This document shows positions 1-64,000 of a DNA stretch of 64,000 bases, piece after piece. A model generated the notes under the pieces. It did not search any database. It was not told the origin of the DNA and saw nothing but the letters and a program-made list of their open reading frames with translations. Every line of letters starts with the position of its first letter. Positions within the stretch are counted from its first letter, which is position 1. This stretch comes from a virus, in UHGV virus genome UHGV-0090440. One strand, given 5' to 3'. The translations under genes and the position numbers were made by a program.

Positions 1-378
1 TAGAGTAGCGATACCGCCAGCAGAAATAGTTACGTCCCTGGCTGTAATGAATGTCACCCCATTGTGACCTTCAATGCTGAGCGATACCCCATTTTCGGAG
101 GCGACGTTAACCCGGCTATAGCATTTTTCAAATGCTTTCTCTGGCACATAGACCAGATAGCCATTTTCAGCAGTGACGAGATATCCTCCTATTTGCGGTC
201 GGAATTTTTCCAAGAACGCACCATCAACACGAAGCGTCATTCCTTTTGGCTCAACGACTTCGATACTGCCAAAAATGGGCGCATAAGCTTTGCCGACAAT
301 AACAATATCTTTGATTTTCGATGCCCGAATGATGCTGTGGCATTTGTATTTGGGGAACACCTGAAAAGTGCTGACCAT
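1..378 (-). CDS. hypothetical protein, 3' end beyond window start
   Basis: Open minus-strand frame of 126 codons from ATG at 378-376 to the window edge; AGGAAGGA Shine-Dalgarno just upstream; same strand as the adjacent dut operon. Not in the supplied ORF track because it runs off the window. Confidence 0.45.
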   Translation of the reverse strand, partial: MVSTFQVFPKYKCHSIIRASKIKDIVIVGKAYAPIFGSIEVVEPKGMTLRVDGAFLEKFRPQIGGYLVTAENGYLVYVPEKAFEKCYSRVNVASENGVSLSIEGHNGVTFITARDVTISAGGIATL

Positions 379-392
379 AATCCTTCCTCTAC

Positions 393-887
393 TTAAAACT
401 TTGCGTACTGAAGCGGTGTACGCTTGATTTCAACGCGGTCTTCCGATGTGCTACCAAAGCCACCAGCGCCTCGCTCTGTTTCATCGAGTTCATCAACTTC
501 TACCAGCGATACCGGTTCAACACGCTCAAAAATGCCTTGCATGACCGCCATTCCTGGCTTGAGGCAAACGCCTTCACCACCGGGATCTGTAATCAGTTTT
601 GCCATGATTTCACCGCGATAATCGGAGTCGATAATTCCTACGCAGTTAGCCAGGCGAGTATGTTTTTTGCAGCCCAATCCGGAACGCGGATAGAGTTTCA
701 GACACCAGCCGGGCGGGATCTCCATAGCCAGTCCGGTGTACACCCACCAGCTTGAGGAAATTGCACCATTGCTATCGACACATGGTTTTATTTCAACAGC
801 CTCAAAATCCATCGCCGCCGATCCGGAGGTGGCATAAGCTGGAAGTTTTGCTGCCGGATGTAGGCGTTTCACTTTTACGTAAATCAT
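393..887 (-). CDS. dut: dUTP diphosphatase (dUTPase)
   Basis: 164-aa product with dUTPase motifs (AAKLPAYATSGSAAMDF, RSGLG, GIIDSDYRGEI); start overlaps upstream gene stop (ATGA). Confidence 0.85.
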   Translation of the reverse strand: MIYVKVKRLHPAAKLPAYATSGSAAMDFEAVEIKPCVDSNGAISSSWWVYTGLAMEIPPGWCLKLYPRSGLGCKKHTRLANCVGIIDSDYRGEIMAKLITDPGGEGVCLKPGMAVMQGIFERVEPVSLVEVDELDETERGAGGFGSTSEDRVEIKRTPLQYAKF

Positions 888-1360
888 TGTTTTTTAGCTC
901 TCTGCGTGAAGGTGTAAACCCGACGTTTGATATGTGGAACGGTAGGAACAGGAATACAGGAACTTTCAATAACTCCTTGCTCCTCCAGCGATCGCACCGC
1001 CCGCAAGAACTGCGACGTGTCGCCGCCAAACTGGCGGGCATAGGTGCTGCCGTTATGAAGTATTTGAGCTATTACCCGGGCTTTTGTCTGGCTGTCACGA
1101 TATGCGAATAGCCGCACGGCCTCTTCTGGCGCAATCGATAACTGATAGCCTTTACCGGCACGGTGTCGAATGAATCCATGCGCCAGTAGGTTTTTGAGTT
1201 CGTTACGAGTGCGAACAGATCCGTAATCCAGGAAGTGTGGATTGATAACGACTGGCTTAAACCATTCCGTAGGTGCTTTAGCTAATAGAGCTAACAGCTT
1301 CCCGGACAATCCTGGATAGGAAGACGGGTAACAATTCAGAGATGGGTAATAAGTTTTCAC
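884..1360 (-). CDS. hypothetical protein
   Basis: 158-aa ORF translationally coupled to neighbours on both sides in the operon downstream of the Cre-like gene. Confidence 0.5.
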   Translation of the reverse strand: MKTYYPSLNCYPSSYPGLSGKLLALLAKAPTEWFKPVVINPHFLDYGSVRTRNELKNLLAHGFIRHRAGKGYQLSIAPEEAVRLFAYRDSQTKARVIAQILHNGSTYARQFGGDTSQFLRAVRSLEEQGVIESSCIPVPTVPHIKRRVYTFTQRAKKQ

Positions 1361-1713
1361 CGACGCCCCCTTGCCGGATATCGACCTGCATTAGTATCCG
1401 GTGCAATAAAGCCGGTAGTGGGGCGAGTGAAAGCGAGATTAATCTTCTCGACCATAGTGCGATAATTTTCCTGATAGTGGGCCAGGAGTTTTTCGGCGGC
1501 AATGATGGTTACTTTCCGGACGTAGCTTTCTGCTTCCTCCAGATTTCGCCAGTTTTTTTCGAGGGTAAACACAGGGACGGCCTCAAGCCCGGTCATGATG
1601 CCGAATACAACGACAGCATGACTGTTCTTAACACCAGCGGCGAAGGTTACGGTGTAACCATCCACCGTGAAGCGTCTTGATTCCGTGATTTGACTCTGCA
1701 AAGCACCCTCCAA
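1357..1713 (-). CDS. hypothetical protein
   Basis: 118-aa ORF, first gene of the dut operon; operator-like motif 45 bp upstream. Confidence 0.45.
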   Translation of the reverse strand: MEGALQSQITESRRFTVDGYTVTFAAGVKNSHAVVVFGIMTGLEAVPVFTLEKNWRNLEEAESYVRKVTIIAAEKLLAHYQENYRTMVEKINLAFTRPTTGFIAPDTNAGRYPARGRR

Positions 1714-1759
1714 AATAGGCGAGGGTACTTTACAGCAAAGATAACAATCTAAAAAGATG

Positions 1760-1773
1760 TGTTAGAAATTTAA
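1760..1773 (+). promoter_or_regulatory. recurrent 14-bp motif site (TGTTAGAAATTTAA)
   Basis: One of at least 10 intergenic copies of consensus TGTTAGAAAATTAA; sits at the 3' end of the Cre-like gene, upstream of the dut operon. Confidence 0.4.
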
Positions 1774-1774
1774 T

Positions 1775-2803
1775 TTACGAATCCATCAAGCGGCTATTAG
1801 CCCCCACAGACACACCGCCACGGCGCAGATACCGCATAAGTGTTTCCGGTTTCTTCCAGGTTCCTTCCTGCATGATCTCCACCATAGACACCTGCTTTTC
1901 AGCCATATCAATAGCGGCCCCGACGCGTGCACTATGCCCGGTCCACGTCCGGTATCTTCCTTTGTTTGGCGTAGCATCCCTTTTATTCAGCAACCCCCAG
2001 GCGTCGCTGAATATTTTCTCCATTGCAGGTGCAGTAAGGGGCGTTGTCGTAATCCTGGCCTTATTGCTACGGTGTATCGGCGGGAACAGCACCGCGTCAG
2101 GATGTTCACGAAGCCCGGAAACATCCAGCCAGTCATTCAGCACAGCAGTAGTGCGACGGGAAAGCACCTTATCAAGCCCGGCGGCGGTCGTTATTGTCTT
2201 CGTGTGTGAAATATGTAGCGTGACAGTGTCACCTATTTGGTCCAGATCTCCTACACGAATACGCGAGATTTCCGACATACGCATCAGCGTATTGTATGCA
2301 ACAAAGAGAAAAGCCCGGTTGCGCTGGTCCACCAGCCGTTCTGACCTGGACAGCAGGACGTCGAGCAGTTTCAGGTCGTCCCACCGCAACGGTATAGCCT
2401 GGCCTGTTCGCTCGCCTTTTCCCGTTGCCGCTTCGCGCCGGATGCGCCGCATGGCCAGAGACACACTTTTATCGTCCGACAGCGGCGGGAGGCCACATTG
2501 CGAAAGCAGCATGTTAAGCATGGCATAGTGCTTATCAATGGTGGTCGAAGCCAGATCGGCATCATGCAACTGAAGAAAATACTCGCGGGCCATTTCTGGT
2601 GAGATCGGAAACCAGGCAAGCTGGCGAGCGTGACACCAGCGCGCCCAGGAATGAAACACCAACCGGAGGTCGCGCAGAGTATTCGGCGCATAAGCCCCCT
2701 GGTCATTCATGAACCGCATAAAGTTTTCTGCGGCTTCCTGGTACTCTTTGCCAATGTTGCGCAGAAAACCACCGGAACTGCCAGAGATAATCAACTCACT
2801 CAT
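1775..2803 (-). CDS. cre: Cre-like tyrosine site-specific recombinase
   Basis: 342 aa; colinear similarity to P1 Cre as recalled (SVSLAMRRIRRE, AYNTLMRMSEISRIRVGD, HSARVGAA, GTW, MRYLRR), covering the R..HxxR..W..Y catalytic signature. Confidence 0.9.
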   Translation of the reverse strand: MSELIISGSSGGFLRNIGKEYQEAAENFMRFMNDQGAYAPNTLRDLRLVFHSWARWCHARQLAWFPISPEMAREYFLQLHDADLASTTIDKHYAMLNMLLSQCGLPPLSDDKSVSLAMRRIRREAATGKGERTGQAIPLRWDDLKLLDVLLSRSERLVDQRNRAFLFVAYNTLMRMSEISRIRVGDLDQIGDTVTLHISHTKTITTAAGLDKVLSRRTTAVLNDWLDVSGLREHPDAVLFPPIHRSNKARITTTPLTAPAMEKIFSDAWGLLNKRDATPNKGRYRTWTGHSARVGAAIDMAEKQVSMVEIMQEGTWKKPETLMRYLRRGGVSVGANSRLMDS

Positions 2804-2954
2804 GGAACTATTTCACCTCTATATACAGATGACGCTACGCGAAAAATATAAAAATGACAGGGTAGCTATAAGTTAATTTTCAAAATACAAGCCTTTGATT
2901 CGAAGCACGTATTTTCAGTGATGTCAATACTGTTCATCTACACATGATTATAGT

Positions 2955-2988
2955 CTAACTTTAAATAATGCCAATTATTTAAAGTTAT
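2955..2988. other. candidate lox-type recombination site
   Basis: Perfect 13-bp inverted repeats TAACTTTAAATAA (2956-2968, 2975-2987) around asymmetric 6-bp core TGCCAA; as 13+8+13 it reads CTAACTTTAAATA-ATGCCAAT-TATTTAAAGTTAT, close to loxP arms (TAACTT...ATA) and spacer start (ATG). About 150 bp upstream of the Cre-like start. Confidence 0.5.
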
Positions 2989-3083
2989 AAAATGCCGATT
3001 TTTTTGTAATCCATCATAGATTGATGATGGACAGTAACACGTTGCCTTCATGGTCTTTAATTTGCGAAGTGTGGTTTCAACGG

Positions 3084-3097
3084 TTGGTTTTCTAACG
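3084..3097 (-). promoter_or_regulatory. recurrent 14-bp motif site (CGTTAGAAAACCAA, 11/14)
   Basis: Inverted relative to the site at 3172-3185; together they bracket the presumed promoter of the c1-position gene. Confidence 0.3.
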
Positions 3098-3171
3098 TTG
3101 ATGACAAAAAAATCATAGTCCGATCCTTTACTCGCTCTGTTATTCGACATAAATTTGTCATAGTAATTTTA

Positions 3172-3185
3172 TGTTAGAAAACTAA
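3172..3185 (+). promoter_or_regulatory. recurrent 14-bp motif site (TGTTAGAAAACTAA)
   Basis: Consensus match about 20 bp upstream of the RBS of the 3197-4237 gene. Confidence 0.4.
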
Positions 3186-3196
3186 ATCGCGTAGGA

Positions 3197-4237
3197 ATGA
3201 TGAGTATGAAGTCGATCGAGAAAGAGTACAAACGGTTCCTGCAAACCGCAGAACGGTGGAAAGAGCTGGTGGTCGCAAACTCTGTTTTCCATGATACCAG
3301 TTATGCTGGTGAGGAATTCCGCCATGTTGCATTAACGCATGACCAAAACATATTAGAAGAAGCTGAAAAATGTCTTGCTGAATGGAAAGCCTTCGTTGAC
3401 ATGTGCCGCGATGCCGACGGCAAAGCGTCGAACATTGTTGAGTCCGTATATTCTCCGATCCCATTCATCATTGAGGACACCAATCAAAGCACGCATGTCG
3501 TTGTGCAAAGCGCTACAACAACACGTGCATTTACACGTGAACAATTGCTAAAAAAATACGACAAAATCATAAAGAAAAGCCTGAAAAATAGGGTTTTTTC
3601 TCAAATCGTAGGTGCTCTTGAAGAAGAACAGCGCTTCTTTGAAGCTGAGCCTGAAGGCGAGATCTACCGGGCGCGTAAAGAGGCATATACAGATGTTGTG
3701 CTGACAACAAACATCGAAGGCAGTAATGCCCTTTCTCGCTTTAGAGTTGGCGCACATGGCGCATTGGTTTTCGCAAGACTACCGAAGACAACGATCCCCG
3801 TTGTCAATAATGTTGGTGAACGCCGGAGCATTACAATTTATTCTGGCGTCGAATCGGTACCTTGCAGCCTTCTCGGCGATTTTAACTTATATCGTGTTCG
3901 TGACCTGGAAAAACACCAGCCAAGCTACGTTGCGAAGTCGTATATCTTAAGGAACATCGATATTCGCAATGAAAGCCTTAAGCAGAAATCCGCTAAGATG
4001 CTGGAGGATGCCGATCCGGCTATTCGCCATATCATTGAGCGTAAGATACGTACATCACGTGAAGCAATGGCAAGGCTGGATAAAATGGATCTGGAATTGT
4101 TAGACGTAATGATGGCCTCTGGAGACGACCTGACCGGCATTAAACTGAATGAAGCTCGTAAAAAATACGGCAAAGCAATCGAAGAACGTTACGGATACAC
4201 ATTCCCCCAAACGCAGTACGCCGCGAAGCTCTGGTAA
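3197..4237 (+). CDS. hypothetical protein in the position of the P1 c1 immunity repressor
   Basis: 346-aa ORF (start may be ATG 3206, which has a better-spaced AGGA); divergent from the Cre-like gene, convergent with pacB, flanked by two motif copies, followed by an intrinsic terminator. Function inferred from position only. Confidence 0.55.
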   Translation: MMSMKSIEKEYKRFLQTAERWKELVVANSVFHDTSYAGEEFRHVALTHDQNILEEAEKCLAEWKAFVDMCRDADGKASNIVESVYSPIPFIIEDTNQSTHVVVQSATTTRAFTREQLLKKYDKIIKKSLKNRVFSQIVGALEEEQRFFEAEPEGEIYRARKEAYTDVVLTTNIEGSNALSRFRVGAHGALVFARLPKTTIPVVNNVGERRSITIYSGVESVPCSLLGDFNLYRVRDLEKHQPSYVAKSYILRNIDIRNESLKQKSAKMLEDADPAIRHIIERKIRTSREAMARLDKMDLELLDVMMASGDDLTGIKLNEARKKYGKAIEERYGYTFPQTQYAAKLW

Positions 4238-4246
4238 TCACAACCG

Positions 4247-4272
4247 GCCCCGCATCGCGGGGCTTTATATAT
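4247..4272 (+). terminator. intrinsic terminator
   Basis: GCCCCGC-ATC-GCGGGGC hairpin followed by TTTATATAT; sits between the convergent 3197-4237 and pacB genes. Confidence 0.55.
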
Positions 4273-5773
4273 CCAGATCCGGCATTTCGATATCCGCCAG
4301 AACCTGATCTCGGAAAGTTGCCATTTCGGCACCAATATCTTCATTAGCAGGCACATAGTCCACCAGCATAGTGAAGCAGTAGGTATCCCATCGGTCAGGC
4401 GATTTGATGTTTAGCTTTTGCCGCATGTGCTCTTTGCGCATCATCGCCATTTTCCCTTCTTCATTCATTAAAAAGGGGATTTTTGACGCTTGCTCTGCCG
4501 TTTTAGGGTCACTGTCTATCCGCATACGCCCTGACTTTATGGCATCACGCGCCATGATATTTGCGTAGGCACGCTGATTAACAAATCGCTCCCTGTCTTT
4601 GTTCGCAAACATGGGTTTTCCCCACCGAATACGTACCGGGTTCGCACCACGACGCACCAACTGCGCACACGTATCAGAACCAAAACCATCAGCATCAACC
4701 GCGATTGTTATATTCGGGTATTTTTCCGGCGTACATTCGTTATATATGAAGTCAGCAAAGGCCAATGGGTCCATAGTGCCAGGCATCTCCATTACCTTAA
4801 AGTTAACAACGCGCCGCTTATCCCTGTGACCTGATACCTTGCAGATGTTGAGGACCGACTTATCTCGCCCATTACCAACGTCAGCCGTTGCCACCCATCC
4901 CCAGTTTTTCTCCAACAACACCTTGCGGCGAGCAGAGCGATCGCATTCATCACGACCAAGCAAATAGCCGTTAATTTCTCGTGGGAACTGACCAAGCACC
5001 TTGACCATGTACTCAATAGAATCGCGCCCGCCATATTCCAGAAGCTTCTCCTTGATGAATTGTGGTGTGACGAACGGTGATTCTTCCGAGTTAAGAACAA
5101 TTGCTGTCCAGATCCCTTTCGGGTTGTCTGGGGTTTTTGCTCGAGAATGGTGCGAATCGTAGAAATAACCACTTGGCCTTGTTGGCTGGGATAGCATCAA
5201 CATCCGGTTATCTTCTTCAGTAAGAGCACCGGTCATTACGCCGATCGCCTTATCAGATATACCAGATGCTTCATCCAGAATTAGAAGCAAATGTGCCGCG
5301 TGTTCCCCCGCCAGCGCTTCTTCGTTGCCGAGTCGATAACCTTTGCAGAGAACTTCCCAAATCCCCTTACGGGAGCGCTCATAAAACATGGTGTCAGAGA
5401 GGACAAAATAGGTCTGCAACCACCCATGACGCTTAACTGCATTCGCCCAATACTGTTTAACGTATTTGAATACGCCTGTTTTTACCTGGCCTATCTTGTT
5501 AGCAACAATGATGACACGGGCATCGGGGAACAGGATCATAAAAATCAACAGCAACATCGCGGTAAGGGACGACTTCCCCGTTCCGTGTCCGGACGTGACG
5601 GTAGTCCTACTCCCCGTTTCCTGTACGGACTGAATGATCTGCTGCTGCTGCGGGGAGGGGAACATCCCAAAAATATCGACAACAGCCTGGGTAAAGTTGT
5701 AGCGGTATTTGATTACCATATCGCGCCAGCGTGGATCTCTGGTGACGCATTTAACCTTGCGCCCGCCAGCCAT
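4265..5773 (-). CDS. pacB: terminase large subunit (PacB-like)
   Basis: 502 aa; Walker A SGHGTGKSS, Walker B LLILDEAS, C-terminal acidic nuclease-type region (IAVDADGFG); translationally coupled to the upstream small subunit. Confidence 0.85.
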   Translation of the reverse strand: MAGGRKVKCVTRDPRWRDMVIKYRYNFTQAVVDIFGMFPSPQQQQIIQSVQETGSRTTVTSGHGTGKSSLTAMLLLIFMILFPDARVIIVANKIGQVKTGVFKYVKQYWANAVKRHGWLQTYFVLSDTMFYERSRKGIWEVLCKGYRLGNEEALAGEHAAHLLLILDEASGISDKAIGVMTGALTEEDNRMLMLSQPTRPSGYFYDSHHSRAKTPDNPKGIWTAIVLNSEESPFVTPQFIKEKLLEYGGRDSIEYMVKVLGQFPREINGYLLGRDECDRSARRKVLLEKNWGWVATADVGNGRDKSVLNICKVSGHRDKRRVVNFKVMEMPGTMDPLAFADFIYNECTPEKYPNITIAVDADGFGSDTCAQLVRRGANPVRIRWGKPMFANKDRERFVNQRAYANIMARDAIKSGRMRIDSDPKTAEQASKIPFLMNEEGKMAMMRKEHMRQKLNIKSPDRWDTYCFTMLVDYVPANEDIGAEMATFRDQVLADIEMPDLDI

Positions 5774-7137
5774 TAATCATCCTCCGGCGGTTCTATCGCG
5801 ATATCATCATCTCCGGCGTCATACCCTGCATCAGATGCATCATAATCACCGTAAATTTCAGCCGTTGCCGAAGGGTCAATATCCAGCTCTTCGTCGTTGG
5901 CCTCGAATTCTCCAGCTTTACGCTCGCCATTGCGGTCATAATCTCCGCACCCCAATTCTTCAACAATGGTTGCCACATCCGCCCGGCGCTCTGCCAGCCA
6001 TTGCGGATGGTTAGCCTGAAGCGTTGCAAACTCCCTTGCCTCTTTGTCCAGCTGTTCATCATCAACATCATTGACGTCAGAAACAGGTGGTTCGAGAAGA
6101 GTGATAGCTTTCGCCGCGCGCGCCGCGAGGATAGCCGGGACGCTGACCCCCTGGCGCTCGATGTATTCAGCAACACCGATATCATCCAGTTCCTCGCGCT
6201 CACGCATACGTATAGCGGCGGCGATAACTCTGGCTGCGCGTGCGTCAGCGCCAATGCGATATTCAATCTCTTTGCCACGCTGTTCGGCCTGTAGGCGTGC
6301 TAATTCGAGTTTTTCTCTGGCCTCAGCCTCTTTGAATGCTTGCTGGCGAGCGCTCTGACGAAGCTTTTCATCCCCCTGTCGCAGCTTTTGTTCGGACTGA
6401 TATATAGCTGCCAACCTACTGATAAAATCATTCATGTAGTAGGCCGCGTCACTGATTAGACCGAGAAGGCGCTGCCCAGGGTGCATTCCTTCTGGCTCTT
6501 TATCGCCCAAGGTGTCTATTTCCGCCTGTAGACGTTCGGCCTCCTGATCAACAATGCTTTGATACTGAAGTGCGCGCTCTTGCGCCATTTGAATTGCTAA
6601 CCGCAGGTGTTCTTCTGCGCCGTTCTTCATCATATCGCGAGCAACATTCGTAGTTGGCAATGTGGCACGCTGCACAGCACCGTCAGGGATCATTGCAGAA
6701 GATCCCTCAATTTTTGGGGCGCTTTTATCTTCTTCGGGGATCATTTTCGCCATTTTTTCGCGCAATGATCTCCTGACGGATTCTTTTATCTCATTGTTAT
6801 TATTTGAATTATTTTCATGATCCGAAGTTTTCTTTCTCGGCATACTTCGGAAAGAACCTGCGCCCTGCGAATTGTCAATTTCTGTAAATTTTGTTTTTTC
6901 TGCACCCTCTTCCTGCTTTTTTGTTGCTCTTCCTGCCCGTTTTTTTTCAGGTGATTTGGTGCTTTTTTTTGTTGTCTTTACCTGCGACCGCACCTCATTT
7001 TTTTTCATATTGAGATGCTTTCTGGCTGTATTGAAGCTAAGGCCATGCTCCTCACAGTATTCCTTTACAGTGATCCCTTTTTCTTCACGCAACGCTATAA
7101 AGCGGGCGCGGTGCTCCTCCCAATTAACCAGACTCAT
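5773..7137 (-). CDS. pacA: terminase small / pac-recognition subunit (PacA-like)
   Basis: 454 aa; N-terminal HTH-like region, long charged coiled-coil middle, acidic C-terminus; immediately upstream of the large subunit. Confidence 0.6.
   Translation of the reverse strand: MSLVNWEEHRARFIALREEKGITVKEYCEEHGLSFNTARKHLNMKKNEVRSQVKTTKKSTKSPEKKRAGRATKKQEEGAEKTKFTEIDNSQGAGSFRSMPRKKTSDHENNSNNNNEIKESVRRSLREKMAKMIPEEDKSAPKIEGSSAMIPDGAVQRATLPTTNVARDMMKNGAEEHLRLAIQMAQERALQYQSIVDQEAERLQAEIDTLGDKEPEGMHPGQRLLGLISDAAYYMNDFISRLAAIYQSEQKLRQGDEKLRQSARQQAFKEAEAREKLELARLQAEQRGKEIEYRIGADARAARVIAAAIRMREREELDDIGVAEYIERQGVSVPAILAARAAKAITLLEPPVSDVNDVDDEQLDKEAREFATLQANHPQWLAERRADVATIVEELGCGDYDRNGERKAGEFEANDEELDIDPSATAEIYGDYDASDAGYDAGDDDIAIEPPEDD
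6686..6833. other. candidate pac site
   Basis: Five GATC sites in about 150 bp inside the PacA-like gene, four embedded in TGATCY elements in both orientations; P1 pac is a cluster of Dam-methylatable TGATCA/G hexamers inside pacA (recalled). Confidence 0.35.
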
Positions 7138-7526
7138 AAAGCAACACCACGCTTTTTAACGGCGGCATTCCACAGCTTATTCGCCATGTCCACCAGCTCT
7201 CGTTGCTCTTTTCGCGCCTGTTCGACTGATTTCCTGCTACAGTTTTTAACCAGTAAACTGCCGTATTCAGGGGTTCGCCCACGCACCTTGAACTGATATC
7301 CGTTCAGGCCATGCAACCAGTATTTTCGTGGGTAAACGCGATCATCAAGCTCACAGATTGCCCTGCTTGAACGAACAAAATGACGAATGATGTTAGTTAC
7401 ACTTACTCGTGAGACATGGAGATGAGGGTATTTTTCTTTGGCGAGAATGGTAATTTCAGTGACTGTCAGATAGCAGTCAGCCCTAATCATGATATCCGCA
7501 ATTTCTGCGCTGCTGATTTGTTCCAT
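7134..7526 (-). CDS. hypothetical protein in the position of P1 lpa
   Basis: 130-aa ORF directly upstream of and overlapping the pacA-like start; motif copy about 80 bp upstream. Function inferred from position only. Confidence 0.45.
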   Translation of the reverse strand: MEQISSAEIADIMIRADCYLTVTEITILAKEKYPHLHVSRVSVTNIIRHFVRSSRAICELDDRVYPRKYWLHGLNGYQFKVRGRTPEYGSLLVKNCSRKSVEQARKEQRELVDMANKLWNAAVKKRGVAL

Positions 7527-7604
7527 TAATCCCCCGGGCAGGAAATGACCGAGGGGATGATAATGAGAATGTTAAAATTGTATAGACTGGCAAAAAGATG
7601 ATTG

Positions 7605-7618
7605 TATTAGAAAATTAA
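7605..7618 (+). promoter_or_regulatory. recurrent 14-bp motif site (TATTAGAAAATTAA)
   Basis: Upstream of the 7134-7526 gene; an inverted partial copy (ATCTAAC) lies 8 bp further on. Confidence 0.4.
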
Positions 7619-7634
7619 TACTAAATATCTAACG

Positions 7635-8027
7635 CTACCAGCGAGACAAACGAACAACATGTTTCACTTTTGCGATCCACTTTCCGCGACAACTATTGAT
7701 TACGGCCTGTGCCAGCTTCAAATTGGCTTCAAAATCAGCCTTACTACCATCAGACTCCACCAGCATTCCGCCATCTATTTCTGGTAAACATAGATAATCC
7801 TGCTCAACCTGCAGCGGCATTGATGGCTCTCTGAATGGCGTTACTTGCTCTGCTTTCCAGCGAAAGCTAACCCTCATCCCCCTGGTGGTCATTACCAGAT
7901 AGCCTGTTATAGTGCTTTTATGGCCCACATCAGTACGCGTGGCATTGCATGACACGATCTTACAGTTAGCGATAGACCACTCCATATTGGTGGCCTGTTG
8001 AGTGCTTAATTTGGTAGTCCCGTACAT
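7635..8027 (-). CDS. hypothetical protein
   Basis: 130-aa ORF translationally coupled to the upstream 191-aa ORF. Confidence 0.5.
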   Translation of the reverse strand: MYGTTKLSTQQATNMEWSIANCKIVSCNATRTDVGHKSTITGYLVMTTRGMRVSFRWKAEQVTPFREPSMPLQVEQDYLCLPEIDGGMLVESDGSKADFEANLKLAQAVINSCRGKWIAKVKHVVRLSRW

Positions 8028-8602
8028 CAGAAAGCCTCCCAGTCAGTCGCGATAATATCCACACCAGTTGCAAACCAGTCTGTCTGCGCCTGTAAATCAC
8101 CATTCATCATTACCAGGCGAGGCATCACCATCACATCGCACCCTTCCACAATATCGAATGCCTCTTCCGGCAAGAATTCGAAGAGCTTTTCTTTGCTGCC
8201 AATGCTGCCACGGAACATCGATATATAGCTCCCTTTAGGCCATGATGTCCGCCGGGCATCAAGCCCTTTCATCATCCAGTAAAAAGCCGAGGAAAAAGGG
8301 ATATTCTTTTTGCCAATGATTACATTATTCGCTTCTGTGTACTTCAGGAACTTAACTAACCTTACCATTGACTCGGATAACGCAACGTATGGCTCATGAT
8401 TGATTGCTGACACGCTTACACCGTGCAATCCAACGCTTACCACTGTCATATCGCCGCTCTGTGCGGTTTCGATATTGACGCCTTTGCGAACTAATGAGGC
8501 GTAAAGTTCCTCTCGCTTTTGGGTCCAGCGTTCCCGCCTCCCTATGAAGTCACTCAAAATGAGATCTTCTTCTGCATATGCGTTATCGTTCGCCGTTAAC
8601 AT
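8027..8602 (-). CDS. hypothetical protein
   Basis: 191-aa ORF with AAAAGGAG RBS. Confidence 0.55.
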   Translation of the reverse strand: MLTANDNAYAEEDLILSDFIGRRERWTQKREELYASLVRKGVNIETAQSGDMTVVSVGLHGVSVSAINHEPYVALSESMVRLVKFLKYTEANNVIIGKKNIPFSSAFYWMMKGLDARRTSWPKGSYISMFRGSIGSKEKLFEFLPEEAFDIVEGCDVMVMPRLVMMNGDLQAQTDWFATGVDIIATDWEAF

Positions 8603-8722
8603 AACGTCTCCTTTTTACACGCGCGACCATCTCTCGGTTAAACCGATAGAGATGTCGAAACTTCGTATTAATTAAGGGTTACAGCCTGAGCGGCTATATG
8701 ATGAATTGAAAGGAGTTGTGGC

Positions 8723-8737
8723 GGTGGTGCCTCCACC
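8723..8737. other. conserved hairpin GGTGG-TGCCT-CCACC
   Basis: One of three hairpins sharing the core GGTGCCTCC with compensatory changes in the outer stem (see 10371 and 12343). Confidence 0.4.
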
Positions 8738-8822
8738 TGCCAGGTTAGCCACTCCTGGCGACGTCACTTATCAGAACGTAGTGAATGAAAATGGCTTCGT
8801 CACGAGCGCATAGCCGCAATTA

Positions 8823-8871
8823 CCACAACGGAAACGGCGCTCGCGTTAATTAAACGCCTTTTCCTGTTGTG
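8823..8871 (-). ncRNA. structured element, family member E1
   Basis: Imperfect long inverted repeat CCACAACGGAAACGG...CCTTTTCCTGTTGTG downstream of tRNA-Ile on the transcribed strand. Confidence 0.3.
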
Positions 8872-9055
8872 CGCCGTACTCTTCCGGCTGTCACACCGAA
8901 TCGCCAGGGTGGTGAGTCCTCGGTCCGACGATATGAACGGGGCTTGCACATTCCGGCTACCTGGTTTGTTGCCTGAGCTAGGGGAAAAGGTAACCCCTTT
9001 AACGTCACCAGACCGCTAACGACGCATGTGCCATACGCCGTGTTACAACCAAATA

Positions 9056-9131
9056 TGGTGGCCCCTACCGGACTTGAACCGGTGACCGTGCGATTATGAG
9101 TCGCCAGCTCTAACCACTGAGCTAAAGGGCC
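9056..9131 (-). tRNA. tRNA-Ile (anticodon CAU, ileX-like)
   Basis: 76-nt cloverleaf by hand folding: acceptor GGCCCTT/AGGGGCC, D-arm GCTCAGTGGTTAGAGC, anticodon loop CTCATAA, T-loop TTCAAGT, encoded CCA. Near-identical to E. coli ileX as recalled; CAT could also read Met. Confidence 0.85.
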
Positions 9132-9285
9132 AGATTACTGTTAATTCCGCTTACGCTTTTTGCCAGGACCGCGTAAGGCTTTTGCTGCTTGCTCGACCCC
9201 ATATACAACCACCAGCAGAAATAAAAATGTCCACCAAGGGTTCTTATCGGCAAACGTCCAAAATTCCATCATGTTCTCTATTTGG

Positions 9286-10113
9286 TTATTTCACCGGAAC
9301 AAACGGAACAGCGGTATTACTGGTCATATACTGCGGTAGCGTTCCGTTCCATTTGTTGATCGCTTCCAACTCCATAACGCCGGGGTTCTGGCGCAGAGCC
9401 TCACCGCGTAAACGAATGGCATCAGCTTCAGCCTGGGCTTTTGTGCGAATGGCATCGGCCTGTCCGGCAGCTTCTGCGCGCAGCATGTTGGCTTCTGCTT
9501 CGCGTTGCTTGACTTCCTGCTCGCGTTGCAGAGTTTTCTGGTTCGCCGTGACTTTGGCATTAATGCTGTCGATAACGGTTGGCGGGTACTCCGGCTTGCC
9601 CACATATGAGAGGCTCATTACCTGAATACCGATGGGCGTCATTTCTTCCTGGATGTCTTTAAGAGCTGCATCCAGTAGTTCAGACTTGCCACCGTCGATA
9701 AATTTGTCGGTGGTCATTTTGCTGGCCAGTCGGTTAAGTGCGTCGGCAATCTTCTGGCGCAGATCGGTGTCGGTAATGTCATCCACGCCTTTGCGGTAGG
9801 TCTGAAATACAGTTGTGACTTTTGCCGGATCAACCTTGTAAGCTACACCAATGTGGTAACCAATTGTTGTCCCGTCGCTCATTTGGAAGCTGAACGGATC
9901 ATCATAGGTCTTCATTTGCTTAAAGGTCGGGAAGATATAAACTTCTGTGTTCCAGCCTGTCCAGTAGCGACCAACGCCAACTACTTCGCCGACACCTTTA
10001 TCATCCCCCAGCTTATTTACTTTGATCCCTACATTGCCTGGTTCTACCCGGTCGCATCCGGTCAGACATAAAGAACCAAAAATAATCGCTGCACTAATCA
10101 ACGTTTTTTTCAT
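9286..10113 (-). CDS. SPFH/band-7 domain lipoprotein
   Basis: 275 aa; signal peptide with lipobox LTGC; SPFH-type core and Ala/Glu-rich coiled-coil tail (EAEANMLRAEAAGQADAIRTKAQAEADAIR). Confidence 0.8.
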   Translation of the reverse strand: MKKTLISAAIIFGSLCLTGCDRVEPGNVGIKVNKLGDDKGVGEVVGVGRYWTGWNTEVYIFPTFKQMKTYDDPFSFQMSDGTTIGYHIGVAYKVDPAKVTTVFQTYRKGVDDITDTDLRQKIADALNRLASKMTTDKFIDGGKSELLDAALKDIQEEMTPIGIQVMSLSYVGKPEYPPTVIDSINAKVTANQKTLQREQEVKQREAEANMLRAEAAGQADAIRTKAQAEADAIRLRGEALRQNPGVMELEAINKWNGTLPQYMTSNTAVPFVPVK

Positions 10114-10330
10114 TAATCAATTTCCTGGTTTTTTCACGAAAAAAGACTACTGCAAAAGCCGGGTAAATGAGCGCGAGAAGGACTCCCAACAATACAAGTA
10201 TTGTGCTGTCAGATGAGATCATATTTGGCAAAAGCCAAACATACAGAACCAGTGACACAATCAAACAGAGGACGGCATAAATATATAGCCGCACCCATAG
10301 CGTTCGACATTTGTTCGGATTGTTCTGCAT
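10094..10330 (-). CDS. small membrane protein
   Basis: 78 aa with two hydrophobic helices; overlaps the start of the SPFH gene (operon partner). Confidence 0.5.
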   Translation of the reverse strand: MQNNPNKCRTLWVRLYIYAVLCLIVSLVLYVWLLPNMISSDSTILVLLGVLLALIYPAFAVVFFREKTRKLINEKNVD

Positions 10331-10370
10331 CCTCTCACTCCATTATTCAACGAATAAAAAAGCTGCGGTG

Positions 10371-10385
10371 CCTGGTGCCTCCAGG
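10371..10385. other. conserved hairpin CCTGG-TGCCT-CCAGG
   Basis: Second copy of the GGTGCCTCC-core hairpin; on the minus strand it is followed after 9 nt by a T6 run and lies about 45 nt upstream of the 78-aa gene start. Confidence 0.4.
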
Positions 10386-10477
10386 TGACGTTAACCAGTT
10401 AACAATTAACGCCGGGATGTTTGATTTAACCACTACGGAGGATTGTTTTAACTGTTCCGCGTGCGCTTAGCCGCATT

Positions 10478-10592
10478 CACCGCAATGGTAAGAGCACTTG
10501 GCTGGCTGGGCGGCGATGACGCCTGTACGCATTTGGTGATCCGGTTCTGCTTCCGGCATTCGCTTAATTAGCCAAATACTCTTAACGTTGCG
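10478..10592 (-). ncRNA. structured element, family member E2
   Basis: Arms CACCGCAATGGTAAGAGCACTTGG / CCAAATACTCTTAACGTTGCG enclosing internal hairpins; begins 2 nt after the 3' end of the Ser-like tRNA candidate. Confidence 0.3.
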
Positions 10593-10593
10593 C

Positions 10594-10680
10594 TGGCGGA
10601 GAGTAATGGAATCGAACCATCATCGCTTGCGCAATGGGACGGTTTTCAAGACCGCTTGAGCACCATGCTCCCTACTCTCC
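10594..10680 (-). tRNA. tRNA-Ser(UGA)-like, atypical; possible pseudogene
   Basis: 87 nt: perfect 7-bp acceptor GGAGAGT/ACTCTCC, T-arm GATGG-TTCGATT-CCATT, anticodon stem-loop GCGGT-CTTGAAA-ACCGT (anticodon TGA), 17-nt variable arm, encoded CCA; but A at position 8 and a short D-loop. Hand-folded only. Confidence 0.4.
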
Positions 10681-10802
10681 AATTGTTGTGGTTACCGGTA
10701 CTGATCTCCGGCTTAGCGACCCCGGCTACTGACTGCATTGCAGTGTGTGAACTCGCCTCGTGTGTCGCTGGGGCATTTCTTTCCGCGCATCAGTCTGCGC
10801 AT

Positions 10803-10882
10803 CAACCACAACGGAAAGAGCATTGGCTAACCAGGCTCGCCGACTCTTCACGATTATCGGCCCAATGCTCTTACCTGTTGTG
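10803..10882 (-). ncRNA. structured element, family member E3
   Basis: Arms CAACCACAACGGAAAGAGCATTGG / CCCAATGCTCTTACCTGTTGTG with a 34-nt insert. Confidence 0.3.
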
Positions 10883-11061
10883 CGCTCCGTTTCGTGGAGC
10901 TAACGGCGGGTGATCGGGCCGCACCAGACTGGACTTATTTCAGCGTTATGCTCATGCCAGAGAATCAAACTGTGATGGTCGGTGCTGAACTCCGACACAG
11001 GGTTGTAGCAAGCCCCGCAAAGCGCGCACTACTGTAGTTGCGGCACATCAGCCTGTGCATT

Positions 11062-11161
11062 CACCACAATGTTGAGAACACTGGTTGTCACGCTGCCTCG
11101 CGACCTTTATTCATAGATTGGGATATGACCCCGTTACGCCAATGTTCTCAACGTTGTAGTG
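11062..11161 (-). ncRNA. structured element, family member E4
   Basis: Arms CACCACAATGTTGAGAACACTGG / CCAATGTTCTCAACGTTGTAGTG; insert contains an AGGCAG-loop hairpin. Confidence 0.3.
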
Positions 11162-11297
11162 CCGGTTACGGTTCCGGCCAGGCTTCTTCCTCAACGGGGT
11201 GTTCTCCATACGGACTACCGTTTATTGGTCGTTCCTGCGGTTTATGTTGTGAAGCCAGATGCTTATCTTCTGGTTGCTTCAAAGAGCTGCACTTCAT

Positions 11298-11384
11298 CAC
11301 AACGGTAAGGGTACTTCGTAGGGATTCGAACCCTCTGCCAAGCTCGGCGATCTCCGACGTCGCAAAATACCCTTACCTGTTGTG
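11298..11384 (-). ncRNA. tRNA-like element E5 (no anticodon arm)
   Basis: 16-bp stem CACAACGGTAAGGGTA/TACCCTTACCTGTTGTG enclosing a D-arm-like hairpin (GCGA-CGTCGGAGA-TCGC) and a T-arm-like hairpin (GAGGG-TTCGAAT-CCCTA); starts 2 nt after the tRNA-Thr 3' end. Confidence 0.35.
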
Positions 11385-11385
11385 T

Positions 11386-11461
11386 TGGTGCCGGTTAACG
11401 GACTCGAACCGCTGACATCCTGCTTACAAGGCAGGCGCTCTACCAACTGAGCTAAACCGGC
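11386..11461 (-). tRNA. tRNA-Thr (anticodon UGU)
   Basis: 76 nt: acceptor GCCGGTT/AACCGGC, D-arm GCTCAGTTGGTAGAGC, anticodon loop CTTGTAA, T-loop TTCGAGT, encoded CCA. Confidence 0.9.
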
Positions 11462-11465
11462 AATT

Positions 11466-11552
11466 TGGTGGGGAGTGATGGAGTCGAACCACCCGAGTCG
11501 CAATGACAGTAGATTTACAGTCTACCCCGCTGCCCCTACGGACTAACTCCCC
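11466..11552 (-). tRNA. tRNA-Tyr (anticodon GUA), type II
   Basis: 87 nt: acceptor GGGGAGT/ACTCCCC, anticodon stem-loop GTAGA-CTGTAAA-TCTAC, long variable arm, T-loop TTCGACT, encoded CCA. Confidence 0.8.
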
Positions 11553-11557
11553 TAAAT

Positions 11558-11632
11558 TGGCGATGGTGGGTGGATTCGAACCACCGACCAGTTGGTTAAC
11601 AGCCAACTGCTCTACCGCTGAGCTACACCATC
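11558..11632 (-). tRNA. tRNA-Asn (anticodon GUU)
   Basis: 75 nt: acceptor GATGGTG/CACCATC, D-arm GCTCAGCGGTAGAGC, anticodon loop CTGTTAA, T-loop TTCGAAT, encoded CCA. Confidence 0.9.
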
Positions 11633-12085
11633 ACTTGCCGGGTACGTCTCCGGCGAGGGCTTCCACCTCCGTATGCTTTTCGGCGCACCGCGCCCTGGCT
11701 GCAATTCGGTAACAGGGGATGCATAACCCTGGCTTCCAGCGTGATTAGCGCCTTCAGCATGACGGGATATACCCGTTGCAAGACATTATCCCAGAAAGCC
11801 ATTAACCAATGGCTGTTACGCGGGAGGGACGTAACAGGTAAGGGCGCTGACCAGAAAGACCTGACCCTTCTCATTCATCTGGTTAATCACACCAGCGCCC
11901 TTGCCTGTTATGCCTCCCCGTTCCCTAATACACAGACGGGGACACTCTGCGGTCGATTTTTTGACGGGGGACGACTCATACCCCGTGGCGTCAGGCTTCT
12001 TAGGCCGCTACCATCATCAGATCATCGTTTGCATTTACTTTAATGGTCGGTTTCTAAACCGCCGCAAAGTCGCTAACCATGACGA

Positions 12086-12116
12086 AAACCCTAAAAAAGC
12101 CCACCCGAAGATGGGC
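12086..12116 (-). terminator. intrinsic terminator (minus strand)
   Basis: Minus strand reads GCCCATC-TTCG-GGTGGGC followed by TTTTTTAGGGTTTTC; upstream of the Asn-Tyr-Thr tRNA cluster. Confidence 0.45.
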
Positions 12117-12140
12117 AAATACGCTACGTATCACACAAGA

Positions 12141-12212
12141 AAGAAGCCGACTGCCTGAACTGGATTCACTTTCAAATGCCCGCTGAAAGGGATCACAAGT
12201 CGGCTTCTTTCT
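12141..12212. repeat. long inverted repeat with nested hairpin
   Basis: Perfect 16-bp arms AAGAAAGAAGCCGACT / AGTCGGCTTCTTTCTT separated by about 40 bp that contain a second hairpin (CTTTCA...TGAAAG). Confidence 0.4.
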
Positions 12213-12342
12213 TGATGCGGCACTCTCTCCGCCCGTCACCGCTCTGTCTCGGTTGTCGCGTTTGCCACGCCAGCCATAACGAGGTTTAAAGTCTTTGCAC
12301 GTTCCCATCACTCGACTGCCGTCTGAGGCTGTTCGTTGCAGC

Positions 12343-12357
12343 GGGGGTGCCTCCCCC
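12343..12357. other. conserved hairpin GGGGG-TGCCT-CCCCC
   Basis: Third copy of the GGTGCCTCC-core hairpin with a different, fully complementary outer stem. Confidence 0.4.
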
Positions 12358-12426
12358 TGGGGATATCCCCGGCCTTACCCCATTCTTTCAAGACACAATG
12401 CAAGGCCACATCCGCATAGGTGCATT

Positions 12427-12488
12427 ACCGCAACATTAAGGAGGCATAGGGCGGTTACCTTTTGCCCTGAGTCTCCTTAATGTTGAAG
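12427..12488 (-). ncRNA. structured element, family member E6
   Basis: Arms ACCGCAACATTAAGGAG / CTCCTTAATGTTGAAG enclosing hairpin AGGGC...GCCCT. Confidence 0.3.
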
Positions 12489-12840
12489 ATGTGCATTGAT
12501 GATTAGATGCAGCATGTACCGTTACTCTCTGCCGGACCATCATCAATGAACACCTTAAAAAGACCTTCCGTGGCTCAACATGGACTGTCGTTTACTCCGC
12601 AAAGTGCTCTCTCTGAAACCACTTTCCGCACTAAACCTGCTGAATTTTGGCCTGCACGGTGCCAAAGCGTGCTCTTGCGTTACCATACTTTTCTAACGCT
12701 TTAATTTGTTAAATGCTGGTGGGCGAACAATAACCAATAAGTGACTATCAAGCCCAGCAAGCGAAACGTGGGTGCCGCCCACCAGCAAGGAAAATTCTAT
12801 GTTAAGTTACCTTCACAATCAATACATTCGAATCGTAATT

Positions 12841-12854
12841 TTAGATTTCTAACA
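12841..12854 (-). promoter_or_regulatory. recurrent 14-bp motif site (TGTTAGAAATCTAA)
   Basis: At the 3' end of the 402-aa gene, oriented toward the tRNA cluster on the minus strand. Confidence 0.4.
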
Positions 12855-12856
12855 CA

Positions 12857-14065
12857 TTATTTCCCGTAAAGATCTTCTACACCCCCATTCTTCTTATCCC
12901 ATTCGTTCGCCCATACCCGGCAAGCGTCAATGATTTCCTGACGACGATCTCCTTGCATGAACGGAATGCTTTCATGGAAACAGCTTGGAATGCAGGCCAC
13001 ACTGAATACAGTATCAAACTCCGTCTGCTTGATTGCCTCCAGCGTCTCCGGACGCATTTTTAATTCATCGATTGGCGCATCCTTAGAGTCCATAATCCGG
13101 CGATATAAGCGCGGAAAATCCGTCTCCAGGTACGCCATAATTTTATCTGCGAGACATTCGTCTATGTCGGTATTCCAGTCCTTTTCGAAGCCCGGCAGGC
13201 GATAGTAAAGCGGCGTTCCCCATACCGATGGGATCACATCCATCGTTAACAGGCGATTGGTTCTGATTTGTTGATGGTAATTAGCCGTCAGCAGTGCTTC
13301 GCCACGCTGCCCAGTTTCCGCAACCAGGCCGTGCGGATACTCATGGATGTAGGCAATGGCATCCCGCCCATCATACATAAGTGGAAATGTCTCTGGTCTT
13401 TGTCCCATGCCACAAGCACGGTTCAGATCGTGACCAAGCTGTGAGCACTCTCGCTTTAATGTTTCGATAATGCTCTGTGCTGTAGCCAACTTTTTACGCA
13501 GTGTGACGCCTTCGCCTTGATAATCAATGCATTGCTGATTGAGCTTGGTTAAACGCTCTTTTAGTTCCCGGCGCTCTCTTTTCAGCGTGCGGTTATCCTT
13601 CTCCGCAACATCCAGCCGCTTTGTCAGGCTGGGCGGATAGTCTTTTTTGTAACGGTTCAAATCGGCTTCGGCAGATTTACGCAGTGTATTTGCCTGTTCA
13701 AGACGCGCTTCCAGATTGCCGATCTCATTACGCATATTCACGGCAAATTGATTAACTGCATCACCCAGGCTTTCAACTGTCGCTGATACGCCTGTGACTT
13801 GTGAAAAACGGATCAAGCCATCATTAACGGCTTGTTGGTATTCCTCAAACTGATCCACCAGCTTATTGTAATCAACTGCCCCATCATCAAGCAGCTTGTT
13901 GATTTCCGCCACCAGGTTATCTGTAGTGGCAATGACACTCTCGTGCAGTCGCTTTGACAGGTCATCACCCGGATTCCGTTTCTGTATAAGAGCGATTTGT
14001 GTGCGCAGCGTTTCAATTGCTGTCGAGATAATTTCCAGATTAGAAGCATCAGTGTGTTGACTCAT
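12857..14065 (-). CDS. hypothetical protein, N-terminal coiled coil with C-terminal globular domain
   Basis: 402 aa; residues 1-220 are heptad-rich and charged, C-terminal 180 aa has conserved-looking Cys/His/Trp; motif copy 25 bp upstream, terminator further upstream. Confidence 0.6.
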   Translation of the reverse strand: MSQHTDASNLEIISTAIETLRTQIALIQKRNPGDDLSKRLHESVIATTDNLVAEINKLLDDGAVDYNKLVDQFEEYQQAVNDGLIRFSQVTGVSATVESLGDAVNQFAVNMRNEIGNLEARLEQANTLRKSAEADLNRYKKDYPPSLTKRLDVAEKDNRTLKRERRELKERLTKLNQQCIDYQGEGVTLRKKLATAQSIIETLKRECSQLGHDLNRACGMGQRPETFPLMYDGRDAIAYIHEYPHGLVAETGQRGEALLTANYHQQIRTNRLLTMDVIPSVWGTPLYYRLPGFEKDWNTDIDECLADKIMAYLETDFPRLYRRIMDSKDAPIDELKMRPETLEAIKQTEFDTVFSVACIPSCFHESIPFMQGDRRQEIIDACRVWANEWDKKNGGVEDLYGK

Positions 14066-14089
14066 TGCTGTTCCCGTTACCTTGTTAAA

Positions 14090-14103
14090 TTAGTTTTCTA
14101 ACA
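14090..14103 (-). promoter_or_regulatory. recurrent 14-bp motif site (TGTTAGAAAACTAA)
   Basis: Identical to the site at 3172-3185; lies between a terminator and the 402-aa gene start. Confidence 0.4.
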
Positions 14104-14144
14104 TATTTTATTAGTTTGATGACGGTAGCGAAAGATGCAATAAA

Positions 14145-14175
14145 CAAAAAACCCGCCAATTGGCGGGTTTTTATG
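14145..14175. terminator. bidirectional intrinsic terminator
   Basis: A-run, ACCCGCCAA/TTGGCGGGT palindrome, T-run (AAAAAACCCGCCAATTGGCGGGTTTTTAT). Confidence 0.6.
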
Positions 14176-14178
14176 CAA

Positions 14179-14493
14179 TTACTGTGTTGCAGCCTGATAA
14201 ATAAGATACGAGATAAATACAGGTACGATGGCCCATTCCAGCAATGAAAGTAGCCTCATTACTGTTATTGGGGTAACTCCATCCACGTATTGTTTCTCTG
14301 ACATTTTCCCTAACCAACTAACCGACAACAGTGCCGAGTTTTCACCCAATTCCAGCTCTCTGAGCGCTTCACGGATTAACGGCGCTGTCACAGCCTTAAC
14401 CGGTGTGCTCAACGTGATACTCCGCGTCCTCCCCGCATCGTCAGCGAACGCCAGACTCACATAATATTTTTTGCTCAATGTACAAACTCCCAA
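14179..14493 (-). CDS. hypothetical protein with C-terminal hydrophobic segment
   Basis: 104-aa ORF ending in a probable transmembrane helix; followed by the terminator. Confidence 0.45.
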   Translation of the reverse strand: MGVCTLSKKYYVSLAFADDAGRTRSITLSTPVKAVTAPLIREALRELELGENSALLSVSWLGKMSEKQYVDGVTPITVMRLLSLLEWAIVPVFISYLIYQAATQ

Positions 14494-14675
14494 TCATCAG
14501 CGCTTGCACTTTCCGGGGTTATGTGAACCTTATCGCCAGTAACAATATTGCGAGCTTCAAAACTTCCATTGATACGTTTCGAGATCTCAATACATAGAGC
14601 CTGCTGCCATGAGCGACGACGAGCAATAGCATTAGTTCCTGCAGGGATAAGTTCTGCCACGTTAAGTAAACGCAA
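14475..14675 (-). CDS. hypothetical small protein
   Basis: 66-aa ORF overlapping the start of the next gene; operon context only. Confidence 0.3.
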   Translation of the reverse strand: MRLLNVAELIPAGTNAIARRRSWQQALCIEISKRINGSFEARNIVTGDKVHITPESASADDWEFVH

Positions 14676-14689
14676 AACGATTTCTCCGT

Positions 14690-14998
14690 TTAATCAAGAC
14701 AAACATACTCCGTGATAGCTTTTATGGCTTCAGCGGCACTGCGCGCCTCAAAGCAGTAGTAACCGGCTTCTGTGAGGCGCGTCATCCAGACGAGTTGTTC
14801 GGGAGTCAGGCGATTTCTCCCATGTTTCATCTCAATGCGCATTCCGTGGTATCCCCCGCAAGCAAGGTCTATAGAAAGATCGGGATATCCCTTCTTTTGG
14901 CCCTCTGCCACCATTTTTATTGCCGTCCTTATGCCTCGCAGGCCACCGTTTGGAGTGGCGTGAGTATGCTCATACACATAACGCATATTGCGATACAT
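14690..14998 (-). CDS. VRR-NUC-type small nuclease (PD-(D/E)xK)
   Basis: 102 aa with the pattern GYPDLSIDLACGGYHGMRIEMKHGRNRLTPEQ (D...E.K), typical of VRR-NUC domains. Confidence 0.55.
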   Translation of the reverse strand: MYRNMRYVYEHTHATPNGGLRGIRTAIKMVAEGQKKGYPDLSIDLACGGYHGMRIEMKHGRNRLTPEQLVWMTRLTEAGYYCFEARSAAEAIKAITEYVCLD

Positions 14999-15131
14999 CC
15001 AGTCCAGGACGCGAACCTGCTCGTAATGCTCATGGTTCCTTTTGATTAGATCTGGGTTTTTCTCCAGTTCTCTAAGAGCTGCGGCATGTGGGGATGTTTC
15101 AGAATATTCACTGCGACGCCTTCTCTTTCGC

Positions 15132-15145
15132 TCTATTTTCTAACA
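15132..15145 (-). promoter_or_regulatory. recurrent 14-bp motif site (TGTTAGAAAATAGA)
   Basis: About 135 bp upstream of the VRR-NUC gene, in transcription orientation. Confidence 0.35.
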
Positions 15146-15327
15146 CACCCATTGATAGTAAATATGCAAAATAATAACAACAACGTTAGGTTTGTAGAAT
15201 AAGAGAGATACTACTCAAGGATCATCTATATGCAACAGGTCGGATGTCCTTTTAAGGTAAAGCGTGACCTTAATCAACAAGGAGGGTAAATCGCATGGCA
15301 TTTACCCAACCTGTTATTTTTAAAGGG

Positions 15328-15582
15328 TTATATTTTATCCTGTTCGGATAATTCTTTGATTGTCTTGTCGATTGCGATCAACCAACCTTCATAGGTTAAA
15401 TCATCAACAAGTTCTACCAACTTATCATCGGTGTGAGGAAAGTATATCCAGCTCCAGTTCGCCGGGTTTTCTGCTTTTCGCAGCGTAAAAACCTTCTTGT
15501 ATCGGTGGAACTCAAGGACATACCCCTTCGATATGGAATATCCCTTTAGGTCTTCGACCGTAAACCTACGATTCTTTCGCAT
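15328..15582 (-). CDS. hypothetical protein
   Basis: 84-aa ORF, 3 bp downstream of the 144-aa ORF. Confidence 0.45.
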   Translation of the reverse strand: MRKNRRFTVEDLKGYSISKGYVLEFHRYKKVFTLRKAENPANWSWIYFPHTDDKLVELVDDLTYEGWLIAIDKTIKELSEQDKI

Positions 15583-15584
15583 GG

Positions 15585-16019
15585 CTACCCCATGATTCGA
15601 TATTTCTCTACAGACTCGTCGTAACTTGTGTACACGTATGGCTCTGTATCATCGGCATAAGGTGCGACTTCCAGAGCATGAACAGGATTGTATACCGCGT
15701 CATTTTCCAGGCGATCGCTCGAATACAGATGCCCAGCCAAAACCGTAAGCGCCGGGCGACTCATTTTGTAGATCTCTGCCACATCACTATCTACAACTTG
15801 TCCAAATGATATGTCGCCGCGCTCCAGCAATAACGTTTTAAGCGCAGGCCACCACGGCCCATAAAGGTGATAAAGCTGTGGATCTCGTTTCAGCCTTTCC
15901 ACCATGCCATTCAGATATGCATCCAGAAATGCCTCTTCACTCCTGCCATTGAGCGCCTGCGGCAAAATGTCCTCAAGGTAGGATTCCGTTGGTTTTACTG
16001 TGTCGATCAATGTTGTCAT
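15585..16019 (-). CDS. hypothetical protein
   Basis: 144-aa acidic ORF immediately downstream of darB. Confidence 0.5.
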   Translation of the reverse strand: MTTLIDTVKPTESYLEDILPQALNGRSEEAFLDAYLNGMVERLKRDPQLYHLYGPWWPALKTLLLERGDISFGQVVDSDVAEIYKMSRPALTVLAGHLYSSDRLENDAVYNPVHALEVAPYADDTEPYVYTSYDESVEKYRIMG

Positions 16020-16055
16020 TTTAATTCGGCCTCTTTCGAGGCCGCTCCATATCTG

Positions 16056-19000
16056 TTAAGCCGCCGCTTCAATGATTTTACGCACTTCATCAATTGAATA
16101 GCGCGTCGATACCATCCAGGCCGGACGGTCAAAGTCCACATCGGCAACCGGGTTAACTTCGAAGTTCCAGAAACGCCCACCGATTTTCTTGATGGCATCT
16201 TTTGCGTTGCGAATAGATGAAGATCCGGGCATATCTGCAATGAGATAAACAGCACCAGCGTCTTCACTTACGCTCCACCAGCGACCGCGGACACGTGCTT
16301 TGGCGCGAATAGGCTTATCGTTTACCACGATAATGTAATCATCATTTGCTGCCTCGTCAGCCTTGTTCTCAGCAGCATCAGCCTGTTCTTCCCGTTCAGT
16401 CTTAGCCGCCGCAAGACGTTCAGCAATCTCTGACTCCGTAGCGCCACTATTTTTAAGCGACACAAAGTCATCCCACGTTGCAGATTTCAGAGCATCAGGC
16501 AACTCTTCCACATACCCGCCCGCTTTTAAGGCGTTAGCATGGCGTATAGCCATCCCGACAAGACGATTCAAGCTATCTGCATCTGCGAAATCATCACGGG
16601 TAATGCTTTTATCCTCAAATGCATGAATTAACGCCCCCGCTTTAATCCAGACTGTTGCAGATGTTTCAAGCGGATTATCGGCATTAGAAATGCTTAGTTG
16701 CGCACTGTAAACTGACTGACCTGCCAACGAGGCAAGTGACGCCCAACCATCTGCATCACTTTGCATTTTGTACTGATCAAACAGCGCATCACGCCATGCA
16801 TTTAGCGCCATGCGTGTTTTCTCAATTTTGGTTGTGATTTTGGACGTTCGCAGTTGTTCGAACATCTGCGAAATCTCTGAACCATTGGTGAAGGCTTTCA
16901 TGCGCCCCTGGAAATCGCGGAAAGAAAGCACGCCTCGCCAGTACGTTTCCAGGCCTTCTCCATTTGGCTTGCGGAACAAGCTGCGGACATCTTCCTGAGT
17001 CACTTTTTCAAGTGAACGCCCGGAGAGATCGCGCCCTGCCATCCAGCCATCGAACGCCTTGACCACATCATCCATAGTGGCCTGAGCGCCCCATGCCTCC
17101 ATACCTTGCTCATAATCGAAGCCAAACAATGCACGGAGAAAACCTTCTGCCTCTGAAATACGAAGTGGGTTATCACCTGTCTGGATTTTCGCGACTTCGC
17201 GTTTTAATGCTTCGTCGTTTACATCAGGATAAATCCATTGTTCAGGTGCTATCTCGTCACTTCCAGATGCGCTAATTTTTTGACCAATCATCCCGCCATA
17301 GGTAAAGGCCATTTGAATCTGACCATTGGCGTTACGATAAGCCCAATAGTTTACATCCGGTGCTCCTTGCCAACCGCCACGATCTCTCCCAGTTACCCGC
17401 ATAACACCGCTACGAATAGCGTCATAGAATTGATCGCGAGAAAGAGAGGTTGAAAGCTGGTGGCTTTGAACACCACGTGCCGCTATTTCTCGTGATTCAG
17501 CCACCCCCTCTTCAAATGTTACCGCTTCAACCACTGAGTCAAACGGTAATGTCATGGTTGAGCCAGGAGAACGAGAGTGGCGACTTGCTCTATCCAGCCA
17601 GGCGACGCGGCAGGTGTATTGCGCTTTTTCGCCCTCAATTTGTGTCACGCGTACAATCGCCGTTGTCTCGTATTCAGCATCAATGACTGCACGGTAGTAA
17701 CTACCTTTATGCAACAGGATGTTCTTGCCAGTGCGCATATACTCCTGCGGGTTCTGAATAACATCGATACTGATATCCAGCACACCAGACTTAATAGCAC
17801 GCTCCACATCACCACGAGAGCGTTTCATAACAGTATCCGCGTCCTTCGCCCTGGTGATTGCAAATCGCAATTCACGCACTCTTTTTTTAGCTTTGCTTAG
17901 TGCTGAAAGCGTATATTTCTGTCCGTTTTTGTTGGTGCCGCTCTTAATCAGTCCATCCAGATCACTCTGGTATCGTTGCGCCTGCTCCATCGCGCTTTTC
18001 AGTTCTGCCTCCATCATGCCGATATCCTTCCCGGCAGCATTCGCCGCTTTCAGGTAGTTATCGAGAGCATTATTGGCTTCGCGTTGCGCTTTAAGTCGCA
18101 GGCGTTCCTCACGTTCTTTCGACTGACGAGCCATAATTGCGCGTCGTTCTTCCGGATTTGCCGCCAGCATAATGGCGCGTTCATCAGCGTCATCCGCATC
18201 ACCATTGGCGATCTCTGACATATCGGAGGTCATCACCATCTTGATCCAGTCTTTCTTACGTTTAAGCGTATCCAGACGGAAGTCATCGAATGTGCCTTTG
18301 CCACAATAATAGTGAACATTAACCTTCTCTTGCGGAGAACCTACGCGCGCACCGCGCCCATTTCGTTGGTCGATACTGGCAGGAGTCCAGGGTAGTGTCA
18401 GGTGGTGAATATCGGTCGTTCCAATATGCAGGTTGATACCTACTTCGGCTTTCTTGTTACAGATAATGATCCGCGTGCGCCCTTCGTTATAGTCGGCAGC
18501 AATACCTTCCATCCCCTCAAGGCCAGCATCATTTTTAGCAGAGAGATAATCCTCATATTGGGCCAGTTTACTGTAGTAGGTTTCCCATGCGCCTTCTTTG
18601 TATTCACCGTCTTTGTTTGGCGTCGGTTCGGTCGGTTTTTTGACCTTTTTCAGCTTAACACCACCAGCCTGGCTAACAGTCGTAGCATTGATAATGCCTA
18701 TCTCCTGCTCTGACATTTGCAACGCACTGGCAATGATGCGACGTAGTTTCTGGTGCTGGGCTTTCTCGTCGATAAAGATAATTTGCTTACCGTTCTTAAG
18801 CCCTTCACGAAGGTTCTCGATAAGTGCGGCATACTTAGGCGGGATCGGGTGTGACACCTGTTTCATGTCGATGCCTGCATCAGCAATTGCCTTGAGTATT
18901 TCAGCCTCCAGGTCAATGCTGGCACGCAATTCGACGTGATTTGGATGCTCACTAAATGTTGTAGCTACAACCTTGCTGGTACGGGTACTGACCAGGCCTC

Positions 19001-22000
19001 CGGTCGCATCCTCCTCTGCTTCTTCTGCATCGTCTGCCGCTTTCCCACCAGCCACTTTTGGTAGGTTATTAGCTATAGACTTCACCTGTTCAGTAAGCTC
19101 TACAGGGAACTGGAATGTGATAGCGCTGGCGTAAAGATCCGGGTCGATAGCGACCTTATCCATGTCGCGAATGATAGAGAAAATGAAATCATCCGGTTTC
19201 TCGCGAGTGATATTGCCTTCATCATCGACAGTGACGTCATCACCACGACTTAACTCCTGCGCGCGTTTACGAAGCTCTTCATAAGCTGCTTGCTGCTCTG
19301 GAGTCATTGGGATCTGCAAGGTGTTTTCGACGATATCCGGGATTTTTACCGTTGCACCAACATCGGAAGCCGTTTTAAGCGTTGTCCAGCGGTGGAAAAT
19401 GCCACGCAGACCATCAAGGTTCTGGAAGCCCACCAGCCCCTGTTTCTCTTCCACTTCGCCAGAAATTTTCTGGACCTGAACAGTGGCTGTTTTACCGAAC
19501 ACTCGCACAAAGTCGTCAGGGGTAATAATCCCCATGTGCATCCACTCGTGCTGAGGGATCACCGTTGACAGCATGTTGAAGGCGTCAATAGGGCTATTAA
19601 CCAGCGGAGTTGCTGTCAGCATTACGACGCCGCGCCCATTGTGACGTTTCATCATGTACGCAGCTTTTACAGCCATGTCACGGGCCATTTTGGATACCGC
19701 CGGATTAGGTAAATATGCCAGTTGCCCCGCTTCACGCCCGGCACCAAAGGAGTTGCGGTAGTTGTGCCCTTCGTCGGCAATTACGCTATCGAAGTTCATA
19801 TCCTCAAAGTACGGGATATTCTGCTTCTTCGCTGTACCGGTATTCGCGGCCTGGTCCTTAATCTTGTTCTTCTTCTGCGCATCACGGTGCTTGCCTGACG
19901 CCAGGTCAAGACGCCCCATTTCGGCGGCATTAAAGACAGCCTGCTGTGAGTTTTCTCCGATGGTTTCATCGCGCAACGGGATAGATGCGAACTGCTCTTT
20001 TGTCATGATGACCGTTCGCCAGTTCGACGATGGGATCATGTTCATGCGTTGAGCGATAACGGCACTGGCGGATTCTTTAACAACATTACGGGTGATCGGA
20101 TTGCCGTCGTTATCAAGTCGCGGGGTGCCGTCCTGGTCGAGCACTGGGGCAGTCTGAATATTTCCGTCACCATCGCGCACTTCGTCCAGACCGATAAACA
20201 TCATATTGGCGAAGGCATCTGCACTGTAGAAGCTCTGTGCCTCGTGATACCAGTTCTGGTATACGGCCTTTGGAACAACGATACAGGTACGTTTGGTTCG
20301 CCCGGTTTCAAAGTTATAGGCTTCCAGTGCCAGCGCGGTCGTCGTTTTACCCAAACCAGTTCCGAATCCCATAATCCCGCGCCCATCTTCCGACAGACGA
20401 CGAACTTCTTCGTTCTGGTAAGAAAGCGGTATACGTTTCCCGCTGATGCCTTCAAGCCCCAGGGGTGCGTCTGAATGGGTAAATGGAATATAACCGTTAA
20501 AGGCGTCGTTATAATCGCGGGCGATCTGGTCTGCCTGCGGGTGAGTTCTTAACCAGTCGTTAAAACTCGTCTCAAGCTGGGCGATTTTGTCCAGGTACTC
20601 GTTAGCGTTCTGTCCGCGCGGTTTAACACCGTTCAGGTAGTTCTCAAGCTGATTCAGGAAGCCATCTTTGTTATTCGCTTTCTTGAACTCGTTCCCGTTT
20701 TTGCCGTTTACGGTTCGTAGTTGATAGCCAGTAAATACCCCGTCCTTACCTTCGTAATCGTCCGGGGATACCAGAATGCCGTTCTCAACCTTAAGGTCGG
20801 GTTCTGTATACTTAAACTCGTCATAGCCCTGCTCTGCCAGGAACTCTTTTATCAGGCGGCGATCCAACCACCGTGCGTTAAGGTTTACCGTGACTTTGTT
20901 CAGCGGTGTAAACGTGCGTTTCTCTTCGATTTTTGAAAGCTGGCGCTCAAAGTTGGCCTTCCGCTCTCCTGTGGACGCGTCTCGCCAGCCCACCAGCAGT
21001 GCCACTTTTGATTTAATATCACCGCTGGTGGCACGGCCCATCGGTAGCAGGCAACCATATCCATCAATAGCGATATCGTCGAATTTCGCCAGGTATTCCA
21101 GTGCTTGATCGTCGTCTTCTGGCAGTTCGCCTTTAAACGCCTCGCGGAAGTCATCAAGATTGATAGGATTAAGGGCAACATCGCTGAAAAGGTGTGTCAC
21201 AACCTGTTCCGGACGAGTGAAATCAATACCAGCAGCCCCTTTGCTAACATCAAGCCGTCCGGACAGCAGATCGGATGCTTCACCGTCCTGATTGACGTTC
21301 CCGGTAAATGTCAGCCAGTTCTTCGCGCCCGCTTCGGTAATGTCGTTTAGCTTAATGGCGTGTGGTGGGCCATATTTAGCAACTTCGGCAGCCGTCAGAC
21401 GTGCGGCATCAGCCAGTTCATCATCGACGTTTTCACCAAGGTTACGCTTATCCAGCGCTTTATTGATAAGTTGCCCGATCAGCGCACCGCGCATAATGCG
21501 CTCACGGTCTTTTTCGCGTTGTTTCCCAGCAAAGCGAATCATTGCCGCTACTTCATCACTGATAACCGATGGATAGTCGGAAGCGATCGCGGATATCTGC
21601 CCCCATGACAGAGCCAGAATGCCGTTTGTTGATTGGAACGTTGTTTGCAGATCACCGAATGTCGAAACACCATATCGGCTTACATCAAGTACGGAGGATT
21701 TGGTTGTCGCATCTTTAACCCATTGCAGGCCATCAAACTCGTGCCAGATGCCACCTACAAGGCGCTTGTCTCCTACTTTGGCGCCCTGCCATGCCTGAGT
21801 AGTTACGCCAAGCAAATCCCAATTAATGCGGCTTTCAAAGCGGCGTGATAGCGCGGTTTTCATCGACTCATTGGATACACGACCGTCCTTTTTCACCACC
21901 AGAGTATTGCGGAAGCTGGTACGTTCCATGTCGCCGTAAACAAATCGCTTCCCTTCGGTTGTAAACCATTTTCCTTTGAGGAAGGTATCCCAAAGGACGT

Positions 22001-22973
22001 TTGCCGATTTGAGTGTTGAATCATCCGTGTCGGGGATCATCTCCAGGAAGGTTTCCGGGTGTTTACGCAATACCCATACGTCCACCACGGTATCTGTACC
22101 GGATTCGCTGAACGTACCGGAAGGCATACGATGTGCGCCCAAAAATTCCGCTTTACGGCTGACTTTATCGCGCAATTTTTTATATTTCGTACCATCGGTC
22201 ATGCCATTCGGCACCACCAATACGATAAGCCCACCAGGCTTAACCTTGTCGATCGTGCGCAGCACAAAGTAATTGCCAACGTTCTTCTCGTTTGCATATG
22301 CCGGATCAAGCCCGGCGACACCGGAACGCCCTTCACCAAACGGTACGTTACCAACAGCGTGATCATACATTGCGTCTTTCGCCGCCAGCGCCTCAAACGC
22401 CCCGATATTCACATCGTCTTCCGGGTGCAAAAGCTGGTTTATTCGACCGGAAATCGGAGACAGTTCGGCGCTGGTCATTATCATGCCCTGTCGTTTTGTC
22501 TCCTGGAAAATACCTGTGCCCGCTGATGGTTCCAGTACGTGCCCGCCATCAATACCGTAGTCAGCAAACAGATCCCATATACCTTCAGCCATAAACTGTG
22601 GCGTGTAGTATTCGTATTGGCTGCCCTCACCATCTGTCAGGCCGCCTTCACCGGTATACCCGGCAAGAATCTGACGCTGTTCGTCAGTTAATTTCGCCCC
22701 ATCGAAGCCGGGCGGAAGGGAATTAAGAAGCTCTACTGCGGCGTTGTTTGCTGCCCGCCGTGTTTTTTGAATACTGACACCATCGACTTTCTTAACGCCA
22801 AAGGTCGCAACAGCACGTAATTTATGCAACCGGCTAACAATCTCAATCAGTTCGCCTAAGCTGGAGGCTTCACTGATTGAATGAAGTAGTTTATCCAAAG
22901 GATTACCCCCTCTAAACCGTAAAAAATCCGCTATGCGGTACGGTTGAGAGGGTATGGAGAATGTTATTTTCAC
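16056..22973 (-). CDS. darB: DarB-like antirestriction protein (N6-adenine methyltransferase fused to DExH/SNF2-type helicase)
   Basis: 2305 aa; MTase motifs VLEPSAGTGIF (SAM-binding) and NVPFG; helicase motifs GTGLGKT (Walker A), ADEGHNYRN (DEGH), LTATPLVNSP, QRNGRGARVG (motif VI). Size and architecture match P1 DarB as recalled. Confidence 0.85.
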   Translation of the reverse strand: MKITFSIPSQPYRIADFLRFRGGNPLDKLLHSISEASSLGELIEIVSRLHKLRAVATFGVKKVDGVSIQKTRRAANNAAVELLNSLPPGFDGAKLTDEQRQILAGYTGEGGLTDGEGSQYEYYTPQFMAEGIWDLFADYGIDGGHVLEPSAGTGIFQETKRQGMIMTSAELSPISGRINQLLHPEDDVNIGAFEALAAKDAMYDHAVGNVPFGEGRSGVAGLDPAYANEKNVGNYFVLRTIDKVKPGGLIVLVVPNGMTDGTKYKKLRDKVSRKAEFLGAHRMPSGTFSESGTDTVVDVWVLRKHPETFLEMIPDTDDSTLKSANVLWDTFLKGKWFTTEGKRFVYGDMERTSFRNTLVVKKDGRVSNESMKTALSRRFESRINWDLLGVTTQAWQGAKVGDKRLVGGIWHEFDGLQWVKDATTKSSVLDVSRYGVSTFGDLQTTFQSTNGILALSWGQISAIASDYPSVISDEVAAMIRFAGKQREKDRERIMRGALIGQLINKALDKRNLGENVDDELADAARLTAAEVAKYGPPHAIKLNDITEAGAKNWLTFTGNVNQDGEASDLLSGRLDVSKGAAGIDFTRPEQVVTHLFSDVALNPINLDDFREAFKGELPEDDDQALEYLAKFDDIAIDGYGCLLPMGRATSGDIKSKVALLVGWRDASTGERKANFERQLSKIEEKRTFTPLNKVTVNLNARWLDRRLIKEFLAEQGYDEFKYTEPDLKVENGILVSPDDYEGKDGVFTGYQLRTVNGKNGNEFKKANNKDGFLNQLENYLNGVKPRGQNANEYLDKIAQLETSFNDWLRTHPQADQIARDYNDAFNGYIPFTHSDAPLGLEGISGKRIPLSYQNEEVRRLSEDGRGIMGFGTGLGKTTTALALEAYNFETGRTKRTCIVVPKAVYQNWYHEAQSFYSADAFANMMFIGLDEVRDGDGNIQTAPVLDQDGTPRLDNDGNPITRNVVKESASAVIAQRMNMIPSSNWRTVIMTKEQFASIPLRDETIGENSQQAVFNAAEMGRLDLASGKHRDAQKKNKIKDQAANTGTAKKQNIPYFEDMNFDSVIADEGHNYRNSFGAGREAGQLAYLPNPAVSKMARDMAVKAAYMMKRHNGRGVVMLTATPLVNSPIDAFNMLSTVIPQHEWMHMGIITPDDFVRVFGKTATVQVQKISGEVEEKQGLVGFQNLDGLRGIFHRWTTLKTASDVGATVKIPDIVENTLQIPMTPEQQAAYEELRKRAQELSRGDDVTVDDEGNITREKPDDFIFSIIRDMDKVAIDPDLYASAITFQFPVELTEQVKSIANNLPKVAGGKAADDAEEAEEDATGGLVSTRTSKVVATTFSEHPNHVELRASIDLEAEILKAIADAGIDMKQVSHPIPPKYAALIENLREGLKNGKQIIFIDEKAQHQKLRRIIASALQMSEQEIGIINATTVSQAGGVKLKKVKKPTEPTPNKDGEYKEGAWETYYSKLAQYEDYLSAKNDAGLEGMEGIAADYNEGRTRIIICNKKAEVGINLHIGTTDIHHLTLPWTPASIDQRNGRGARVGSPQEKVNVHYYCGKGTFDDFRLDTLKRKKDWIKMVMTSDMSEIANGDADDADERAIMLAANPEERRAIMARQSKEREERLRLKAQREANNALDNYLKAANAAGKDIGMMEAELKSAMEQAQRYQSDLDGLIKSGTNKNGQKYTLSALSKAKKRVRELRFAITRAKDADTVMKRSRGDVERAIKSGVLDISIDVIQNPQEYMRTGKNILLHKGSYYRAVIDAEYETTAIVRVTQIEGEKAQYTCRVAWLDRASRHSRSPGSTMTLPFDSVVEAVTFEEGVAESREIAARGVQSHQLSTSLSRDQFYDAIRSGVMRVTGRDRGGWQGAPDVNYWAYRNANGQIQMAFTYGGMIGQKISASGSDEIAPEQWIYPDVNDEALKREVAKIQTGDNPLRISEAEGFLRALFGFDYEQGMEAWGAQATMDDVVKAFDGWMAGRDLSGRSLEKVTQEDVRSLFRKPNGEGLETYWRGVLSFRDFQGRMKAFTNGSEISQMFEQLRTSKITTKIEKTRMALNAWRDALFDQYKMQSDADGWASLASLAGQSVYSAQLSISNADNPLETSATVWIKAGALIHAFEDKSITRDDFADADSLNRLVGMAIRHANALKAGGYVEELPDALKSATWDDFVSLKNSGATESEIAERLAAAKTEREEQADAAENKADEAANDDYIIVVNDKPIRAKARVRGRWWSVSEDAGAVYLIADMPGSSSIRNAKDAIKKIGGRFWNFEVNPVADVDFDRPAWMVSTRYSIDEVRKIIEAAA

Positions 22974-23048
22974 GGGGACGATACTACCGTCAAAATCACA
23001 TACTCCCCATAGTTTGCCTACTTATTAACCAATGACCGGAAAAAAAAT

Positions 23049-23534
23049 ATGGCAAACATTGAACCTCGCTGGCTAATTGAAGCACGTAAGCACATTGGCC
23101 TGACTGAAATAAAAGGCGCTAAACACAACCCTGAAATCGTTCAGTTTTGGCGCGACATCAAGCGCAGCGGAATTAAAGACGATGAAACGCCGTGGTGCGC
23201 AGCATTTGTCGGTGCAATGCTGGAACGTGTAGGCATCCGCTCAACAAGATTTGAGTCGGCAAAATCCTATCTGGATTGGGGCGAGAAATTAGATACACCG
23301 GCATACGGATGTATCGTTGTATTTACCCGCGTAGGCGGTGGGCACGTAGGCTTCGTTGTCGGACGCCGCGCCAATGGCGATCTGCTTGTCCTGGGTGGGA
23401 ACCAGGGGGATGCGGTTAATATTCGCGCATTCCCAACATCAAGAGTGTCTGGCTATCGCTGGCCTGCTGGCGAACCACGCAATACCGCTCTGTTACCAGT
23501 CGGAGACGCAGCAACCTCAACTAATGAGGCATGA
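23049..23534 (+). CDS. CHAP/NlpC-P60-type peptidoglycan hydrolase
   Basis: 161 aa with Cys (ETPWCAAFVG) and His (GGGHVGFVVG) arranged as in CHAP/TIGR02594-type amidases; divergent from darB. Confidence 0.65.
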   Translation: MANIEPRWLIEARKHIGLTEIKGAKHNPEIVQFWRDIKRSGIKDDETPWCAAFVGAMLERVGIRSTRFESAKSYLDWGEKLDTPAYGCIVVFTRVGGGHVGFVVGRRANGDLLVLGGNQGDAVNIRAFPTSRVSGYRWPAGEPRNTALLPVGDAATSTNEA

Positions 23535-23539
23535 AAAAA

Positions 23540-23558
23540 GCCCCGACCAGGCCGGGGC
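23540..23558 (-). terminator. intrinsic terminator (minus strand)
   Basis: Minus strand reads GCCCCG-GCCTGGT-CGGGGC followed by TTTTTT; abuts the CHAP stop codon. Confidence 0.45.
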
Positions 23559-24190
23559 ATCACGCTTCAAGTCACGATCCAATCATTACCGACTATATCA
23601 GCCGTCGATAAATCAACTTCCCGGATCTGGAGTCCATCAGTGTGCCTCCGCAATGCTGGGATTGGTAATATTGCGATACCAGGGATTAGTGTTTGGTTGT
23701 GGGGAAGTAGAGAAACGACCAGTAAGAACACCATACTGATCAGGGATCAGAGAACGGGCTTCTTTTTCGGTTGCGGCAATTGCGAAGTGATCGCAGTGTT
23801 TTTGCAGGGAGTGGAAACGCCAGATGAATTCTGGACGTGAGCAAGGATTGGCATTAACCATAGTTACGGCCTCACTAACAGGTTTAACAACCTGCTACCC
23901 GCTGTCAAACAGGTGGCAGGACGTGACAGGGTTGACAGACTGGCGTTAGTGAAACCAGCAGGCCGAAGCCTCCCCATCACGCCCCACCATAATTCGGGCG
24001 TAACGCGATTTACGGACACAAAAATACCGCAATATCGGAAATCTGCGGTTGTCCGCACTAACATTCAGGCTGTCAAACCTGGTCGCAGAATTTGCTACGA
24101 CGGCATTAATATAAGCCTGAAAACATGGAAGATCAACTAAAAATTTCAGCAATGGATGACTTCAGTCGATGATGCAGATCATACATTCCG

Positions 24191-24220
24191 ATTTAGAAAC
24201 AGGAAATTAATTTTCTAATA
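24191..24220. promoter_or_regulatory. pair of inverted motif copies (ATTTAGAAACAGGA weak; TATTAGAAAATTAA strong on minus)
   Basis: TTAGAAA and TTTCTAA half-sites 8 bp apart in the 700-bp non-coding gap between the CHAP gene and the 320-aa gene. Confidence 0.35.
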
Positions 24221-24274
24221 CAAATCATCGAGCGAGCATTTGCCGATCATTGGGAAGTTTTGTAGGCACACAGG

Positions 24275-25237
24275 TCATCCCCTAAATCCCGCAGGGATTG
24301 ACCAATCCTCCCGGTCAAATTCAGACCGATAGCCACGCTGTTTCATCAGGTCAAAGGCTTCACCAATGGTTGCACACCCCTGGGAGCCAGAATAATCCAT
24401 TGAGAAATCCAGGACACTGGATTGTTTAGGCTTATTCACTGCGGTAGCGGCACTACGTATCCATGCAAATTTTTTTGCCAGCTTTTCAGCGGTACGATAC
24501 AGAGCCTGCCGTTTTGCGTGCCCCTCGTCTGAACGACGCTTTGCAGCTCTCGCTTTTGCCGCCGCCAGGCAGCGGTTGGTATGTTCTTCCCTGATTACTG
24601 GTTTTTTATCCAGCGCCCCATTATCCGCTTGAGAACTATCTGCTGGTGAAGCCTTTGGCTGAACCGCGCATGATCTTTCTCTTCTTTTTGCTATAGAGTG
24701 ACTCTTATTTTCTATTGGCTGTTCATTTTGAACATGGGGGGACTTGTTCAAAATGAACAGGGGGTTCCCAGTTTCAAAAAAATAACGAACCTTTGAAATC
24801 AACTGCTTAACCAGTTTTGTGGCGTTGGCAAATTTGATGCCCTGCTTACCCCCTATCTCCATTGCTGCATGAATGAAGTGGAGAAATTGTGTCGTAAACC
24901 GATATACGTTACACACCTGGGCATTGTTATTCGCTACCTGATGTTGCCTAACAAGCATTCCGCACTTCGTCGCTTCAGCAAATGCCCGGCGTACAGTAGA
25001 AATACTGCGTCCTGTAATCTCGGACATATCAGCATATGAGCGACGGATCATGTATTCATCGGTAGCCCCTGCCAGGTTGGCGAACTCGGCAATAATAGCG
25101 CTATGTGAAGGGGAAAGAAGACCGCTATGACGAGCAAAAAAACTCAACTGATGACCTTTGATTTTTTTGTGGTATTCAGTGTTGTTTTTATACTCAGAAG
25201 TGTTGAAAGTTACTGAAACTGAATTTAAAATATTCAT
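24275..25237 (-). CDS. HTH-containing protein with basic C-terminal half; candidate replication or regulatory protein
   Basis: 320 aa; probable HTH (MSEITGRSISTVRRAFAEATKCGML), Lys/Arg-rich C-terminal region; coding sequence carries two 15-bp palindromes. Confidence 0.55.
   Translation of the reverse strand: MNILNSVSVTFNTSEYKNNTEYHKKIKGHQLSFFARHSGLLSPSHSAIIAEFANLAGATDEYMIRRSYADMSEITGRSISTVRRAFAEATKCGMLVRQHQVANNNAQVCNVYRFTTQFLHFIHAAMEIGGKQGIKFANATKLVKQLISKVRYFFETGNPLFILNKSPHVQNEQPIENKSHSIAKRRERSCAVQPKASPADSSQADNGALDKKPVIREEHTNRCLAAAKARAAKRRSDEGHAKRQALYRTAEKLAKKFAWIRSAATAVNKPKQSSVLDFSMDYSGSQGCATIGEAFDLMKQRGYRSEFDREDWSIPAGFRG
24720..24764. repeat. tandem pair of palindromes TGTTCA-N3-TGAACA each followed by a G-run
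   Basis: TGTTCATTTTGAACAtgggggg (24720-24741) and TGTTCAAAATGAACAggggg (24745-24764) inside the 320-aa ORF. Confidence 0.45.
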
Positions 25238-25300
25238 CAGATAGTTCCGTGAAAAAATCTATCTACCGTATAAATCTATGCCAGTGGATTTATACACCCA

Positions 25301-25332
25301 AAAGCCGCTTCTCAGCGGCTTTTGCTTTTTTT
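25301..25332. terminator. intrinsic terminator-like hairpin
   Basis: AAAGCCGC-TTCTCA-GCGGCTTT followed by TGCTTTTTTT on the plus strand; separates the 332-aa and 320-aa genes. Confidence 0.4.
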
Positions 25333-25410
25333 GGCAGTCGCTACCGGAGCAGTGACCGCGATCCTACTCGATCACATCGGACAGAATCAACAGTGTATAT
25401 AAATACACTA

Positions 25411-25424
25411 TGTTAGAAATTTAA
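25411..25424 (+). promoter_or_regulatory. recurrent 14-bp motif site (TGTTAGAAATTTAA)
   Basis: Identical 14-mer to the site at 1760-1773. Confidence 0.4.
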
Positions 25425-25437
25425 TTTCATTCTGCGG

Positions 25438-26436
25438 TTATGCCCGTCGTGAAACGAAGAGTAATGGGGTAGTATTTTTGCTCTCCTTCGGCGATAACTC
25501 CGGCTCTTTCTTGCCTGATATCGGCAAGCCATAAGTCGCATTTGCCCCCAGTGATTCAAGCATCGCAGCCACTATGCGAGCATCATCTTCAGACTGCATA
25601 CGGCAGAGCGCCCGGCGCTGTTCTGCGCTAATAAAAACAGGCATTTCCTGGATAGCGTCACGCAAAATCCGGCGGCATTGCTTTGCATTTTCCCCCTGGC
25701 TTTCCATCATCGCTGTTTGAGTGCGCAGCTTATCTCGAAGCTGTATGTTTTCCACTTCAAGGAGCATCAATTCTGACTCAAGGGCTTCACGCTGTGCTGA
25801 CTCGAAAATAGCCTGCTGATTCTTCATTGCTGAAAAGTGGTGAACAAGATCCGTAGCCGCGTTATCGGTAAAACCTTGTTCGATAAGTGCCGCATGAATA
25901 GCCGCGTCGCGCTCTTCTGCTGATTCCAGCATCAGGCTTTTCTTGTCCAGACTGATATAGTTAGGCACAGTTACGTAATCAAAGCCGTGAAAAGACTTTA
26001 CCAGGGATACAGATGAATCTGGGCCAGATGTAGCCCATGACCAACCACCAGCACCTGAATTAATCATTCCCTGTACAATACGCCCGGTGTCTGTATCCAG
26101 TATTTCCTGCGTATGGGTAACAATGCCGTTGTCGTCAATCGAAATGTCGATAGTCCTGTTTGATGGCACGTTCTCCAATACAACAGGTTTCCCATCAACC
26201 ATCACAACAGAGACTTCCGGCAGGTTCAGGCTTTTCGTTTTGTTATAGTGCATCGCCCGGCGACCATGACCGTAATAGCCATACATCTCACCAAGTGCGA
26301 TACGCTCTTTTGTTTCTGGCGAGTTGAATGTGTCTCGCACCGACTGAATAACGTAATTTCGGTTGTTCTGCGGTGTGTGTTTGCGGATTTTCTCTACCAG
26401 GGAGAAGCGATCCGTAACAGTGTTCAGTGATTGCAT
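25438..26436 (-). CDS. virion morphogenesis protein (prohead protease or scaffold candidate)
   Basis: 332 aa directly downstream of the portal candidate; C-terminal coiled coil. Function inferred from gene order. Confidence 0.35.
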   Translation of the reverse strand: MQSLNTVTDRFSLVEKIRKHTPQNNRNYVIQSVRDTFNSPETKERIALGEMYGYYGHGRRAMHYNKTKSLNLPEVSVVMVDGKPVVLENVPSNRTIDISIDDNGIVTHTQEILDTDTGRIVQGMINSGAGGWSWATSGPDSSVSLVKSFHGFDYVTVPNYISLDKKSLMLESAEERDAAIHAALIEQGFTDNAATDLVHHFSAMKNQQAIFESAQREALESELMLLEVENIQLRDKLRTQTAMMESQGENAKQCRRILRDAIQEMPVFISAEQRRALCRMQSEDDARIVAAMLESLGANATYGLPISGKKEPELSPKESKNTTPLLFVSRRA

Positions 26437-26449
26437 TATTTCCCTCCGG

Positions 26450-28132
26450 TTAATTGCTCATCACAAATTTTGCAAAGTTTATTAACTGTTCTGGCGTCCA
26501 GTTTTCCGGATCGTCACCGGACGACAACGGCGCGGATTCGTACATACCATGCTCGTTGTTTTGCTCTGATTCATTCGCCTTAAACTCTTTGATCATGGTG
26601 TTGAGAGTGTCATCGTCGATGTGCAACTGCTCGGTGAACAGATAACGCATAAACGCGTCACTACCAGCCAGTTTCGGGTTGTTCTGGATCTGGTCCATAA
26701 TTTGGGAGATGACAGCAACAAAGTTGGCGCGTGCATCCAGTTCCCGGTTTTCCTCTTCCTGAATAGCAGTGTTCATTGAGTTGAATTGCACGTCATAAGG
26801 GCGGTTTTTTTCGGTGTAAACCTTGCCGTATTTATAAGCGAGGTGAATGTCCAGAAGCCGATAAATAGTTCGCTGGGCGGCCTGTCTGATCCAGTTCGCG
26901 CGTAAGGCGGCCTGGATAGCTGTTTGCTGCCAACCGCCTTCTCCAAGTCCACCACTCATCTGATCAGCCCAGCCAAGCATTGTTGCGTCAATACCGAGGC
27001 TTGCCGCGAGCTGTCGGAGATGAAACATAACGTCTTCGATACCACTGATATCTGCGGGTATAGATTGCGTATCAATGGTGATCCCGTTCTTCCCATCCCC
27101 CATGACGGGTATCAGATGGTTAAGCACAGTTGGAATAGCGTTGGCATTAATCGACCTTTGCGCCACCAGGTCACTATGACGCTTCAATGCCTGGCTGACG
27201 CCACGCGTATAGTTCGCCGCATTAACCGGGTCAAGTGTGTTCGTCGTAAGAGCAATCAGGCGGTCAATTTTGGCTGCATTATTTCGCGTTGATTTCAGCG
27301 CGGCGAGCGAAGCACATAAATTAAGGTAAGGTTCATAGCTGTATTCCAGGAATGAAGTTCCGTAATTCTGCGTCTCCATTAACGGCTTATCAGCTTGATC
27401 ACTTAACAGTGAGTACCCTTTTGTGCCGTAGCTAACCGGAATAACTTTATGCTGTGGCGTCCAATAGGGATTTTTCATGGAAACCAGATTCCACGGTTCG
27501 GTTATTACTCTGCGCAAACTATGCGTATCCAGGATGTAATCACCACTGAATCCAACCAGCTGGCTGCCGCGATAAAATTCCTGGACGAAATGTGGCAGAG
27601 TGTAATAACTGGACTCAATGCCTGTTATCCCCCTGCCCTGTTCAGCATAAGGTCGGACATAAGACACCCCAAAGATCGCCATGATCATGGCCCATGAAGG
27701 AAGTCCGTCATTAATCATCGCCCCCAAATCAGCGGTTAACTCTTCACATCTACTTACTGCCTCGGCATCGGAACCATCCTTTGGCGAAAGGATGAATGCC
27801 TGTCCGTTTTTTTTTGAAGGCGCAAGCGCATGTGCAATGTGAATGTTTAAAGCCGTCGAGATAGTCGGGCTTTTAGCCATCGTTTCCAGGATGTTGTACT
27901 TTTGCAGGCGCTCGCCGGGCAGTTCAGCGGATAAAGAAATTGAATCTGCCTCACTCGTCATGCCATCGCTATTGCTCCCCAGGATGCCTGGACGTAAAGC
28001 AGACAGGCCGGAACGAGCAACGACACTATGTCCGCTCGTAAAAACGACCGGATCGGCGGGCGTAACATCACCACCGTTGAAGGCTTTCTTCAATGCTGAC
28101 AGAAAGCCTTTGTTTTTGTCTTTCGTTGCCAT
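26450..28132 (-). CDS. portal protein candidate
   Basis: 560 aa; size and position (upstream of protease/scaffold candidate) fit a portal. Not confirmed by motif. Confidence 0.4.
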   Translation of the reverse strand: MATKDKNKGFLSALKKAFNGGDVTPADPVVFTSGHSVVARSGLSALRPGILGSNSDGMTSEADSISLSAELPGERLQKYNILETMAKSPTISTALNIHIAHALAPSKKNGQAFILSPKDGSDAEAVSRCEELTADLGAMINDGLPSWAMIMAIFGVSYVRPYAEQGRGITGIESSYYTLPHFVQEFYRGSQLVGFSGDYILDTHSLRRVITEPWNLVSMKNPYWTPQHKVIPVSYGTKGYSLLSDQADKPLMETQNYGTSFLEYSYEPYLNLCASLAALKSTRNNAAKIDRLIALTTNTLDPVNAANYTRGVSQALKRHSDLVAQRSINANAIPTVLNHLIPVMGDGKNGITIDTQSIPADISGIEDVMFHLRQLAASLGIDATMLGWADQMSGGLGEGGWQQTAIQAALRANWIRQAAQRTIYRLLDIHLAYKYGKVYTEKNRPYDVQFNSMNTAIQEEENRELDARANFVAVISQIMDQIQNNPKLAGSDAFMRYLFTEQLHIDDDTLNTMIKEFKANESEQNNEHGMYESAPLSSGDDPENWTPEQLINFAKFVMSN

Positions 28133-28196
28133 GAATCACCGCAAATTGTTTCCAGTTTTGCGGCAGCATAATCAGTATGTGATTTCAGCGGTTGGT

Positions 28197-29582
28197 TTAG
28201 TTTTCTGTACGGCAATTATTTGGAACTGTAGAATTTTCAAACATAGCAAAGTTCAGACCTTTCCCTTCGCCAAATTCACCCTCAATCTCATCGGAAACGG
28301 CAGACAAAATGCTACGCAGATCGACATCTCCGCCGCCGAACATATCGCCTAACGCTTGTTGCTGGTGAATAAGCTCATCGTTAATTTTTTGCGCCAGTTT
28401 CTTGAAAGCGGCCCCCATACGCTTAGCGCTTCTGTTGTTGGCAACAATAAACAGAGCAAGCGCTTCCGCTTCCGGAGTGCTATCTCCAAACAATCCACGC
28501 TGTGCGATCACCTCTTCTACTGCCTGACCGTTATCTTTTGCTTCACGAACAAGGTTAATTGCTTCCTGTAGCGCGGCAATAGCCTGTTTATCCAGACCAT
28601 TCAATTGCTCTATGCCGTCTACCAGTCCGGTTACCGTGTCATGGTGAACATCGCCTGAAAGTGACTGCATTTGCGCAAAATCGCTGGCTGCCGTATTTAA
28701 TGCGGTAAGGATGTTACGCATTTCCGGATCTGGCTCTTCCGCCACCAGCCGAACAAGCCTTTCATCCTTGTACGCTTTGGCAAAAATTGCATTCTGGATG
28801 CGGTCGATAAGTTGTTTCGTTGGACGCCCATCGGCAGTAAGCAAACCTGCCGTCGCCGTATCACCTATTTCGCGCAAAAACGCACGAATAAACGCATCAT
28901 TGGACCGCGCCAGTAGATTTCCATCATCTGAAGGATTAAATAGCGCCATGACGCTCTCAGTGAGAAATTGCGCATCCGCATACGCTTTTTCACTTGCAGC
29001 CATCTCTTGCAGATCGCTGATGTTTGAATCGCGGGCAAATTGAGCGCGGTCTACATCTGTGAGTCTTTCTCGCACCAGTACGGGCATAGACATTTGCGAA
29101 ATTTCGTCAGGATTCAGACCAAACTCTTTCGCATGGTCGATCAGGTACTGGCGATATTCATCCGCCTGCCCTTGCTCATAGGCACGCCAGATACCCATGC
29201 TCCTTCCGTTGCCGGATTCAACAACGTTGTCCGGACCAACTATCGGCGCTCCGTGGCTGCTCATGCCGGAATCCGTTAATTGTGCCGGGCGTAAATTGGA
29301 GGCAATACGGTTAACCTGGAGTTTGCTTGATAGCCGTGTACGGTCACGTGGCTGGAGTTCTTCCGGGAAGGCCGGATTAATCGTACCGTCAAGGTTGTTC
29401 GAAATGATCAGACTGCTGGCATCAACGACCTTAAAAGCCGTCTTTACCTCTGCCCCTTTACTGGTGACTACGTAACTACTGCGCCCCTGGCGTGTTTCTC
29501 GCCTCTCTAATGAAGAAACCAGCGCAATAACACTGTTAATGTCTGCTGCTTCGGATAGCGCGGAAGTAACTGACTTGTTCAA
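28197..29582 (-). CDS. hypothetical virion-associated protein
   Basis: 461-aa ORF in the same operon. Confidence 0.5.
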   Translation of the reverse strand: MNKSVTSALSEAADINSVIALVSSLERRETRQGRSSYVVTSKGAEVKTAFKVVDASSLIISNNLDGTINPAFPEELQPRDRTRLSSKLQVNRIASNLRPAQLTDSGMSSHGAPIVGPDNVVESGNGRSMGIWRAYEQGQADEYRQYLIDHAKEFGLNPDEISQMSMPVLVRERLTDVDRAQFARDSNISDLQEMAASEKAYADAQFLTESVMALFNPSDDGNLLARSNDAFIRAFLREIGDTATAGLLTADGRPTKQLIDRIQNAIFAKAYKDERLVRLVAEEPDPEMRNILTALNTAASDFAQMQSLSGDVHHDTVTGLVDGIEQLNGLDKQAIAALQEAINLVREAKDNGQAVEEVIAQRGLFGDSTPEAEALALFIVANNRSAKRMGAAFKKLAQKINDELIHQQQALGDMFGGGDVDLRSILSAVSDEIEGEFGEGKGLNFAMFENSTVPNNCRTEN

Positions 29583-29675
29583 AATACACTCCCCTTACAT
29601 AGAAAGCAGGAAGTGTAAAAAGTGTGTGATTTATGGACTTGCAGGAAAGTGAAAGGGGCATTTCAGCCCCTTTGA

Positions 29676-30044
29676 TTAGCCTGCATAACCGTTGGCTTTC
29701 ACCCAGCTTATGGTCTGCTCTTTAGCCTGTTCCAACGTAAGGAACTCGCCTACATAGTTTGAGATCCCACGTAGCGCATCAATAAATTCCATTTGTGTGG
29801 ACTTTGTGAACACACCGCCCAGGAAGTCAGTCACTATCTTAGGGACTTCATCTACAACAGGATCAGTCTGTTGTTGCGGTTCCGCTGCCGGTTGCGCGGC
29901 AGTCCCCAGGCCCAATTTCAGCATCACATCAACAATCTGCTTACCAATGGTGACGCGTTGCAATACTGGCGCAGTTTTCTGCGCCTGCATTAGATCTGAT
30001 AGCTCTTTACCTAATTTCAGGCGGTCTAAAACAGAGATGGTCAT
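29676..30044 (-). CDS. hypothetical protein
   Basis: 122-aa ORF overlapping the upstream gene stop by 1 nt. Confidence 0.45.
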   Translation of the reverse strand: MTISVLDRLKLGKELSDLMQAQKTAPVLQRVTIGKQIVDVMLKLGLGTAAQPAAEPQQQTDPVVDEVPKIVTDFLGGVFTKSTQMEFIDALRGISNYVGEFLTLEQAKEQTISWVKANGYAG

Positions 30045-31969
30045 TAAGCACCTCCCTGCTGAATTTCAGCCAGAATGTTGATCAGGTAGTCAACTGCTGC
30101 ACCCACAGTGGCTTCGTTCTCGTCGTATCGACCTGCACTGATTAGAGCATTTGCTGCTTCCTGTACATGATCAAGTTCAGTACTGATGACCGTCAGATCG
30201 CGGGATGTAAACTGCTCCGGCACGGATTTCAGGTACTCCAGCGCTTTATCTGCCTCCTGATCAGCTTCACTTGCTGATTCACCCGCTTCTTCTGGCTCCG
30301 GCTCCTGTTCTGGTGCTGGTTGTGGTTGTGATTCTGGCTCAACCACATGCTCTGTTTTTACTTCGCTTGAATAATTTTGAAGGGCGTTATACACGTCCAT
30401 AATGAAAAGGTTCTCCCCATCACCAAGTGGATACGCCACGTTTGGAAACGCTTTGCGGAAAAGAATTTTCACTTGCGCCTTGAATGTTTTCAGGTCACTG
30501 CCAAACAGGTCCACATAGCCATCAATATGTTTAGACATGCTGGACACAACCAATTGGCCTGCAAAATCTTTCAGCTCATCTTCATCAGGAAGATAGAGCA
30601 ACTCGTACTGGCTGACTTCTTTATCTGTCAGTTTACGGTCATACGTAATGATACCGTGACGAGCATATCCGTAATACTGATCAGCCTGGTCAGGACGATC
30701 AAGCACGGCTTTATTTCCATCCGGCACAGCACCAACACCAGCCGGGCGAGATTGAAGTGCATAGTGGTATTTACCTACATCTTGGCTCTCTGGTTGTGAT
30801 ACTGGGTTCGTCTCGGGGGCTGTCTGTGGTGGTTCGGAGTCTTCCTGCTGGCCTGGTAACACATCAACTTTATATTTATCTGCGTTATGCTCTCGGTAGG
30901 CTTTAAGTAATTTGGTTGCAGCATCTGCCAAACTGCCTCCTTTGACAGCACTGGCATCAATACTGAATTTACCTTCAGGTGCTACTATCGTAACGAAATT
31001 GTCACTGCCGGACGTGACATAATTAACTTCAGCGCCATTATCCAGCACTGTTTTTCCGTCAATGGCAAGATTATGTTTTACATGTCGCAGCTGGTCACTA
31101 AACGCTCGCTCCTTCGTTTTTTCACCTTTAGCAGACAACAATTTATCGCGTTTTTCTTGTAATTCCTCGTTGATGGCTTTCTGGGCATCAAGTTTTTTTT
31201 GCATCTCCGTAAGAGCAGCACGCTTTTCAGTCAGCCCACGTTGCGCAACGTCCACCTGATCAATTGTTATTGACCGTTCTTCTGCCAGTTTATCTGCTTC
31301 ATTGAGATAACTCTCAATATCTGCCTTCATTTTGTCCTGGCGCTCTTTTGCTTTCTTAAATTTTTCGCTGTTACGCTCAATCAAATTAGATAGCGCCTGG
31401 CATACCTGGCTTAAAGAAACATCTCTCCCACCAATCGGGGCGACAACGTGAGTTACGTTACGCTTATTAAGTAAAAACTGAAATGCAACAAGCTCGTCGT
31501 TACTCTTTATTTTTGCCCCGTCAGCTGTTGGAGAGTGGAAAATTATGCTTGTACTCTGCCCGTCAGTAAGCGGTATCTGCGCGGTCAAAACAGGGATATT
31601 AGCTACCCGACGTACACGACCGATAATCGCACCACCAATACAATTACGTCCATTTTCATCGGTCCCGGCTTCATCAGTCCCTGCCATAATATTCGTACCA
31701 TTCAGGCCACGATTCAGCGCACGGACGAAAGCTCGCATTGTTTGAGCTAACCGAATTCTGGTTGTAGTTATGGACTCAAACATAGCTTCGTCAGACACAA
31801 CCAGAATTTCATTGCCCATATAGGCAAGCTCAATATCTTCTAAGGTCGCCGCCTCAAAAATCAGGTCATCTTCGCTTAATTCTTCTGAAGACCAGCGACC
31901 TGGCATATAGCCGGGGATCGTATCAGCAAAAGTAGACTGAATATTAATTCGTAAAGGATTGTTAATCAT
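30044..31969 (-). CDS. large coiled-coil protein in the DarA position (internal head protein candidate)
   Basis: ORF track start 32008; ATG 31969 preferred (GGAGG 6 nt upstream, no overlap with upstream stop), giving 641 aa. P1 DarA is about this size as recalled; assignment is by context and length. Confidence 0.4.
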   Translation of the reverse strand: MINNPLRINIQSTFADTIPGYMPGRWSSEELSEDDLIFEAATLEDIELAYMGNEILVVSDEAMFESITTTRIRLAQTMRAFVRALNRGLNGTNIMAGTDEAGTDENGRNCIGGAIIGRVRRVANIPVLTAQIPLTDGQSTSIIFHSPTADGAKIKSNDELVAFQFLLNKRNVTHVVAPIGGRDVSLSQVCQALSNLIERNSEKFKKAKERQDKMKADIESYLNEADKLAEERSITIDQVDVAQRGLTEKRAALTEMQKKLDAQKAINEELQEKRDKLLSAKGEKTKERAFSDQLRHVKHNLAIDGKTVLDNGAEVNYVTSGSDNFVTIVAPEGKFSIDASAVKGGSLADAATKLLKAYREHNADKYKVDVLPGQQEDSEPPQTAPETNPVSQPESQDVGKYHYALQSRPAGVGAVPDGNKAVLDRPDQADQYYGYARHGIITYDRKLTDKEVSQYELLYLPDEDELKDFAGQLVVSSMSKHIDGYVDLFGSDLKTFKAQVKILFRKAFPNVAYPLGDGENLFIMDVYNALQNYSSEVKTEHVVEPESQPQPAPEQEPEPEEAGESASEADQEADKALEYLKSVPEQFTSRDLTVISTELDHVQEAANALISAGRYDENEATVGAAVDYLINILAEIQQGGA

Positions 31970-32582
31970 GCTCATCCTCCAGGCGCGCGATTTCTTCTTT
32001 AAGAGCACGTGTCTTAGCTACTTCCTGAGACAAGGCAGCTTTAACGTTACCCGTATCTTGCATTACTTTGTCTGACTTGCTCTGGAGTTTAGACAGTTTG
32101 TCGTTAGCATTAGCGATATCTTCACGGAGTGCATCACGTGATTCTTTCGCTTCAGCTAATCTCTGAGCGTTGGATTTAACTCCCTGCCGCTTCTTATTTT
32201 CGTCATCAATATTTTTTGCTGCACGAGCAAGTTTTCGAGCTAATGACTTCTGGAAAGAAGTTGCTCCGCGATTAAATAAAGCCGCAAGAGATTGCCCCAA
32301 AGCCGACATTGTTTTTACTGGCTTGAACGGTACTGTTTTACCATTCAGTTTGATCCCAGATATATCACCGGTATCGTTAACCTGAACTTCCATTGTCTGT
32401 TCATCAAGACCAATAAGGGTAAACGTGCGCGTCATGATCCCATCTTTCTTCCTGCCATTACTTGCAGGGACCACCCTCGCTATCTTGTAACCACCTTTGC
32501 TGATTTCTTTGACGAGTTTTGCCAGCCCCTTTTCGTTTAACTCATCATAATTAAGAAGAACATAATTATTCTTATTTGACAT
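31962..32582 (-). CDS. hypothetical protein
   Basis: ORF track start is GTG 32597; ATG 32582 with AAGGAG 6 nt upstream preferred (206 aa). Confidence 0.5.
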   Translation of the reverse strand: MSNKNNYVLLNYDELNEKGLAKLVKEISKGGYKIARVVPASNGRKKDGIMTRTFTLIGLDEQTMEVQVNDTGDISGIKLNGKTVPFKPVKTMSALGQSLAALFNRGATSFQKSLARKLARAAKNIDDENKKRQGVKSNAQRLAEAKESRDALREDIANANDKLSKLQSKSDKVMQDTGNVKAALSQEVAKTRALKEEIARLEDEHD

Positions 32583-33018
32583 CCCAGTCTCCTTCACGCT
32601 TTTCGATCGTAAACTGGCGCTCTATGCAGTCATTGATAGGGAAAATGCGATAAAGCGGATTCAGTCGGCAGTTACCGTTAGTCAATGTGACTTTCAGATC
32701 CCACTTCGTTGGCTCAAGATATTTCGTATCGATGAGCAAATACTCTTCTCTCTCACCGCGTTTTGAGGCGTCAACTGGTCGCGTTTTCCCTGAAATAACC
32801 ACAGATGGATTTTTCAGGTCTTGCAACCAATATTCGATTTGAGCATTGCTGACCCAGCTTCGCTTAACACGTAGCGAAACAGGAAATGCTATAGCGGATT
32901 CTTTCACTACAGCGTCACCAATACTCAAAATCTCAACACTCTTGCGACGAAAAATGAAACGGTCAATGATGGCAACAAATGCCATGATAAAAATGAAATA
33001 ATTCCCAAAGTTACCCAT
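32572..33018 (-). CDS. membrane-anchored protein (antiholin-position candidate)
   Basis: 148 aa with one N-terminal transmembrane helix; coupled to the upstream 108-aa membrane protein. Confidence 0.35.
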   Translation of the reverse strand: MGNFGNYFIFIMAFVAIIDRFIFRRKSVEILSIGDAVVKESAIAFPVSLRVKRSWVSNAQIEYWLQDLKNPSVVISGKTRPVDASKRGEREEYLLIDTKYLEPTKWDLKVTLTNGNCRLNPLYRIFPINDCIERQFTIEKREGDWDVK

Positions 33019-33344
33019 TATTTCTCTCCACCTTTTCCCCCATTCGCTATTACGCTTAAGAGATTCAAGACGTTACTAGCTCTGGACTTCAAGCCCTGTA
33101 AAATTTCTCTTCCGTTGTTACTGGCAATCAGAACAACGCAGAAAATGATACCTTCAGGCCATTCCTGGCTAACCGCCACCCCATACCCCGCAAGCCCGGC
33201 TGTTACCGCAGTAAACAATTCACTCGCAAGATTGAGCAGGGACGCAGAAATGCGCCCGTCTCTAACTCCGAGAAGGAATACGCCGGTTCCACTTAGTAGG
33301 GATGTTATGACTACTACAGCCAGATTTTCATAATCTGCAAACAT
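33018..33344 (-). CDS. holin candidate
   Basis: 108 aa with about three hydrophobic helices and a charged C-terminus (KGGEK); first gene of the long minus-strand operon. Confidence 0.4.
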   Translation of the reverse strand: MFADYENLAVVVITSLLSGTGVFLLGVRDGRISASLLNLASELFTAVTAGLAGYGVAVSQEWPEGIIFCVVLIASNNGREILQGLKSRASNVLNLLSVIANGGKGGEK

Positions 33345-33449
33345 ACCCCTCCAGAAATAACATCTAATGCGCCACTAACTTAGTCAGTTTGTTATTTCCT
33401 TACAGGACATCTTCTAAAATCTCCCTCCTTAACATACAAGGGGGAACAT

Positions 33450-34010
33450 ATGCTTATTGGATACATTCGCGTATCAACTAATGACCAAAACACAGCTTTA
33501 CAACGAAACGCCCTTGAAAGCGCAGGATGTGAGCTAATTTTTGAGGATAAGGCGAGCGGCAAAAAGGCTGAACGCCCTGGGTTAAAAAAGGTTCTCCGTA
33601 TGCTTTCCAGAGGTGACACCCTAGTCGTATGGAAGTTAGATCGTCTTGGGCGCAGTATGCGTCACTTGGTTGTGCTGGTGGAAGAGCTTCGTGACATAGG
33701 CATTAACTTCCGGAGTCTCACTGACTCCATCGACACCAGTACACCAATGGGGCGCTTTTTCTTTCACGTAATGGGGGCGCTGGCAGAAATGGAACGTGAA
33801 CTTATTGTTGAACGTACACGAGCTGGACTTGATGCAGCTCGCGCAGAAGGTCGAATAGGTGGGCGTCGGCCTAAATACCAGGAAGAAACATGGCAGCAAA
33901 TGCGGCGATTGCTGGAGAAGGGCATCCCCCGTAAGCAGGTTGCAATCATCTATGATGTGGCTGTTTCCACTCTTTATAAGAAGTTTCCGGCGTCATCATT
34001 TCAATCCTAA
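33450..34010 (+). CDS. cin: Cin-type serine DNA invertase
   Basis: 186 aa; MLIGYIRVSTNDQ catalytic-serine N-terminus, C-terminal HTH; near-colinear with P1 Cin as recalled; sits directly beside an invertible segment. Confidence 0.9.
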   Translation: MLIGYIRVSTNDQNTALQRNALESAGCELIFEDKASGKKAERPGLKKVLRMLSRGDTLVVWKLDRLGRSMRHLVVLVEELRDIGINFRSLTDSIDTSTPMGRFFFHVMGALAEMERELIVERTRAGLDAARAEGRIGGRRPKYQEETWQQMRRLLEKGIPRKQVAIIYDVAVSTLYKKFPASSFQS

Positions 34011-34147
34011 ACCTTGGTTTAAGAGAACTCGGTACCAGCGGTGAAAAGATCCCCCTGTTGAGCACGGCTAACACATGGAGTGCGCGCCAGACTTTCAACG
34101 GCGGGATCACCGGGGCGCTGACAGGGAACGCCGACACCGCGACGAAA
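34011..34147 (+). repeat. left 137-bp inverted repeat of the C-segment (contains cix core)
   Basis: Exact reverse complement of 40067-40203 by direct comparison; starts with AAACC-TT-GGTTT (34011-34020), a hix/gix/cix-type crossover core. Confidence 0.85.
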
Positions 34148-36463
34148 CTTGCGACGGCAAGAAACATCAACGGTGTTAAATTTGATGGTTCTGTGGACAT
34201 TTCGATACCAACAATTACGTCCAGAGGGCGTGTTACTGCGCTCACCGGTACAACACAAGGTGCTGCTACTGGATTGCAAATGTATGAGGCGTACAACAAC
34301 GGCTATCCTTCTGCTTACGGGAATGTGCTTCATCTTAAGGGCGCAACGGCAGTTGGTGAAGGTGAGTTGTTCATAGGTTGGAGCGGTACAAGTGGCGCTC
34401 ATGCACCTGTACATGTACGTTCGCGACGAGATACTGATACAGCCAGTTGGTCAGAGTGGGCGCAGGTCTACACATCGAAGGATTCCATCCCTGGTGTAAA
34501 TACCACGGGCAACCAGAACACAACCGGAAACGCGGCGTCTGCAACGAAATTACAAACGGCAAGAACTATTGGTGGTGTTTCATTTAATGGCACCGCAAAC
34601 ATCGACCTGCCGGGCGTGAATAAAACAGGCAATCAGAGCACTACCGGCAATGCAGCTACAGCCACAAAACTGCAAACAGCACGCACCATTAATGGGGTTT
34701 CATTTGACGGAACGGCTAATATTTCTCTGTCACCGGCAAATATTGGTTGCCCGGCATCTCCTACTGGTTGGCTTGAAACAGGTGATAATGGAGCATCAAT
34801 AACAACAGAGCAATTAGTGACTCTGCTACGAGATAATGGTGCTTTTAATGCAAAGGTATGGATAGCGCGTTGTGCCTGGGCGTATGCAAATAGTGCATCC
34901 ATACCAGACAGCGAAACAGGATGCGGCATTATTCCACTGGCTGGCGCAGTTATAGAGGTATTTAATAATAGCAGTAGCACGAGTTATTTTACCATTCGTA
35001 TAACAACGGCAACGACGACAAGTGTATCTGGCGCACTCACTAATGCTGAATTTATCTATGTGTCTAATGGCACAAGTTATTCACCAGGATGGCGCAGAGC
35101 GTATAACACTAAAAACAAACCTACTGCGGCTGATGTCGGAGCTTTACCACTATCTGGAGGAGCGTTAACTGGCGGATTAACTGCTGCTGGCGAGATTATT
35201 TCCAAATCGGCGAATGGTCTGCGCATTGCCTATGGCAACTATGGATTCTTTATCCGTAATGACGGCGGCAGCACATATTTCATGCTAACAGCATCAGGAG
35301 ATACGTTAGGTTCATGGAACAGTTTGCGACCGATTACAATTAATAATACCAGCGGTGTTGTGTCTATTGGTAATGGACTAAATGTTACTGGTGGCGTTAA
35401 TGGTAGTTTGAACGGTAATGCAGCGACAGCGACCAAGTTACAAACCGCTAGAACTATAAATGGGGTGTCGTTTGATGGTTCTAAAAATATTGAGCTAACG
35501 GCGGAAGATTTAAATCTTGAGCAAACTGTAGAATTAGCCGCAGGAGCATTGCAGAAAAACCAGAACGGCGCAGATATTCCGGGAAAAGATACCTTCACTA
35601 AAAATATTGGTGCATGTCGCGCTTTTCACAGTTCTATTAGTACAGGTGCAGGGAACTGGACAACGGCACAATTGATTGAATGGCTGGATTCTCAAGGGGC
35701 ATTCAATCACCCATACTGGATGTGCAAATGTTCATGGTCATACGGCAGTAATAAAATTATTACTGACACCGGATGTGGACTTATTCACCTTGCGGGTTGC
35801 GTTATTGAAGTTATGGGCTATAAAGGCGCCATGACCATTCGTATAACCACACCGAGTACCTCTAACGGTGGTGGCACTACGAATGCGCAATTTATATATA
35901 TTAACCACGGTTCAGAGTATTTACCTGGCTGGCGACGTGACTACAACACGAAAAACCAGCAGCCTGCATTTGCTTTAGGGCAGACAGGAAGCATAGTTGG
36001 AAATGACAAAGCTGTTGGATGGAACTCGATTAGCGGGGTTTATAACGCTAATATTGGTGGATCATCTACGTTGATTCTCCATTTTTATATGGGAGCTGGT
36101 AGTTGTCCGGCTGTTCAGTTCCGCGTGAATTATAAGAACGGCGGTATTTATTATCGTTCTGCGCGTGACGGTTATGGTTTTGAAGCCGACTGGTCGGAAT
36201 TTTATACTACAACACGTAAACCATCTGCGGGAGATGTTGGGGCATATACCAAAGCAGAATGTGATTCACGATTTATTACAGGTATTCGATTAGGTACAAA
36301 ATCGTCTGTGCAAACATGGAATGGTCCTGGATGGAACGATAAATCTGGTTATGTTGTTACTGCCTCAATTAACTCAAATAAGGACGAACTTATTGATACA
36401 ACTCAGGCAAGGCCGCTGCAGTATTGTATCAATGGTACATGGTATAACGCGGGAAGTATTTAA
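34058..36463 (+). CDS. alternative tail-fibre C-terminal cassette (Sv'-like), silent in this orientation
   Basis: 801-aa frame beginning with TTG inside the inverted repeat; first 30 aa identical to residues about 420-450 of the 1286-aa fibre; contains [15 protein letters not shown](N/G)GVSFDG repeats. Confidence 0.7.
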
Positions 36464-36465
36464 TT

Positions 36466-36999
36466 ATGCAGCATTTAAAAAACATCAGATCAGGTAATCC
36501 AAAAACTGTTAAACAATATGAATTGACGCGACAATTTGGTGTTGTCTGGTTGTATTCTGAAGACGGTAAAAACTGGTATGAGGAACAAAAGAACTTCCAG
36601 GATGACACTATAAAAATTGCTTACACATCAGATGGAGTTATTGTGGCTATAAATAAAGACGTATCTACAATAAATCCAGAAGGTTTAAGTGTGGTTGAGG
36701 TTGCTGACATTACCGCAAATCGCCGTGCTGACATTTCTGGTAAATGGATGTTCAAAGATGGCGTAGTGATAAAGCGAACTTATACCGAGGAAGAACAGAG
36801 GCAACAAGCTGAAAATGAAAAGCAAAGCCTATTGCAACTTGTCAGGGATAAAACCCAACTGTGGGACTCACAGCTACGGCTGGGCATCATTTCCGATGAG
36901 AATAAACAGAAATTAACCGCGTGGATGCTATATGCGCAGAAAGTAGAATCTACAGATACCTCCATCCTGCCAGTAACGTTTCCCGAACAACCAGAATGA
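36466..36999 (+). CDS. tail-fibre assembly chaperone (U'-like), alternative copy
   Basis: 177 aa; strongly similar to the 37027-37554 product (GNPKTV.QY.LT..F...W...[19 protein letters not shown]). Confidence 0.75.
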
Positions 37000-37026
37000 G
37001 AAAAGGCCCGTTATCGGGCCTTATTT

Positions 37027-37554
37027 TTACTCAGGTTTTTGTGGCCATTCTGGCTTTGACGTATCCACGCGGCTTACAAGAACGCTGTAGCGTTCCCATG
37101 CTTCCAGTCGGCTGTGGTCCTCATCCGTTGCCATATTCAGCCTTACTGCACGCTCTAGTAGTTGAATGACTGATTCAGCATCAGCAAGAAGTCTGGCTTT
37201 CTGATTTTCTACCTGCTGCTGTAATTCCTCTGCCGTATAAATACGTTTAATAACTGCGCCATCCTTAAACATCCAGTTACCAGAAATGTCGGCACGTCGG
37301 TTAGCAGTAATATCCGGCACTTCAACAACACTTAATCCATCCGGTCTGATAGCTGTTACATCCTTTTCCACATAGCGGATGATGTTATCTTTGTCATACG
37401 CTAATTTTATCGTGTCATCCTGGAAGTTCTTTTGTTCCTCATACCAGTTTTTACCGTCTTCTGTAAAAAACCAGATGACATCAAAATGTTTCGTCAGCTG
37501 GTATTGCTCAACTGTTTTTGGATTACCCGCTGTTATATTGATCAAATGCTGCAT
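37027..37554 (-). CDS. tail-fibre assembly chaperone (U-like), expressed copy
   Basis: ORF track start 37629; ATG 37554 preferred ([13 protein letters not shown], 5 bp after the fibre stop), about 175 aa. Confidence 0.75.
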
Positions 37555-37558
37555 AAAT

Positions 37559-40500
37559 TTAAACCTGTGCCACGTTATACCATGTTCCATTAATCTGTTT
37601 CTGAACCGGCCTGTAATATACACCTCCAATATTATCGGCAGAATTCGAGCCGGTATCCTGGACTATAATGCCAGTATAAACGCAGCCTGATGGTGCCTGA
37701 TGCGTCCATGTCGAGGTGTTATTTGCTGGTTTATATGTAGATGCTCCACCAAGTCGCATGTCTCTTACATAACGAGAATCAAAGTTACCGTAATCCGAGG
37801 GGTTAACACGCCCTGTAATATTTATGGTTTTATTACTTTGAATGCTGCCGGAGACAAAGCGCATAACATGAACGTTATTAGCATAAACGTCCAGATTACC
37901 GTCGCCATTTTGTTTAAAGCCCGTGTCATTATCACCCAAAACAATCGAGTTACCGCCAAGAGCACTGGATGTTCCGATGCCCAGTGCACCATTCAATTGA
38001 CCGCCAGATAATGACAACGCCCCAACCTCAGCAGCAGTCGGTTTAATGTGCGAACTGTAAATTACATATACAGTTCCATCTGTCAGGCCTGTTGGTTTAT
38101 TCGCTGTATAAGTTGGTGATGTATGAATCGTTACGCTGGCGTTACTGGTATAATCCCACTGAATATTAACACCTGTGGCGTAATTACCTATTTCAACATA
38201 AACATCATAGGTATCACCGGATGTATTCACCCATGCAAAATTAGTAAATCCAACCGAGGTCCGTCGCCATAATGCACCAGTAATACCTTTTGGATTTCCA
38301 TTTCCTGCACGCAGAACCAGCTCAGAGATGCCTGCTTGCTGCGGGGAGCCAACGTTAAACCCTGCACCACCAATCAGGCTTATGTAAACCACGGAACTGG
38401 CCTGTGGCATGGTTACAGTTGCCAGTTTGAACCATCCAGCACCACCACTAAAAGACATTGTTGTGGAGTTGATCGTGCCTATAGACCGTGGGTTAAGTTC
38501 AATATCTTTAGAACCATCAAACGAGACGCCGTTGATAGTACATGCTGTCTGCAACTTGGTCGCTGTCGCTGCATTACCGGTAGTGTTCTGATTACCTGTT
38601 TTATTCACACCTGGCAGGTCGATATTGGCACTACCATCGAATGACACTCCGCCTATTGTGCGTGCTGTTTGCAGTTTTGTTGCAGTTGCAGCATTACCGT
38701 TCAAACTACCATTGATGCCGCCAGTAACATCCAGACCATGCCCCATGCTTATCCGACCAGTTCTAAGATTAAGCGTAAAGGGACGTAGTGGCCCTATATC
38801 ACCATTTTCCCCCTCATTCTCTCGTGTAGGGATGATATGCAGGCATTCTTCAGAACGACGAAAAATAGCACCAAAAGATGAATTAAATATCCTTAGTGCA
38901 TTGACTGTCGATATTTTTACTTCACTGCTGAAAAGGGCTTTAACAAGGACAGACAAAGCATCCCATTTAAGATTCATCAGGTCTTTTGTTGTGGTGCTCT
39001 GGCGACTTCTCCATTTGAAATATTCATTGCCGTTGTCGCCTGTTTCAAACCACATGTATGAATCAGTATCGCTGTCGGCATCATTTTTAAAACCAATCTT
39101 CGCCCAGTCAGTATTCCGAATCCAGGCAAGGATTGAGTCGTTTTCAAAAGTAAGTCCACCGGACAAGGTATCGCCTGTCTTTTGAACCGCGTTATCAGCC
39201 TTGTTTACCGTTTCCTGTAGATTTAAATCTTCCGCCGTTAGCTCAATATTTTTAGAACCATCAAACGACACCCCATTTATAGTTCTAGCGGTTTGTAACT
39301 TGGTCGCTGTCGCTGCATTACCGGTTGTGTTCTGATTACCTGTTTTATTCACACCTGGCAGGTCGATATTGGCACTACCATCGAATGACACTCCGCCTAT
39401 TGTGCGTGCTGTTTGCAGTTTTGTTGCAGTTGCAGCATTTCCTGAAAGGCTTGAAACAAACTGATGTGAGCAGTAATAACCACGTCCATTTTTAAAATCC
39501 AGAATGGTTTGAGTATTTGTACTTTCTGCTACTGGATCTGTGGCCCCCCACTTATAGGTGGCTTGACCAACGGTATAGTCAGTAGTAGGAACAATTACGT
39601 TCAAGCCCTCCTCAGCAAATATCTTGATAGGAAATGCTCTGGCTTCAACGTAAAATACACTACACAAATCGTCATCTTTCACACTTGAAATAATCGAGTG
39701 TATAGCTCGCTCAGTAGTAGAATATATTGAGAAAAAACCAGCTGCATATGAACCGCGATCAGACCAACCGCCAGGCATAACAAAACCATTAAATTCACAA
39801 TTATTCATGGCGTATCCGCCAGCTGAGGAATAAGTAGTTATCACAACTCGTGAGGCTAATTCATCGGTACTGCCTCCAGATCGGCGAAAGACTATAGGAT
39901 ACCACTTACCGCTTACTGCATTTGCAGGCGCTGAAAAAGTGTATTTTCTCATCCCTTTTTTATTGTCTATTTCGCTTTTGCTGTAAACGTCCAGATCTTT
40001 AGGAGTCAACGTAATGTCAGCCGAACCATCGAACCTGACGCCATTAATGTTTATGGCTGTTTTCAATTTCGTCGCGGTGTCGGCGTTCCCTGTCAGCGCC
40101 CCGGTGATCCCGCCGTTGAAAGTCTGGCGCGCACTCCATGTGTTAGCCGTGCTCAACAGGGGGATCTTTTCACCGCTGGTACCGAGTTCTCTTAAACCAA
40201 GGTATTGGATAACGGCCAGTGTGCTTGTTTTAGCCAGAATATCTCGACCGACTGACGTTAAATCAGTCTGCGCTACCGTATCCTTACCAGTGAAATAAGG
40301 CAGTTTGTTTGCGCCTGTCGCAAGACCAGCAAGCGCGGTTAAAGTTGCATCAAGTGGCTGTTTCCCTGCCAGCGCATTTGTCATTGTTGTCGCAAAGTTC
40401 GGGTCATTGCCCAGTGCTGCTGCAAGCTCATTCAGGGTATCAAGAGCTTCAGGTGATGAGCCGACCAATGCAGAGATAGCAGCCCGTACGTAAGCAGTCG

Positions 40501-41419
40501 TAGCGATCTGCGTATTGTTTGTGCCCTGTGCAGCCGTAGGCGCAGTAGGGACACCCGTTAATGCAGGGCTTGCCAAAGGCGCTTTGAGAGCCAAGGCATT
40601 GTTGATAGTTGTGCTGTAATTCGGGTCGTTATTGATCGCAGCCGCTATTTCTTTCAGCGTATCCAGTGTGCCAGGCGCACCGTTGATAAGTGCAGTTATA
40701 GCTGCCTTAACAAAGGCTGTATTTGCGATCTGCGTGCTGTTTGTGCCTTGTGAGGCCGTAGGCACTGTCGGCGTACCTGACAGATGCGGACTATTGAGCG
40801 GAGCTTTTGTATCAACCAAATCATGAAGAGTTTTGACAGCCAGAGGTGTAGCCGCTTTTCTTTCTTCTGTACTGCTTATTTCATTAGAGAATTCGACACC
40901 AACAGCACGGTTAACTCGGTATTTAAGCACAATCATTTCTTTAGTCACAGCCGTTGCGCCGCCAGGCACGATAACTCGACATAATTCAATTTGATTCTGC
41001 CCAATAGCATTGTCCGTACGCGCGAAAATTCTTGCAGCACTGACAGAAGATGCGCTATCTACCTGTGTCGTTTTTACACCATGTTCAAAATTGGCTTCCA
41101 GCACAATAATGTTGGTAGCCCCAGCCTTTACCGAGACAGTCACATCTTCTATTTGCTGAACGGATATCTGAACATTATTTACATCTACTGAAGCAGCCCC
41201 TTTACCTTCTGAGTTTTCAGAAGTTATACGGACGCTCAACCCTGTGCCGGGAACTGGTTCAAATCCACAGTAAAAGCCCGGCAAAACAATATTTTTAAGT
41301 TTTCTGTTAAGAGCAGAACTACTATAGAGTTCGAAATATTGAACATCAGCAAGCAACGGCTGTGAGACACCAGAGGATAGTGTCATTATGTTGTTCGTTT
41401 TATCAGCACCCATAATCAA
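37559..41419 (-). CDS. tail fibre (constant N-terminal part fused to current variable C-terminal part)
   Basis: 1286 aa; the invertible-segment junction falls at about residue 407-450; repeated [41 protein letters not shown] blocks. Confidence 0.8.
38553..38695. repeat. direct repeat copy A inside the tail-fibre gene
   Basis: About 143 bp, near-identical (one mismatch seen by eye) to 39297-39439. Confidence 0.7.
39297..39439. repeat. direct repeat copy B inside the tail-fibre gene
   Basis: Partner of 38553-38695, 744 bp away and in frame. Confidence 0.7.
40067..40203 (-). repeat. right 137-bp inverted repeat of the C-segment (contains cix core)
   Basis: Reverse complement of 34011-34147; lies inside the tail-fibre gene at the constant/variable junction. 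Confidence 0.85.
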
Positions 41420-41862
41420 CCCTCAACTTGCTCGATTGTCATGAGAATACTGTAACGTTTACCTTTATAGAGGGTGTCTTGCTGGGTGCAAAGCACAGCA
41501 AAAGCCTGTTCCTCAGCATCAACAAGCACAAGCGTGTTAAAGTCGTAAGGCGTGTTATCCGGCATTTTTTCTTGAGGGAAGGCTGCATTGATAGTGATAA
41601 TCCCATCCACACTGGACAATATCAGATCGGACGCAGCAAACTGTTGAGCGTTACTCAATTTAAAATTGAGTGGAATGTCCGCTATATTCCAGCCTCCTGC
41701 ACCATTAGCAGTTACCAGACTAGATTTGCACCAATACGCCTTAGAGATAACAAAACGCGCACCTTTGCCGATCGCCGACTCAGCGCGGCGTGAATAATAG
41801 TAGGAAAGCAATTGCGCCTTATACAGGCGGTTACCATCTCTTACCTTTAAATTTTCAGCCAT
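41416..41862 (-). CDS. tail-fibre-associated structural protein (R-position)
   Basis: 148 aa immediately upstream of, and overlapping, the tail-fibre gene. Confidence 0.4.
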   Translation of the reverse strand: MAENLKVRDGNRLYKAQLLSYYYSRRAESAIGKGARFVISKAYWCKSSLVTANGAGGWNIADIPLNFKLSNAQQFAASDLILSSVDGIITINAAFPQEKMPDNTPYDFNTLVLVDAEEQAFAVLCTQQDTLYKGKRYSILMTIEQVEG

Positions 41863-41956
41863 ACGAACATAGCCCCTTCATAAGCAATGAACCAAAGGAG
41901 AGTATGCTCAGTTTGTGATTTCCGTTGTTCTTCCCCCAAATGCGGGGGAAGAATTA

Positions 41957-42802
41957 TTAAACAGGTTGAAGGTGGTAATCCAAAGGCCACGCATCGAGTG
42001 GGGTTACATCAAGATGTAATTGCTTTTCTGCCGTTCGGTTCGGTATGGCGTTAAGAGAAATATTGTCTACCTGGCAGGAGGTATCACTACGGGATAGCAT
42101 ATCAGCCATACTCTCAGTAACATAAACACCTTCAATTACCGAAACATCCGTAGACAAGCAATTTAGTATTTCTGCCACTTCAGGGAATACAGCACTAAGC
42201 CGAAACGAGACGCCATCAAAAACAATATGCAATGGCAACAAAGGGGCTATTACTGTTTCGAAGTCAGATAACAATTTCTGCACAGCGGCTTCTTTATCCT
42301 GCTCTCCATATGAGCGATATAGCTTGTTCTGATCAACAACGACCAGCCCCCTTGATGTCAGGAAGAACTCACCGAATTGAGCCTGTGCCGTAGGTATTTC
42401 TATTTCGGTCGCAAAATATGAACCATAGGGGTGTTTTTCTATATTTACAGGTGCATACAGCGGTTCCCAACTAACTGGAATACAACCGAATTCACGCCAA
42501 AATGTCTGCTCAATAGGCAAGATAGTGCCTTTAAAGTGCACTTCATCTAAACGTTGCGCCAGCAGCATTGGCCTACGGTCCTTATCTTTTTCAGTGATAA
42601 CGAAAAAACGCCCGTATTCAGCAATGCGGGCATCCATATCCTCACTGTCCATAGTGAAGAAGGATTTTCTGTTACTTATTCTTGTTAATATTGGTTCTAC
42701 TGCCTCATTCCAGACATCCTGTAAAGCGTCTATAAATGCACTCCAGAGATGTGAATCCTGTTTTACTTTAGTTAATCGTTCCTTAAGCCAATTATCTTTC
42801 AT
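41957..42802 (-). CDS. baseplate-associated protein candidate
   Basis: 281-aa ORF between the baseplate J-like gene and the fibre module. Confidence 0.4.
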   Translation of the reverse strand: MKDNWLKERLTKVKQDSHLWSAFIDALQDVWNEAVEPILTRISNRKSFFTMDSEDMDARIAEYGRFFVITEKDKDRRPMLLAQRLDEVHFKGTILPIEQTFWREFGCIPVSWEPLYAPVNIEKHPYGSYFATEIEIPTAQAQFGEFFLTSRGLVVVDQNKLYRSYGEQDKEAAVQKLLSDFETVIAPLLPLHIVFDGVSFRLSAVFPEVAEILNCLSTDVSVIEGVYVTESMADMLSRSDTSCQVDNISLNAIPNRTAEKQLHLDVTPLDAWPLDYHLQPV

Positions 42803-42812
42803 GCTAACCTCA

Positions 42813-44243
42813 TTACGGGTAAGAAATGCTGAACGTTGAAGATTTTACGTTAAGATAAATGAAGTCATTAAAGTAAACAGCATCTTTCATATTTTGTATT
42901 GTTATGTCGTAAGACAGAAACATATCCAGAGACTCTATTACTCGCCAAATATCTTTAACTTTTACCTGTGCATAACATTGTTGGGAATCATCATCACTCT
43001 GTAGTAATAAGCTGAATGATGACGAATCACGGCCAAAATTATCTTCCAACGCTGCTTTAATAGCATTTTGAGCATCGTCTATCAGAACATTTTTACGTAC
43101 AATACCTATAAAATTTATAGTAAATGGCTGTTCATTTGTATCTACATACTCGAACCGCTTGTTCAATTCATTTGGCACATTCTCCAGGGCTTTCAGTATT
43201 TCTGATTTTAGCTGAGCCTGGCTTACACCCGGCTTATGTCCGCAAAAGAAAATTTTGTTGATGTTTCGAACGTCAAACCCAGTTATTTTCTCTTGTAACG
43301 CTTCGCCCCAAACGTTCAACCATGAAGTTCCATGAACAACATTCTGAATGAATTGGCGATAATCACCGCCCCATACCACTTGTTCATCGTATGCAACATA
43401 ATACTGAGCACGATTTCGAGTTTCTTCTGTAGTTTCCATACCACTACCACCGGTAATGATCGAATCAGTTTTAAACTCTAGTGACTCCACATATTGAGCG
43501 ATATTTCCAGCCGGTTCTAACTTTTGTCCTTCAGCCAAAGTATAGTCGCCAAGGCTAGCCATAACATCGATTCGAACCTGACAGCCTGCTGGAGGCATCA
43601 TACCCATAGAACCATCACCAAACTTGACTCCAAGTTGTTCTGTAGGTTTATATGCCAATGAATAGTGCTTACTCTTGTCTCTGGACATTCTAAATAATGG
43701 GTTATATGTCCATTTTTCTTCTACTCCATCTGTAATAACATAAACATCCAGGCTAGAGACTTCTTTTGTTAACTCTCTGGAAAGCAACAATGTCAGAAAT
43801 AAAGTTTCCTTCTCAATATCAAATGTAATGCTAACAGCTTCATGCTGTTTAGTTTCTACGCCAGAAACAGTTCCTCCAGCAGGAATTACAACACTGTTAA
43901 TAATTGCCAAAGGTGTTTGGTCATTGGCAAGCAATTCAGCCCCGGCTGGTAACGTAATATCCCGATCAGTTTTATTGGTTATAGACGTTGTTCCGTATGA
44001 AGCACTAACAAATCGCCCTACGTAGCCACGGTCTTCAGCAACCGCTAAAATACTTGAGCGACGCGTTGCCGTTGAAATAAGTCCCTCAGTGAGGCCGCGG
44101 CTTGCAAATGTACGGGCAATATAAATAAGCTGCGATCCGAATATAGCGTGCATCTGCACAAACTGACTATTTACAAATCGTGACCACCATGTGTTTTCAT
44201 TTAACTTGGCGTTAAATTTGTCCAGTAATTCTGTAATCGTCAC
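42813..44243 (-). CDS. baseplate J-like protein
   Basis: 476 aa; N-terminal region (ILAVAEDRGYVGRFVSASYGTTSIT) fits the Baseplate_J family pattern; overlaps the upstream gene (ATGA-type coupling). Confidence 0.55.
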   Translation of the reverse strand: MTITELLDKFNAKLNENTWWSRFVNSQFVQMHAIFGSQLIYIARTFASRGLTEGLISTATRRSSILAVAEDRGYVGRFVSASYGTTSITNKTDRDITLPAGAELLANDQTPLAIINSVVIPAGGTVSGVETKQHEAVSITFDIEKETLFLTLLLSRELTKEVSSLDVYVITDGVEEKWTYNPLFRMSRDKSKHYSLAYKPTEQLGVKFGDGSMGMMPPAGCQVRIDVMASLGDYTLAEGQKLEPAGNIAQYVESLEFKTDSIITGGSGMETTEETRNRAQYYVAYDEQVVWGGDYRQFIQNVVHGTSWLNVWGEALQEKITGFDVRNINKIFFCGHKPGVSQAQLKSEILKALENVPNELNKRFEYVDTNEQPFTINFIGIVRKNVLIDDAQNAIKAALEDNFGRDSSSFSLLLQSDDDSQQCYAQVKVKDIWRVIESLDMFLSYDITIQNMKDAVYFNDFIYLNVKSSTFSISYP

Positions 44244-44614
44244 GCGCCCACCCCACTTGATTTCTGCATAACAATATCCATGCTCCCACCTTTCGCATAA
44301 AAACTAATTAATAAAGAATCTTCAGAAATTGATGTGCAACGAATCCCCTGCACATCCAAACCTGGCAAGTCTTGTCGTAGTTTTTTCATCATTCTCCCTT
44401 CAATAGCCACTTCAACTATGTGCGAAGTTTCAGAGCCGAATGGTTCATGCTTAAATTCTTCCATTGGACTCCCCCAAGAGGGTAAACCATAAACACTCCC
44501 TTCAGGGGTTCGTAGCCACTCGTCAAGTCGGGCCATCCATGCTGCGGTACTTCCTTCTGCAATAATGACACCGCTCTCATTCGTTTGAAGTCTTGCGTCT
44601 ATTTCGTAAAGCAT
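44240..44614 (-). CDS. baseplate wedge protein (gp25/GPW-like) candidate
   Basis: 124 aa, directly downstream of the tape-measure candidate and upstream of the J-like gene. Confidence 0.4.
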   Translation of the reverse strand: MLYEIDARLQTNESGVIIAEGSTAAWMARLDEWLRTPEGSVYGLPSWGSPMEEFKHEPFGSETSHIVEVAIEGRMMKKLRQDLPGLDVQGIRCTSISEDSLLISFYAKGGSMDIVMQKSSGVGA

Positions 44615-44619
44615 CAGTA

Positions 44620-47600
44620 TTAATCCTCAAGCAGAGCATCCAGCGACTGGTCATTAATAGTTGTGCTCGCACGTGGTCGCGGCTGCGGCTGCGATGTTTT
44701 GACAACATTATCCGGATCGCCTTTTGTATTGTTCTTGTTCACATTCAGCAGATCGTTCAGGATAGAGCAGATGTTATCCAGCGCCTTCAACATAGCAGGA
44801 TCGTTATTTATAGTGTCAGTAGTTAATGGTTGTCTTATTCCGCTTCGTGCGAGATCGGTTACAGTAGGGAGTTGTGGCGGCATAGCAAGAAAAGGTTCTT
44901 GCACAGCTGAAGCAGAGCCAAATATGGCGTTATTGGCACCAGTTGCTATTCCCCTAATGCTATTAGCGGTTTGTTGAATCCCCCCATTCAGCCAGTCTCC
45001 AACATTTCTTGTTAATGGGCTAATAGCTCGCGCAATCGCACTATTCTGCCCAGTAGACTGCATTACAAGATCGTTCAATATCCCTGTACTATCAATCCCC
45101 CCAACAAGTCGTGAAAGGTTATCGCCAACGGCAGGAATTACTGCGGTTCCTGTCTGTTTAAGCCCTGACACCGTGGAATCAAATAGCGAACCAAAGAAGC
45201 TCTTATCCTCACCTGTAACCACCTTGTAGCCGTTGTCATAAATCTGCACATCACTTGGTGCCGTGATAGTTCGTTTTCCAGAGGTAACTACTGGCGCAGC
45301 TCCCGCCATAGCCTGGTTGATTGCTAGAGCCTGCTCCTGCTGTGGGGTTTTCGGTGCTGGCGCTGCAGATGAAAAGCCCTCCATAGCCTGGCTGATTGCT
45401 AGAGCCTGCTCCTGCTGTGGGGTTTTCGGTGCTGGCGCTGCAGATGAAAAGCCCGCCATAGCCTGGCTGATTGCTAGAGCCTGCTCCTGCTGTGGAGTTT
45501 TCGGAGTAGAAGGGGATACTTGATCTCCCGGAAGTAGATCAATGATTTCTGTATCGTGATTAACAGTGCGTTTTTGTTGTATGGCTGTTGCGATATCAGC
45601 CACTTGAGAAGCTTTTTTAAATCCAAAAGATTTACCGGTTAAGCCGGATATCTTTTCAGTAAGAGCCTGATCCATCCCTTTCGCTTTTTCGGAAAGCGAA
45701 GATATAGAACCAAACGAAGTAGCCAACGCAAAATCCTTTACCAGGTCCAGACTTGTTCCAGCAAGGCTGGTAGCCGCGCCGCCAAATAAATTACTTGCAC
45801 CACTGATTCCGCTTTCATTTATTGTGATTAACCGCTCAAGCAAACTCGATGGAGAGCCGGTATTAACATCAGCGTTCTCTGGATTAATCGGTTGTGGTTG
45901 GTTACCTGTTTTTTGTGGCTTTTTGACTGCCTGGGCATGTTGTGCAACCTCAATTGGCTGTTGTGTTGCTGTCGGAACGGCATTCAAAACTGGTTGAGCT
46001 GGAGATTTTCCATTAGCATATTTTACCTTGCGACCAACACTATATTGCGAATCGCGGGCAATTAGCTGACCACCATTTTCTTTCTGAATTTTATTAATCC
46101 GCGCCAATGTTTCGTCAGAGAATTGTCCCTCCCATCGACCAGTGTTTGTGTTAAATGCTCCAAGTGCGTTCTTAATGAACTCATTATTAACTGCCGGATT
46201 TCCGCCTTCTTTCGTCGCAATTGCACGAACTAATTGCGTCATAACCTCTGGTTTGCTGACATCTATTTTTTCATTAGGCGATACACCAAGATATTTACTG
46301 ACGTTATCAATATATTGGTTAGTATTGTTCTCATTTGGCGGTGCCCATTTTGAAATGATGCTGGATACCGTCTGTAACTTCTGATATCCCGCTGCGGCAC
46401 TGGTGCCGTTGTAATAGCTGGAAACCTGGTTTGCCAGTGCCCTGATCCCTTCTTCAGGTGTGTTAAATCGCGCAAAACGTTGTTCACCTTTTGCATTTGG
46501 CGATTCCAGCGTCGCCCCTTCCTGGTTGGCAAAAACAAGATTGCCGAGATTATTATTTCGGTAATTGCGGTTTTTAGAGTTGCTGCCGCCAATATTCAGA
46601 TCCGCTGCAATGGTGTTGTTGGCAGGTGAACTAAATTCAGTTGGAGAAGTATACCCGTGCTCACCAACTCCATCCTCGCCATTACGCCCACCTTGTAATT
46701 GTTCACCTAGAGAATGAATCGCATCGACAGTTTTTTTGGTGCCGTCTTCAACAGCTTTTTTTACTTGTTTCGTGTTTTCGTCAGTGGATAAAAATGTATC
46801 CTTAAGGCTACCAAAAACAGATTTGGTGATATCTACCGCGCCGTTAACACCACGAGCAATATCTCCGGTATCAAAATTCTGAAGTTTTTCACCTGCTCTT
46901 TCAAATCCTAGCGCAGAAATTCCTTTCCCTATCAAGTTCGTTGCGCCCGACACCAAGCCCCCCATATCGAGCACATTAGCTGTTGCGTAAGCCGTTTTTT
47001 GCTGTTCGGCTACAGCATCATCGTCACTTAATCCAAAGGCTGCCTTTTGCGCATCTGTATCAGTGTAACCATCTATAGCGTCATATCCCGCCATAGCCAG
47101 CGAACCGATGATAGGGATAGCTCTTGCAGCTGTAGAAGCAGCTGATTTAACACCTATTTTTGCAGCACTTTTGAGGGCTACGGATTCGGTTTTTTTCTTT
47201 GCAACAGTTTCACCTGTTTTAACTGTGGCCTCTTCGGCAACAACACCTGCTGGCTTAACTGCCTTTGCTGTGTTTTTTGTTTCTTTAGCAATACCCTTAG
47301 ATGCGTCGCTTGTGGTGCTGATGTCTTTGGCTTTACTAACCTTTGTTTTAACAGTCTTTGCAGCTCCGGCACCAGCTCCAGCAGCAGCGGTTCCGGCAGC
47401 GGCTTTTTCACCAACAGAAAGGGCTTTTTTCCCCAGATTGCGACCTTTCCTTTTCGGTTTGTTCCGTTTATTTTTACCAGCCTGATCGCCAATATTGATT
47501 TTATTTCTTCTGCTTGCTCGATTTCTCCAGAGATCACTTAAGCCGAACTTATTCCCAGAAGATACTGATTTGCGTAGCTTAACTACTTCGTCGGAGACAT

Positions 47601-48600
47601 TTTCCAGACCATCAATTATTTTGTTGTCATTGGTCTGAAGAATTTTTGTTTGCTCTTCTACTGCTTGTGCTGATTTTGTCTCAACAGCATTATTAAATGC
47701 TGTTGCAGAGGTTGCTTTTTGAGTATTAACCACCGCCGGATAAGTGATAGCTGGAGATGTCTCTTTCGAAGGTGAAGCCTCACCTTTCCCCTTTTCTACC
47801 CATTCTTTAAGAGATTCTGCTTTACCTGTGATCTCTTTAGTAATGTCGTACATGCCGCGAGCAGCCATCCACAACGGACCACCAGCGCCAACACCTGCGG
47901 CATCTGTTAAAGACTCTTCACTGGAAGACTGATTGCCATCTACCCCTATAATGGAGCCTAATTTCCGGAGGAAGCCTTCTTGTAGTTTGGCGTCGGCCTT
48001 ATGTGCTTTCTGCCATTCTTTTTTTCTGGCTATATCTTCGTTGTTTTTCTGGGATACAAAGCGTCCGTTACTATCCCGAAGCGGTCCTTTTTGGCTTTGG
48101 GGGGATTGTGGTTCAAGAGGAGCAGAATTAGCGGCTACTGGCACAGAACCTTTCAACTTTTGGGCTGACTGGCGTGATGACGCAAAATGAACGCGCTCTG
48201 ATGTGTTGGTTGCAACAATGAGACGTTCTTCTCCGTTGTTGATCAGCGTCCTCCCTTTTTTCATCGGAAGGCGTTTTATATATGGGTTAGCTTGGGTGTT
48301 CTTGGCATCATCAGAGACATAGGGTTCGCTTGCTATGAGTCTACGGGATAGTCTTTGACTTACTTTACCTTGATTTTCACCAAGTTGAGTTATAGACCCT
48401 CTACCAGAGAGAATGGCGTCTTTGATCTCAGCAAGAGCGTTAAGTTCGTTTGTGCTCGCCCCCTGAATAGCGTCAATTATTGCGATACGGTCTTTATTCT
48501 CTTTCAAAATAACCTCTCTTTTGCCAGCGGCGATCAACGTTTCCCGGCTTGAGCTTTGTATTTTTCTTCCAGGGCTTTTGACATATGGAGTGCTCGCCAT
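44620..48600 (-). CDS. tail tape-measure / injection protein candidate
   Basis: 1326 aa, long low-complexity regions, internal 25-aa tandem repeats, position upstream of baseplate genes. Confidence 0.55.
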   Translation of the reverse strand: MASTPYVKSPGRKIQSSSRETLIAAGKREVILKENKDRIAIIDAIQGASTNELNALAEIKDAILSGRGSITQLGENQGKVSQRLSRRLIASEPYVSDDAKNTQANPYIKRLPMKKGRTLINNGEERLIVATNTSERVHFASSRQSAQKLKGSVPVAANSAPLEPQSPQSQKGPLRDSNGRFVSQKNNEDIARKKEWQKAHKADAKLQEGFLRKLGSIIGVDGNQSSSEESLTDAAGVGAGGPLWMAARGMYDITKEITGKAESLKEWVEKGKGEASPSKETSPAITYPAVVNTQKATSATAFNNAVETKSAQAVEEQTKILQTNDNKIIDGLENVSDEVVKLRKSVSSGNKFGLSDLWRNRASRRNKINIGDQAGKNKRNKPKRKGRNLGKKALSVGEKAAAGTAAAGAGAGAAKTVKTKVSKAKDISTTSDASKGIAKETKNTAKAVKPAGVVAEEATVKTGETVAKKKTESVALKSAAKIGVKSAASTAARAIPIIGSLAMAGYDAIDGYTDTDAQKAAFGLSDDDAVAEQQKTAYATANVLDMGGLVSGATNLIGKGISALGFERAGEKLQNFDTGDIARGVNGAVDITKSVFGSLKDTFLSTDENTKQVKKAVEDGTKKTVDAIHSLGEQLQGGRNGEDGVGEHGYTSPTEFSSPANNTIAADLNIGGSNSKNRNYRNNNLGNLVFANQEGATLESPNAKGEQRFARFNTPEEGIRALANQVSSYYNGTSAAAGYQKLQTVSSIISKWAPPNENNTNQYIDNVSKYLGVSPNEKIDVSKPEVMTQLVRAIATKEGGNPAVNNEFIKNALGAFNTNTGRWEGQFSDETLARINKIQKENGGQLIARDSQYSVGRKVKYANGKSPAQPVLNAVPTATQQPIEVAQHAQAVKKPQKTGNQPQPINPENADVNTGSPSSLLERLITINESGISGASNLFGGAATSLAGTSLDLVKDFALATSFGSISSLSEKAKGMDQALTEKISGLTGKSFGFKKASQVADIATAIQQKRTVNHDTEIIDLLPGDQVSPSTPKTPQQEQALAISQAMAGFSSAAPAPKTPQQEQALAISQAMEGFSSAAPAPKTPQQEQALAINQAMAGAAPVVTSGKRTITAPSDVQIYDNGYKVVTGEDKSFFGSLFDSTVSGLKQTGTAVIPAVGDNLSRLVGGIDSTGILNDLVMQSTGQNSAIARAISPLTRNVGDWLNGGIQQTANSIRGIATGANNAIFGSASAVQEPFLAMPPQLPTVTDLARSGIRQPLTTDTINNDPAMLKALDNICSILNDLLNVNKNNTKGDPDNVVKTSQPQPRPRASTTINDQSLDALLED
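45305..45504. repeat. 75-bp in-frame tandem repeat, about 2.7 copies
   Basis: Units at 45305-45379, 45381-45455 and partial 45456-45504, differing by 1-3 nt; encode the repeated APAPKTPQQEQALAISQAM(A/E)GFSSA block. Confidence 0.8.
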
Positions 48601-48654
48601 TGTGGCAATTGTTCAACGTCACTAACGGGCTGATATCCATACAGAGTCAGGTTG

Positions 48655-49476
48655 TTAATAATGGTTAGCCATCCATTCAGATCTAATTGATGGGATAAAC
48701 TCTCTATTGAGAAAGGGGACGTACAGTGTGGTTGTCACATCTGCACCCTCCTTAGCGTTTTTGCAATGTTGCGGAGGCAGGATCAGTCGGCTTGAGCCTC
48801 TCTCAATAGACATTTTCAGGCCGTGGCGTAGGTCTTTTTGCATAAGCTGTATGCGAGCCACAAGCGGGGTAAATTCGGTTTCAAGCGCCATGCTTTCAAT
48901 GATGTCAAAGCGTCGGTTAGCGGCCTGCGTGAAGTCCTCCGGATCGTCTTCAAGCGCCGTGCATAAAGCGAGTTCAGCAATTCGCATCCGTGCTACGCCA
49001 GCACTGTATTCGGGAGTTTTCATATCAGGAAGTGACGCTCGCATTCGTTCAAGGAGTTCCGCGCCTTTCCCGGTTAATGGTTTAAGTATCCAGTCAGTTG
49101 GTACTCCATTTACTGGTACGTTGGTTTTCACGTAAGGAGGTACAGTGAGTATTTCTACTGTTTGGGCCAGGTCGCTCAGGTTAATATCTGCATGATGCGT
49201 ATTACCGCAGTGACTGCACTCATAGGAGTAGGTCATTACTGCATCGGGGCGCGAATTAACAAATATCCACCAAAGAGCAGTTCTGCGGTCCTGAACTGTC
49301 CAGTTAGCACTGTCGTTAATTTCACCATCCTGCATAGAGTTAAGGTACTCTGTAGTCGTTGCCTCATCTTCTGCCGGGTTCAGGTCAGAATATTTCAGCG
49401 CATCCTTCACGGTAGGGGCGTGGAACTGAATTTCTGTCTCAGGACGGGAAGGCAATGGGAATTTTGGAATGTTCAA
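48655..49476 (-). CDS. hypothetical protein (first gene of tape-measure/baseplate operon)
   Basis: 273-aa ORF divergent from the repA region. Confidence 0.5.
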   Translation of the reverse strand: MNIPKFPLPSRPETEIQFHAPTVKDALKYSDLNPAEDEATTTEYLNSMQDGEINDSANWTVQDRRTALWWIFVNSRPDAVMTYSYECSHCGNTHHADINLSDLAQTVEILTVPPYVKTNVPVNGVPTDWILKPLTGKGAELLERMRASLPDMKTPEYSAGVARMRIAELALCTALEDDPEDFTQAANRRFDIIESMALETEFTPLVARIQLMQKDLRHGLKMSIERGSSRLILPPQHCKNAKEGADVTTTLYVPFLNREFIPSIRSEWMANHY

Positions 49477-49581
49477 TTATTCCTCCGAAAAGCAGGTATC
49501 TGTTCATTTTCCAGAGGATAGGGAGTGTGTGATTTGCGATGGGGATTGAATGAAGATCTTTGCCGGTCGAGAAGCGATTAT

Positions 49582-49860
49582 TGAGGGTGATTTTTACACC
49601 TTAAGTGACGCTACTCACATATCCACAGAGTATTTTTATAAACCTTTTTCCATTTTTAATCCTTTTTAGATCCTTTTTAGGCGTCGCTGGAGCCAGTAGT
49701 GGCGCGGGCTGTAGAGGAGGCTGGTGTAAGATTTGCCCTCAATTAAATACGATCGGTGTAAGATTTGCCCTCAGAAGGTGTAAGATTTGCCCTCAAAAGG
49801 TGTAGTAATTGCCCTCAAAGTGGTGTAAAAATTGCCCTCACCATTTGAAGGATCACACAG
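49582..49860. promoter_or_regulatory. plasmid replication origin region (oriR-like)
   Basis: Inverted iteron (49582-49600), DnaA-box-like ATATCCACA (49619-49627), AT-rich tract with GATC sites (49555, 49669, 49751, 49850), then five direct 19-bp iterons overlapping the repA promoter. Confidence 0.6.
49723..49840 (+). repeat. five direct 19-bp iterons GGTGTAAGATTTGCCCTCA (incC-like)
   Basis: Copies at 49723, 49755, 49777, 49799 and 49822, with 1-3 substitutions each. Confidence 0.8.
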
Positions 49861-49864
49861 GGTT

Positions 49865-50620
49865 ATGAACAGAGCGGAATTAACAGCAAAAGCCGTCAGC
49901 CTGATTGAGTCAGCGACACCTATTAGTCGTAGTCTGGCACAAGCCAATGAGATCACGGAGGCTGCTTATCACCTGACTCGCGACCAAAAGCGACTGTTGT
50001 TTATTGTGGTGGGAAGACTTCGCTATGCTTCTAAGGATGGCGTTCTTGGTTCAGGTGCCTGTGAGTTGACGGTCAACGAATATGCAGAGATGTATAATTT
50101 GCCCTCTGCTGAAGCCAGCAAGGATATTCGTAAGGCCATTTCAGGGCTTAGCGAGAAGAAAGTTACGATATATAACCCTGATGAATCGACCGAATCAGAA
50201 GACAGTTATGAGTCTTATCCCTGGATGATTAAGGATGCCTATTCACCACGGCGCGGGACTTACATTATTCATCTTAATCCATATCTCATGCCGTTTTTTA
50301 CTCTGCTTGATAAGAGATTCACAAGGCTGAATTTTACCGAAGTATCTCGCCTTACAAATCCTTATTCTATGCGGCTTTATGAGTCCTTATGCCAGTACAG
50401 GAAGGATGATGGAAGCGGCTTTGCCATACTTGGCGTCGAATGGATGCGGGAGCGTTATGGGTTACCAAAAAGCTATCAGCGGTATGCCGAATTTAAGAGA
50501 AGTTTTTTAACGAAGGCTGTAGCAGAGATTGAAAAAAATACAAAAATGAAAATAGTCTTCTCAGAGGTGACGGAAGGCGGCAAAGTTACCAGGATAAAAT
50601 TTACCTATCAGCAGTCTTAA
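49865..50620 (+). CDS. repA: iteron-binding replication initiator (RepA-like)
   Basis: ORF track start is TTG 49832 inside the last iteron; ATG 49865 preferred (252 aa); flanked on both sides by iterons, as in P1/F-type replicons. Confidence 0.7.
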   Translation: MNRAELTAKAVSLIESATPISRSLAQANEITEAAYHLTRDQKRLLFIVVGRLRYASKDGVLGSGACELTVNEYAEMYNLPSAEASKDIRKAISGLSEKKVTIYNPDESTESEDSYESYPWMIKDAYSPRRGTYIIHLNPYLMPFFTLLDKRFTRLNFTEVSRLTNPYSMRLYESLCQYRKDDGSGFAILGVEWMRERYGLPKSYQRYAEFKRSFLTKAVAEIEKNTKMKIVFSEVTEGGKVTRIKFTYQQS

Positions 50621-50914
50621 GGGCAATTTTTACACCCCTCTCAAGGTGTAGAATTTGCCCTTAACGATCGGCAATTGAGGGCAATTTTTACATCTTAATT
50701 GCATGTATCTCGTTATTAGCAAGTTGTGTTTTTATATAACGTATTGATATGTAAGGATTATGTAAAAATCGCCCTCAACCAATATCGTGCGTATCGTGCA
50801 TTCTTATTGCGCTTTTTTATTATCATTCACTGTGTTAACTGATTGATATTATTGAAATATGTAAAGAATGCCTTCATTGCTGATGGATTGATGATGTAAA
50901 AAATGCCCTCAACA
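50621..50914. repeat. downstream iteron array (incA-like copy-control locus)
   Basis: At least six iteron copies in both orientations (50621, 50646, 50677, 50760, 50860, 50896), consensus ATGTAAAAATNGCCCTCA. Confidence 0.7.
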
Positions 50915-51001
50915 TTGCGCTACCTTCCCTACCCGCTATCGTTGAGGTCGTGGGTGCTGACGGGAAATGAGCAACCCTCCAGCACACATAATTAAAGCTA
51001 T

Positions 51002-51709
51002 TCAGAATTTGATCACTCCACTCACAGCCCCCTTTAACGCGCTTGTAGCCATGCCAGCGGCACCGTTGACCAAAGCAGAAACACCTGAGCCTGCGGATGT
51101 GTATTTCTGGAAAGTGATTGGATATGACAAGAACTCTGACACCTGGTCTCGTGAGCGGGTGATTTCCCCAAGTTGAGTGGGGAATACGCGCATTTCCTCT
51201 TCCAGTTCTTTACCGCCATCCTGAGTTACCCGGTAGAGCCGGATCTTCATTAGATATTCAGGAGGAAGGTTTATTGTTCCGTCCGGGTTTGTCACGCGGG
51301 AACGACGCTCTTTGAACCAGTTCATGATCTTGCCGTCTTCGGTATCCCTTACGGTCATCGTGACTGGTCCGGCGGTGACGTAGGTTGGCTTGCTGAACTC
51401 TACGCTACCTATCACCTTGTTTTCTGTCTCGATATTTCCGCTGCTGTAGGTGATATCCTTCACGAACATATCGAAACCGTTCAGACCGTCCACTTCAACC
51501 GTCCACTGCCATCCCTGGGCGTAACGAATACGCATAGCGGCAGCAACAATATTTTTCCCGTAGGCAATATCGCTGCTGTAGTTCCCACTTACCCCGCCGC
51601 CGGATATTGCTTTATCCAGAATGTCGCTAATGAGGTTGCTGGTGAATGATTTTGTGTTAAATGACAGTGCGGTGGTCAACGTTCTGCCAACGCTGCTGAA
51701 AATACTCAC
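51002..51709 (-). CDS. virion structural protein
   Basis: 235 aa, last gene of the head/tail operon. Confidence 0.45.
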   Translation of the reverse strand: MSIFSSVGRTLTTALSFNTKSFTSNLISDILDKAISGGGVSGNYSSDIAYGKNIVAAAMRIRYAQGWQWTVEVDGLNGFDMFVKDITYSSGNIETENKVIGSVEFSKPTYVTAGPVTMTVRDTEDGKIMNWFKERRSRVTNPDGTINLPPEYLMKIRLYRVTQDGGKELEEEMRVFPTQLGEITRSRDQVSEFLSYPITFQKYTSAGSGVSALVNGAAGMATSALKGAVSGVIKF

Positions 51710-51724
51710 TCTGCGCCTCCAGCG

Positions 51725-52285
51725 TTAAAAAATGGTAGCCCCCGGAATAATCGCCCGGTTTGAGGACATTTTTTCTTCAATCTCCTGAACGCGGGCATAT
51801 AACGTGGCTTCATCAGGTAGATCTGAGTAGTCAAATTTCCCGTCGATGGACGCTCGACGCTGGCGGGCGACATTTCTGACATTGATAAGCGCCTCCAGGT
51901 ATTCTTCCAACATACCAATGATTGCAGGCGGCACTTGCCATTCGTCCAGTTTTCTGTCGCGGAGATTAACCAGATACAGCATCCGAAAAGGCCATCGTTC
52001 TGAACCTGTCAGCTCTAATTCAATAAAGCCGGATAGTTCATCCGAATAGACCAAAAGGCCATTGCTGTCGGTGACGTGAACAAGGGATAGATAATCTTCC
52101 GGCAATGGGATTGCGGTGCCACCAGCTTTTTCGAGTTTTAGTGTCTTCACTACCCCGGCCCTGTCCTGATACGTGGTCAGCGCTTTAATCAGGAAGGCTT
52201 TCAGCGTGTCTTCTTCACGCACAAGCAGTGGGTTAAATCGCGTTTTAACGCTTTCTAATAATTCGGTTGGTGTCATCGTAGCCAC
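51725..52285 (-). CDS. virion structural or assembly protein
   Basis: 186-aa ORF in the operon. Confidence 0.45.
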   Translation of the reverse strand: MATMTPTELLESVKTRFNPLLVREEDTLKAFLIKALTTYQDRAGVVKTLKLEKAGGTAIPLPEDYLSLVHVTDSNGLLVYSDELSGFIELELTGSERWPFRMLYLVNLRDRKLDEWQVPPAIIGMLEEYLEALINVRNVARQRRASIDGKFDYSDLPDEATLYARVQEIEEKMSSNRAIIPGATIF

Positions 52286-52330
52286 AACTCAAATTCAGAG
52301 GAAATCCCGTCCGGAAGGACGGGAAAGAGA

Positions 52331-52822
52331 TCACTCTACCCAGTTGTAAACAATACGCAGGGAAGGTTTCACGACTGCCGTTACGTCTTCGGAAGAGAAG
52401 TCCACGGCGTCGGAATACACTTTGCAGTGAGAGTAGGTACGAATCAGACCTTTGTGGTTGCCGCTGTTGGATTCAGCCGCCGCCTGGAAGGTGATATCAA
52501 GATACTCTTTGCCATAAACCATTTGTTTAACGGCTGCGAGTACATCCCCTTCGATTGTCTCAGAGCAGGTGACCTGGAACTCACCAGAGTTGCGCAATGG
52601 CCCGTGTTGGTTGAACTTCATGCCGCCGGGGGCATAATCCTCCACGTCTTCGCGTGTCATTTCCGGTAACTGAGTGGTACGAACAAGTACAGACAGTTTT
52701 TCGTAACCTTTAATAGTCATCCAGAATTCTGAACCAATAAGTTTTTCGCCTGCTGCCAGGTTTTTATTAAACCGGGATTTCAGGAAGGCGATATCGGCTT
52801 TTGTATTTGCAAAACCGGACAT
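52331..52822 (-). CDS. tail tube protein candidate
   Basis: 163 aa, downstream of the sheath candidate. Size and context only. Confidence 0.35.
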   Translation of the reverse strand: MSGFANTKADIAFLKSRFNKNLAAGEKLIGSEFWMTIKGYEKLSVLVRTTQLPEMTREDVEDYAPGGMKFNQHGPLRNSGEFQVTCSETIEGDVLAAVKQMVYGKEYLDITFQAAAESNSGNHKGLIRTYSHCKVYSDAVDFSSEDVTAVVKPSLRIVYNWVE

Positions 52823-52830
52823 AATTACTC

Positions 52831-53421
52831 CTACACAAAAACAGATGATATGTTGCTACGGTTAATCGAGGTGTTTCCGCTGCATTGCAGGGTTACCGTG
52901 TTATGAGTGAAATAGCCTTCCGGTGTGCGCGGGGCGTCCAGTTGGTAACTCACGCTTTTGATAACAACGTCGGTAAGGGCTATGTTCCTACCTATGTTTA
53001 ACGTTACTGTCTCCGGGCGACGACCGAATGGCGCTACATTGTTCAGTTCCGGCGATTCCATCTTCAGCAATGCTGTAATGGCTGCGTTCACTTCAAGTTG
53101 CGCGTTCGTTGTCGCCATGAAATCAATTACCAGATTAAATTCAGGCGGTTGCTGACCTTCCCAAACAAGCATTGAGTTGAAGAGGGTTTTTGTTGTTACG
53201 CCGGTTGCGGTCTGAAGCGTATCTGCAAGAGAGCCAGCCGCAGCGCTAATACCACCAAGCAAACCTCCTACTGACTGGTTTTCAAATGGTGATTGCCACA
53301 TTGATGATAGTTCTGCGGTAGATCCTTCACCGATATAACCGACGACCATATCCTCTGAAGAGAGGATATAAACCTTCATTAACGGACTTATTCCGTCAGG
53401 CATTATCGCGCCGCAAATCAA
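52831..53421 (-). CDS. virion structural protein
   Basis: 196-aa ORF in the operon. Confidence 0.45.
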   Translation of the reverse strand: MICGAIMPDGISPLMKVYILSSEDMVVGYIGEGSTAELSSMWQSPFENQSVGGLLGGISAAAGSLADTLQTATGVTTKTLFNSMLVWEGQQPPEFNLVIDFMATTNAQLEVNAAITALLKMESPELNNVAPFGRRPETVTLNIGRNIALTDVVIKSVSYQLDAPRTPEGYFTHNTVTLQCSGNTSINRSNISSVFV

Positions 53422-53470
53422 ACGCTATTTCTCCCTGGTAGAGGCCACCTTTGCAGGCGGCCTATGTCAC

Positions 53471-54211
53471 TTACAAACCGCGTTTTTTGCGAATGCGCAT
53501 TGATTTTTTGCGGTTGATATTCGCTACGGATGTATGTGCTTTGCGGCGTGCTTTTTTCAGCGCCTGTTTTTGCAATGACGTCATGCGGCGAGGACGCGGG
53601 CGTTTACGGATGATGGTAACCTTGCCATCACGAACCACTTTTTTACGTACCGCTTCCAGCATTGCGCTATCACCACCAGCAACGGTGTAAATGGCAATAG
53701 CTGTTTCCATCATGTCGGTGTCGCTTTCGGAAAGAGCGTCAAAAACACGTTCGGCAGCTGAGTCATCTTCATCGTCGATCATTTCGGTTACATCGTCCTG
53801 ATCAGCGCCAAGCGCAACAGCTGCATCAGCAAGAGCTGCGAGAGCATCGTTATAAGCATCGATTTGTTCATCGGTGAAATCGGTGCCTTCATCGATATCA
53901 GCCAGGCCAGCCATAGTGATTGCTAATGCATCAAATGAGTCAGCCTCCGGATCACCATCTTCAACCCAACCAGCAAGCATGGACGCTGCCAGGCTGCGCA
54001 TATCACCTTGTGCACGGGATTCAACCGCTTCCATCATCGCGGTTTCAATGTCGTCTTTGGGCTTTGGTTGAGTGTCCTTTCCTTTCTGTCCTGCGCTTTC
54101 CAGCATGGCGTTATCATTATTGTCCTGAGTGGATTTATCACCGCTTTCAAAGCAGCCAGAACCGAAAATCGCACGCATAAACGGATCAGCAGTATAATTT
54201 TTCATATTCAA
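53471..54211 (-). CDS. acidic protein with strongly basic C-terminal tail
   Basis: 246 aa; Asp/Glu-rich core, Lys/Arg-rich C-terminus (IRKRPRPRRMTSLQKQALKKARRKAH); possible scaffold or internal protein. Confidence 0.45.
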   Translation of the reverse strand: MNMKNYTADPFMRAIFGSGCFESGDKSTQDNNDNAMLESAGQKGKDTQPKPKDDIETAMMEAVESRAQGDMRSLAASMLAGWVEDGDPEADSFDALAITMAGLADIDEGTDFTDEQIDAYNDALAALADAAVALGADQDDVTEMIDDEDDSAAERVFDALSESDTDMMETAIAIYTVAGGDSAMLEAVRKKVVRDGKVTIIRKRPRPRRMTSLQKQALKKARRKAHTSVANINRKKSMRIRKKRGL

Positions 54212-54248
54212 ACCTCTCTCCCCCGCATCATTTAGCGGGGGTTATAAA

Positions 54249-55907
54249 TCAGCGCATCAGAATTGGCTTACCGACGATTCGGCGAGCTGTACCGGTCGGA
54301 CAAACAGACCAGGCCACTTCCCACAGATCGATGTCCTTTTGGACAACCTGAACAACATATGGATCTTCACCCTGGGACTTGTCACGTGGAGTAACCAGCG
54401 CACCGGCTGCAACGTAACGGTCAAGCAATTCAGTCATTGCTTTCATTAGCGCTTCTTTGGTAATGCCATCCGGTTCGTGCTTAATCGCCTGAGCAACTTC
54501 GTAGAAATTGCGTGCGATAGCGTTCATCAGGGACGATACGTGCTGGAATCGCAGATAGTTGTTTTTGCTGTAAGTTGTTAAAGAGTCGTCAATGTAAACG
54601 GACCCGTCAGCAGCAACTGAAACTGGATTAATGCGCGCAAGAACGAACGCTTCACGATCAACTGCACCGATATTTGGAATTCGGGCAATGTTCTGTCGAT
54701 CAATAATCGCGCGTGATATACCTGCCGGTGCGTAATGCCAACCACCAACATCCGGTACCAGCGCCACTCCTTTTGCCTTCGCTACGAATGCGTCGCAGCT
54801 AATGCCATAGACGACATTCATTCCAGTGAAAGTATCTCGGCAGGAGAGCGGGAAGTAGTAACGGCTTGGTTGATGTGAGCCGCCAAAACTATGGCTTTTC
54901 GCTTCTGAAATAGCGTTTTCAGGTGTCTGGTTGCCCTTCAGGTCATAGAACATGTCTACGCGAACATCTTCAGCCAGCTTTTTGATTGCGGCTAAGGCGG
55001 ATGCGTCATAACAACCCAATGACAGCAATGCGGTGTAATTAACCTCTGAAGCTTCGAGAACCTTTAATGCTTCCAGATAGTCTGCAGCGGCAATTTCGGA
55101 CAGATTTCCATCAGTACCACCTTCAAAAGCCACATCCTCAAAAATGAGTTGAGCAGCGGATGCTTCTGCATTATCTGCCAGTACGGCACCAATGCGAGTG
55201 GACTGGCTTTCAAGCAGTGTCGGAATCCATGCTGGTTGGCCCATGTCGTTGGTGCCTTCTGGATTGAAAGACACCTGGTGGCTTTCCAGCACCTCAATGG
55301 ACCCATCGGTTTGTTTTTCTTTCAGCGTCAGCGTAAAGAGTTTGCTTTCTTCATCATCGCGAGTTAGTGATAACGTGCGATTTTGAGATGCATCACCATC
55401 TTTGATGAAGAATAATGCCTTCTCTCCACCTTTAATCTGGGGCGTCTCTTTGGGTGTGAAGGTCACTGATTGAGTCGTTGCAGTTGGAGCAACACCAACG
55501 CTTAATGTGTCACCTAGATTTGCTGTGGTTTCAGTAGGTTCAACGGAAAGTTCTTTGCTCGCCTTTGCCGCTTTTGCTTTGCCCACAACGGAAACAGAAA
55601 TACCCGGCACCTTCATGTCTTTAGCGCAAACTCGAACGACATATCCAGAGCCGCCTTTTACTGCACGCTCCACGTGGCGATATGGTTCAAATGCCGCGCC
55701 CAGGCGAGGGTGAATCGGTGAACCTAATACGCTTTGATAAGTCGTATCGTCAACTTTCAGTACCTTACCCGGTGCGCCACGACGCGATATTACAAGCCCA
55801 GCAAAGACGGATGCGCCACCGCTGGTATTGGTGAGGGTAGCGTCAGCATTTACTGACATTACAGCAACGCCAGCTGCCTGCCCTACCGAAAAACTAATCT
55901 TATTCAT
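54249..55907 (-). CDS. tail sheath protein candidate
   Basis: 552 aa major structural ORF after the capsid candidate and Ig-like gene; could alternatively be the capsid protein. Confidence 0.4.
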   Translation of the reverse strand: MNKISFSVGQAAGVAVMSVNADATLTNTSGGASVFAGLVISRRGAPGKVLKVDDTTYQSVLGSPIHPRLGAAFEPYRHVERAVKGGSGYVVRVCAKDMKVPGISVSVVGKAKAAKASKELSVEPTETTANLGDTLSVGVAPTATTQSVTFTPKETPQIKGGEKALFFIKDGDASQNRTLSLTRDDEESKLFTLTLKEKQTDGSIEVLESHQVSFNPEGTNDMGQPAWIPTLLESQSTRIGAVLADNAEASAAQLIFEDVAFEGGTDGNLSEIAAADYLEALKVLEASEVNYTALLSLGCYDASALAAIKKLAEDVRVDMFYDLKGNQTPENAISEAKSHSFGGSHQPSRYYFPLSCRDTFTGMNVVYGISCDAFVAKAKGVALVPDVGGWHYAPAGISRAIIDRQNIARIPNIGAVDREAFVLARINPVSVAADGSVYIDDSLTTYSKNNYLRFQHVSSLMNAIARNFYEVAQAIKHEPDGITKEALMKAMTELLDRYVAAGALVTPRDKSQGEDPYVVQVVQKDIDLWEVAWSVCPTGTARRIVGKPILMR

Positions 55908-55974
55908 GCTGGTTCTTATCCTCTAAAGCGAGAGAACGAGGCAAGGCTGCCCACGGTTAATGGGCAGCCTCTGA

Positions 55975-56253
55975 TCAGGATTCGCTTACCGTGAAGGTAT
56001 CGCCTACGGTTACTTCTTTCGTAGTTGGTTCAACACTGACGGTGCTTACGCTTTTATGTGCCTCCCTAACAGTGACTGTGCACTGTGCGGTTTTATTGCC
56101 GTCATTTGTTTTGATTGTCAGCACTGCCTCCCCGGCCTTAAGAGCGGTACATGTAGTGCCATCAACCTGGACAATATCAGGGTGATCTGACTCAACAGTG
56201 AAAGATTTGTCTGTTGCGTCAGGTGGCGTGATAGTTACTTGAATGTTTGCCAT
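55975..56253 (-). CDS. bacterial Ig-like (Big_2) domain protein, virion decoration candidate
   Basis: 92 aa with the alternating-strand Big_2 pattern (TVT..V.VDG..A.KAGEAVLTIKT.DG..A.CTVTV). Confidence 0.55.
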   Translation of the reverse strand: MANIQVTITPPDATDKSFTVESDHPDIVQVDGTTCTALKAGEAVLTIKTNDGNKTAQCTVTVREAHKSVSTVSVEPTTKEVTVGDTFTVSES

Positions 56254-56261
56254 TTTTTCTC

Positions 56262-56290
56262 CTGGACGCCCCTTAATCAGGGGCGTGTTT
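56262..56290. other. GC hairpin between capsid-candidate and Ig-like genes
   Basis: GACGCCCC-TTAATCA-GGGGCGTG followed by TTTTTGCC on the plus strand; on the minus-strand mRNA it lies just before the Ig-like gene RBS. Confidence 0.35.
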
Positions 56291-56399
56291 TTGCCTTACT
56301 TCTGCTTTGTTTTTTTCTGTGCCTTTGAAGTGTTCGCGGCGATAGTTTCACCTTCATCTACGTCAAGTGACGTTGGTGATACCGACACGTTCGCCACCA

Positions 56400-58097
56400 T
56401 CACTTTTTTTCGTTAACCTTGCCTGTCAGCATGTCGATAGCACCTTCTTTGGCACGAGTCAGACGCAGGCGGGTGAAGTAGTTTTCACCGTTGCGAGGAT
56501 GTACTTCGTTGATAGCACTGCCCCAGAGAGTGGTACGGTTAACGAGAGACGGATTGGTTTCGTGAACGTAAGGGATTGCTGGGACTGCATCACCAGCAAT
56601 CAGACCGGCTTTACCGATGCCTTCGCCACGCCCATAGAAGAAGATGTCATCCAGCCCGAAGTCATATCCCTGTGCCAGGAATTGCTCACAGACAGGTTGC
56701 GGCACTTCGTAAATACGAATCGTGCCAAACAGGGTGCCGATGTACTGTACATACGGCGACTGAACGTAACCTGGTGCGATCTGGAAGTGCTGTGGAGGCA
56801 GAGAGCGCAGGAAGTTCGCGGCGTCACTACCAGCAAAGCCGCCACGAATACCCGTTGTCAGGGTACGATTTGCCATTTCTTGAGACAGAGCGTTTACTGC
56901 GTGACGCAGGAGGCCGACCCAGGACTCATAGTTTTGAGCTTCCGGCAGAGCCACATCAAATTCACGACCATAAACGGTATGGAATACCAGGGTGCGCAGA
57001 CGCATGATGTCGGTTTCATGGGAGATCCAGTTACGCATCGCGGAGAACTGAAGTGCCGCTAATTCAAGGCCGTGCTCACGGCTTAAATCGGATGCGGACA
57101 TTACCGTGTGTTCGGAAGCAAGTACGTACTGGGACGGACGAACTTCGTACTTACGCATAGCCTGGTTGATCACCGGAATCAGGCTTGGATTGCGCTCGAT
57201 GTTAATTTCGACCTGAACAGCAATTTCAGTACCTACTGGCGGAGCCTGGGTAAATGTAATGTCAATGACACCAGTGTCATAGGCAACTTTGGCAGTCGCT
57301 GAGAAAGTATTACCTTTGCTGTCTTTAGCATTGAAATAAAGGTTGCCATCGCCGTCGTCAACTTTGGACGGTTTGCGGTTGATCAGCAGTTTGTTATAAC
57401 CAGCGCGAAGCGGGCAGGATTGTCCCTCAAATTTTTGGATGTTGAACTGGAAGGTTTTGGTGCTGCCATCCCCTTTAGTGGAAAGGGCATACAGGCGCTT
57501 CATTTGAGAATAAACACCAGCTGACTGCATATTCAGTTCGTCACCTTGGTTGAAGGTGCCGAATTTTGTGCCTGCTACGTTGACCAGTTCATAAATATTT
57601 GACTCGTCACGATCACAAGGAACAAAAGTACAGGCATCACTGGTAGCAGCGCCCAGAGAAGCAGGCAGAATTAGAGCAGCATATTGAGCAACTTTCATTA
57701 CGCCGTCAGAGCTACGCATTGATTGCGCGACAGACTCAAACATTGCCTTACCCGTGCCTTCATGGGTATCACTGGCACATTCAGTCATCAGGCGTTCAAG
57801 AGCCAGGTGTGCGTTCGCCAGGATGTCACTTGCCGGGTAATGACCATGTTGACGTTTATACTCATGCAGAGACATAGCCCACCCACCAGTGATCTGACGA
57901 GCGACCTCTGGATTTACGCCTTCAAACATAGGCACTTTCTGGATTGCTTTATCCAGGTTTTCCATCATTACTGCCTGGTCAGCAATCATGTTGCCTGCTG
58001 CATCGGTGGTCGGATCGACGGTCATAGCCATGACGCTTGCCGCCCGATTCATAATCTCGCGCTCGCGATCACGAGCTGGCTGAATGTTTTTATTCAC
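56400..58097 (-). CDS. major capsid protein candidate
   Basis: 565 aa, first gene of the operon; could alternatively be the sheath. Confidence 0.4.
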   Translation of the reverse strand: MNKNIQPARDREREIMNRAASVMAMTVDPTTDAAGNMIADQAVMMENLDKAIQKVPMFEGVNPEVARQITGGWAMSLHEYKRQHGHYPASDILANAHLALERLMTECASDTHEGTGKAMFESVAQSMRSSDGVMKVAQYAALILPASLGAATSDACTFVPCDRDESNIYELVNVAGTKFGTFNQGDELNMQSAGVYSQMKRLYALSTKGDGSTKTFQFNIQKFEGQSCPLRAGYNKLLINRKPSKVDDGDGNLYFNAKDSKGNTFSATAKVAYDTGVIDITFTQAPPVGTEIAVQVEINIERNPSLIPVINQAMRKYEVRPSQYVLASEHTVMSASDLSREHGLELAALQFSAMRNWISHETDIMRLRTLVFHTVYGREFDVALPEAQNYESWVGLLRHAVNALSQEMANRTLTTGIRGGFAGSDAANFLRSLPPQHFQIAPGYVQSPYVQYIGTLFGTIRIYEVPQPVCEQFLAQGYDFGLDDIFFYGRGEGIGKAGLIAGDAVPAIPYVHETNPSLVNRTTLWGSAINEVHPRNGENYFTRLRLTRAKEGAIDMLTGKVNEKK

Positions 58098-58226
58098 GGT
58101 TAAGCCCTAAATTCGGGCGCGGCGTGAAGGTTCTTTTGACGGGCTAACAATACCTACTTTGTGATTTAGTCAATAGTTTTAGTAAAATAAAATCTATTAA
58201 CAGTCACGTTGTTATGTGATTTAATT

Positions 58227-58240
58227 TTAATTTTCTAACA
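58227..58240 (-). promoter_or_regulatory. recurrent 14-bp motif site (exact consensus TGTTAGAAAATTAA)
   Basis: In the divergent region between the capsid-candidate operon and the 58256 gene, 16 bp before the latter's ATG. Confidence 0.4.
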
Positions 58241-58255
58241 CAAAATATTAGAGTT

Positions 58256-58648
58256 ATGGCGTATCGAATCTTTGTTTCGTATAAAAATGGCGCTAAGAGC
58301 CACTCTCTGAACACAACAAGTCGCTTTCTTGTTGAGGCGCAGTTGGCATCAATTCTTGCCGAAAGTGAGATACTCTCGCTCGCTGAACGGATCGTTATCC
58401 AGTTTTCTGGTAGAGATATACTCAATGTCCCCACCCTCACCCCGGCATCCGAAGTTATGGAATCAATTAAATGGCCTGTATGCGGATGTCCTGCCAGGGT
58501 TGAAGAGCCGGTAACTGCAACGCTCTACATGCCGAAAGCTGTAAGAGATTGGCTTGCTATGGTTGGCAATGGGAAAGTCAGTGCTGGACTTCGCAAGTTA
58601 ATTGAAATGGCAGATATTCCTGAGTTAAAAAATGCATGGCGACAATGA
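58256..58648 (+). CDS. hypothetical protein
   Basis: 130-aa ORF. Confidence 0.5.
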   Translation: MAYRIFVSYKNGAKSHSLNTTSRFLVEAQLASILAESEILSLAERIVIQFSGRDILNVPTLTPASEVMESIKWPVCGCPARVEEPVTATLYMPKAVRDWLAMVGNGKVSAGLRKLIEMADIPELKNAWRQ

Positions 58649-58664
58649 GTAAACAAGGGACAAA

Positions 58665-59123
58665 ATGAGTCACGTTAACCCCTCAAAAACACAATATCGC
58701 TTAATGCTGGCGATCGCGTCAGCTATACCAACCAGCCTGAATCCCCCGACAGGCTATCCCGCTGTTGTTGATGATTGTTTTCAGTATTACGGAGAAGACA
58801 TCCTGAGCCAGTCAAAAGCGCTCAAGCAGTTATGTAAGGCAGGTATTCTTCACTGTATCGGAGATCCGGACGATTTTGTTGTTATGCTGGCGGATCGTGA
58901 CTCTTTTCTACTGTCCTGGAAAGCTGGTGCGCGCGAAGCACGTTTGGGGAATGGTATTGGTTACATAGACTATAGCGATTGCCCGCTGGCATTTGCTGGT
59001 GGATATATGCATTGGCATGAGCGAAATAGGGGCCGTCAGCGTCAGTATCGTTTGAGTGACTTTAACGTCTGTCACGGTTTCGAAGAAGCTGACAGCCAGG
59101 ACATCTGGCTTCAGGAGCCTTGA
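58665..59123 (+). CDS. hypothetical protein
   Basis: 152-aa ORF coupled to the 58256 gene. Confidence 0.5.
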   Translation: MSHVNPSKTQYRLMLAIASAIPTSLNPPTGYPAVVDDCFQYYGEDILSQSKALKQLCKAGILHCIGDPDDFVVMLADRDSFLLSWKAGAREARLGNGIGYIDYSDCPLAFAGGYMHWHERNRGRQRQYRLSDFNVCHGFEEADSQDIWLQEP

Positions 59124-59443
59124 TCCCCCTTCCCTTCCCAAATCTCCCTGTTTTTTTGGTTATTCAGTGCGTTTCGTTGGTTGCATTCGTCGATCGTGCT
59201 GAATAACTGTTCAGCGTATGTCGGATACTTGTTTAACAGCACTGGCGTGTCTTCTGGCACTAAACAAGGGGAGTAGTCAATCAGATTTGCCTGCGGCCTG
59301 CTGGTGGCTTCTACGGTAATTTTCACTGGCACGCTGGTTGATGGCTTTTGCCCGTTCCCGCTGCATCCTGATAACGTCATCAGGCACACGTACATCGTTA
59401 ATCCCAGCACGGCGTAACGCATTTTCAAGACGAGTGATTTCAT
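59111..59443 (-). CDS. o-spanin candidate (outer-membrane lipoprotein)
   Basis: 110 aa; signal peptide with lipobox LSGC, Pro-rich mature part; starts inside the i-spanin gene in another frame and extends past it. Confidence 0.5.
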   Translation of the reverse strand: MKSLVLKMRYAVLGLTMYVCLMTLSGCSGNGQKPSTSVPVKITVEATSRPQANLIDYSPCLVPEDTPVLLNKYPTYAEQLFSTIDECNQRNALNNQKNREIWEGKGDQGS

Positions 59444-59735
59444 TCTGGCTTTCCTCCCGTTGTTTGATTAGGTTGGCATTCAGTTCTGCTGTTTTGCGTT
59501 GGTACTCCTTTTCCAGTGCTTTAATTCTTTCGTTTTCGGTCAGCAAGGCTGAGCGAGCGTTCTCACTTAACTGTAATGCTGTAGAAAGCGTGTTGTTCGT
59601 GCTTTCCAGTTGTGATTTTGAGTCTTCAAGCGATCGGACATACCTGATGTGTTCGATAACTGCCGTCGTTGTTCGGTAAATTCCAGAAATGGCTAAAAGA
59701 GCAATTACAATCAAAATTATCTTTTTCAAAACCAT
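59277..59735 (-). CDS. i-spanin candidate
   Basis: 152 aa; N-terminal transmembrane anchor then charged coiled coil, as in Rz-type spanins. Confidence 0.5.
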   Translation of the reverse strand: MVLKKIILIVIALLAISGIYRTTTAVIEHIRYVRSLEDSKSQLESTNNTLSTALQLSENARSALLTENERIKALEKEYQRKTAELNANLIKQREESQNEITRLENALRRAGINDVRVPDDVIRMQRERAKAINQRASENYRRSHQQAAGKSD

Positions 59736-59805
59736 CCTCTTCAGGTTTACTATTGGTGTTAAACATGTACCAATTTACATCCTTTTGTGTTCCTAAGTGG
59801 TGTTG

Positions 59806-60609
59806 CTATTGTTCCTTTTTGGTGTTCTTTTGGAGCGCATCGATAACGCCTTGTGGCATGATTAAACTGATTGCCGGACTCATTACTGCATCATCCAGTA
59901 GAGAACCAGTTAACGTGATGGCGACAGCGTTCTCTAAACCTTTGGTTGCCTGAGTGGTTGACGTTTTAATGCGACCTGTAAGGGCTACGACACTCTCACT
60001 TGCTGAGTTAATTTCGGAGAGTAAAACTTCGGCGGCTGTCACTGCTTCCCGTAGAGCATCAATTTCATCCTGAGTAATGACCGGAGCCTGAGCGCCCCCA
60101 GCACCACCCTGTCCACTATTGCTATCACCACCAGCACTTCCAGCAGCTTCTATTTTTGCGTTAATGGCGTTCATGGCAGTTTTCAGAGCATCAAGTTTTA
60201 GCGCCGTCAATGCGTCCGTTAGAGATTGCGGAATGGAAACATTCCCCATCCCCTCAACAAGGGCGAAAGCAGGTATGGGGGCCAGCTCGTTACCTTTTAC
60301 GTAGCATTCCCAGCCAATCTTCATCTGTAACAGCTCTGATGGCTTGGTGTATGGGGAAAGAGAATCAGCCAGTAATGAAGACGCTTTGCTGGCCTCATTT
60401 AGCTGTTCAGAAAAGCCAAGCAATTGAGTAGTCCAGGCCGAAACAGAATCAGGATAGGTTTTATCGGCGTGAACTATTCCCTGTATGGCGCTGGCGAGTG
60501 ATGAGGCTTTTACAGACGCTGCCCGGCTTATGGTTATAGATTCTGGTGTAGAGATACCGGCATCTGACAGAATTTTGAAGGCTTTAACTTCACCTATTGA
60601 ATCAAGCAT
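59806..60609 (-). CDS. tail/baseplate-associated protein candidate
   Basis: ORF track start 60708; ATG 60609 overlapping the PAAR stop preferred (268 aa); Gly-rich linker. Confidence 0.4.
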   Translation of the reverse strand: MLDSIGEVKAFKILSDAGISTPESITISRAASVKASSLASAIQGIVHADKTYPDSVSAWTTQLLGFSEQLNEASKASSLLADSLSPYTKPSELLQMKIGWECYVKGNELAPIPAFALVEGMGNVSIPQSLTDALTALKLDALKTAMNAINAKIEAAGSAGGDSNSGQGGAGGAQAPVITQDEIDALREAVTAAEVLLSEINSASESVVALTGRIKTSTTQATKGLENAVAITLTGSLLDDAVMSPAISLIMPQGVIDALQKNTKKEQ

Positions 60610-60893
60610 TATGCAACCTGAAAAATATCCTCGCCGTTGGCGATAACAGAACCACAAGAAAGCGGATCGCCTACACAGACAACTCCCTTTCCACCTATCG
60701 AAAACCATACTCGCGTCGATACAGCTGCCCCTGGATGTGCACTGTTACCGTCCGTGTGACTGGGAAACATGGCACCATCTACAACAATTGGCTTACCGTT
60801 AACGGTGAACCAGGGAACAGTTTCAGCTACCAGTCGCGGCGGAAATCCTCCGTGACCAGAACAAAGGGTGTCGCTGGTGGCTATTGCGCTCAT
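60609..60893 (-). CDS. PAAR-repeat spike-tip protein
   Basis: 94 aa with PAAR-like Gly/Pro/His/Cys pattern (CSGHGGFPP, PSHTDGNSAHPGA, CVGDPLSCGS). Confidence 0.55.
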   Translation of the reverse strand: MSAIATSDTLCSGHGGFPPRLVAETVPWFTVNGKPIVVDGAMFPSHTDGNSAHPGAAVSTRVWFSIGGKGVVCVGDPLSCGSVIANGEDIFQVA

Positions 60894-60974
60894 TCTTCAC
60901 CTCCGGGTTATCCTCCTATTGTCATCACTTTGTTATTTCGTCATTCAAACTGAGAGTTAAATTTCGGAATATTT

Positions 60975-61135
60975 CTGTATTCTCACTTCATTCTCAAATA
61001 AATCTCACTGTCAGACCATAATTCATTGGGTGATTAAGGTATTCTCAAAATGAACTCAATAATCACTCCTTTTTATCTCTTTTGGTGTGGATTTTTGGGT
61101 GCTTCTCTTTTAAAATTGCATTTTGGTTCTCAAAT
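60975..61135. promoter_or_regulatory. parC-like centromere/promoter region
   Basis: Iterated (A/G)TTCTCA(A/C) elements (60978, 60990, 61040, 61125) plus degenerate copies, upstream of parM. Confidence 0.45.
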
Positions 61136-61159
61136 GTGTCTCAGAAGTGGAGCAAGAAG

Positions 61160-62116
61160 ATGCGCATTTTTATCGATGATGGTTCAACCAATATCAAAAT
61201 GCTGTGGGAGCACGACGGGGAAACTCGCACTCACATCAGCCCTAACAGCTTTAAGCGCGGATGGTCAGCAACATTTGGTGCTGGCAAGCCGTTTAACTAT
61301 GTCATTGACGACGAAAAGTATTCGTATGATTTGATCTCGCCAGATGTTCTGCCGACGAATAACGTGGAATGGCAATACAGCCCGCTTAACGTCCTGGCTG
61401 TTCACCATGCCCTGCTGACAAGTGGCATTGAGCCGCAGGAAGTAGAAATTGTGGTCACGCTGCCTCTGGCGGAGTTTTACGACGACGACGCGCAATACAA
61501 TCTCGATAACATCGAGCGCAAGAAAGCCAGTCTTATGCGCCCCGTCACGCTGAATAAAGGCAATGTGTTCACGATTAAGAAAGTTACGGTACGACCGGAG
61601 TCTATTCCGGCAGGAATTGGCCTGTGCGACAATCTGAACCCTGCCCATTCTGTTCTTATCGTCGATTTGGGTGGAACTACCCTTGATGTTTCAATGGTCG
61701 CCGGGCAAATGACGGCAGTTTCCCGTGTTTTTGGCGATTCGAATCTTGGTGTATCACTGGTCACCAGGGAAGTAAGGCAAGCACTTGCAAGGGCCAATAC
61801 CGAAACGTCAAATTACAATGTCGATCAGCTCATTATTAACCGCCACGATGAAGATTATCTGAACGACAATATCAATGACCCATCAGCGATTGATGATGTG
61901 AAAAAGGCCATTGCCGCAAGCATTGACCGTTTGTGTACCCGCGTTCTTGATGTGATTGGCGACTTTAAAGGATATACGCATGTCATGGTGATCGGTGGTG
62001 GCGCACCGCTGGTGGCAGATGCAATTCGCGAGCAAGTTAATATTCGTGATGACCGTTTCTTCGTGGCGGATGACCCGCAACTTGCTCTTGTTCATGGCCT
62101 GAAAGCAATCGGTTAA
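61160..62116 (+). CDS. parM: ParM/StbA actin-like partition ATPase
   Basis: ORF track start 61082; ATG 61160 (MRIFIDDGSTNIKM) preferred; near-colinear with R1 ParM as recalled (ISPNSFKR, VNVLAVHHALLTSG, LIVDLGGTTLDVS, YTHVMVIGGGA). Confidence 0.85.
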   Translation: MRIFIDDGSTNIKMLWEHDGETRTHISPNSFKRGWSATFGAGKPFNYVIDDEKYSYDLISPDVLPTNNVEWQYSPLNVLAVHHALLTSGIEPQEVEIVVTLPLAEFYDDDAQYNLDNIERKKASLMRPVTLNKGNVFTIKKVTVRPESIPAGIGLCDNLNPAHSVLIVDLGGTTLDVSMVAGQMTAVSRVFGDSNLGVSLVTREVRQALARANTETSNYNVDQLIINRHDEDYLNDNINDPSAIDDVKKAIAASIDRLCTRVLDVIGDFKGYTHVMVIGGGAPLVADAIREQVNIRDDRFFVADDPQLALVHGLKAIG

Positions 62117-62123
62117 CGAGGTA

Positions 62124-62468
62124 ATGTCCATGTCTCAGGAACGTAAGAAAGTGATGATTTATCTTCGCCCAGAGGCTTATGCCAATGAAAAGGCGGCGAG
62201 CGAGAAGATAAAAAAACATAGCGATATGGCAAGAACCGCATTGTTGGCAGGGCTTGCGCTGGGAGAAGTCGATAGCAGGCTTCCAGGATTACTGGCTTCC
62301 CTGCTGACCGAAGATAATAATCCGGAGCTGATCCGAAAAATGCTGGCATCCTTCCTGGAACTACCAGCTGCGGCTGAGGAGCGCCCTGCCTCCATTGAGC
62401 CAGCGAAGGAGCAAGTTGTTGCCAAAAGCGCGTCGGCGCGCAATCTGGCTGACTCTCTACCTGATTGA
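62124..62468 (+). CDS. parR: ParR-like centromere-binding protein
   Basis: 114 aa directly after parM; shares the ALLAGLAL...LLASLLTE pattern with R1 ParR as recalled. Confidence 0.6.
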   Translation: MSMSQERKKVMIYLRPEAYANEKAASEKIKKHSDMARTALLAGLALGEVDSRLPGLLASLLTEDNNPELIRKMLASFLELPAAAEERPASIEPAKEQVVAKSASARNLADSLPD

Positions 62469-62486
62469 CAGAAGATGTGCTGGTTT

Positions 62487-62512
62487 AAGGCTGCAAATTG
62501 CAGCCTTTTTTA
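62487..62512 (+). terminator. intrinsic terminator
   Basis: AAGGCTGCA-AAT-TGCAGCCTT followed by TTTTTAT, 20 bp after the parR stop. Confidence 0.6.
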
Positions 62513-62520
62513 TGCCTTAA

Positions 62521-62592
62521 TGGTGCCTAATTGGTGTTAATCTGGCACCAGTTAGGTGCTGTTATGGTGCAGTTTTGTATCTGGTTCCAATT
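62521..62592. promoter_or_regulatory. candidate operator/centromere for the ParA system
   Basis: Repeated TGGTGC/GCACCA elements (62521, 62544, 62555, 62565) and TGGTTCCAATT (62582-62592). Confidence 0.35.
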
Positions 62593-62755
62593 TGGGGCTG
62601 ATTTCGTGTTAAACAGGATGCAATATAAGGTGTATTTGGTCTGATTGATGTTATACTTTGCCAAACATTCATGACTCCATTATAGAGCCTGTCCCGCATC
62701 AAAAAGGCTCTTATCTGGAACCGTTTTGATACCAAAATCACACCGAGGAACGGAT

Positions 62756-63397
62756 ATGATTATATTGGTAGCCAGCCAAAAAGGTGGCTGTGGCAAATCA
62801 ACCACCAGCGTAAATATTTGTGCGGAGCTTGCCCGCGCAAATAAGGACGTAGTTCTACTTGATGCAGATAAGCAAGGAACATCTGCCCGTTGGGCATCGG
62901 ACCGTAATGCGGCAGAGGTTTCTCCAGTAATTCATTGCGTCCAGAAGTTTGGGAATATTCGTGAAACACTTCTTGATCTGGACAAGCGTTATGAATTTGT
63001 GGTTGTTGATACCGCTGGTCGTGATAGCAAAGAAATGCGCACCGGTATTACTGCGGCGGATGTTTTGCTTGTTCCATTCAGGCCATCTCAGCCAGATTTA
63101 GACACTCTGGCGCATTTTGTTGAAGTCTTTGAAGAGGCTTTGGATCTGATGCCTAATCCTAGCATTAAGGCGTGCGCAGTCTTAACAATGGCCCCATCCA
63201 ATCCGGTTGTGAATGAAGCCAATGAGGCCAAAGAGTACCTGGCTGAATATCCGCAACTGAAGTTGCTGAAAACCATCATTCGCGATCGCAAGGTTTACCG
63301 CGATTGTATGGCTGAAGGGAAGGGCGTTGTTGAGATGGACAACGGGAAAGCTAAAGGTGAAATCCAGATGTTGGTTAAGGAGTTATTAAGTGATTAA
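62756..63397 (+). CDS. parA: ParA/ParF-type partition ATPase
   Basis: ORF track start 62726; ATG 62756 preferred (GAGGAA RBS); deviant Walker A KGGCGKST; about 213 aa. Confidence 0.8.
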   Translation: MIILVASQKGGCGKSTTSVNICAELARANKDVVLLDADKQGTSARWASDRNAAEVSPVIHCVQKFGNIRETLLDLDKRYEFVVVDTAGRDSKEMRTGITAADVLLVPFRPSQPDLDTLAHFVEVFEEALDLMPNPSIKACAVLTMAPSNPVVNEANEAKEYLAEYPQLKLLKTIIRDRKVYRDCMAEGKGVVEMDNGKAKGEIQMLVKELLSD

Positions 63398-63677
63398 GCC
63401 TCGTAAATCGGTAAAAGCCCCCGAAGTAAAAGACCTCGATCTTGAACGCCGAATTGAGGCTTTTGCCAGCAAAGCTGATTTGGTGCCGGGTGAGCAACCA
63501 GAAGACAACAAAGTGCTCGATAAGGACGCCCCACGTGATTTTAAATCCATTCGTGTTGGCTTCAATGAATACGAGTACCAGGTACTTGATGCGTTAAGCA
63601 AAAAGCATAATCGCAGCAAATTGAATATGATCCGCCATGCTATCCTCATGTTAGCGGAGTCTGAGGAAGCAAAATAA
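63390..63677 (+). CDS. small ribbon-helix-helix partition adaptor (ParG-like)
   Basis: 95 aa, GTG start overlapping the parA stop with AAGGAG RBS; C-terminus fits an RHH fold (KLNMIRHAILMLAE). Confidence 0.55.
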   Translation: MIKPRKSVKAPEVKDLDLERRIEAFASKADLVPGEQPEDNKVLDKDAPRDFKSIRVGFNEYEYQVLDALSKKHNRSKLNMIRHAILMLAESEEAK

Positions 63678-63721
63678 AGTCTTTCAGGGTGGTTTTAGAA
63701 CTTAAAAAATCTTGAACCAAA

Positions 63722-63777
63722 GATGCACCAATACACTACTAATTTGGTGCACCTTTACATCCTTTTTGGTTCCAATT
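63722..63777. promoter_or_regulatory. candidate downstream centromere-like site
   Basis: Palindrome GCACCAAT...ATTTGGTGC (63725-63751) and a second copy of TGGTTCCAATT (63767-63777). Confidence 0.3.
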
Positions 63778-63946
63778 GTGTACCATTTTTCATTAATTTA
63801 CTTATGCGCAAAAGTGGGCTTCATGAAAAAGCTCATTATTGAAATAACGATAGAAAGCAATTTCTAATCAACTAGTGGTTGTCAGCCTATTCGGCTTATA
63901 AGATCATACGCTGTTATACGTTTTTTACGCTTTGAGGAATCCACAA

Positions 63947-64000
63947 TGAGTGAGGCAGAAGCCCGCCCGACTAACTTTATTCGTCAGATCATCGATGAAG
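63947..64000 (+). CDS. glnS: glutaminyl-tRNA synthetase-like ORF, first 18 codons only
   Basis: Translation MSEAEARPTNFIRQIIDE matches the E. coli GlnRS N-terminus as recalled; truncated by the window end. Confidence 0.55.

Follow-up and report, generated by a model that had tools for sequence, protein, structure and literature searches.

RepL of phage P1 is a lytic initiator whose origin, oriL, lies inside the repL gene, and the RepL/oriL pair is in wide use, in P1/PAC cloning vectors, for inducible copy-number amplification, in biosensor signal amplifiers, and in CRISPR "tape" recorders. The origin of phage lambda also lies in the middle of the initiator gene, in the stretch between the N-terminal DNA-binding domain and the C-terminal domain of the O protein, the latter recruiting the helicase loader (lambda P-DnaB). 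Iteron initiators (Rep_3/RepA: P1 RepA/oriR, pSC101, F RepE) use multiple direct iterons beside the gene and serve copy-number control.

In P1, the AT2 region is required for RepL-driven amplification, which is abolished by a synonymous AT2 mutation, and an 87-bp minimal RepL target, T5, promoter-less and non-coding, supports full amplification in trans (PMC9948254). The same study described the motif GATCTTTTTGTTT and found that DnaA boxes and IHF sites are dispensable; its authors could not decide between AT2 and the C/G-rich sequence before it as the site of RepL binding, and the exact oriL sequence and the mechanism of RepL were stated to be unknown in 2023 (PMC9948254). The T5 fragment comprises AT2 and the tract-proximal of two dyads, starting at "cccctccccctgtcaggatgacg" (PMC9948254 Supplementary Table 3). 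Neither P1 dyad is perfect (TGTCA..TGATA and TGTCA..TGACG), and the plasmid assay does not require the distal one.

Here we analyze a 64,000-nt stretch of viral DNA (the window), where a first-pass annotation had noted a pair of palindromes inside an ORF and proposed a candidate internal origin or operator, recalling P1 oriL in repL. The proposal of an origin is supported by the homology of the gene to repL, by the conserved architecture of the region, and by the published P1 experiments; the palindromes of the window align with a pair of dyad-like motifs located in P1 repL just upstream of AT2. We consider it likely that these palindromes are part of an oriL embedded in a RepL-type lytic initiator gene, with the dyads serving as RepL-dimer sites. 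Origins of this kind are already known; the RepL binding sites had not been pinned down before, though an earlier description of the dyads is possible in the 1989–1996 literature on the P1 lytic replicon.

The repL gene and its product

The window is a plasmid prophage of the P1 family, similar to phage D6, with DNA of the 23900–25500 region 97.1% identical to phage D6, and with the gene order portal-pro-repL-c4-icd, as well as CHAP hydrolase and darB genes. Judging by sequence, the ORF listed first in Table 1 is a full-length homologue of P1 RepL, although the identity is only 29% (BLASTP, E 1e-28, query residues 28–320 against P1 residues 20–281), and the C-terminal IPAGFRG is common to both proteins. 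The ORF corresponds to D6 orf20, annotated as "lytic replication protein, similar to P1 repL", and its product matches PHROG 2418 (E 7e-130) as well as phrog_391, labelled "replication initiation O-like" (E 7.5e-8). Precomputed Pfam assignments to PF26868 (Phage_P1_RepL) exist for the 97%-identical cluster P0001 as well as for every homologue, and the family assignment of the window protein is taken from these. NCBIfam has no model matching either the ORF product or P1 RepL.

The helix-turn-helix ascribed to the product in the earlier annotation was recovered both as a weak Pfam match to HTH_36 (E 0.0022, 18.2 bits, under the 25-bit cut-off) and in the AlphaFold model, where a confident winged-helix domain spans residues ~19–157. 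Residues 162–213 have pLDDT below 50 and constitute a predicted disordered linker, encoded over the dyads and the A/T tract; the predicted layout continues with a long helix at residues 217–265, and the protein carries a conserved C-terminal W-IP-GFRG motif. A Foldseek search of the PDB yielded weak and generic matches (best E 4.5e-3) to winged helices of the MarR/ArsR/TFE type, which bind dyads as dimers, and no specific initiator fold. A PDB sequence search with the family profile produced only insignificant MarR/GntR-like HTH matches (E 0.28–0.38).

Two other initiator families were considered. The Firmicute plasmid RepL (PF05732) is a different family from P1 RepL, sharing only the name and the helix-turn-helix type of replication protein, and PF05732 has no match in the Pfam scan of the ORF product. 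The iteron initiators resemble the window system in having a winged-helix initiator and repeated sites beside an A/T-rich unwinding element, but no Pfam match to Rep_3 was found in the ORF product, the only repeats are the two dyads, internal to the gene rather than beside it, and the function would be amplification in lytic growth rather than copy-number control.

Table 1. Features of the repL region, in window coordinates.
Feature	Positions	Strand	Sequence or basis	Proposed role or remark
repL homologue, 320 aa	24275–25237	-	ORF and homology	initiator of lytic replication in a D6-like phage-plasmid of the P1 family
Proposed D6-type oriL core	24654–24764	-	mapped by alignment to P1 T5 boundaries; limits approximate	
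GATC (Dam site)	24672–24675	.		ends the A/T tract
A/T-rich tract, 43 nt	24676–24718	-	coding strand CCAATAGAAAATAAGAGTCACTCTATAGCAAAAAGAAGAGAAA	candidate DNA-unwinding element
Proximal dyad, adjoining the A/T tract	24720–24734	.	TGTTCATTTTGAACA / tgttcattttgaaca as shown	candidate RepL-dimer site 2
Distal dyad, farther from the A/T tract	24745–24759	.	TGTTCAAAATGAACA / tgttcaaaatgaaca as shown	candidate RepL-dimer site 1
15-mer, copy 1	25283–25297	+	AGTGNATTTATANAC	repL upstream intergenic region
15-mer, copy 2	25395–25409	-	AGTGNATTTATANAC	in opposite orientation to copy 1, shortly after the pro stop

The palindrome pair and the adjoining A/T tract

The palindromes, each with a run of five or six G, are present inside the ORF as first described, the distance of 25 bp being that from start to start, and are located at approximately codons 160–173. 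They had been called perfect 15-bp palindromes, which needs correction, as each consists of 6-bp inverted arms around a non-palindromic 3-nt centre (TGTTCA-N3-TGAACA). On the plus strand, the proximal dyad is followed by t and then by GGGGGG (24736–24741), and the distal dyad, directly by GGGGG (24760–24764). Correspondingly, the coding strand has C5 before the distal TGTTCA-TTT-TGAACA, and C6-A before the proximal TGTTCA-AAA-TGAACA. A hairpin or a cruciform would account for the dyad symmetry just as well as the binding of a dimer.

Exact matches to TGTTCANNNTGAACA in the 64 kb are confined to these two sites. The claim that such palindromes are improbable by chance within an ORF fails for a single site, as we observe 14 perfect 6-N3-6 palindromes in the window, compared to an analytic expectation of 15.6 and to 17.2 ± 4.2 in Markov-random sequence. 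It stands for the pair with the same arms: 500 random sequences yielded no identical-arm pair within 40 bp, and analytically about 2e-5 such pairs are expected per window. Each of the two 15-mers is the exact reverse complement of the other, and the complementarity extends to a 16-nt perfect inverted repeat (24719–24734 / 24745–24760); this extended repeat was rejected as a functional unit, since most D6-like genes, including that of D6, have non-complementary spacers. Several other candidates were discarded as well. A 14-nt perfect long-range inverted repeat in the gene (24352–24365 / 24644–24657) is attributed to chance, with 2–8 mismatches in seven of the 25 D6-like genes; a G-quadruplex is impossible with two runs; and the 17-bp forms of the dyads, CTG-N11-CAG, have the wrong spacing for the LexA box, the consensus of which is CTG-N10-CAG.

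The A/T tract is 70% A+T and 72% purine on the coding strand, and coincides with a local GC minimum (0.35–0.38) and a strong AT skew. In the alignment, its P1 counterpart is GGCAATAAAGAATAAGAAGTCAC...AAAAAACAAAAAGATC, and it corresponds to the P1 AT2 region in both position and sequence. The proposed oriL core contains two C-run/dyad units, the A/T tract, GATC, and ~18 nt beyond; within it, the segment at ~24654–24741 corresponds in position to T5, the minimal target of P1 (the proximal dyad, the 43-nt A/T tract, and GATC). In the protein, the core DNA corresponds to the first part of the predicted disordered linker, the dyads and the tract falling at codons ~160–188.

The similarity to P1 covers full-length protein homology, the location of the proposed origin inside the initiator gene, a P1-family phage-plasmid as the host element, and the layout: two units of a C-run and a dyad, then an A-rich tract of 43 nt closed by GATC, which occupy the same place in the gene, with the proximal dyad read in the same frame. 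The two loci also differ in several respects. The half-site is TGTTCA in the window (7-N3-7 if taken as CTGTTCA...TGAACAG) and TGTCA in P1; both dyads are perfect in the window and both imperfect in P1; the spacing is 25 bp compared to 24 bp in P1, and hence the distal dyad is read in another frame, the two D6-type dyads encoding LFILN (distal) and VQNEQ (proximal). The window repL is situated between pro and c4-icd, and that of P1, downstream of kilA. Moreover, P1 has the DnaA box TTATCCACA beside the dyads, whereas in the window there is none: exact TTATNCACA is not found in or near the gene, and matches with one mismatch are no more frequent than by chance (57 compared to 61 expected).

Conservation of the dyads across RepL lineages

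In all RepL lineages recovered, we observe two dyads (one in L093) built on the TCA-N3-TGA core, at the same position in the gene, 24–25 bp apart, and directly followed by a purine-rich A/T tract of ~43 nt, while the half-sites vary between lineages and the 3-nt spacers vary freely. The contig scan contributed two P1-like loci, and the phage collection contributed P1-like phages and D6 only; matches to Pantoea, Vibrio, Serratia, and Xenorhabdus plasmids are summary counts and stand outside the comparison.

The D6-like genes have C5-6 and TGTTCA-N3-TGAACA, twice, 25 bp apart. The same arms, with spacers AAA and TGA, are seen in L025 (64% amino acid identity), and L088 has CTGCTCA-TGG-TGAACAG, twice. 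In a third clade, from Enterobacter, Klebsiella, and Raoultella, the dyads are CTGATCA-N3-TGATCAG and CTGATCA-N3-TGATCGG, 24 bp apart, with one arm reading CGATC in each of L089 and L026. The dyads of P1 are C5-ATGTCAAAATGATA and C5TC5-TGTCAGGATGACG; of the other P1-side lineages, L091 and L093 have a perfect proximal dyad, CTGTCA-AAA-TGACAG, and L092 and L090 have TGTCA-AAA-TGACA and AGTCA-AAA-TGACA. The consensus may be written as CTG[N]TCA-N3-TGA[N]CAG for the D6-like genes, L088, and the third clade, and as CTGTCA-N3-TGACAG for the P1 side. The T-CA-N-NNT-GA core of the proximal dyad is invariant in 13 out of 14 representatives, L089 reading CGA. GATC ends the tract in seven of the 14 (the window, D6, L025, L085, P1, L090, and L092) and is absent in L026, L086–L089, L091, and L093. 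The G/C runs were rejected as a universal feature, the third clade having CCGGT in their place.

Among 25 D6-like genes, none of the 24 arm positions is variable, compared to five of the six spacer positions and 37% of sites gene-wide; the distal spacer is TTT, AAT, or AAA, and D6 itself has spacers AAT and AAA. Between the window and L025 the nucleotide identity is 69%, and the probability of all 24 arm positions being identical is ~1.4e-4. The T preceding CA occupies the third codon position and is invariant, though its codon encodes five different amino acids. Region-wide, nucleotide identity exceeds amino acid identity, e.g., 0.69 compared to 0.20 against L085. Invariant arms combined with variable spacers, the invariance at third codon positions, and the use of two frames lead to the conclusion, from these alignments, that the constraint on the dyad arms acts on DNA and not on protein. 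That the palindromes are a by-product of coding, i.e., a repeated peptide or a chance event with no function at the DNA level, is hardly credible: the units of the 24-bp-spaced lineages do encode a repeated peptide (RSDQxDQ / RSDHxD, PPCQND / SPCQDD), and single 6-N3-6 palindromes do occur at the chance rate, but residues change in the D6-like genes while the third codon positions of the arms stay the same, the spacers alter amino acids freely, a same-arm pair is expected only very rarely, and the comparative data already contradict this reading.

A constraint on DNA might also be imposed by something other than RepL binding to the duplex. The dyads could be origin elements recognized by a host protein, or could form a hairpin, a cruciform, or a transcript fold that acts as a priming or loading signal, with the A/T tract or host proteins as the targets of RepL. 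The perfect 16-bp inverted repeat of the window, folded as single-stranded DNA, reaches –16.9 kcal/mol (z = –5.9), but this complementarity is not conserved, the D6 spacers being AAT and AAA and only the 6-bp arms being kept, and the arm asymmetries in L088 and P1 would put mismatches in the hairpin. As for a host factor, the TGATCA half-sites of the third clade contain GATC, the Dam/SeqA target, and the authors of the P1 study could not assign the RepL contact (PMC9948254). Still, the half-sites differ among lineages with common, closely related enterobacterial hosts, which is difficult to reconcile with one shared host factor and points to a phage protein, and the 11-nt spacing disagrees with LexA. 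We find this possibility, in either form, rather unlikely.

On balance, with a slight preference, we suggest that the TCA-N3-TGA dyad pair is the RepL recognition element and the oriL core in P1 and all its relatives, that the lineage-specific half-sites (TGTTCA, TGATCA, TGCTCA, TGTCA) co-vary with the recognition-helix region of RepL (GRSIS / NTSEG / GYSQS, with R as opposed to V/L at position 83), and that the design of lambda O/ori-lambda was here reinvented independently.

Proposed origin function and the region upstream of repL

The c4/icd immunity genes are located directly downstream of repL on the same strand, and a roadblock within repL would have regulatory consequences for them. As winged-helix proteins typically use dyad sites as operators, the pair may be viewed as an autoregulatory operator at which RepL or another phage repressor blocks or attenuates transcription of repL and downstream c4-icd, with no direct part in initiation. 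This appears quite improbable, given that the dyads immediately adjoin the A/T tract in all lineages recovered, with the tract of P1 required in cis for RepL-driven replication; that a promoter-less, non-coding P1 fragment with the proximal dyad and AT2 suffices for amplification; and that operators normally overlap promoters, whereas no promoter-like site was found at the dyads. Many initiators autoregulate via their origin sites, and an operator function is compatible with an origin role.

Under the preferred reading, an origin inside repL, derepression would lead to transcription of the gene and synthesis of RepL, most likely binding the two dyads (CTGTTCA-N3-TGAACAG type) as dimers via its N-terminal winged-helix domain. 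The binding, possibly aided by transcription through the site, would open the adjacent 43-nt purine-rich A/T tract, a candidate unwinding element in the window phage, and components of the host replisome would load at the opened tract, by a presumed route of helicase recruitment, and start theta replication. The proposed origin lies within the linker-coding part of the gene, and a disordered linker can tolerate a constraint on DNA sequence.

A similar arrangement is seen in lambda, where repeated dyad-symmetric sites in the middle of the initiator gene are followed by an A/T tract that is purine-rich on the coding strand (...ACACAAAAGACACTATTACAAAAGAAAAAAGAAAAGATTATTCG), and, judging by the structural model, the window dyads and A/T tract occupy DNA encoding a predicted disordered linker, as a counterpart of the inter-domain stretch of O. 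The sites themselves differ in sequence and number, two 6-N3-6 sites in the window compared to four iterons of ~18 bp in lambda. The C-terminal region of the window RepL is made up of the long helix and the W-IP-GFRG motif, and no counterpart of lambda P was identified for it. Homology to lambda O was rejected: hhalign of the RepL profile gave a probability of 0.9%, Pfam Phage_rep_O had no match at E <= 1, and the sole link is the name of the "O-like" PHROG. The resemblance to lambda O/ori-lambda is one of design rather than of demonstrated descent.

For the window itself, the comparison confirms 24275–25237 as the lytic replication module of a D6-like phage-plasmid. More generally, it yields a cheap testable hypothesis, that RepL binds at the dyads lying upstream of AT2, each RepL lineage reading its own half-sites. 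If true, it would define the minimal origin, explain its place in the linker-coding DNA, and provide naturally orthogonal RepL/oriL pairs for synthetic biology.

No P1-type C1 operator (ATTGCTCTAATAAATTT, up to three mismatches) is found in the window; repression, if any, uses another operator. A candidate for such a repressor operator controlling repL is the 15-mer AGTGNATTTATANAC, the first copy of which is flanked, on the minus strand, by a possible –35 (TTGGGT) and –10 (TAGATT). Three exact copies are present in the window, at 25283 (+), 25395 (–), and 42728 (–), and with up to two mismatches there are eight matches compared to 1.46 expected, a number reached in none of 100 shuffles.

The repL homologue and its neighbourhood

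At 97.1% identity, the region 23900-25500 matches Escherichia phage D6, a plasmid prophage of the P1 family, in which the ORF containing the dyads is orf20, annotated as 'lytic replication protein; similar to P1 gene repL'. BLASTP aligns its product with P1 RepL over nearly the whole protein (29% identity, E 1e-28), the C-terminal IPAGFRG being common to both, and PHROG 2418 matches it at 7e-130. Relatives in the databases, among them a 97%-identical cluster of 1423 member sequences, bear precomputed PF26868 (Phage_P1_RepL) assignments; the Pfam copy used for scanning the product lacked this model and yielded a sub-threshold HTH_36 as the sole match, and NCBIfam has no model for either the product or P1 RepL. 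The Rep_3 iteron initiators and the Firmicute RepL family were rejected by the Pfam scan. By homology, repL with its putative origin belongs with P1 RepL/oriL; both the gene and the concept of an internal origin were known before.

The neighbourhood (portal, pro, repL, C4 antisense RNA with its a1b1 targets, icd) is typical of D6, with a CHAP-type hydrolase gene on the opposite strand and a darB-like giant gene after icd. At ~23560-23640 the window lacks ~830 bp present in D6 (D6 record L001, ~4906-5735), which there carry orf18, for a Roi-like anti-repressor, plus the 5' portion of orf17, with the junction at a short TCCAT repeat; hence this element has c4 and icd, and no anti-repressor downstream of them.

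Coordinates of features in and around repL, and of related repeats elsewhere in the window
Feature	Position	Strand	Description
One-mismatch relative of the dyad	6053-6067		TGTTCATCATCAACA
icd-like ORF	23637-23861	-	directly downstream of repL along with c4/a1b1, same strand
C4 antisense RNA	23909-23994	-	Rfam RF01695, 68.8 bits
a1b1 target element of C4	24062-24114	-	Rfam RF03163
repL homologue	24275-25237	-	320 aa
Hairpin in IP(A/P/S)GFRG codons	24285-24299		AATCCC-TGC-GGGATT
14-nt perfect inverted repeat	24352-24365 / 24644-24657		CAAAGGCTTCACCA / TGGTGAAGCCTTTG
A/T tract	24676-24718		43 nt
Proximal dyad	24720-24734	plus-strand reading	tgttcattttgaaca, then t and GGGGGG (24736-24741)
Distal dyad	24745-24759	plus-strand reading	tgttcaaaatgaaca, then GGGGG (24760-24764)
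15-mer AGTGNATTTATANAC, copy 1	25283-25297	+	exact
Hairpin between pro and repL	25299-25324		11-bp stem, CAAAAGCCGCT...AGCGGCTTTTG
15-mer AGTGNATTTATANAC, copy 2	25395-25409	-	exact
15-mer AGTGNATTTATANAC, copy 3	42728-42742	-	exact

Constraint on the dyads and their conservation

The first-pass annotation had pointed to two perfect 15-bp palindromes in an HTH-protein gene, each followed by a run of five or six G, as improbable by chance within an ORF. The pair and its G runs are indeed present, at codons ~160-173; each motif is, strictly, a 6-bp inverted repeat with a 3-nt centre and no full palindrome, and each 15-mer is the exact reverse complement of the other. A single motif of this type is not unusual (14 perfect 6-N3-6 palindromes in the window against ~16-17 expected), so the statistical case must rest on the pair: two motifs sharing their arms and lying no more than 40 bp apart occurred in none of 500 random sequences (expectation ~2e-5 per window). 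No exact match of TGTTCANNNTGAACA exists in the 64 kb beyond the two dyads, and only one relative differs by a single mismatch.

The explanation of the dyads as a chance or coding by-product is excluded by comparative data. Among 25 D6-like genes, 37% of sites are variable overall, compared to 0 of 24 arm positions and five of six spacer positions; for the window and the more distant L025 gene (69% nucleotide identity) the probability of 24 identical arm positions is ~1.4e-4. The T preceding CA is at a third-codon position and never changes though the codon encodes V, A, D, C or S, while spacer changes freely alter amino acids (Q/H; N, D, G, A, P, S). Moreover, the D6-type 25-bp spacing causes the same arms to be translated in two frames within one gene, as L-F-I-L-N in the distal and V-Q-N-E-Q in the proximal dyad. 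In the dyad stretch, identity to the third-clade gene L085 is 0.69 at the nucleotide and 0.20 at the amino acid level. As judged from these alignments, the conserved dyads reflect constraint on DNA.

RepL genes were gathered from viral contigs, genomes, and assemblies and aligned on the proximal dyad; one or two dyads followed by an A tract are present in all of them. Twenty-four close D6-like genes, including the window and D6, have two TGTTCA-N3-TGAACA dyads (distal spacer TTT or AAT, proximal AAA), and L025 (64% amino acid identity) has D6-like arms with spacers AAA and TGA. L088 carries CTGCTCA-TGG-TGAACAG twice, as a perfect 24-bp direct repeat. The Enterobacter/Klebsiella/Raoultella/metagenome clade has CTGATCA-N3-TGATCAG and CTGATCA-N3-TGATCGG with spacers GGG, CCC, TCG, TGA, GCA, TGC, and TTC, one arm reading CGATC in each of L089 and L026. 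On the P1 side, the proximal dyad is a perfect CTGTCA-AAA-TGACAG in L091 and L093, TGTCA-AAA-TGACA in L092, and AGTCA-AAA-TGACA in L090, the distal one being degenerate, and absent in L093. The core T-CA-N-NNT-GA is invariant over 14 representatives, except C for T in L089. A purine-rich A tract directly follows the dyads in every case (ACAAAAGAAAAGAAGAC..., GCCAATAGAAAATAAGAG..., GGCAATAAAGAATAAGAAG...), closed by GATC in seven of the 14 (window, D6, L025, L085, P1, L090, L092).

The half-sites are lineage-specific although all hosts are enterobacteria, so the reader of the dyads is, on this comparison, most likely phage-encoded, with RepL as the obvious candidate. Less probably, the dyads serve a host factor or act as a hairpin or cruciform. 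The same specificity speaks against a shared host factor; the 16-bp inverted repeat of the window folds well as single-stranded DNA, but this long complementarity is missing in D6 and most relatives.

The four P1-side loci L090-L093 lie outside the P1/D6 gene order, beside Rep3_N, zeta-toxin, and RecA-dependent-nuclease genes, and thus the repL/oriL module moves between plasmid backbones. In L093 (P0027, gene 1501-2328) the single perfect dyad CTGTCAAAATGACAG precedes the A/T tract on a 5.8-kb assembly contig, where repeat collapse is possible; a single dyad is consistent with the P1 plasmid assay, in which one suffices.

Positional equivalence to the minimal P1 oriL target and candidate mechanism

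P1 RepL acts at oriL, located within repL; according to Huan, Brown and Wang (2023), neither the precise sequence of oriL nor the mechanism of RepL is known (PMC9948254). Eleven synonymous changes in AT2, a 43-bp A/T-rich region at nt ~495-540 of repL, abolished RepL-driven plasmid amplification, while altering an IHF/AT1 region or two DnaA boxes had no such effect; truncated non-coding fragments retaining AT2 were amplified in trans, the smallest, T5, extending, according to the published primers, from 'cccctccccctgtcaggatgacgtgg' through AT2 to 'gatcagtttccggcggtgccgg' (PMC9948254). A C/G-rich sequence of undetermined role precedes AT2, and the authors could not place RepL binding (PMC9948254).

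At the position aligned to the dyads, P1 repL reads CCCCC-ATGTCAAAATGATA-CCCCCTCCCCC-TGTCAGGATGACG with AT2 directly after, that is, two C-run-plus-dyad units, and T5 retains the AT2-adjoining unit, dropping the other one. The P1 half-site is TGTCA, both dyads are imperfect and 24 bp apart, and repL lies downstream of kilA (c4-icd-ant-kilA-repL), whereas in the window the half-site is TGTTCA, both dyads are perfect and 25 bp apart, and repL lies upstream of c4-icd. P1-type C1 operators are absent from the window, as is a DnaA box beside the dyads; the latter agrees with the dispensable DnaA boxes of P1.

The suggestion of an internal origin is thus supported by RepL homology, conserved layout, DNA-level constraint, and equivalence to the minimal P1 target. 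Upon derepression RepL would be made and, presumably as dimers, bind both dyads; the adjacent tract (70% A+T, 72% purine on the coding strand, a local GC minimum) would then open, and host replication proteins would load there, presumably with recruitment of the helicase. Alternatively, the dyads may be operators only, with no origin role, but this leaves unexplained both their fixed adjacency to the A/T tract and the activity of promoter-less P1 fragments.

AlphaFold, run on the product with a 16-sequence alignment (mean pLDDT 66.6), gives a confident winged-helix domain (residues ~19-157, pLDDT 85-92), a region with pLDDT <50 (162-213), and a long helix (217-265), after which comes a small C-terminal part. 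From residue 162 on, the model shows what is probably a disordered Lys/Arg-rich linker, so that the DNA holding both dyads and the A/T tract (codons ~160-188) encodes the start of this predicted linker. Foldseek finds in PDB only generic MarR/ArsR/TFE-type winged helices with weak E-values, and no sequence relative of RepL was found there. MarR-type winged-helix proteins bind dyads as dimers, which agrees with the 6-N3-6 geometry without being evidence for binding.

The arrangement also resembles lambda O/ori-lambda, where dyad-symmetric iterons and, after them, a purine tract rich in A occupy the middle of the initiator gene; profile comparison detects no homology of RepL to lambda O, hence the two work alike and do not form one family. 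The lambda tract (L094, 520-570, ACACAAAAGACAC...ACAAAAGAAAAAAGAAAAGA) resembles the third-clade one (GGACAAAAGAAAAGAAGAC; L026, L085-L089) in sequence and composition, though the proteins have no detectable homology.

In the literature searched we found neither an account of a D6-type oriL nor an assignment of the dyads as RepL sites; early P1 and genome papers were outside its scope, and a prior description is possible. A useful and testable by-product is the predicted RepL recognition element.

Other elements in and around repL

The 14-nt inverted repeat, with one arm just past the A/T tract, is perfect in 18 of 25 D6-like genes and has 2-8 mismatches in the other seven, and is therefore probably not a selected feature.

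A hairpin lies in the codons of the conserved IP(A/P/S)GFRG C-terminus. It recurs with 8-10 bp stems at gene 3' ends in L026 and L085-L089, shows compensatory codons (e.g., Pro CCT/Arg AGG versus Ser TCG/Arg CGA), is weak or absent in P1-like genes and L025, and may act in termination or in RNA stability. The other hairpin, in the pro-repL interval, has an A-run on one side and a T-run on the other and resembles an intrinsic terminator working in both directions, in which case repL would have its own promoter downstream of it.

Finally, AGTGNATTTATANAC has eight matches in the window at up to two mismatches, compared to 1.46 expected. Two of its three exact copies are mutually inverted in the intergenic region upstream of repL, one being between possible -35 and -10 boxes, which makes them candidate operators for a repressor encoded by the element itself.

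Follow-up and report, generated by a model that had tools for sequence, protein, structure and literature searches.

A predicted P1-type Cin/cix tail-fibre switch carrying a new mosaic of fibre modules in a D6-like phage-plasmid

Analysis of a 64,000-nucleotide stretch of the virus genome UHGV-0090440 (hereafter, the window) points, with high probability, to a D6-like phage-plasmid whose tail fibre is switched between two states by site-specific inversion, as in the Cin/cix system of P1. All the parts expected of the P1 Cin system are present and nearly identical (Cin, cixL and cixR, the enhancer, a split fibre gene and two chaperones), upholding the sequence-only reading of this region as a Cin-driven tail-fibre switch. 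The system itself is known and the allele is a new mosaic. The P1 switch and its role in host range have been described (PMC13172314), and divergence of the fibre-switch region among D6-like prophages has already been published (PMC6799933). The features of the locus are as follows.

33450..34010, + strand: cin, serine DNA invertase, 186 aa (Pfam Resolvase and HTH_7; identity to P1 and D6 Cin)
33468..33539, inside the 5' part of cin: putative recombinational enhancer (sis), by identity to P1
34002..34027: cixL crossover site, central TT at 34014-34015; CAATCCTAAACCTTGGTTTAAGAGAA is P1 cixL with its flanks
34011..34147: left arm of the perfect inverted repeat, 137 nt
34015..36463, + strand: Sv', silent C-terminal fibre cassette, 816 codons past the crossover, in frame with Sc on inversion
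34490..34722, + strand: double linker repeat in Sv', coding twice for the motif GNAA(S/T), ten residues, (G/N)GVSF; direct repeat D2, inverted repeats I2/I3
35413..35530, + strand: single linker repeat in Sv', 118 nt, 114/118 (97%) complementary to 39206-39323; inverted repeat I6
36466..36999, + strand: U', 177 aa, putative chaperone for tail-fibre assembly, belonging to the silent cassette (Caudo_TAP 6.5e-36; phrog_136 2e-73)
37003..37022: hairpin resembling a bidirectional terminator, placed where U' and U converge; 8-bp stem, 6 GC pairs, T runs on both strands
37027..37554, - strand: U, putative chaperone of the expressed cassette, 175 aa, also 175 aa in the ENA record (Caudo_TAP 2.1e-34; phrog_136)
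37559..40199, - strand: Sv, expressed C-terminal fibre cassette, 880 codons
38496..38698, - strand: distal double linker in Sv; 203-nt direct repeat D1, 93% identical to 39240-39442
39240..39442, - strand: proximal double linker in Sv; D1
40067..40203: right arm of the perfect inverted repeat, pairing with the left arm
40187..40212: cixR crossover site, central dinucleotide at 40199-40200; TTCTCTTAAACCAAGGTATTGGATAA is P1 cixR
40200..41413, - strand: Sc, the constant N-terminal 404 codons of S, beyond the end of the invertible segment
41416..41862, - strand: R, 148 aa, the gene that opens the R-S-U fibre operon (phrog_2032 4.3e-74; PF26881 Phage_P1_tail_fiber_R in the ENA record)

The recombinase matches Pfam Resolvase (PF00239, 3.1e-50, residues 3-135) and HTH_7 (PF02796, 2.8e-18, residues 138-181), and 183 of its 186 residues (98.4%) are identical to P1 Cin, as are 183 of 186 to D6 Cin. 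Its N-terminus, MLIGYIRVSTNDQ, places the predicted catalytic Ser9 within a YIRVST motif, as in P1 Cin (MLIGYVRVSTNEQ). Within cin, at the same offset as in P1 (nt 19-90 of the gene), lies a stretch identical at 68 of 72 nt (94%) to the P1 'enhancer of Cin-mediated C-segment inversion', to which Fis would be expected to bind. The sequence upstream of cin is D6-like rather than P1-like, which bears on cin expression and was counted against an active switch. Likewise, LPs, the late promoter of P1, had no obvious counterpart by eye upstream of R.

The two 26-bp cix sites lie in inverted orientation with matching 2-bp cores (TT/AA) and are base-for-base those of P1. Scanning the 64 kb with the 26-mer consensus, allowing up to 3 mismatches, returned two matches, 34002-34027 (-) and 40187-40212 (+), with none expected from shuffled sequences. 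The AAACC-NN-GGTTT core proposed for both arms was found at the left (AAACC-TT-GGTTT) but not at the right, where the + strand reads AAACC-AA-GGTAT and the outer half of cixR is ATACC. When the sequences were re-compared, 34011-34147 proved, as claimed, to be the exact reverse complement of 40067-40203 over 137 nt, and the inverted repeat reaches 201 nt at 90% (34004-34204 and 40010-40210).

Crossover between 34014/34015 and 40199/40200 delimits an invertible segment of 6185 bp (34015-40199), in agreement with the earlier estimate of about 6.2 kb and longer, as proposed, than the 4256 bp annotated in P1. Inversion in silico yielded uninterrupted fibre open reading frames of 1284 (S) and 1220 (S') aa counted from ATG, or 1286 and 1222 aa from TTG. 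S is likely to start at the ATG at 41413 (1284 aa) and not at the TTG at 41419; the exact 1284-aa protein is called in an ENA scaffold record. The proposed exchange of the fibre C-terminus was thus borne out in frame in silico, although the single figure of 850 exchanged residues was not, the values being 880 for S and 816 for S'. Because the inverted repeat encodes them, the first ~46 exchanged residues are identical in the two products. Beyond this shared part, Sv and Sv' align in patches only, at 32-75% identity.

Both cassettes are modular. Sv' consists of three modules with linker repeats between them and matches Pfam Gp34_trimer and gp37_C as well as PHROG tail-fibre families. Sv is arranged as module A (39443-40010), a double linker, module B, a second double linker and the distal tip; Phage_fiber_2 was the only Pfam family above the threshold used for expressed S. 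Module A itself had no Pfam match but does match PHROG families, and it is common in plasmids, being at least 99% identical in 23.

By analogy with P1, the switch may operate as follows. The R-S-U operon would be transcribed on the minus strand from upstream of 41862, with Sc outside the segment and Sv and the chaperone U inside it. Cin, encoded just beyond the other segment end, would pair cixL with cixR on supercoiled DNA, in a synapse that depends on Fis and the enhancer, cut the central 2 bp, rotate and religate, turning 34015-40199 around. Sc would then be fused in frame to Sv', followed by U', and the hairpin between the two chaperone genes would be predicted to stop transcription in both orientations. 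A phage population would in this way produce particles with one of two receptor-binding tips. By homology with the P1 system, this copy presumably inverts, and its two tips may confer different host ranges.

Gene order is the same as at the annotated locus of D6 and in phage P1 (NC_005856: cin, cixL, cixR, Sv/U, Sv'/U'), where S is split at the same point and U and U' are also Caudo_TAP chaperones. The silent distal tip is shared as well, with residues 859-1220 of the window's S' 87% identical to residues 613-972 of P1 S'. In contrast, the expressed distal tip is unlike that of P1 S (42% over the last 83 residues), Sc is just 67% identical to P1 Sc, the perfect inverted repeat is 137 nt against 562 nt in P1, and there are three or four linker motifs per cassette where P1 has one. 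The backbone is D6-like, not P1-like: window positions 42000-64000 are 95.7% identical to phage D6 (NC_050154) over 98% of that length (22 kb), and Sc matches residues 1-469 of the D6 S protein at 96% identity. The flanks, running from lydA-cin to R-gene 16, are shared with D6 and with D6-like plasmid prophages such as pYU39_89, ptetA and pDEC12A-1, and many plasmids of E. coli and Salmonella match the backbone at 96-98% identity. The window also has a C4 antisense RNA and tRNA genes. The G segment of phage Mu, inverted by Gin at gix, works on the same principle, pairing a serine invertase with an S gene that is split and served by both U and U'. G-segment genes of Mu, D108 and SfMu match the centre of the window's segment (about 35543-39219) at ~80%, and the Gin-type invertases recovered are ~83% identical to the window's Cin. 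However, Mu is transposable, its segment measures 3 kb, and distal fibre modules are all that it shares with the window.

The length of the segment can be accounted for by comparison with its closest complete relative, L019, whose 4550-bp segment is tiled by three pieces of the window, with junction overlaps of 66 and 165 nt that fall within linker repeats. The extras in the window, 891 bp in Sv' and 744 bp in Sv, make up the 1635-bp length difference. The 744-bp module is delimited by 38496-38698 and 39240-39442 and is missing from relatives L009 and L019. The segment is therefore longer than that of P1 because each cassette has one extra module delimited by a conserved fibre linker repeat. 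Across other D6-like and P1-like plasmids, segments range from 3.4 to 6.9 kb, including those of E. coli ptetA (NZ_CP047013; 6947 bp, with a 145-nt perfect repeat) and pDEC12A-1 (NZ_CP077480; ~6.2 kb). This variation arises because fibre modules are gained and lost at the conserved linker repeat, while recombinase, sites and enhancer stay fixed. The extra length is thus ordinary and does not single out this element.

Related loci, in plasmids and viral contigs, were found in both orientations relative to cin. The homologous segment (94-97% identical) has the window's orientation in L009 and is flipped in L017 and L019. In two further loci, L005 and L020, the window's Sv-proximal module adjoins cin at 99% identity, while module A lies in the expressed S of L087 and L088 and, unannotated, beside cin in L090 and L091; between L087 and L091 the flanks are collinear and the segment is inverted. 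Two sibling plasmids of E. albertii have the whole segment inverted relative to each other, with a central 1013 bp in the same orientation in both.

The window is 100% identical to one ENA metagenome scaffold, and its exact proteins were found in one ENA scaffold family only, which is the window's own source; the source sample is SAMEA3360674 (ENA assembly ERZ28589553). About 800 plasmids matched. At megablast level, no record in the phage, plasmid and E. coli collections covered at least 80% of 33000-42000, which makes this set of modules a new mosaic; every one of the segment's modules occurs elsewhere at 84-100% identity.

Several other readings of the locus were weighed. The segment is long and has several internal inverted and direct repeats, as might suit a multiple-inversion shufflon with several crossover sites and many isomers. 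Such a system is Min of plasmid p15B, whose invertase reportedly comes from a related family and likewise works on segments of tail-fibre genes. Min has six crossover sites, compared with two here. Searches of the whole window for a third cix, gix or hix site, using the 26-mer (up to 3 mismatches), the 12-nt core (up to 1) and a degenerate consensus (up to 4 of 20 specified positions), found none; at any threshold above the shuffle background there are two sites. Weaker cix-like matches are as frequent as in shuffled sequence, none of them inside the invertible segment, and the internal repeats are coding linker motifs. A Min-like shufflon working through extra crossover sites was accordingly rejected on these scans and is very improbable. 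With only two cix sites, a two-state switch is the reading that we prefer. It is also improbable, if somewhat less so, that a silent cin or a locked state has stopped the switch from turning and that the Sv'/U' cassette is heading to decay. The family does include locked derivatives, among them pDEC12A-1 with its split cixL, and the exact S and Sv' products are on record in four public contigs, all four in the window's orientation. The silent open reading frame of the flipped state (865 aa, with its start set at a TTG inside the repeat) was absent from the records, where gene callers may pick another start. Records in one orientation are nonetheless weak evidence against inversion, because assemblies show the majority orientation and gene callers may choose another start. 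Against decay stand the intact cin, its product near-identical to the functional P1 protein, the conservation of both cix sites and the enhancer, and an 801-codon silent cassette that, together with U', is free of stop codons and frameshifts, which would be unexpected for unselected DNA.

A richer repertoire could arise if Cin inversion were combined with homologous recombination at the linkers. A nested flip would swap the distal tip and its chaperone, giving four fibres instead of two, and recombination between the 203-nt direct repeats would insert or delete a module. In silico, inversion between 35413-35530 and 39206-39323 produced an in-frame 1046-aa fibre followed by U', together with a 1039-aa silent open reading frame, and deletion between the direct repeats produced an in-frame 1036-aa fibre. 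Relatives are set apart from the window by precisely this kind of repeat-bounded module, and match ends cluster at linkers, with matches in at least 10 related loci beginning at 35413-35530; the unturned centre of the inverted E. albertii segments fits as well. Yet the predicted chimaera of the window's own modules was not found in any relative, and rare evolutionary recombination explains the pattern equally well without a working switch. Moreover, the 26-mer, 12-nt core and degenerate-consensus scans revealed no cix-like site in or near the linker repeats, so such events would rely on general recombination and be infrequent. We therefore regard this multi-state arrangement as unlikely, though less so than either a locked switch or a shufflon. 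That linker recombination proceeds within a lysogen population, and not only over evolutionary time, to give four or more in-frame fibres per locus is slightly more doubtful again.

These findings suggest that a metagenome-derived D6-like phage-plasmid carries the P1 Cin switch essentially unchanged, which in itself has little import beyond annotation. Its cargo is a fresh mosaic of receptor-binding modules that circulate among phage-plasmids of E. coli, E. albertii and Salmonella, and the gain and loss of modules at a fixed linker could guide the engineering of P1-type delivery particles with swapped tips.

The window carries the parts of a Cin-driven tail-fibre switch, which are nearly identical to those of phage P1 and fit together in reading frame, and its gene order follows the annotated loci of the reference phages P1 and D6 gene for gene. 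The serine invertase Cin is identical to P1 Cin at 183 of 186 residues, with the motif YIRVST N-terminal. The features of the locus are:

33450-34010, plus strand: cin, with Resolvase and HTH_7 domains
33468-33539: enhancer, 68 of 72 nt identical to the stretch annotated in P1 as inversion enhancer (cin nt 19-90 in P1)
34015-36463, reading away from cin: Sv', the silent fibre cassette, within the segment
36466-36999, reading away from cin: U', chaperone of the silent cassette
37003-37022: terminator-like hairpin that has T runs on either strand
37554-37027, strand opposite to Sv'/U': U, chaperone of the expressed cassette
41413-37559, strand opposite to Sv'/U': S, the fibre gene of the expressed cassette; codons 1-404 lie outside the invertible segment
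41862-41416: R, the gene ahead of S

The sequence-only reading had described 137-nt inverted repeats, and 34011-34147 is indeed the exact reverse complement of 40067-40203; with a repeat finder each arm lengthens to 201 nt, matching at 90% (34004-34204 and 40010-40210). A 64-kb scan for the 26-nt cix consensus, allowing up to 3 mismatches, matched only 34002-34027 and 40187-40212, with 0 matches in shuffled sequences. Over their 26 bp and the directly adjoining bases, the two sites match P1 cixL and cixR without a difference. The AAACC-NN-GGTTT core proposed for both arms fails at the right-hand site alone, which reads AAACC-AA-GGTAT. With the central crossover dinucleotides at 34014/34015 and 40199/40200, the segment that would invert runs from 34015 to 40199, and its 6185 bp agree with the earlier estimate of about 6.2 kb. 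Scans of the window found no further crossover site at any threshold above background, leaving a simple two-state switch. A Min-type shufflon was excluded, as the site scans give two crossover sites only.

During inversion in P1, Cin dimers on cixL and cixR meet the Fis-bound enhancer on supercoiled DNA, and cleavage at the 2-bp core is followed by strand exchange and religation. Sources on the P1 system include Hiestand-Nauer and Iida 1983, Huber et al. 1985, Iida 1984 and Łobocka et al. 2004; it is also described in PMC13172314 and PMC6799933. Here, inversion would join the constant part of the fibre, Sc, either to Sv and then U, or to Sv' and then U'. When 34015-40199 was flipped in silico, the fibre gene stayed open from its ATG, giving an S of 1284 aa and an S' of 1220 aa, each followed by its own Caudo_TAP chaperone. 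The suggested swap of fibre and chaperone for Sv'/U' would stay in frame; the exchanged parts comprise 880 and 816 residues rather than a single 850.

The segment is longer than that of P1, as had been proposed, and lies within the family range. Cix-to-cix distances span 3360 to 5406 bp among viral-contig loci with Cin at least 97% identical, and reach ~6.2 kb in pDEC12A-1 and 6947 bp in the E. coli plasmid ptetA. The linker, a conserved fibre repeat, occurs once in the variable part of the P1 and D6 fibres, in contrast to four copies in S and three in S' of the window. The complete 4550-bp segment of viral contig L019 is tiled by window 34015-34590, 35413-38656 and 39237-40199, the tile junctions overlapping by 66 and 165 nt within linker repeats. 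Including these overlaps, the window-only piece of Sv' measures 891 bp and that of Sv 744 bp, which sum to the 1635-bp difference to L019; the 744-bp piece is the exact spacing of a 203-nt direct repeat (38496-38698 versus 39240-39442). Bounded by linker repeats, these pieces make the extra length one repeat-bounded module per cassette. Each part of the segment is present in some relative at 84-100% identity, and 23 plasmids carry module A (39443-40010 in Sv, queried as 39443-40060) at 99% identity or more; no single record in the phage, plasmid and E. coli collections has the whole combination. Nested recombination between linkers might provide working extra switch states, given that the 118-nt inverted linkers match at 114 of 118 positions and recombination there would yield products that keep the reading frame; however, rare evolutionary module exchange fits the data equally well, and we regard such states as quite improbable.

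A query of viral contigs with Cin gave 80 loci. Relatives have the homologous segment either way round with respect to cin. Contig L009 matches window 35413-38656 and 39237-40199 in the window orientation, and contigs L017 and L019 carry this DNA flipped (94-97%). In contig L005, which is D6-like and shares 96% identity with the window across 10.5 kb upstream, the window's Sv-proximal module adjoins cin (99%). Module A lies inside the expressed S of the related loci L087 and L088 and adjoins cin, unannotated, in L090 and L091; between L087 and L091 the flanks are collinear and the segment is inverted. All four contigs on record with the exact element are in the window orientation, and the ORF predicted for its flipped form is absent from the record, which is weak evidence either way. 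A frozen relic, with its switch parts present but no longer turning, is unlikely because cin, both cix sites, the enhancer and the 801-codon silent cassette are all intact. The inverted-repeat observation is confirmed and its reading as a Cin-driven fibre switch supported, and we infer that the switch is active in this copy.

Several relatives show other arrangements. Many IMG/VR contigs with near-identical Cin (L011, L018, L022, L025, L026 and others) stop 13-77 bp past the cin match, at or just beyond cixL (locus lengths 10571-10635, cin at 10001-10558); this is assembler behaviour at an invertible repeat when reads hold both orientations. pDEC12A-1 (E. coli O111:H2, NZ_CP077480.1 ~32256-32586, L003 1500-1830) is without an intact cixL. 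Beside cin it reads CAATCCTAAACCTT/GATATCGCC, the outer half-site plus TT core and then reversed fibre linker, and ~310 bp farther along TTCTCTTAAACCAA/CATTAATAC, the inner half-site plus AA core and then the Sv' continuation; the intervening piece is a flipped repeat arm, which the annotation gives as a fibre pseudogene (partial). The arrangement resembles the outcome of Cin inverting DNA between cixL and a quasi-site within Sv', an event that would split cixL and probably leave the switch locked. Between the sibling E. albertii plasmids pEA50_2 and pEA4_97 (L088 5548-6560 versus L090), the outer segment parts are inverted (99.6-99.8%) and the central 1013 bp, where the chaperone genes and the 3' ends of the fibre genes lie, are oriented as the flanks. 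This implies either an assembly artefact or another inversion nested in the first. The junctions have no cix-like site, and the fibre and chaperone frames there look rearranged. The P1-like E. coli plasmid pCombat11I9-3 (NZ_CP021729.1, L089 5517-6062) carries module A and one remaining cix-like site, with no annotated recombinase gene between holin and fibre genes and a serine acetyltransferase gene adjoining the chaperone gene at the second-cassette position; its orientation may have become fixed.

Across 98% of its length, window 42000-64000 shares 95.7% identity with Escherichia phage D6, and many non-mobilizable plasmids of E. coli and Salmonella match it at 96-98%. Rfam identified four tRNA genes, a C4 antisense RNA and the a1b1 target of this RNA on the minus strand (9059-11632 and 23909-24114), the P1/D6-type immunity and tRNA regions expected for such a phage-plasmid. 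An 87-kb ENA metagenome scaffold (DAVI15-1_SAMEA3360674_METAG-scaffold_20, ERZ28589553), 100% identical to the window, encodes the exact S and Sv' products. Its run of 100 N (L085 5867-5966) falls at window 45447/45448, where the window has none, so the window silently crosses an assembly gap of unknown size.

The locus is a known system whose modules, each known already, form a new mosaic; variation of this fibre region among D6-like prophages has already been published (PMC6799933). The tips of S' and of P1 S' share 87% identity, and the latter is reported to bind O-antigen (PMC13172314); the tip of the expressed fibre does not resemble P1 S. The two orientations may differ in host range.

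Follow-up and report, generated by a model that had tools for sequence, protein, structure and literature searches.

Near-identical copies of a tail-fibre linker within the P1-type invertible segment of a D6-like phage-plasmid are probable substrates for general recombination

In phages P1 and D6, the cin gene adjoins an invertible C-segment bounded by cixL and cixR; the constant fibre part Sc lies outside the segment, while the alternatives Sv-U and Sv'-U' converge inside it. The multiple-inversion system Min of p15B, with six sites, and the R64 shufflon rely on several crossover sites for their recombinase. Tail-fibre genes such as P2 H, Mu S, P1 S and lambda Stf are reportedly mosaics bounded by conserved motifs, as Haggard-Ljungquist in 1992, Sandmeier, Iida and Arber in 1992 and Sandmeier in 1994 are said to have described. 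For the T-even phages, the work of Tetart from 1996 and 1998 is likewise said to have identified the His-box motifs of gp37 as exchange points. The window, which is the whole stretch of 64,000 nucleotides analysed here (virus genome UHGV-0090440), represents a D6-like phage-plasmid that has an invertible tail-fibre segment of the P1 cin/cix type.

The window backbone shares 95.7% identity with phage D6. The serine DNA invertase gene cin (33450–34010, plus strand) matches Pfam Resolvase (E = 3e-50) and HTH_7, adjoins the segment and is 95–99% identical at the nucleotide level to the genes of P1 (95%), D6 and relatives. A putative Fis-dependent recombinational enhancer within cin (33468–33539) shares 68 of 72 positions with the annotated P1 enhancer. 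The crossover sites cixL (34002–34027; CAATCCTAAACC TT GGTTTAAGAGAA) and cixR (40187–40212; TTCTCTTAAACC AA GGTATTGGATAA) have 20-nt cores identical to those annotated in P1 and D6. The C-segment itself, with borders set according to homology with the crossover points annotated in P1, spans 34015–40199 and measures 6185 bp, compared with 4256 bp in P1 and 3360 to 6947 bp in relatives. Across assemblies, one and the same type of C-segment lies in one orientation relative to cin in L003 and L010 and in the opposite orientation in L018 and L020. The initial annotation was right to see an invertible segment in which one cassette is expressed and the other silent, as cin, the cix cores and a layout that matches P1 confirm.

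Sc lies outside the segment, and inside it Sv-U on the minus strand and Sv'-U' on the plus strand converge on a putative terminator. The expressed tail-fibre gene S (37559–41419, minus strand) is a 1286-codon open reading frame that opens with TTG at 41419 and probably starts at ATG 41413; its assignment is based on the frame, its translation and PHROG tail-fibre families. It is organised as Sc-M0-A-MM-B-MM-T (Sc, 40211–41419; M0, 40007–40090; A, 39443–40009; B, 38699–39239; T, 37559–38495), in which M denotes a linker motif. The silent cassette Sv' (34058–36463, plus strand) is an open frame of 801 codons that lacks the upstream constant part, matches Pfam Gp34_trimer and gp37_C, and is organised as M0'-A'-MM-B'-M-T' (M0', 34124–34207; A', 34210–34525; B', 34730–35412; T', 35531–36463). 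T' is followed by its assembly chaperone U' (36466–36999, plus strand; Pfam Caudo_TAP, E = 6.5e-36), a bidirectional terminator-like hairpin occupies the U'/U intergenic region (37003–37022), and the chaperone for T, U (37027–37554, minus strand), has an open translation of 175 aa with 100% identity to the U annotated in NZ_CP074369.1. Module B (180 aa) aligns with residues 156–338 of the Mu tail fibre S (PDB code: 5YVQ; E = 7e-68), and the C-terminal tip of T aligns with Mu S 424–503.

M is a 28-aa motif, often doubled with a 40-aa period, and nine copies of it mark the module borders in the two cassettes (A, B, T, A', B' and T'). The repeats flagged in the initial annotation are near-identical copies of this conserved fibre-module linker. 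The direct repeat (38553–38695 and 39297–39439), described there as 143 bp, near-perfect and in frame, indeed matches at 142 of its 143 positions, and the single mismatch, which is synonymous, divides the identity into stretches of 113 and 29 nt. Each copy is read in the frame of the minus-strand ORF 41419..37559, and the encoded peptide is the same. The similarity reaches 203 nt (189 of 203 identical), so that copy 1 (M2a, linker and M2b) covers 38496–38698 and copy 2 (M1a, linker and M1b) covers 39240–39442, both on the minus strand. The aligned unit of copy 1, with its flanks, is identical to the unit that precedes T in a related locus (L102). The start-to-start spacing is 744 bp, or 3 × 248, and recombination would indeed remove or add exactly 248 codons as had been claimed. 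Only about 68 aa, the doubled linker, are repeated, and the 180 aa between the linkers form a unique Mu-S-like domain, which contradicts the description of the 248-aa unit as a repeated module.

The reverse complement of 35413–35439 is found exactly at 38553–38579 and 39297–39323 and is absent from the rest of the window, against a chance expectation of about 2e-7 for exact 27-mer matches in 64 kb. The 27-bp inverted identity noted earlier is therefore exact at both copies but understated, since the match to copy 2 is perfect over 105 nt (35413–35517 and 39219–39323) and extends to 114 of 118 positions between the M2' unit of the silent cassette (35413–35530, plus strand) and its partner arm (39206–39323). 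The match to copy 1 comprises 27 perfect nt and 72 of 84 positions overall. The silent cassette also carries a diverged doubled unit, M1a'-M1b' (34526–34729, plus strand; aligned over 34526–34723), with 75–77% nucleotide identity to the others. M0' (plus strand) and M0 (minus strand) lie inside a cix-proximal inverted repeat (34004–34204 and 40010–40210, 90%).

Like the direct repeat, the inverted repeat sits inside the C-segment, and neither is a Cin site. Cin reportedly uses quasi-sites at low frequency, according to work by Iida and Hiestand-Nauer from 1986–87, and the closest backbone relative carries a Min-like multi-cassette locus in place of the C-segment; both would fit the notion that Cin also acts on the repeats, as quasi-cix sites or as additional crossover sites of the kind used by p15B Min, and that rearrangement there is site-specific. 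De Paepe et al. (2014; PMC3945230) likewise cite Sandmeier (1994) for a role of invertases as drivers of tail-fibre exchange, and their references include the 1992 studies of Haggard-Ljungquist and of Sandmeier, Iida and Arber. We consider a role of the repeats as Cin substrates highly improbable. A position weight matrix built from the four cix half-sites of the window was used to score 63974 window positions. The two inverted 26-bp sites with a 2-bp core that bound the segment are the only high-scoring sites in 64 kb (cixL, 28.5 bits, the top of the window; cixR, 28.1 bits), and the next best position scores 15.2 bits. In contrast, the best 26-mers within the M repeats score -1.4 to 0.7 bits (ranks 398–1031 of 63974), the shared 26–27-mer has no dyad symmetry, and no third site within 5 mismatches of the 20-nt core is present in 32000–43000. 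The repeats thus lack any cix-like site, which indicates that rearrangement at them would proceed by general homologous recombination rather than by Cin.

The M peptide is strongly conserved and matches 25 PHROG tail-fibre families, as would be expected if purifying selection on the protein motif alone, with no past or future recombination, had kept the copies identical. However, M pairs with the same amino acids are mostly identical at only 56–62 of 84 nt (67–74%), whereas the flagged pairs are identical at 83 and 84 of 84. Among 62 distinct M units from relatives, the pairwise median is 56 of 84 and the 99th percentile is 82 of 84. Copies that encode one peptide can otherwise diverge to this extent in DNA, which points to recent recombination or gene conversion and contradicts an explanation by protein constraint; motif-bounded indels and module swaps among relatives also speak against it, and its probability is minimal. 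The alignment of M-M units is a patchwork, in which upstream and downstream haplotypes are variously combined around the shared 26–27-mer. In the closest relatives of module A (L003, L109 and L086), A leads into another Ma haplotype, and in the window it leads into the copy-1 haplotype. This is the pattern expected from gene conversion over about 110 nt involving the two direct repeats, and it is an indirect sign of recombination between the copies in this element.

We therefore favour, with a probability of roughly three in four, the interpretation that the repeats are M linkers of a P1-type fibre switch, three of which are near-identical through recent recombination or conversion, and that they are substrates for general recombination. 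Homologous recombination at M, or gene conversion there, would recently have assembled or homogenised the allele. With 113 bp of perfect direct and 105 bp of perfect inverted identity, the repeats would serve as ordinary substrates for general recombination, of the RecA type or by replication slippage, independently of Cin. A crossover between the direct repeats would delete 744 bp and leave Sc-A-MM-T in frame, and the reciprocal outcome would be an in-frame 744-bp duplication. An inversion internal to the C-segment would place tip T', with chaperone U' still behind it, onto the A shaft, and tip T with chaperone U onto the A'-B'-B shaft. The reading frame stays open through both predicted inversion products, which may be working fibres. 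Such events would alter the composition and length of the shaft and leave the set of two receptor-binding tips unchanged. Rearrangement is probably ongoing in this phage, and its rate may be measurable.

The predicted architectures occur in relatives. The same fibre, exactly 744 bp shorter and with a single repeat copy, is present in at least nine PLSDB plasmids and several IMG/VR contigs. When NZ_CP074369.1 is aligned with the window, the matches in Sv overlap by 203 nt at its lone repeat copy and are offset by exactly 744 bp; in Sv' the offset is 888 bp and likewise runs between motifs. About 10 PLSDB plasmids match the predicted deletion junction A-MM-T over its whole length without a break (about 90–95%), and eight IMG/VR loci also have it (L010, L018, L020, L093–L095, L098 and L099). 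The predicted inversion junction A-MM-T' has a 100% match in one contiguous piece of NZ_CP150020.1, the other cassette of which is A'-M-T, so that the tips are swapped relative to NZ_CP074369.1. The earlier suggestion of extra inversion substrates thus holds with respect to in-frame products and this A-T' junction, but not if Cin sites are meant.

The wider set of relatives exhibits the same modularity. Tip T lies behind A, B, a B'-like module or A', always with M in between, and the module orders include A-T, A-T', A-B, A'-B'-T, B'-like-T, B-M-T and T(1-480)-B'-like-MM-B. The order B-M-T, with a single M in place of the two of the window, is found in a 111-kb plasmid without an invertible segment. 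The number of M units per cassette ranges from 1 to 7, arrays of 2–5 units are seen, and one relative carries five tandem units from A to T. In L004, L005, L007 and L028, too, internal M units are present as identical inverted copies. Many plasmids have breaks in their homology to the window at 38492 and 39439, at the edges of the repeats. These comparisons show that such exchange takes place among relatives on an evolutionary timescale. The 744-bp step between the A-T fibres and the window allele may have been an insertion or a deletion. The proposal that the repeats drive rearrangement is backed at the level of architecture by the shorter fibres and the A-T' junction; the relatives are no direct derivatives of the window allele, as the product-type alleles are 83–95% identical (best deletion-product match, 95.2%). 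No allele with a duplicated B was found in the BLAST collections.

The full A-MM-B-MM-T arrangement is absent from three BLAST collections (0 records covering at least 80%). Being unique among thousands of records, it could be an assembly chimera in which two co-resident alleles were joined across the 113-bp perfect repeat, the length of which is that of typical assembly k-mers; IMG/VR contigs often break at this locus, and L109 ends 28 nt short of the second repeat. Yet each junction recurs independently elsewhere: A-MM-B is contiguous in that same contig, the end of B is followed by MM-T in L087, and L110 has B-M-T. The two copies are distinguished by one synonymous base and by 3' parts of their own, no stop interrupts the 1286 codons, and the silent cassette has a parallel and independent expansion of 888 bp between motifs, which is 99.5% identical to L009. 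An artefact of this kind is accordingly quite unlikely.

It is also conceivable that the linker with its shared 26–27-mer is a selected recombination device, a homology-based shuffling layer above the Cin switch, in which M identity within the C-segment is maintained for shaft-tip re-pairing, possibly with the help of a phage function. Perfectly identical inverted internal M units with non-homologous flanks recur in several independent C-segments, those of the window, L004 and L005, the 26-mer is invariant across rows that differ in flanking haplotype, and 22 IMG/VR stretches contain it exactly. Those alignment rows were selected by similarity to the window and are thus biased. Among loci retrieved through cin, the exact 26-mer occurs in 4 of 10 distinct second-position M units, with freely variable third codon positions, which indicates a shared haplotype rather than a universally conserved site. 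The best inverted internal pair falls below 70 of 84 in 6 of 16 genomes, and gene conversion between repeats arises without selection. Moreover, the possible rearrangements yield no new tips, so that the benefit of such a device is doubtful. We regard it as unlikely. Were this unlikely case true, M would constitute a second, recombinase-independent switching layer for Cin-type phage-plasmids, in which identical M units in both orientations would permit shaft-tip re-pairing and shaft expansion or contraction at frequencies that matter within a single lysate.

The interpretation as linkers that recombine by general homology can be set against the described systems. The window shares with P1 the 118-nt arm (35413–35530 and 39206–39323), whose P1 counterpart is the inner end of the 0.6-kb inverted repeats; the M2' arm aligns to 3234–3350 and 6357–6473 of P1 (L001). 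The long inverted repeat of P1 is broken up in the window, where 201 nt remain next to cix and an inner island has 105–118 nt, with A between these parts in one cassette and A'-MM-B' in the other. The expressed cassette of the window has an extra B between near-identical doubled linkers, and P1 and D6 lack the direct repeat. The Mu G segment provides counterparts of the B domain and the T tip in Mu S (5YVQ), but in the alignment the Mu S residues that precede the domain do not match M, whereas the window domain is located between two doubled M linkers. As in p15B Min and the R64 shufflon, the would-be outcome is a constant part re-paired with several 3' parts; unlike these systems, the window has only two cix sites, and its extra repeats are not cix-like. 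With the motif-bounded mosaic fibres the window shares short conserved motifs at module borders, breakpoints on the motifs, many module combinations across unrelated backbones and a variable motif copy number. The window differs from them in that its motif copies occur in both orientations within an invertible segment, so that the same homology could yield inversions in addition to deletions. The window is thus a new allele within a long-known motif-bounded mosaicism, which is the ordinary route by which such fibre genes evolve.

The backbone of the window can be assigned by its sequence to a D6-like phage-plasmid, since positions 42000-64000 share 95.7% identity with phage D6 and 97.8% with an E. 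coli plasmid. The serine invertase gene cin (33450-34010), whose product contains Resolvase and HTH_7 domains, matches the cin genes of P1, D6 and relatives at 95-99% identity, and the 20-nt cores of cixL (34005-34024) and cixR (40190-40209) are the same as those annotated in P1 and D6. The invertible C-segment therefore spans 34015-40199, which is 6185 bp compared with 4256 bp in P1. On the minus strand, the expressed fibre gene S begins at 41419 (the likely ATG is at 41413) and ends at 37559, with the chaperone gene U (37554-37027) after it. Facing this pair are the silent cassette Sv' (34058-36463) and the chaperone gene that belongs to it, U' (36466-36999). The convergent U' and U are separated by a bidirectional terminator-like hairpin (37003-37022), which has a perfect 8-bp stem and T-runs on both strands.

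As the initial annotation had described, S contains a direct repeat at 38553-38695 and 39297-39439, which is identical at 142 of 143 positions with a start-to-start distance of 744 bp (248 codons). The similarity reaches 203 nt (copy 1, 38496-38698; copy 2, 39240-39442; 189/203), within which perfect runs of 113 and 29 nt are separated by one synonymous difference. The 27-mer at 35413-35439 has its exact reverse complement at 38553-38579 and 39297-39323 and at no other site in the window; approximately 2e-7 exact 27-mer matches are expected by chance in 64 kb. This inverted match is real, but the 27 bp first given for it understates its extent. Against copy 2 it is perfect over 105 nt (35413-35517 versus 39219-39323; 114/118 overall), and against copy 1 it is perfect over 27 nt (72/84 overall). 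Tandem Repeats Finder reported no repeat in 33000-42000, because the copies are spaced at 744 bp and do not form a tandem unit here.

Both direct copies translate to a doubled peptide that consists of two units of a 28-aa linker motif (M) with a 40-aa period. The window contains nine M units, which start at 34124, 34526, 34646 and 35414 in Sv' and at 40090, 39442, 39322, 38698 and 38578 in S, and which are found at the borders of structural modules. The module order is Sc-M0-A-MM-B-MM-T in S, where Sc is the constant part and T the tip, and M0'-A'-MM-B'-M-T' in Sv'. Module B comprises the 180 aa between the direct copies, is unique within the gene, and aligns with residues 156-338 of the Mu tail fibre S (solved structure 5YVQ; E = 7e-68); module B' matches the Pfam gp34 trimerisation domain. 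The 248 aa, previously taken for a repeat module, are therefore one doubled linker plus one unique domain, and no module is repeated. The M peptide matches 25 PHROG tail-fibre families and is a widespread fibre element, while PDB sequences gave weak matches only, to the C-terminus of phage L Dec (E = 0.04) and to phage tail fibre gp47. The build of a P1/D6-type fibre can be seen here concretely, as modules strung on a repeated 40-aa linker.

Near-identity of the copies could be attributed purely to constraint on the linker protein. The nucleotide identity matrix of the nine M units contradicts this explanation: pairs whose encoded peptides are the same or almost so mostly agree at just 56-62 of 84 nt, so protein constraint cannot account for Sv M1a and M2a sharing 83/84 nt or Sv' M2 and Sv M1b sharing 84/84. 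The 62 distinct M units of related C-segments have a median pairwise identity of 56/84, with 82/84 as the 99th percentile. Recent common descent through recombination or gene conversion, as read from these comparisons, does explain the near-identity.

If the repeats were quasi-sites for Cin, they should resemble cix, and this is contradicted by mismatch and PWM scans, which give just two true cix sites. With a PWM built from the window's four cix half-sites, the true sites score 28 bits and the next best in 64 kb 15 bits, whereas the best 26-mers within the repeats score approximately 0 bits (ranks 398-1031); no other site within five mismatches of the cix core occurs in 32000-43000. The best cix-like 26-mer beyond the true sites (5376-5401; 15.2 bits versus 28) is probably a chance match. 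A weak one at 38476-38501 (8.1 bits; tenth in the window) lies across the distal edge of copy 1, has no counterpart at the other copies, and was therefore treated as chance.

Since the repeats are not Cin substrates, any rearrangement would proceed through general homologous recombination or replication slippage. The minimum for RecA-dependent exchange in E. coli is roughly 25 bp, and perfect homologies of ~100 bp are well above it. The predicted outcomes would be loss of B, which converts S to A-MM-T, duplication of B, or an inversion inside the C-segment that would place T'-U' after A and T-U after A'-B'-B. Both tips would keep the link to their own chaperones and the two-tip set would be unchanged, with the shaft alone altered in composition and length. 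Because no new receptor-binding tips would arise, the biological weight of the repeats in this phage is probably modest, and the understanding of the Cin switch is unchanged by them.

We compared related C-segments as a natural experiment for the predicted rearrangements. The set comprised P1, D6, eight plasmid regions (among them L003-L005, L086, L087, L110 and L111), 80 IMG/VR loci retrieved via Cin and 22 IMG/VR loci retrieved via an exact 26-mer. NZ_CP074369.1 aligns with the window in three collinear blocks; in Sv the block overlap is exactly the 203-nt repeat and the coordinate shift exactly 744 bp, and in Sv' the overlap falls on M with a shift of 888 bp. At least six further plasmids have an Sv of 1908 bp (2652 - 744). 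The A-MM-T junction constructed to represent the deletion has an end-to-end, single-piece match in ~10 PLSDB plasmids (~90-95%), and this architecture also occurs in IMG/VR loci L010, L018, L020, L093-L095, L098 and L099. Both predicted inversion products are in frame. The junction A-MM-T' was matched 100% in one piece in NZ_CP150020.1, and B-MM-T' was matched only with an insertion of ~830 nt. The cassettes of NZ_CP150020.1 carry A (99%)-MM-T' and A'-M-T (96%), with the tips swapped relative to NZ_CP074369.1. A direct derivative of the window allele was not found: the best match in the deletion-junction search was 95.2%, and the two inversion-junction searches returned diverged relatives only, including one contiguous A-MM-T' at 89.7%.

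Further arrangements are A'-MM-B'-M...MM-T (L102), B'-like-MM-T (L087), T(1-480)-B'-like-MM-B (L004), A-MM-B up to a contig end that lies 28 nt short of the second repeat (L109), five M units in tandem that separate A from T (L096), and B-M-T, with one M versus two in the window, on a 111-kb plasmid without an invertible segment (L110). Overall, related C-segments range from 3360 to 6947 bp with 1-7 M per cassette, and in many plasmids homology to the window breaks off at positions 38492 and 39439, where the repeats have their edges. All differences observed among relatives land on the M linker. The proposal that the repeats could drive secondary rearrangements is reasonable and has been borne out in part by natural variants, at the level of architecture in diverged relatives.

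The 40-aa M array of L096 (765-1286) and L097 (IMG genome 2585427777) has a Tandem Repeats Finder period of 120 nt (4.3 copies, 75% matches), and the five-unit array is old rather than a recent amplification. Within Sc of the window, two tandem 74-aa repeats (minus strand, approximately 40804-40595 and 40582-40373) are identical at 45/70 aa and 130/210 nt, and correspond to the b1/b2 elements annotated in P1. L015, L086 and L097 each give two Sc hits, 222 nt out of register, which suggests a third copy; the constant part too varies in length through repeat number. In L110 (NZ_CP045278.1, pLAU-OXA1, 111.7 kb), a single 1452-aa fibre gene (4068-8426) in a different, non-invertible backbone chains modules B, T(1-480), a B'-like domain and T' through M units; the same fibre parts thus circulate between phage-plasmid families. 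The closest backbone, L111 (NZ_CP135715.1 84000-93100; 97.8% over window 42000-64000), is without a Cin-type C-segment. Its S is followed by six short opposite-strand 'phage tail protein' segments (429-486 nt), and the region resembles multi-cassette loci of the p15B Min or shufflon type. Near-identical backbones thus carry different fibre-switching regions.

Alignment of M-M units with 60-nt flanks, with rows from the window and relatives, revealed a patchwork. The 26-27-mer GGTAATGCAGCGACAGCGACCAAGTT, with which the second unit begins and which is the 27-mer of the initial annotation, is common to rows with at least four upstream and two downstream haplotypes, a pattern that would be expected if crossovers land there. 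In the closest module-A relatives (L003, L086 and L109), another haplotype occupies the first unit after A. The window has the copy 1 haplotype at that position, and copy 1 with T is identical to the matching L102 stretch over the aligned unit and flanks. The simplest reading is a ~110-nt conversion tract between the direct copies, or assembly from parents that already had this haplotype in common, and by either route it was recombination at M that shaped the allele. That M is a selected shuffling device is possible but unsupported: in loci found without use of the motif, the exact 26-mer is present in only 4 of the 10 distinct second-position units, and DNA-level selection is therefore not claimed.

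An assembly chimera across the 113-bp perfect repeat could also generate the S allele. Three points make it unlikely: every junction is also seen independently in other records, the copies differ by one synonymous base and have 3' parts of their own, and the reading frame is intact. In IMG/VR, problems at this locus concern L006, L009, L012, L021, L023, L024, L026 and L028: 7 of 20 P1-like contigs stop no more than 1.5 kb past cixL, and the 5.3-kb contig L028 has two cin copies, one at each end and inverted relative to each other. The invertible segment is evidently a place where short-read assemblies break or are mis-joined, and the M-linker picture aids the reading of such breaks and possible mis-joins in P1/D6-type plasmids. 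For annotation, fibre genes that differ greatly in length can be treated as the same parts in different numbers, and the M linkers are natural in-frame splice points for engineered chimeric P1-type fibres.

Tail-fibre mosaicism through exchange at conserved motifs has been on record from the early 1990s onwards, in P2, Mu, P1, p15B, lambda and the T-even phages. References on such exchange are listed in PMC3945230, and two recent papers on P1-like and D6-like plasmids identify the inversion region as the most divergent or variable part; the M motif is not described, nor the inversion region dissected, in these two papers. The full A-MM-B-MM-T allele is absent from three BLAST collections and is therefore a new allele within an already known type of variation, motif-bounded fibre mosaicism. 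In P1, the inner ends of the 0.6-kb inverted repeats (L001 3234-3350 and 6357-6473) align with the window arm 35413-35530 / 39206-39323. The cix-proximal inverted repeat of the window is only 201 nt, and cassette-specific modules thus interrupt what is one long repeat in P1, with an inner island of identity retained; L004 and L005 have the same island structure as the window.

Follow-up and report, generated by a model that had tools for sequence, protein, structure and literature searches.

The C-terminal third of a Sit protein encoded in the 64-kb stretch of viral DNA analysed here (the window) contains an in-frame, protein-coding minisatellite, i.e., a variable-number tandem repeat of 75-bp units whose number differs widely among close relatives. 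Taken as a whole, the observations are best explained by such a minisatellite lying in the putative tail ruler of P1/D6-like phages, with units that would change tail length, an explanation that we favour with slightly better than even confidence.

The sit-Like Gene and Its Product

The array resides in a minus-strand ORF of 1326 aa (44620..48600, stop codon included), which, judged by homology, is a D6-type homologue of P1 Sit (structural injection transglycosylase, putative tape measure). PHROG 7182 covers the ORF nearly end to end (aa 32-1326 on positions 1-1228 of the 1228-position profile, E=0), and the phage D6 gene annotated 'similar to P1 gene sit' shares 88% DNA identity and 81% protein identity with it. 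The N-terminal ~600 aa align with P1 Sit at 25% identity (E 3e-34). A pmgB-like gene (48655..49476, minus strand; PHROG 1854 and D6 annotation) lies directly upstream of sit, while a pmgA-like gene (gp25-like, 44240-44614, minus strand; PHROG 1896 and D6 annotation) and a bplA-like baseplate wedge gene (gp6-like, 42813-44243, minus strand; PHROG 1369 and D6 annotation) lie downstream. The tail-gene synteny pmgB-sit-pmgA-bplA-16-R-S is present, with the tube and sheath genes upstream, and within the tail module sit is flanked by the tube/chaperone genes on one side and the baseplate genes on the other. The pmgB product has been proposed to act as the tape-measure chaperone in P1 (PMC9024508). 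P1 Sit (YP_006507) is encoded at the same pmgB-sit-pmgA-bplA position and, like the window Sit, is a large protein (a virion protein in P1) with an internal muralytic domain; unlike the window Sit, it has 1140 aa and no tandem repeat, and the C-terminal halves of the two proteins are essentially unalignable.

The muralytic domain of the window Sit (about aa 672-816, 46153..46587, minus strand) shows similarity to a Pae87-like endolysin or to the muralytic portion of internal virion proteins from podoviruses, with matches to PDB 7Q47 ('Endolysin', E 7.8e-16), to Gp29 (9vvp_L, E 3.4e-13) and to PHROG 873. The search for an SLT-type lytic transglycosylase domain gave no Pfam SLT match in the window Sit, the Pae87-like endolysin 7Q47 being matched instead, whereas the corresponding domain of P1 Sit is of the SLT type. 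The 'transglycosylase' in the name of Sit has been carried over from earlier annotation. The whole window Sit showed no Pfam match at E<0.1 and no NCBIfam match, and no curated tape-measure profile was matched across its length, as PHROG 2276 ('tail length tape measure protein') aligns at the muralytic domain only (aa 638-841). Muralytic motifs are also carried by the tape measures of TM4 and T5 (cited in PMC9024508, PMC13585406).

Directly downstream of the array lies a conserved C-terminal region (aa 1101-1326, 44623..45300, minus strand), which in the alignment is near-identical across all copy-number variants and D6. An exhaustive profile search with this region retrieved 21 representatives only, and the match was C-terminal in every full-length one; the region presumably anchors Sit to the hub or baseplate. 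BLAST matches starting at query position 683, the repeat edge, were considered as a sign of a mosaic breakpoint, and this was rejected because the C-terminal 227 aa are near-identical in all variants; the alignment is split at the repeat edge because the subjects carry extra repeat copies. AlphaFold2 models of Sit aa 1-660 and aa 873-1326 (454 aa) are made up of coil and long helices, and neither contains a globular fold, at a pLDDT of only ~43.

The Array and Its Units

Tandem Repeats Finder (TRF) placed a 75-bp tandem repeat at 45302..45504, with 2.7 copies, 96% matches, no indels and a score of 385, compared with 114 for the second-ranked tandem array in the window. The array is also visible by eye in the raw sequence. 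The first-pass annotation had described a 75-bp in-frame repeat at 45305-45504 encoding a 25-aa unit; the ends of the two calls agree within 3 nt, and the array indeed reads in frame in the minus-strand ORF. In codon register, it extends over 45280..45504 (minus strand) and comprises three 25-codon units corresponding to Sit aa 1033-1107, namely unit 1 at 45430-45504, unit 2 at 45355-45429 and unit 3 at 45280-45354, all on the minus strand. Units 1 and 2 differ at only 2 of 75 nt, which excludes a chance origin of the array. The first 53 nt of unit 3 match the other units with 1-2 differences and the remainder is diverged, so that the encoded peptides are PKTPQQEQALAISQAMAGFSSAAPA, PKTPQQEQALAISQAMEGFSSAAPA and, for unit 3, an 18-aa core, PKTPQQEQALAINQAMAG, followed by the divergent AAPVVTS. 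No further copy of the 75-bp unit was found elsewhere in the window on either strand.

The translation of each 75-bp unit contains a conserved stretch of 17 aa, PKTPQQEQALAISQAMA, and after it a variable 8-9-aa Pro/Ala/Ser linker, the variants of which differ in both length and sequence (GFSSAAPA, DSSPAAPA, DSAPTAIPA). The unit is 25 aa long, or 26 aa in one variant (78 bp), and four prolines occur in the units. AlphaFold2 predicted a short helix in the conserved segment, one in each of the last two units, and coil for the rest (pLDDT ~40).

Comparison of the 75-bp and 78-bp unit variants over the 17-codon core revealed 8 synonymous versus 1-2 non-synonymous differences, a pattern confined to the Sit frame. 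One opposite-strand frame gave 6 synonymous versus 4 non-synonymous differences, the other four alternative frames contained 0-1 synonymous differences, and three of the five alternative frames were interrupted by stop codons. That the array serves as an element at the DNA level or belongs to an ORF on the opposite strand (45263-45523, plus strand) was considered and rejected, since the synonymous excess lies mainly in the Sit frame.

Copy Number among Related Plasmids

To determine copy numbers, complete E. coli genomes were searched with the flanks of the array only, and 57 plasmids matched with flank identities of at least 95%. The arrays contain 1-17 units in a broad, unimodal distribution with a mode of 5-6: one unit was found in 3 plasmids, two in 3, three in 2, four in 7, five in 11, six in 9, seven in 5, eight in 6, nine in 4, ten in 3, eleven in 1, fourteen in 1, and seventeen in 2. 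Examples are the plasmids of FDAARGOS_1059 (NZ_CP066033, 1 unit), AR_0118 (NZ_CP020051, in the 5-6-unit class) and MLI108K1 (NZ_CP116989, 17 units). TRF counted 16.7, 13.7, 10.7 and 8.7 copies in four of the loci. The Sit ORF was open at every unit number examined (1, 2, 3, 5, 6, 7, 9, 11, 14 and 17), giving 1676 aa at 17 copies and a range of 1276-1676 aa over 1-17 copies, and near-identical plasmids differed by whole units only. The expectation that copy number alters the length of the protein in 25-aa steps is thus borne out among relatives, and an invariant repeat number, which had been named as the outcome speaking against it, is not what the plasmids display.

The array shows the features of an in-frame minisatellite, with head-to-tail, near-identical 75-bp units, a preserved reading frame and polymorphism among close relatives. 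In-frame minisatellites of this kind occur in bacterial surface and secreted proteins, where near-identical units with lengths in multiples of 3 nt are gained and lost in register, producing length polymorphism with the frame kept. The Sit array shares those traits but sits in a phage virion protein, and no antigenic or adhesive role is implied.

Unit number also differed among isolates of one strain passaged in the laboratory. Ec-050 isolates obtained after 0, 5 and 20 propagation steps (T0, T5, T20) carry 11, 9 and 5 copies on plasmids of 90446, 90296 and 89996 bp, the differences being exact whole units, and their unit strings read DEFGEFHEFHC, DEFFGEFHC and DEFHC (such strings were partly read off translations, the others being computed by script). 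The identical 5-unit allele was reached in two independent passage lines, and a mixed Ec-050 starting population or an assembly effect therefore fits better than repeated new events. The arrays of WCHEC035125 and WCHEC035148 are one 5-unit in-register deletion apart. Equal counts were obtained in replicate or related isolates (MLI108K1/K2, SX4/SX48 and AR_0118/0119/0128), which argues against random misassembly. The count of three in the window was also found in several independently assembled complete plasmids, and a collapse of the window array in assembly is possible.

Occurrence in Other Sit Proteins

The repeat forms a portable cassette, found in D6-type, P1-type and Nissabacter Sit backbones. 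Two rare P1-type Sit variants, encoded by E. albertii pESA138_1 (75 bp x 3.7) and E. coli FDAARGOS_497 (78 bp x 3.1), have acquired the same cassette at a position non-homologous to the D6-type site, unlike P1 itself, whose Sit contained neither a tandem repeat nor cassette-like sequence when checked. The Sit of a Nissabacter plasmid carries about six diverged 25-aa units at the equivalent place, with ~45% identity to the E. coli arrays (E 1e-11 to 1e-17). The alignment showed the cassette to be absent from phage D6 Sit. No earlier description of the repeat in P1/D6-like sit genes was found in the literature searched, which did not extend to the paper first describing the D6 genome (Gilcrease & Casjens 2018).

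Sit as a Tail Ruler

The first-pass annotation had considered the host gene a tape-measure candidate. This holds insofar as the gene encodes a homologue of Sit, treated as the tape measure in the P1 literature, while the ruler role is itself inferred there. P1 Sit was detected as a virion protein by mass spectrometry and has a suitable size and helical N-terminal two-thirds (PMC9024508), and it is these properties, together with gene position, on which its role as a ruler is based. Sit is also listed as the P1 tape measure and reported to be ejected on contraction in a study in which it was not resolved by cryo-EM (PMC12810830). No Sit length mutants are reported in the cited P1 papers. The P1 tube consists of 53 rings with a rise of 40 Å and a lumen of 40 Å (PMC10304247), and the 1140 aa of P1 Sit set against the ~2100 Å sheath correspond to ~1.9 Å per residue, the canonical value being 1.5.

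Among the virion proteins of myophage plasmid-prophages related to P1 and D6, Sit is the large one believed to occupy the tail tube as the tape measure and to leave it during infection. In the mechanism that we propose, units would be gained and lost by replication slippage or by unequal homologous recombination between units that are 96-100% identical. The array would be housed in the tube lumen, flanked by the muralytic/hydrophobic part of Sit and by the C-terminal region, the latter being assumed to hold the protein at the baseplate hub. In this arrangement, each further unit would extend the ruler by roughly the rise of a single tube ring, as 25 aa at 1.5 Å per residue in a helix amount to 37.5 Å, compared with the 40 Å ring rise in P1, and heritable tail-length variants would be carried within populations. 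Tails of phages with 1 and 17 units would accordingly differ by about 16 rings or ~60 nm. The conversion at 1.5 Å per residue is uncertain because of the four prolines and a model of only short helix and coil at a pLDDT of ~40, and both the 26-aa unit variant and the proline-rich linker make an exact match of 25 aa to one ring less plausible. The tail-length reading is further weakened by the facts that tail lengths spanning a 33% range would be unusual for phages otherwise near-identical and that D6 and P1 work without the cassette. Considered alone, the putative step in which each unit shifts tail length appears to us evenly balanced between true and false. It is rather doubtful that the array goes further and acts as a portable tail-length cassette, a helix-linker module that expands and contracts rapidly, has moved between Sit backbones unrelated to one another and gives lysogen populations heritable steps of about one ring.

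To our knowledge, internal in-frame deletions or duplications altered tail length in every tape measure tested (lambda gpH, T4 gp29, TP901-1 and TM4), and the resizing of the TM4 protein that altered tail length reportedly included the region of the muralytic motif. The changes in lambda gpH, T4 gp29, TP901-1 Tmp and TM4 Tmp were, as in Sit, in-frame internal length changes in a presumed ruler; those changes were engineered or selected and the tails were measured, whereas the changes in Sit are natural, frequent, modular and known from sequence alone. Natural variation has been described for siphophage tape measures, which vary by gain and loss of 11-aa units (Belcaid et al. 2011, PMC3271669). 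The Sit array resembles that system in that tape measures vary naturally as sequence units are duplicated and lost. It differs in the unit, which with 25-26 aa (a helix and a Pro/Ala linker) is not of the 11-residue type, in its host, a contractile-tailed plasmid-prophage instead of siphophages, in the scale of variation, seen within ~99% identical genomes and laboratory passage and not only between species, and in the presence of the cassette in unrelated backbones. According to a 2026 survey, which counts against the tail-length reading, myovirus tape measures are typically devoid of tandem repeats (PMC13585406).

Alternative Explanations

The array may alternatively be a tolerated flexible spacer, a helix-linker tether joining the muralytic/hydrophobic part of Sit to the C-terminal region, with tail length set by the N-terminal helices and copy number drifting near-neutrally by slippage and recombination; we give this explanation a tentative but appreciable weight. 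The array lies downstream of the muralytic domain, and Gonzales et al. suggested that the helical N-terminal part of P1 Sit, ~750 residues, corresponds to the length of the tail (PMC9024508), so a C-terminal array would fall outside the ruler. The freedom of the Pro/Ala/Ser linker to vary in length and sequence, the largely coiled, low-confidence AlphaFold2 model, the unimodal and broad spread of copy number over 1-17 and the complete lack of the cassette in D6 and P1 all point in the same direction. However, the excess of synonymous differences (8 versus 1-2 non-synonymous) indicates purifying selection on the 17-aa core, and this core is kept in three very different Sit backbones, which is beyond expectation for a pure spacer. 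Against the spacer also stands the response in tail length of tape measures resized experimentally.

Less probable, though compatible with the other explanations, is a function after ejection, in which the helix-linker modules of the array would form an extensible arm letting the muralytic and membrane-active parts span the periplasm, with copy number tuning reach or efficiency according to the host envelope. The presence of a muralytic domain in Sit, the selection acting on the core peptide and the reported ejection of the P1 tape measure on contraction (PMC12810830) are in line with this idea, and by our own arithmetic the modal 5-6 units would measure roughly 20-30 nm when extended, but D6 and P1 infect normally without the cassette, and we regard such an arm as unlikely.

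Very improbable is that the copy-number differences, possibly including the count of three in the window, are assembly artefacts of a collapse-prone repeat: arrays of 0.2-1.25 kb are longer than short reads, the largest protein clusters hold 2-4 units (P0003 with 877 members and 4 units; P0016 with 428 members and 2 units, present only among the assembled sequencing runs of the Logan collection) as opposed to the peak at 5-6 in complete plasmids, and the Ec-050 passage lines converge on a single allele, but separately assembled related or replicate isolates agree in unit order as well as count, arrays differ in the order of unit variants as well as in number, with pairs linked by clean in-register deletions, and every record used is a complete circular plasmid, the set coming from many laboratories.

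Concluding Remarks

Tests of the rule that the length of the ruler sets the length of the tail have mostly used engineered mutants of a small number of phages, and the identity of the ruler in P1-like phages is deduced indirectly. The Sit variants constitute a natural allelic series, from 1276 to 1676 aa in 25-aa steps, in near-identical genomes and culturable strains, which suits testing both whether Sit is the ruler of P1/D6-like phages and whether the segment beyond the muralytic domain counts. D6-like plasmid-prophages are common in E. coli of clinical and livestock origin, and within them the array also provides a marker of variable length. The array is likely under-counted in short-read assemblies, and automated annotation of the locus gives many 'transglycosylase' proteins of differing size. 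If the tail-length cassette is real, it would act as a contingency locus for virion geometry in P1/D6-like plasmid-prophages.

The repeat array in sit

The 1326-codon ORF on the minus strand at 44620-48600 carries a tandem array at 45302-45504 (Tandem Repeats Finder: period 75, 2.7 copies, 96% matches, no indels, score 385), and the runner-up array in the window scores only 114. The repeat is visible directly in the raw sequence, and its codon register gives 25 aa per unit, which confirms the in-frame 75-bp repeat reported in the first-pass annotation; the array is a coding minisatellite that keeps the Sit reading frame. The units occupy aa 1033-1057 (PKTPQQEQALAISQAMAGFSSAAPA), aa 1058-1082 (PKTPQQEQALAISQAMEGFSSAAPA) and aa 1083-1107 (PKTPQQEQALAINQAMAG, followed by AAPVVTS) of the protein. 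Two of the 75 nt distinguish unit 1 from unit 2, the array has a G+C content of 59% versus 46% for the whole sit gene, and no further copy of the unit occurs anywhere else in the window.

The ORF has a full-length match to PHROG 7182, ‘tail injection transglycosylase’ (E=0). Its identity to the phage D6 gene described as ‘similar to P1 gene sit’ is 88% at the DNA level and 81% at the protein level. P1 Sit (1140 aa) can be aligned over the N-terminal ~600 aa only (25% identity, E 3e-34). The annotated sit start codon differs among close relatives (window 48600-48655; 4980-5020 in the plasmid locus L002). Some relatives have sit annotated 13 codons longer, with a gene alignment to the window 1 nt shorter, and the ATG at 48600 is the start used by others.

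The segment at aa 672-816 (46153-46587, minus strand) is a muralytic domain, which matches the Pae87-like endolysin of PDB 7Q47 (E 8e-16) and also podovirus internal virion proteins in their muralytic parts. P1 Sit has an SLT domain, whereas this domain of the window Sit differs and gives no Pfam SLT match; the name ‘transglycosylase’ was carried over from previous annotation.

Genomic context

Upstream of sit lies a pmgB-like gene, as part of a P1/D6 tail module, with the tube and sheath genes further upstream and pmgA-like, bplA, gene 16, R and S tail fibre genes downstream. These neighbours, together with a DarB-like methyltransferase/helicase of 2305 aa (16056-22973, minus), a DarA-like protein, a type that is released upon infection (30044-32008, minus), a portal gene, a RepB-type replication gene with iterons and five tRNA genes, identify the window as a D6-like plasmid-prophage, most closely related to non-mobilizable E. 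coli plasmids of ~90 kb (97%–99% identity).

An iteron-like 22-bp unit (3.9 copies, 49755-49840) lies directly upstream of the RepB-type initiator ORF (49832-50620, plus) and overlaps its start; pmgB and the tube gene flank this replication module, an arrangement shared with phage D6. The tRNA genes (Met, Ser, Thr, Tyr, Asn; 9056-11632, minus) include a tight Thr/Tyr/Asn cluster at 11386-11632. Two tail-fibre ORFs in opposite orientation (34058-36463, plus; 37559-41419, minus) have PHROG families in common; this arrangement fits an invertible host-range segment of Cin type, which is annotated in D6.

Copy number among relatives

Annotated sit lengths in near-identical plasmids differ by multiples of 75 nt. 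Protein alignment revealed alleles with 1, 2, 3, 5, 6 and 7 units between otherwise near-identical flanks, while phage D6 Sit has none and another short segment occupies that place. Four loci hold 16.7, 13.7, 10.7 and 8.7 copies according to Tandem Repeats Finder, and the 17-unit ORF is open (1676 aa). All complete E. coli genomes were searched with the two 1-kb flanks only; the best 60 matches included 57 plasmids with the repeat, whose units were counted from array lengths. One unit was found in three plasmids, two in three, three in two, four in seven, five in 11, six in nine, seven in five, eight in six, nine in four, ten in three, 11 in one, 14 in one and 17 in two. The array thus takes 1-17 units in nature, and the earlier prediction of length changes in 25-aa steps holds among these plasmids. 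Three arrays exceed whole-unit length by 9 nt, probably reflecting the 3-aa (FSS) last-unit variant known from other alleles. In the best 120 protein clusters at 90% identity, the repeat-bearing segment has 1-7 units and occurs in Sit lineages with 73%–99% overall identity to the window protein; source names include Salmonella, Shigella, Klebsiella and E. fergusonii.

Gain and loss of units

Changes over a short time may be visible in Ec-050, an NDM-5 ST167 strain taken through 20 rounds of passage on selective agar with 0-9 SNVs (PMC11039899); that statement and the strain names suggest that T0, T5 and T20 are passage numbers. Its D6-like plasmids measure 90446, 90296 and 89996 bp, differences of exactly two and four units. 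With one letter per distinct unit variant, the arrays read DEFGEFHEFHC in T0 (11 units), DEFFGEFHC in T5-MAC (nine) and DEFHC in T5-ESBL, T20-MAC and T20-ESBL (five). One in-register deletion suffices to derive the five-unit allele from T0, and the nine-unit allele requires two events. Similarly, WCHEC035125 (nine units) and WCHEC035148 (four) differ by one five-unit deletion between identical units. Both patterns are the expected product of replication slippage or unequal recombination between near-identical units, by which units would be gained and lost. That two passage lines ended with an identical allele suggests a T0 culture that was already mixed; assembly may also have contributed to the Ec-050 differences.

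Constraint on the unit

The unit combines a conserved segment with a linker that varies freely (GFSSAAPA, DSSPAAPA, DSAPTAIPA). When 75-bp and 78-bp variants are compared in the Sit frame, codons of the 17-codon core PKTPQQE(Q/N)ALAISQAMA differ synonymously in eight cases and non-synonymously in one to two; four of the five remaining frames have 0-1 synonymous differences, and the fifth has six synonymous versus four non-synonymous. Judged by these codon differences, the unit peptide is under selection as protein, and the synonymous excess in the Sit frame rules out the array as a DNA-level element. For the last two units, AlphaFold2 predicted at low confidence that QQEQALAISQAM forms a helix of ~12 residues and that the linkers are coil.

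The cassette in other Sit backbones

Three Sit backbones carry the cassette. Searching exhaustively with a profile of the C-terminal 454 aa of the window Sit gave 21 representatives only. One of these, the Sit of the 102-kb plasmid of Nissabacter sp. SGAir0207, has about six 25-aa units (ATPLQEQIQAVYDAEHGKASAPAAP) at a position equivalent to the E. coli arrays, with ~45% identity to them (E 1e-11 to 1e-17). This protein (P0138/P0142; QCR38732/WP_137765820) appears to be a mosaic of a D6-type muralytic domain and a P1-type C-terminus; its diverged units at aa 775-925 show a 50-aa super-period.

No repeat occurs in P1 Sit itself. The profile search also pointed to two P1-type sit genes that carry the cassette at an insertion site not homologous to its D6-type surroundings. 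E. albertii pESA138_1 (NZ_CP070291; locus L021, 3536-3811) has 3.7 copies of a 75-bp unit between ERARGKGTA and TAGNVY in an intact ORF of 1239 aa, versus 1140 aa in P1, and E. coli FDAARGOS_497 (NZ_CP033848; locus L022, 617-855) has 3.1 copies of a 78-bp, 26-aa unit. The PLSDB gene table lists no sit gene for either plasmid. A query of flank, array and flank matched 523 plasmids and was at least 80% covered only in these two; the 38 listed next show the P1 arrangement without interruption.

E. coli TUM1586 holds P1-type and D6-type plasmid-prophages together (NZ_CP135714, NZ_CP135715), so both types can come together within a single cell, an opportunity for cassette exchange between the sit types. 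A Sit homologue from Enterobacter hormaechei (P0126) has a separate 28-aa tandem duplication (KETSFLESSVEGLKSIGSAILPT...) at aa 1100-1151, inside the conserved C-terminal region, as another natural length change in Sit.

Sit as a presumed tape measure and possible roles of the array

The view of Sit as the tape measure comes from P1, where it was likewise inferred. Sit was detected in P1 virions, and its size, helical N-terminal two-thirds and gene position led Gonzales et al. to argue for Sit and not gp6 (PMC9024508). Cryo-EM work on P1 names Sit as the tape measure, though Sit was not resolved, and reports the tape measure to be ejected upon contraction (PMC12810830). No curated tape-measure profile in Pfam or NCBIfam matches the window Sit. 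In both modelled parts (aa 1-660 and aa 873-1326), AlphaFold2 predicts long helices plus coil and nothing globular; pLDDT is only about 43 for each.

The P1 tail has 53 rings (rise 40 Å), a sheath of 2100 Å and a lumen of 40 Å (PMC10304247). A helical unit would span 25 aa x 1.5 Å = 37.5 Å, near the ring rise, and going from one to 17 units would add about 16 rings, ~60 nm on a ~210-nm sheath. That the array alters the effective length of the tail ruler, the tail-length variation proposed in the first-pass annotation, has about an even chance. It is weakened by the segment's location past the muralytic domain, by the proline richness of the unit, by the view of Gonzales et al. that the helical N-terminal part on its own corresponds to the tail (PMC9024508), and by the lack of the cassette in D6 and P1.

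The main rival, a neutral flexible spacer, is a tentative but serious reading. A role of the array as a periplasm-spanning arm after ejection is a remote, speculative possibility. Assembly collapse, also proposed earlier, could possibly account for the window's own three units, although several complete plasmids also have three. A pure assembly artefact is an unlikely source of the population pattern; counts are equal in replicate or related isolates (MLI108K1/K2, SX4/SX48, AR_0118/0119/0128).

Significance

Engineered duplications and deletions alter tail length in several phages. A contribution of tandem repeats to tape-measure length was reported previously, and repeat-unit differences between tape measures were already known, with 11-aa units described by Belcaid et al. 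2011 (PMC3271669). According to a 2026 survey, tandem repeats are typically absent from myovirus tape measures. No earlier description of the Sit array was found in the literature searched, which did not extend to the D6 genome paper. The array offers a ready natural allelic series in which to test the ruler hypothesis in P1-like myophages.
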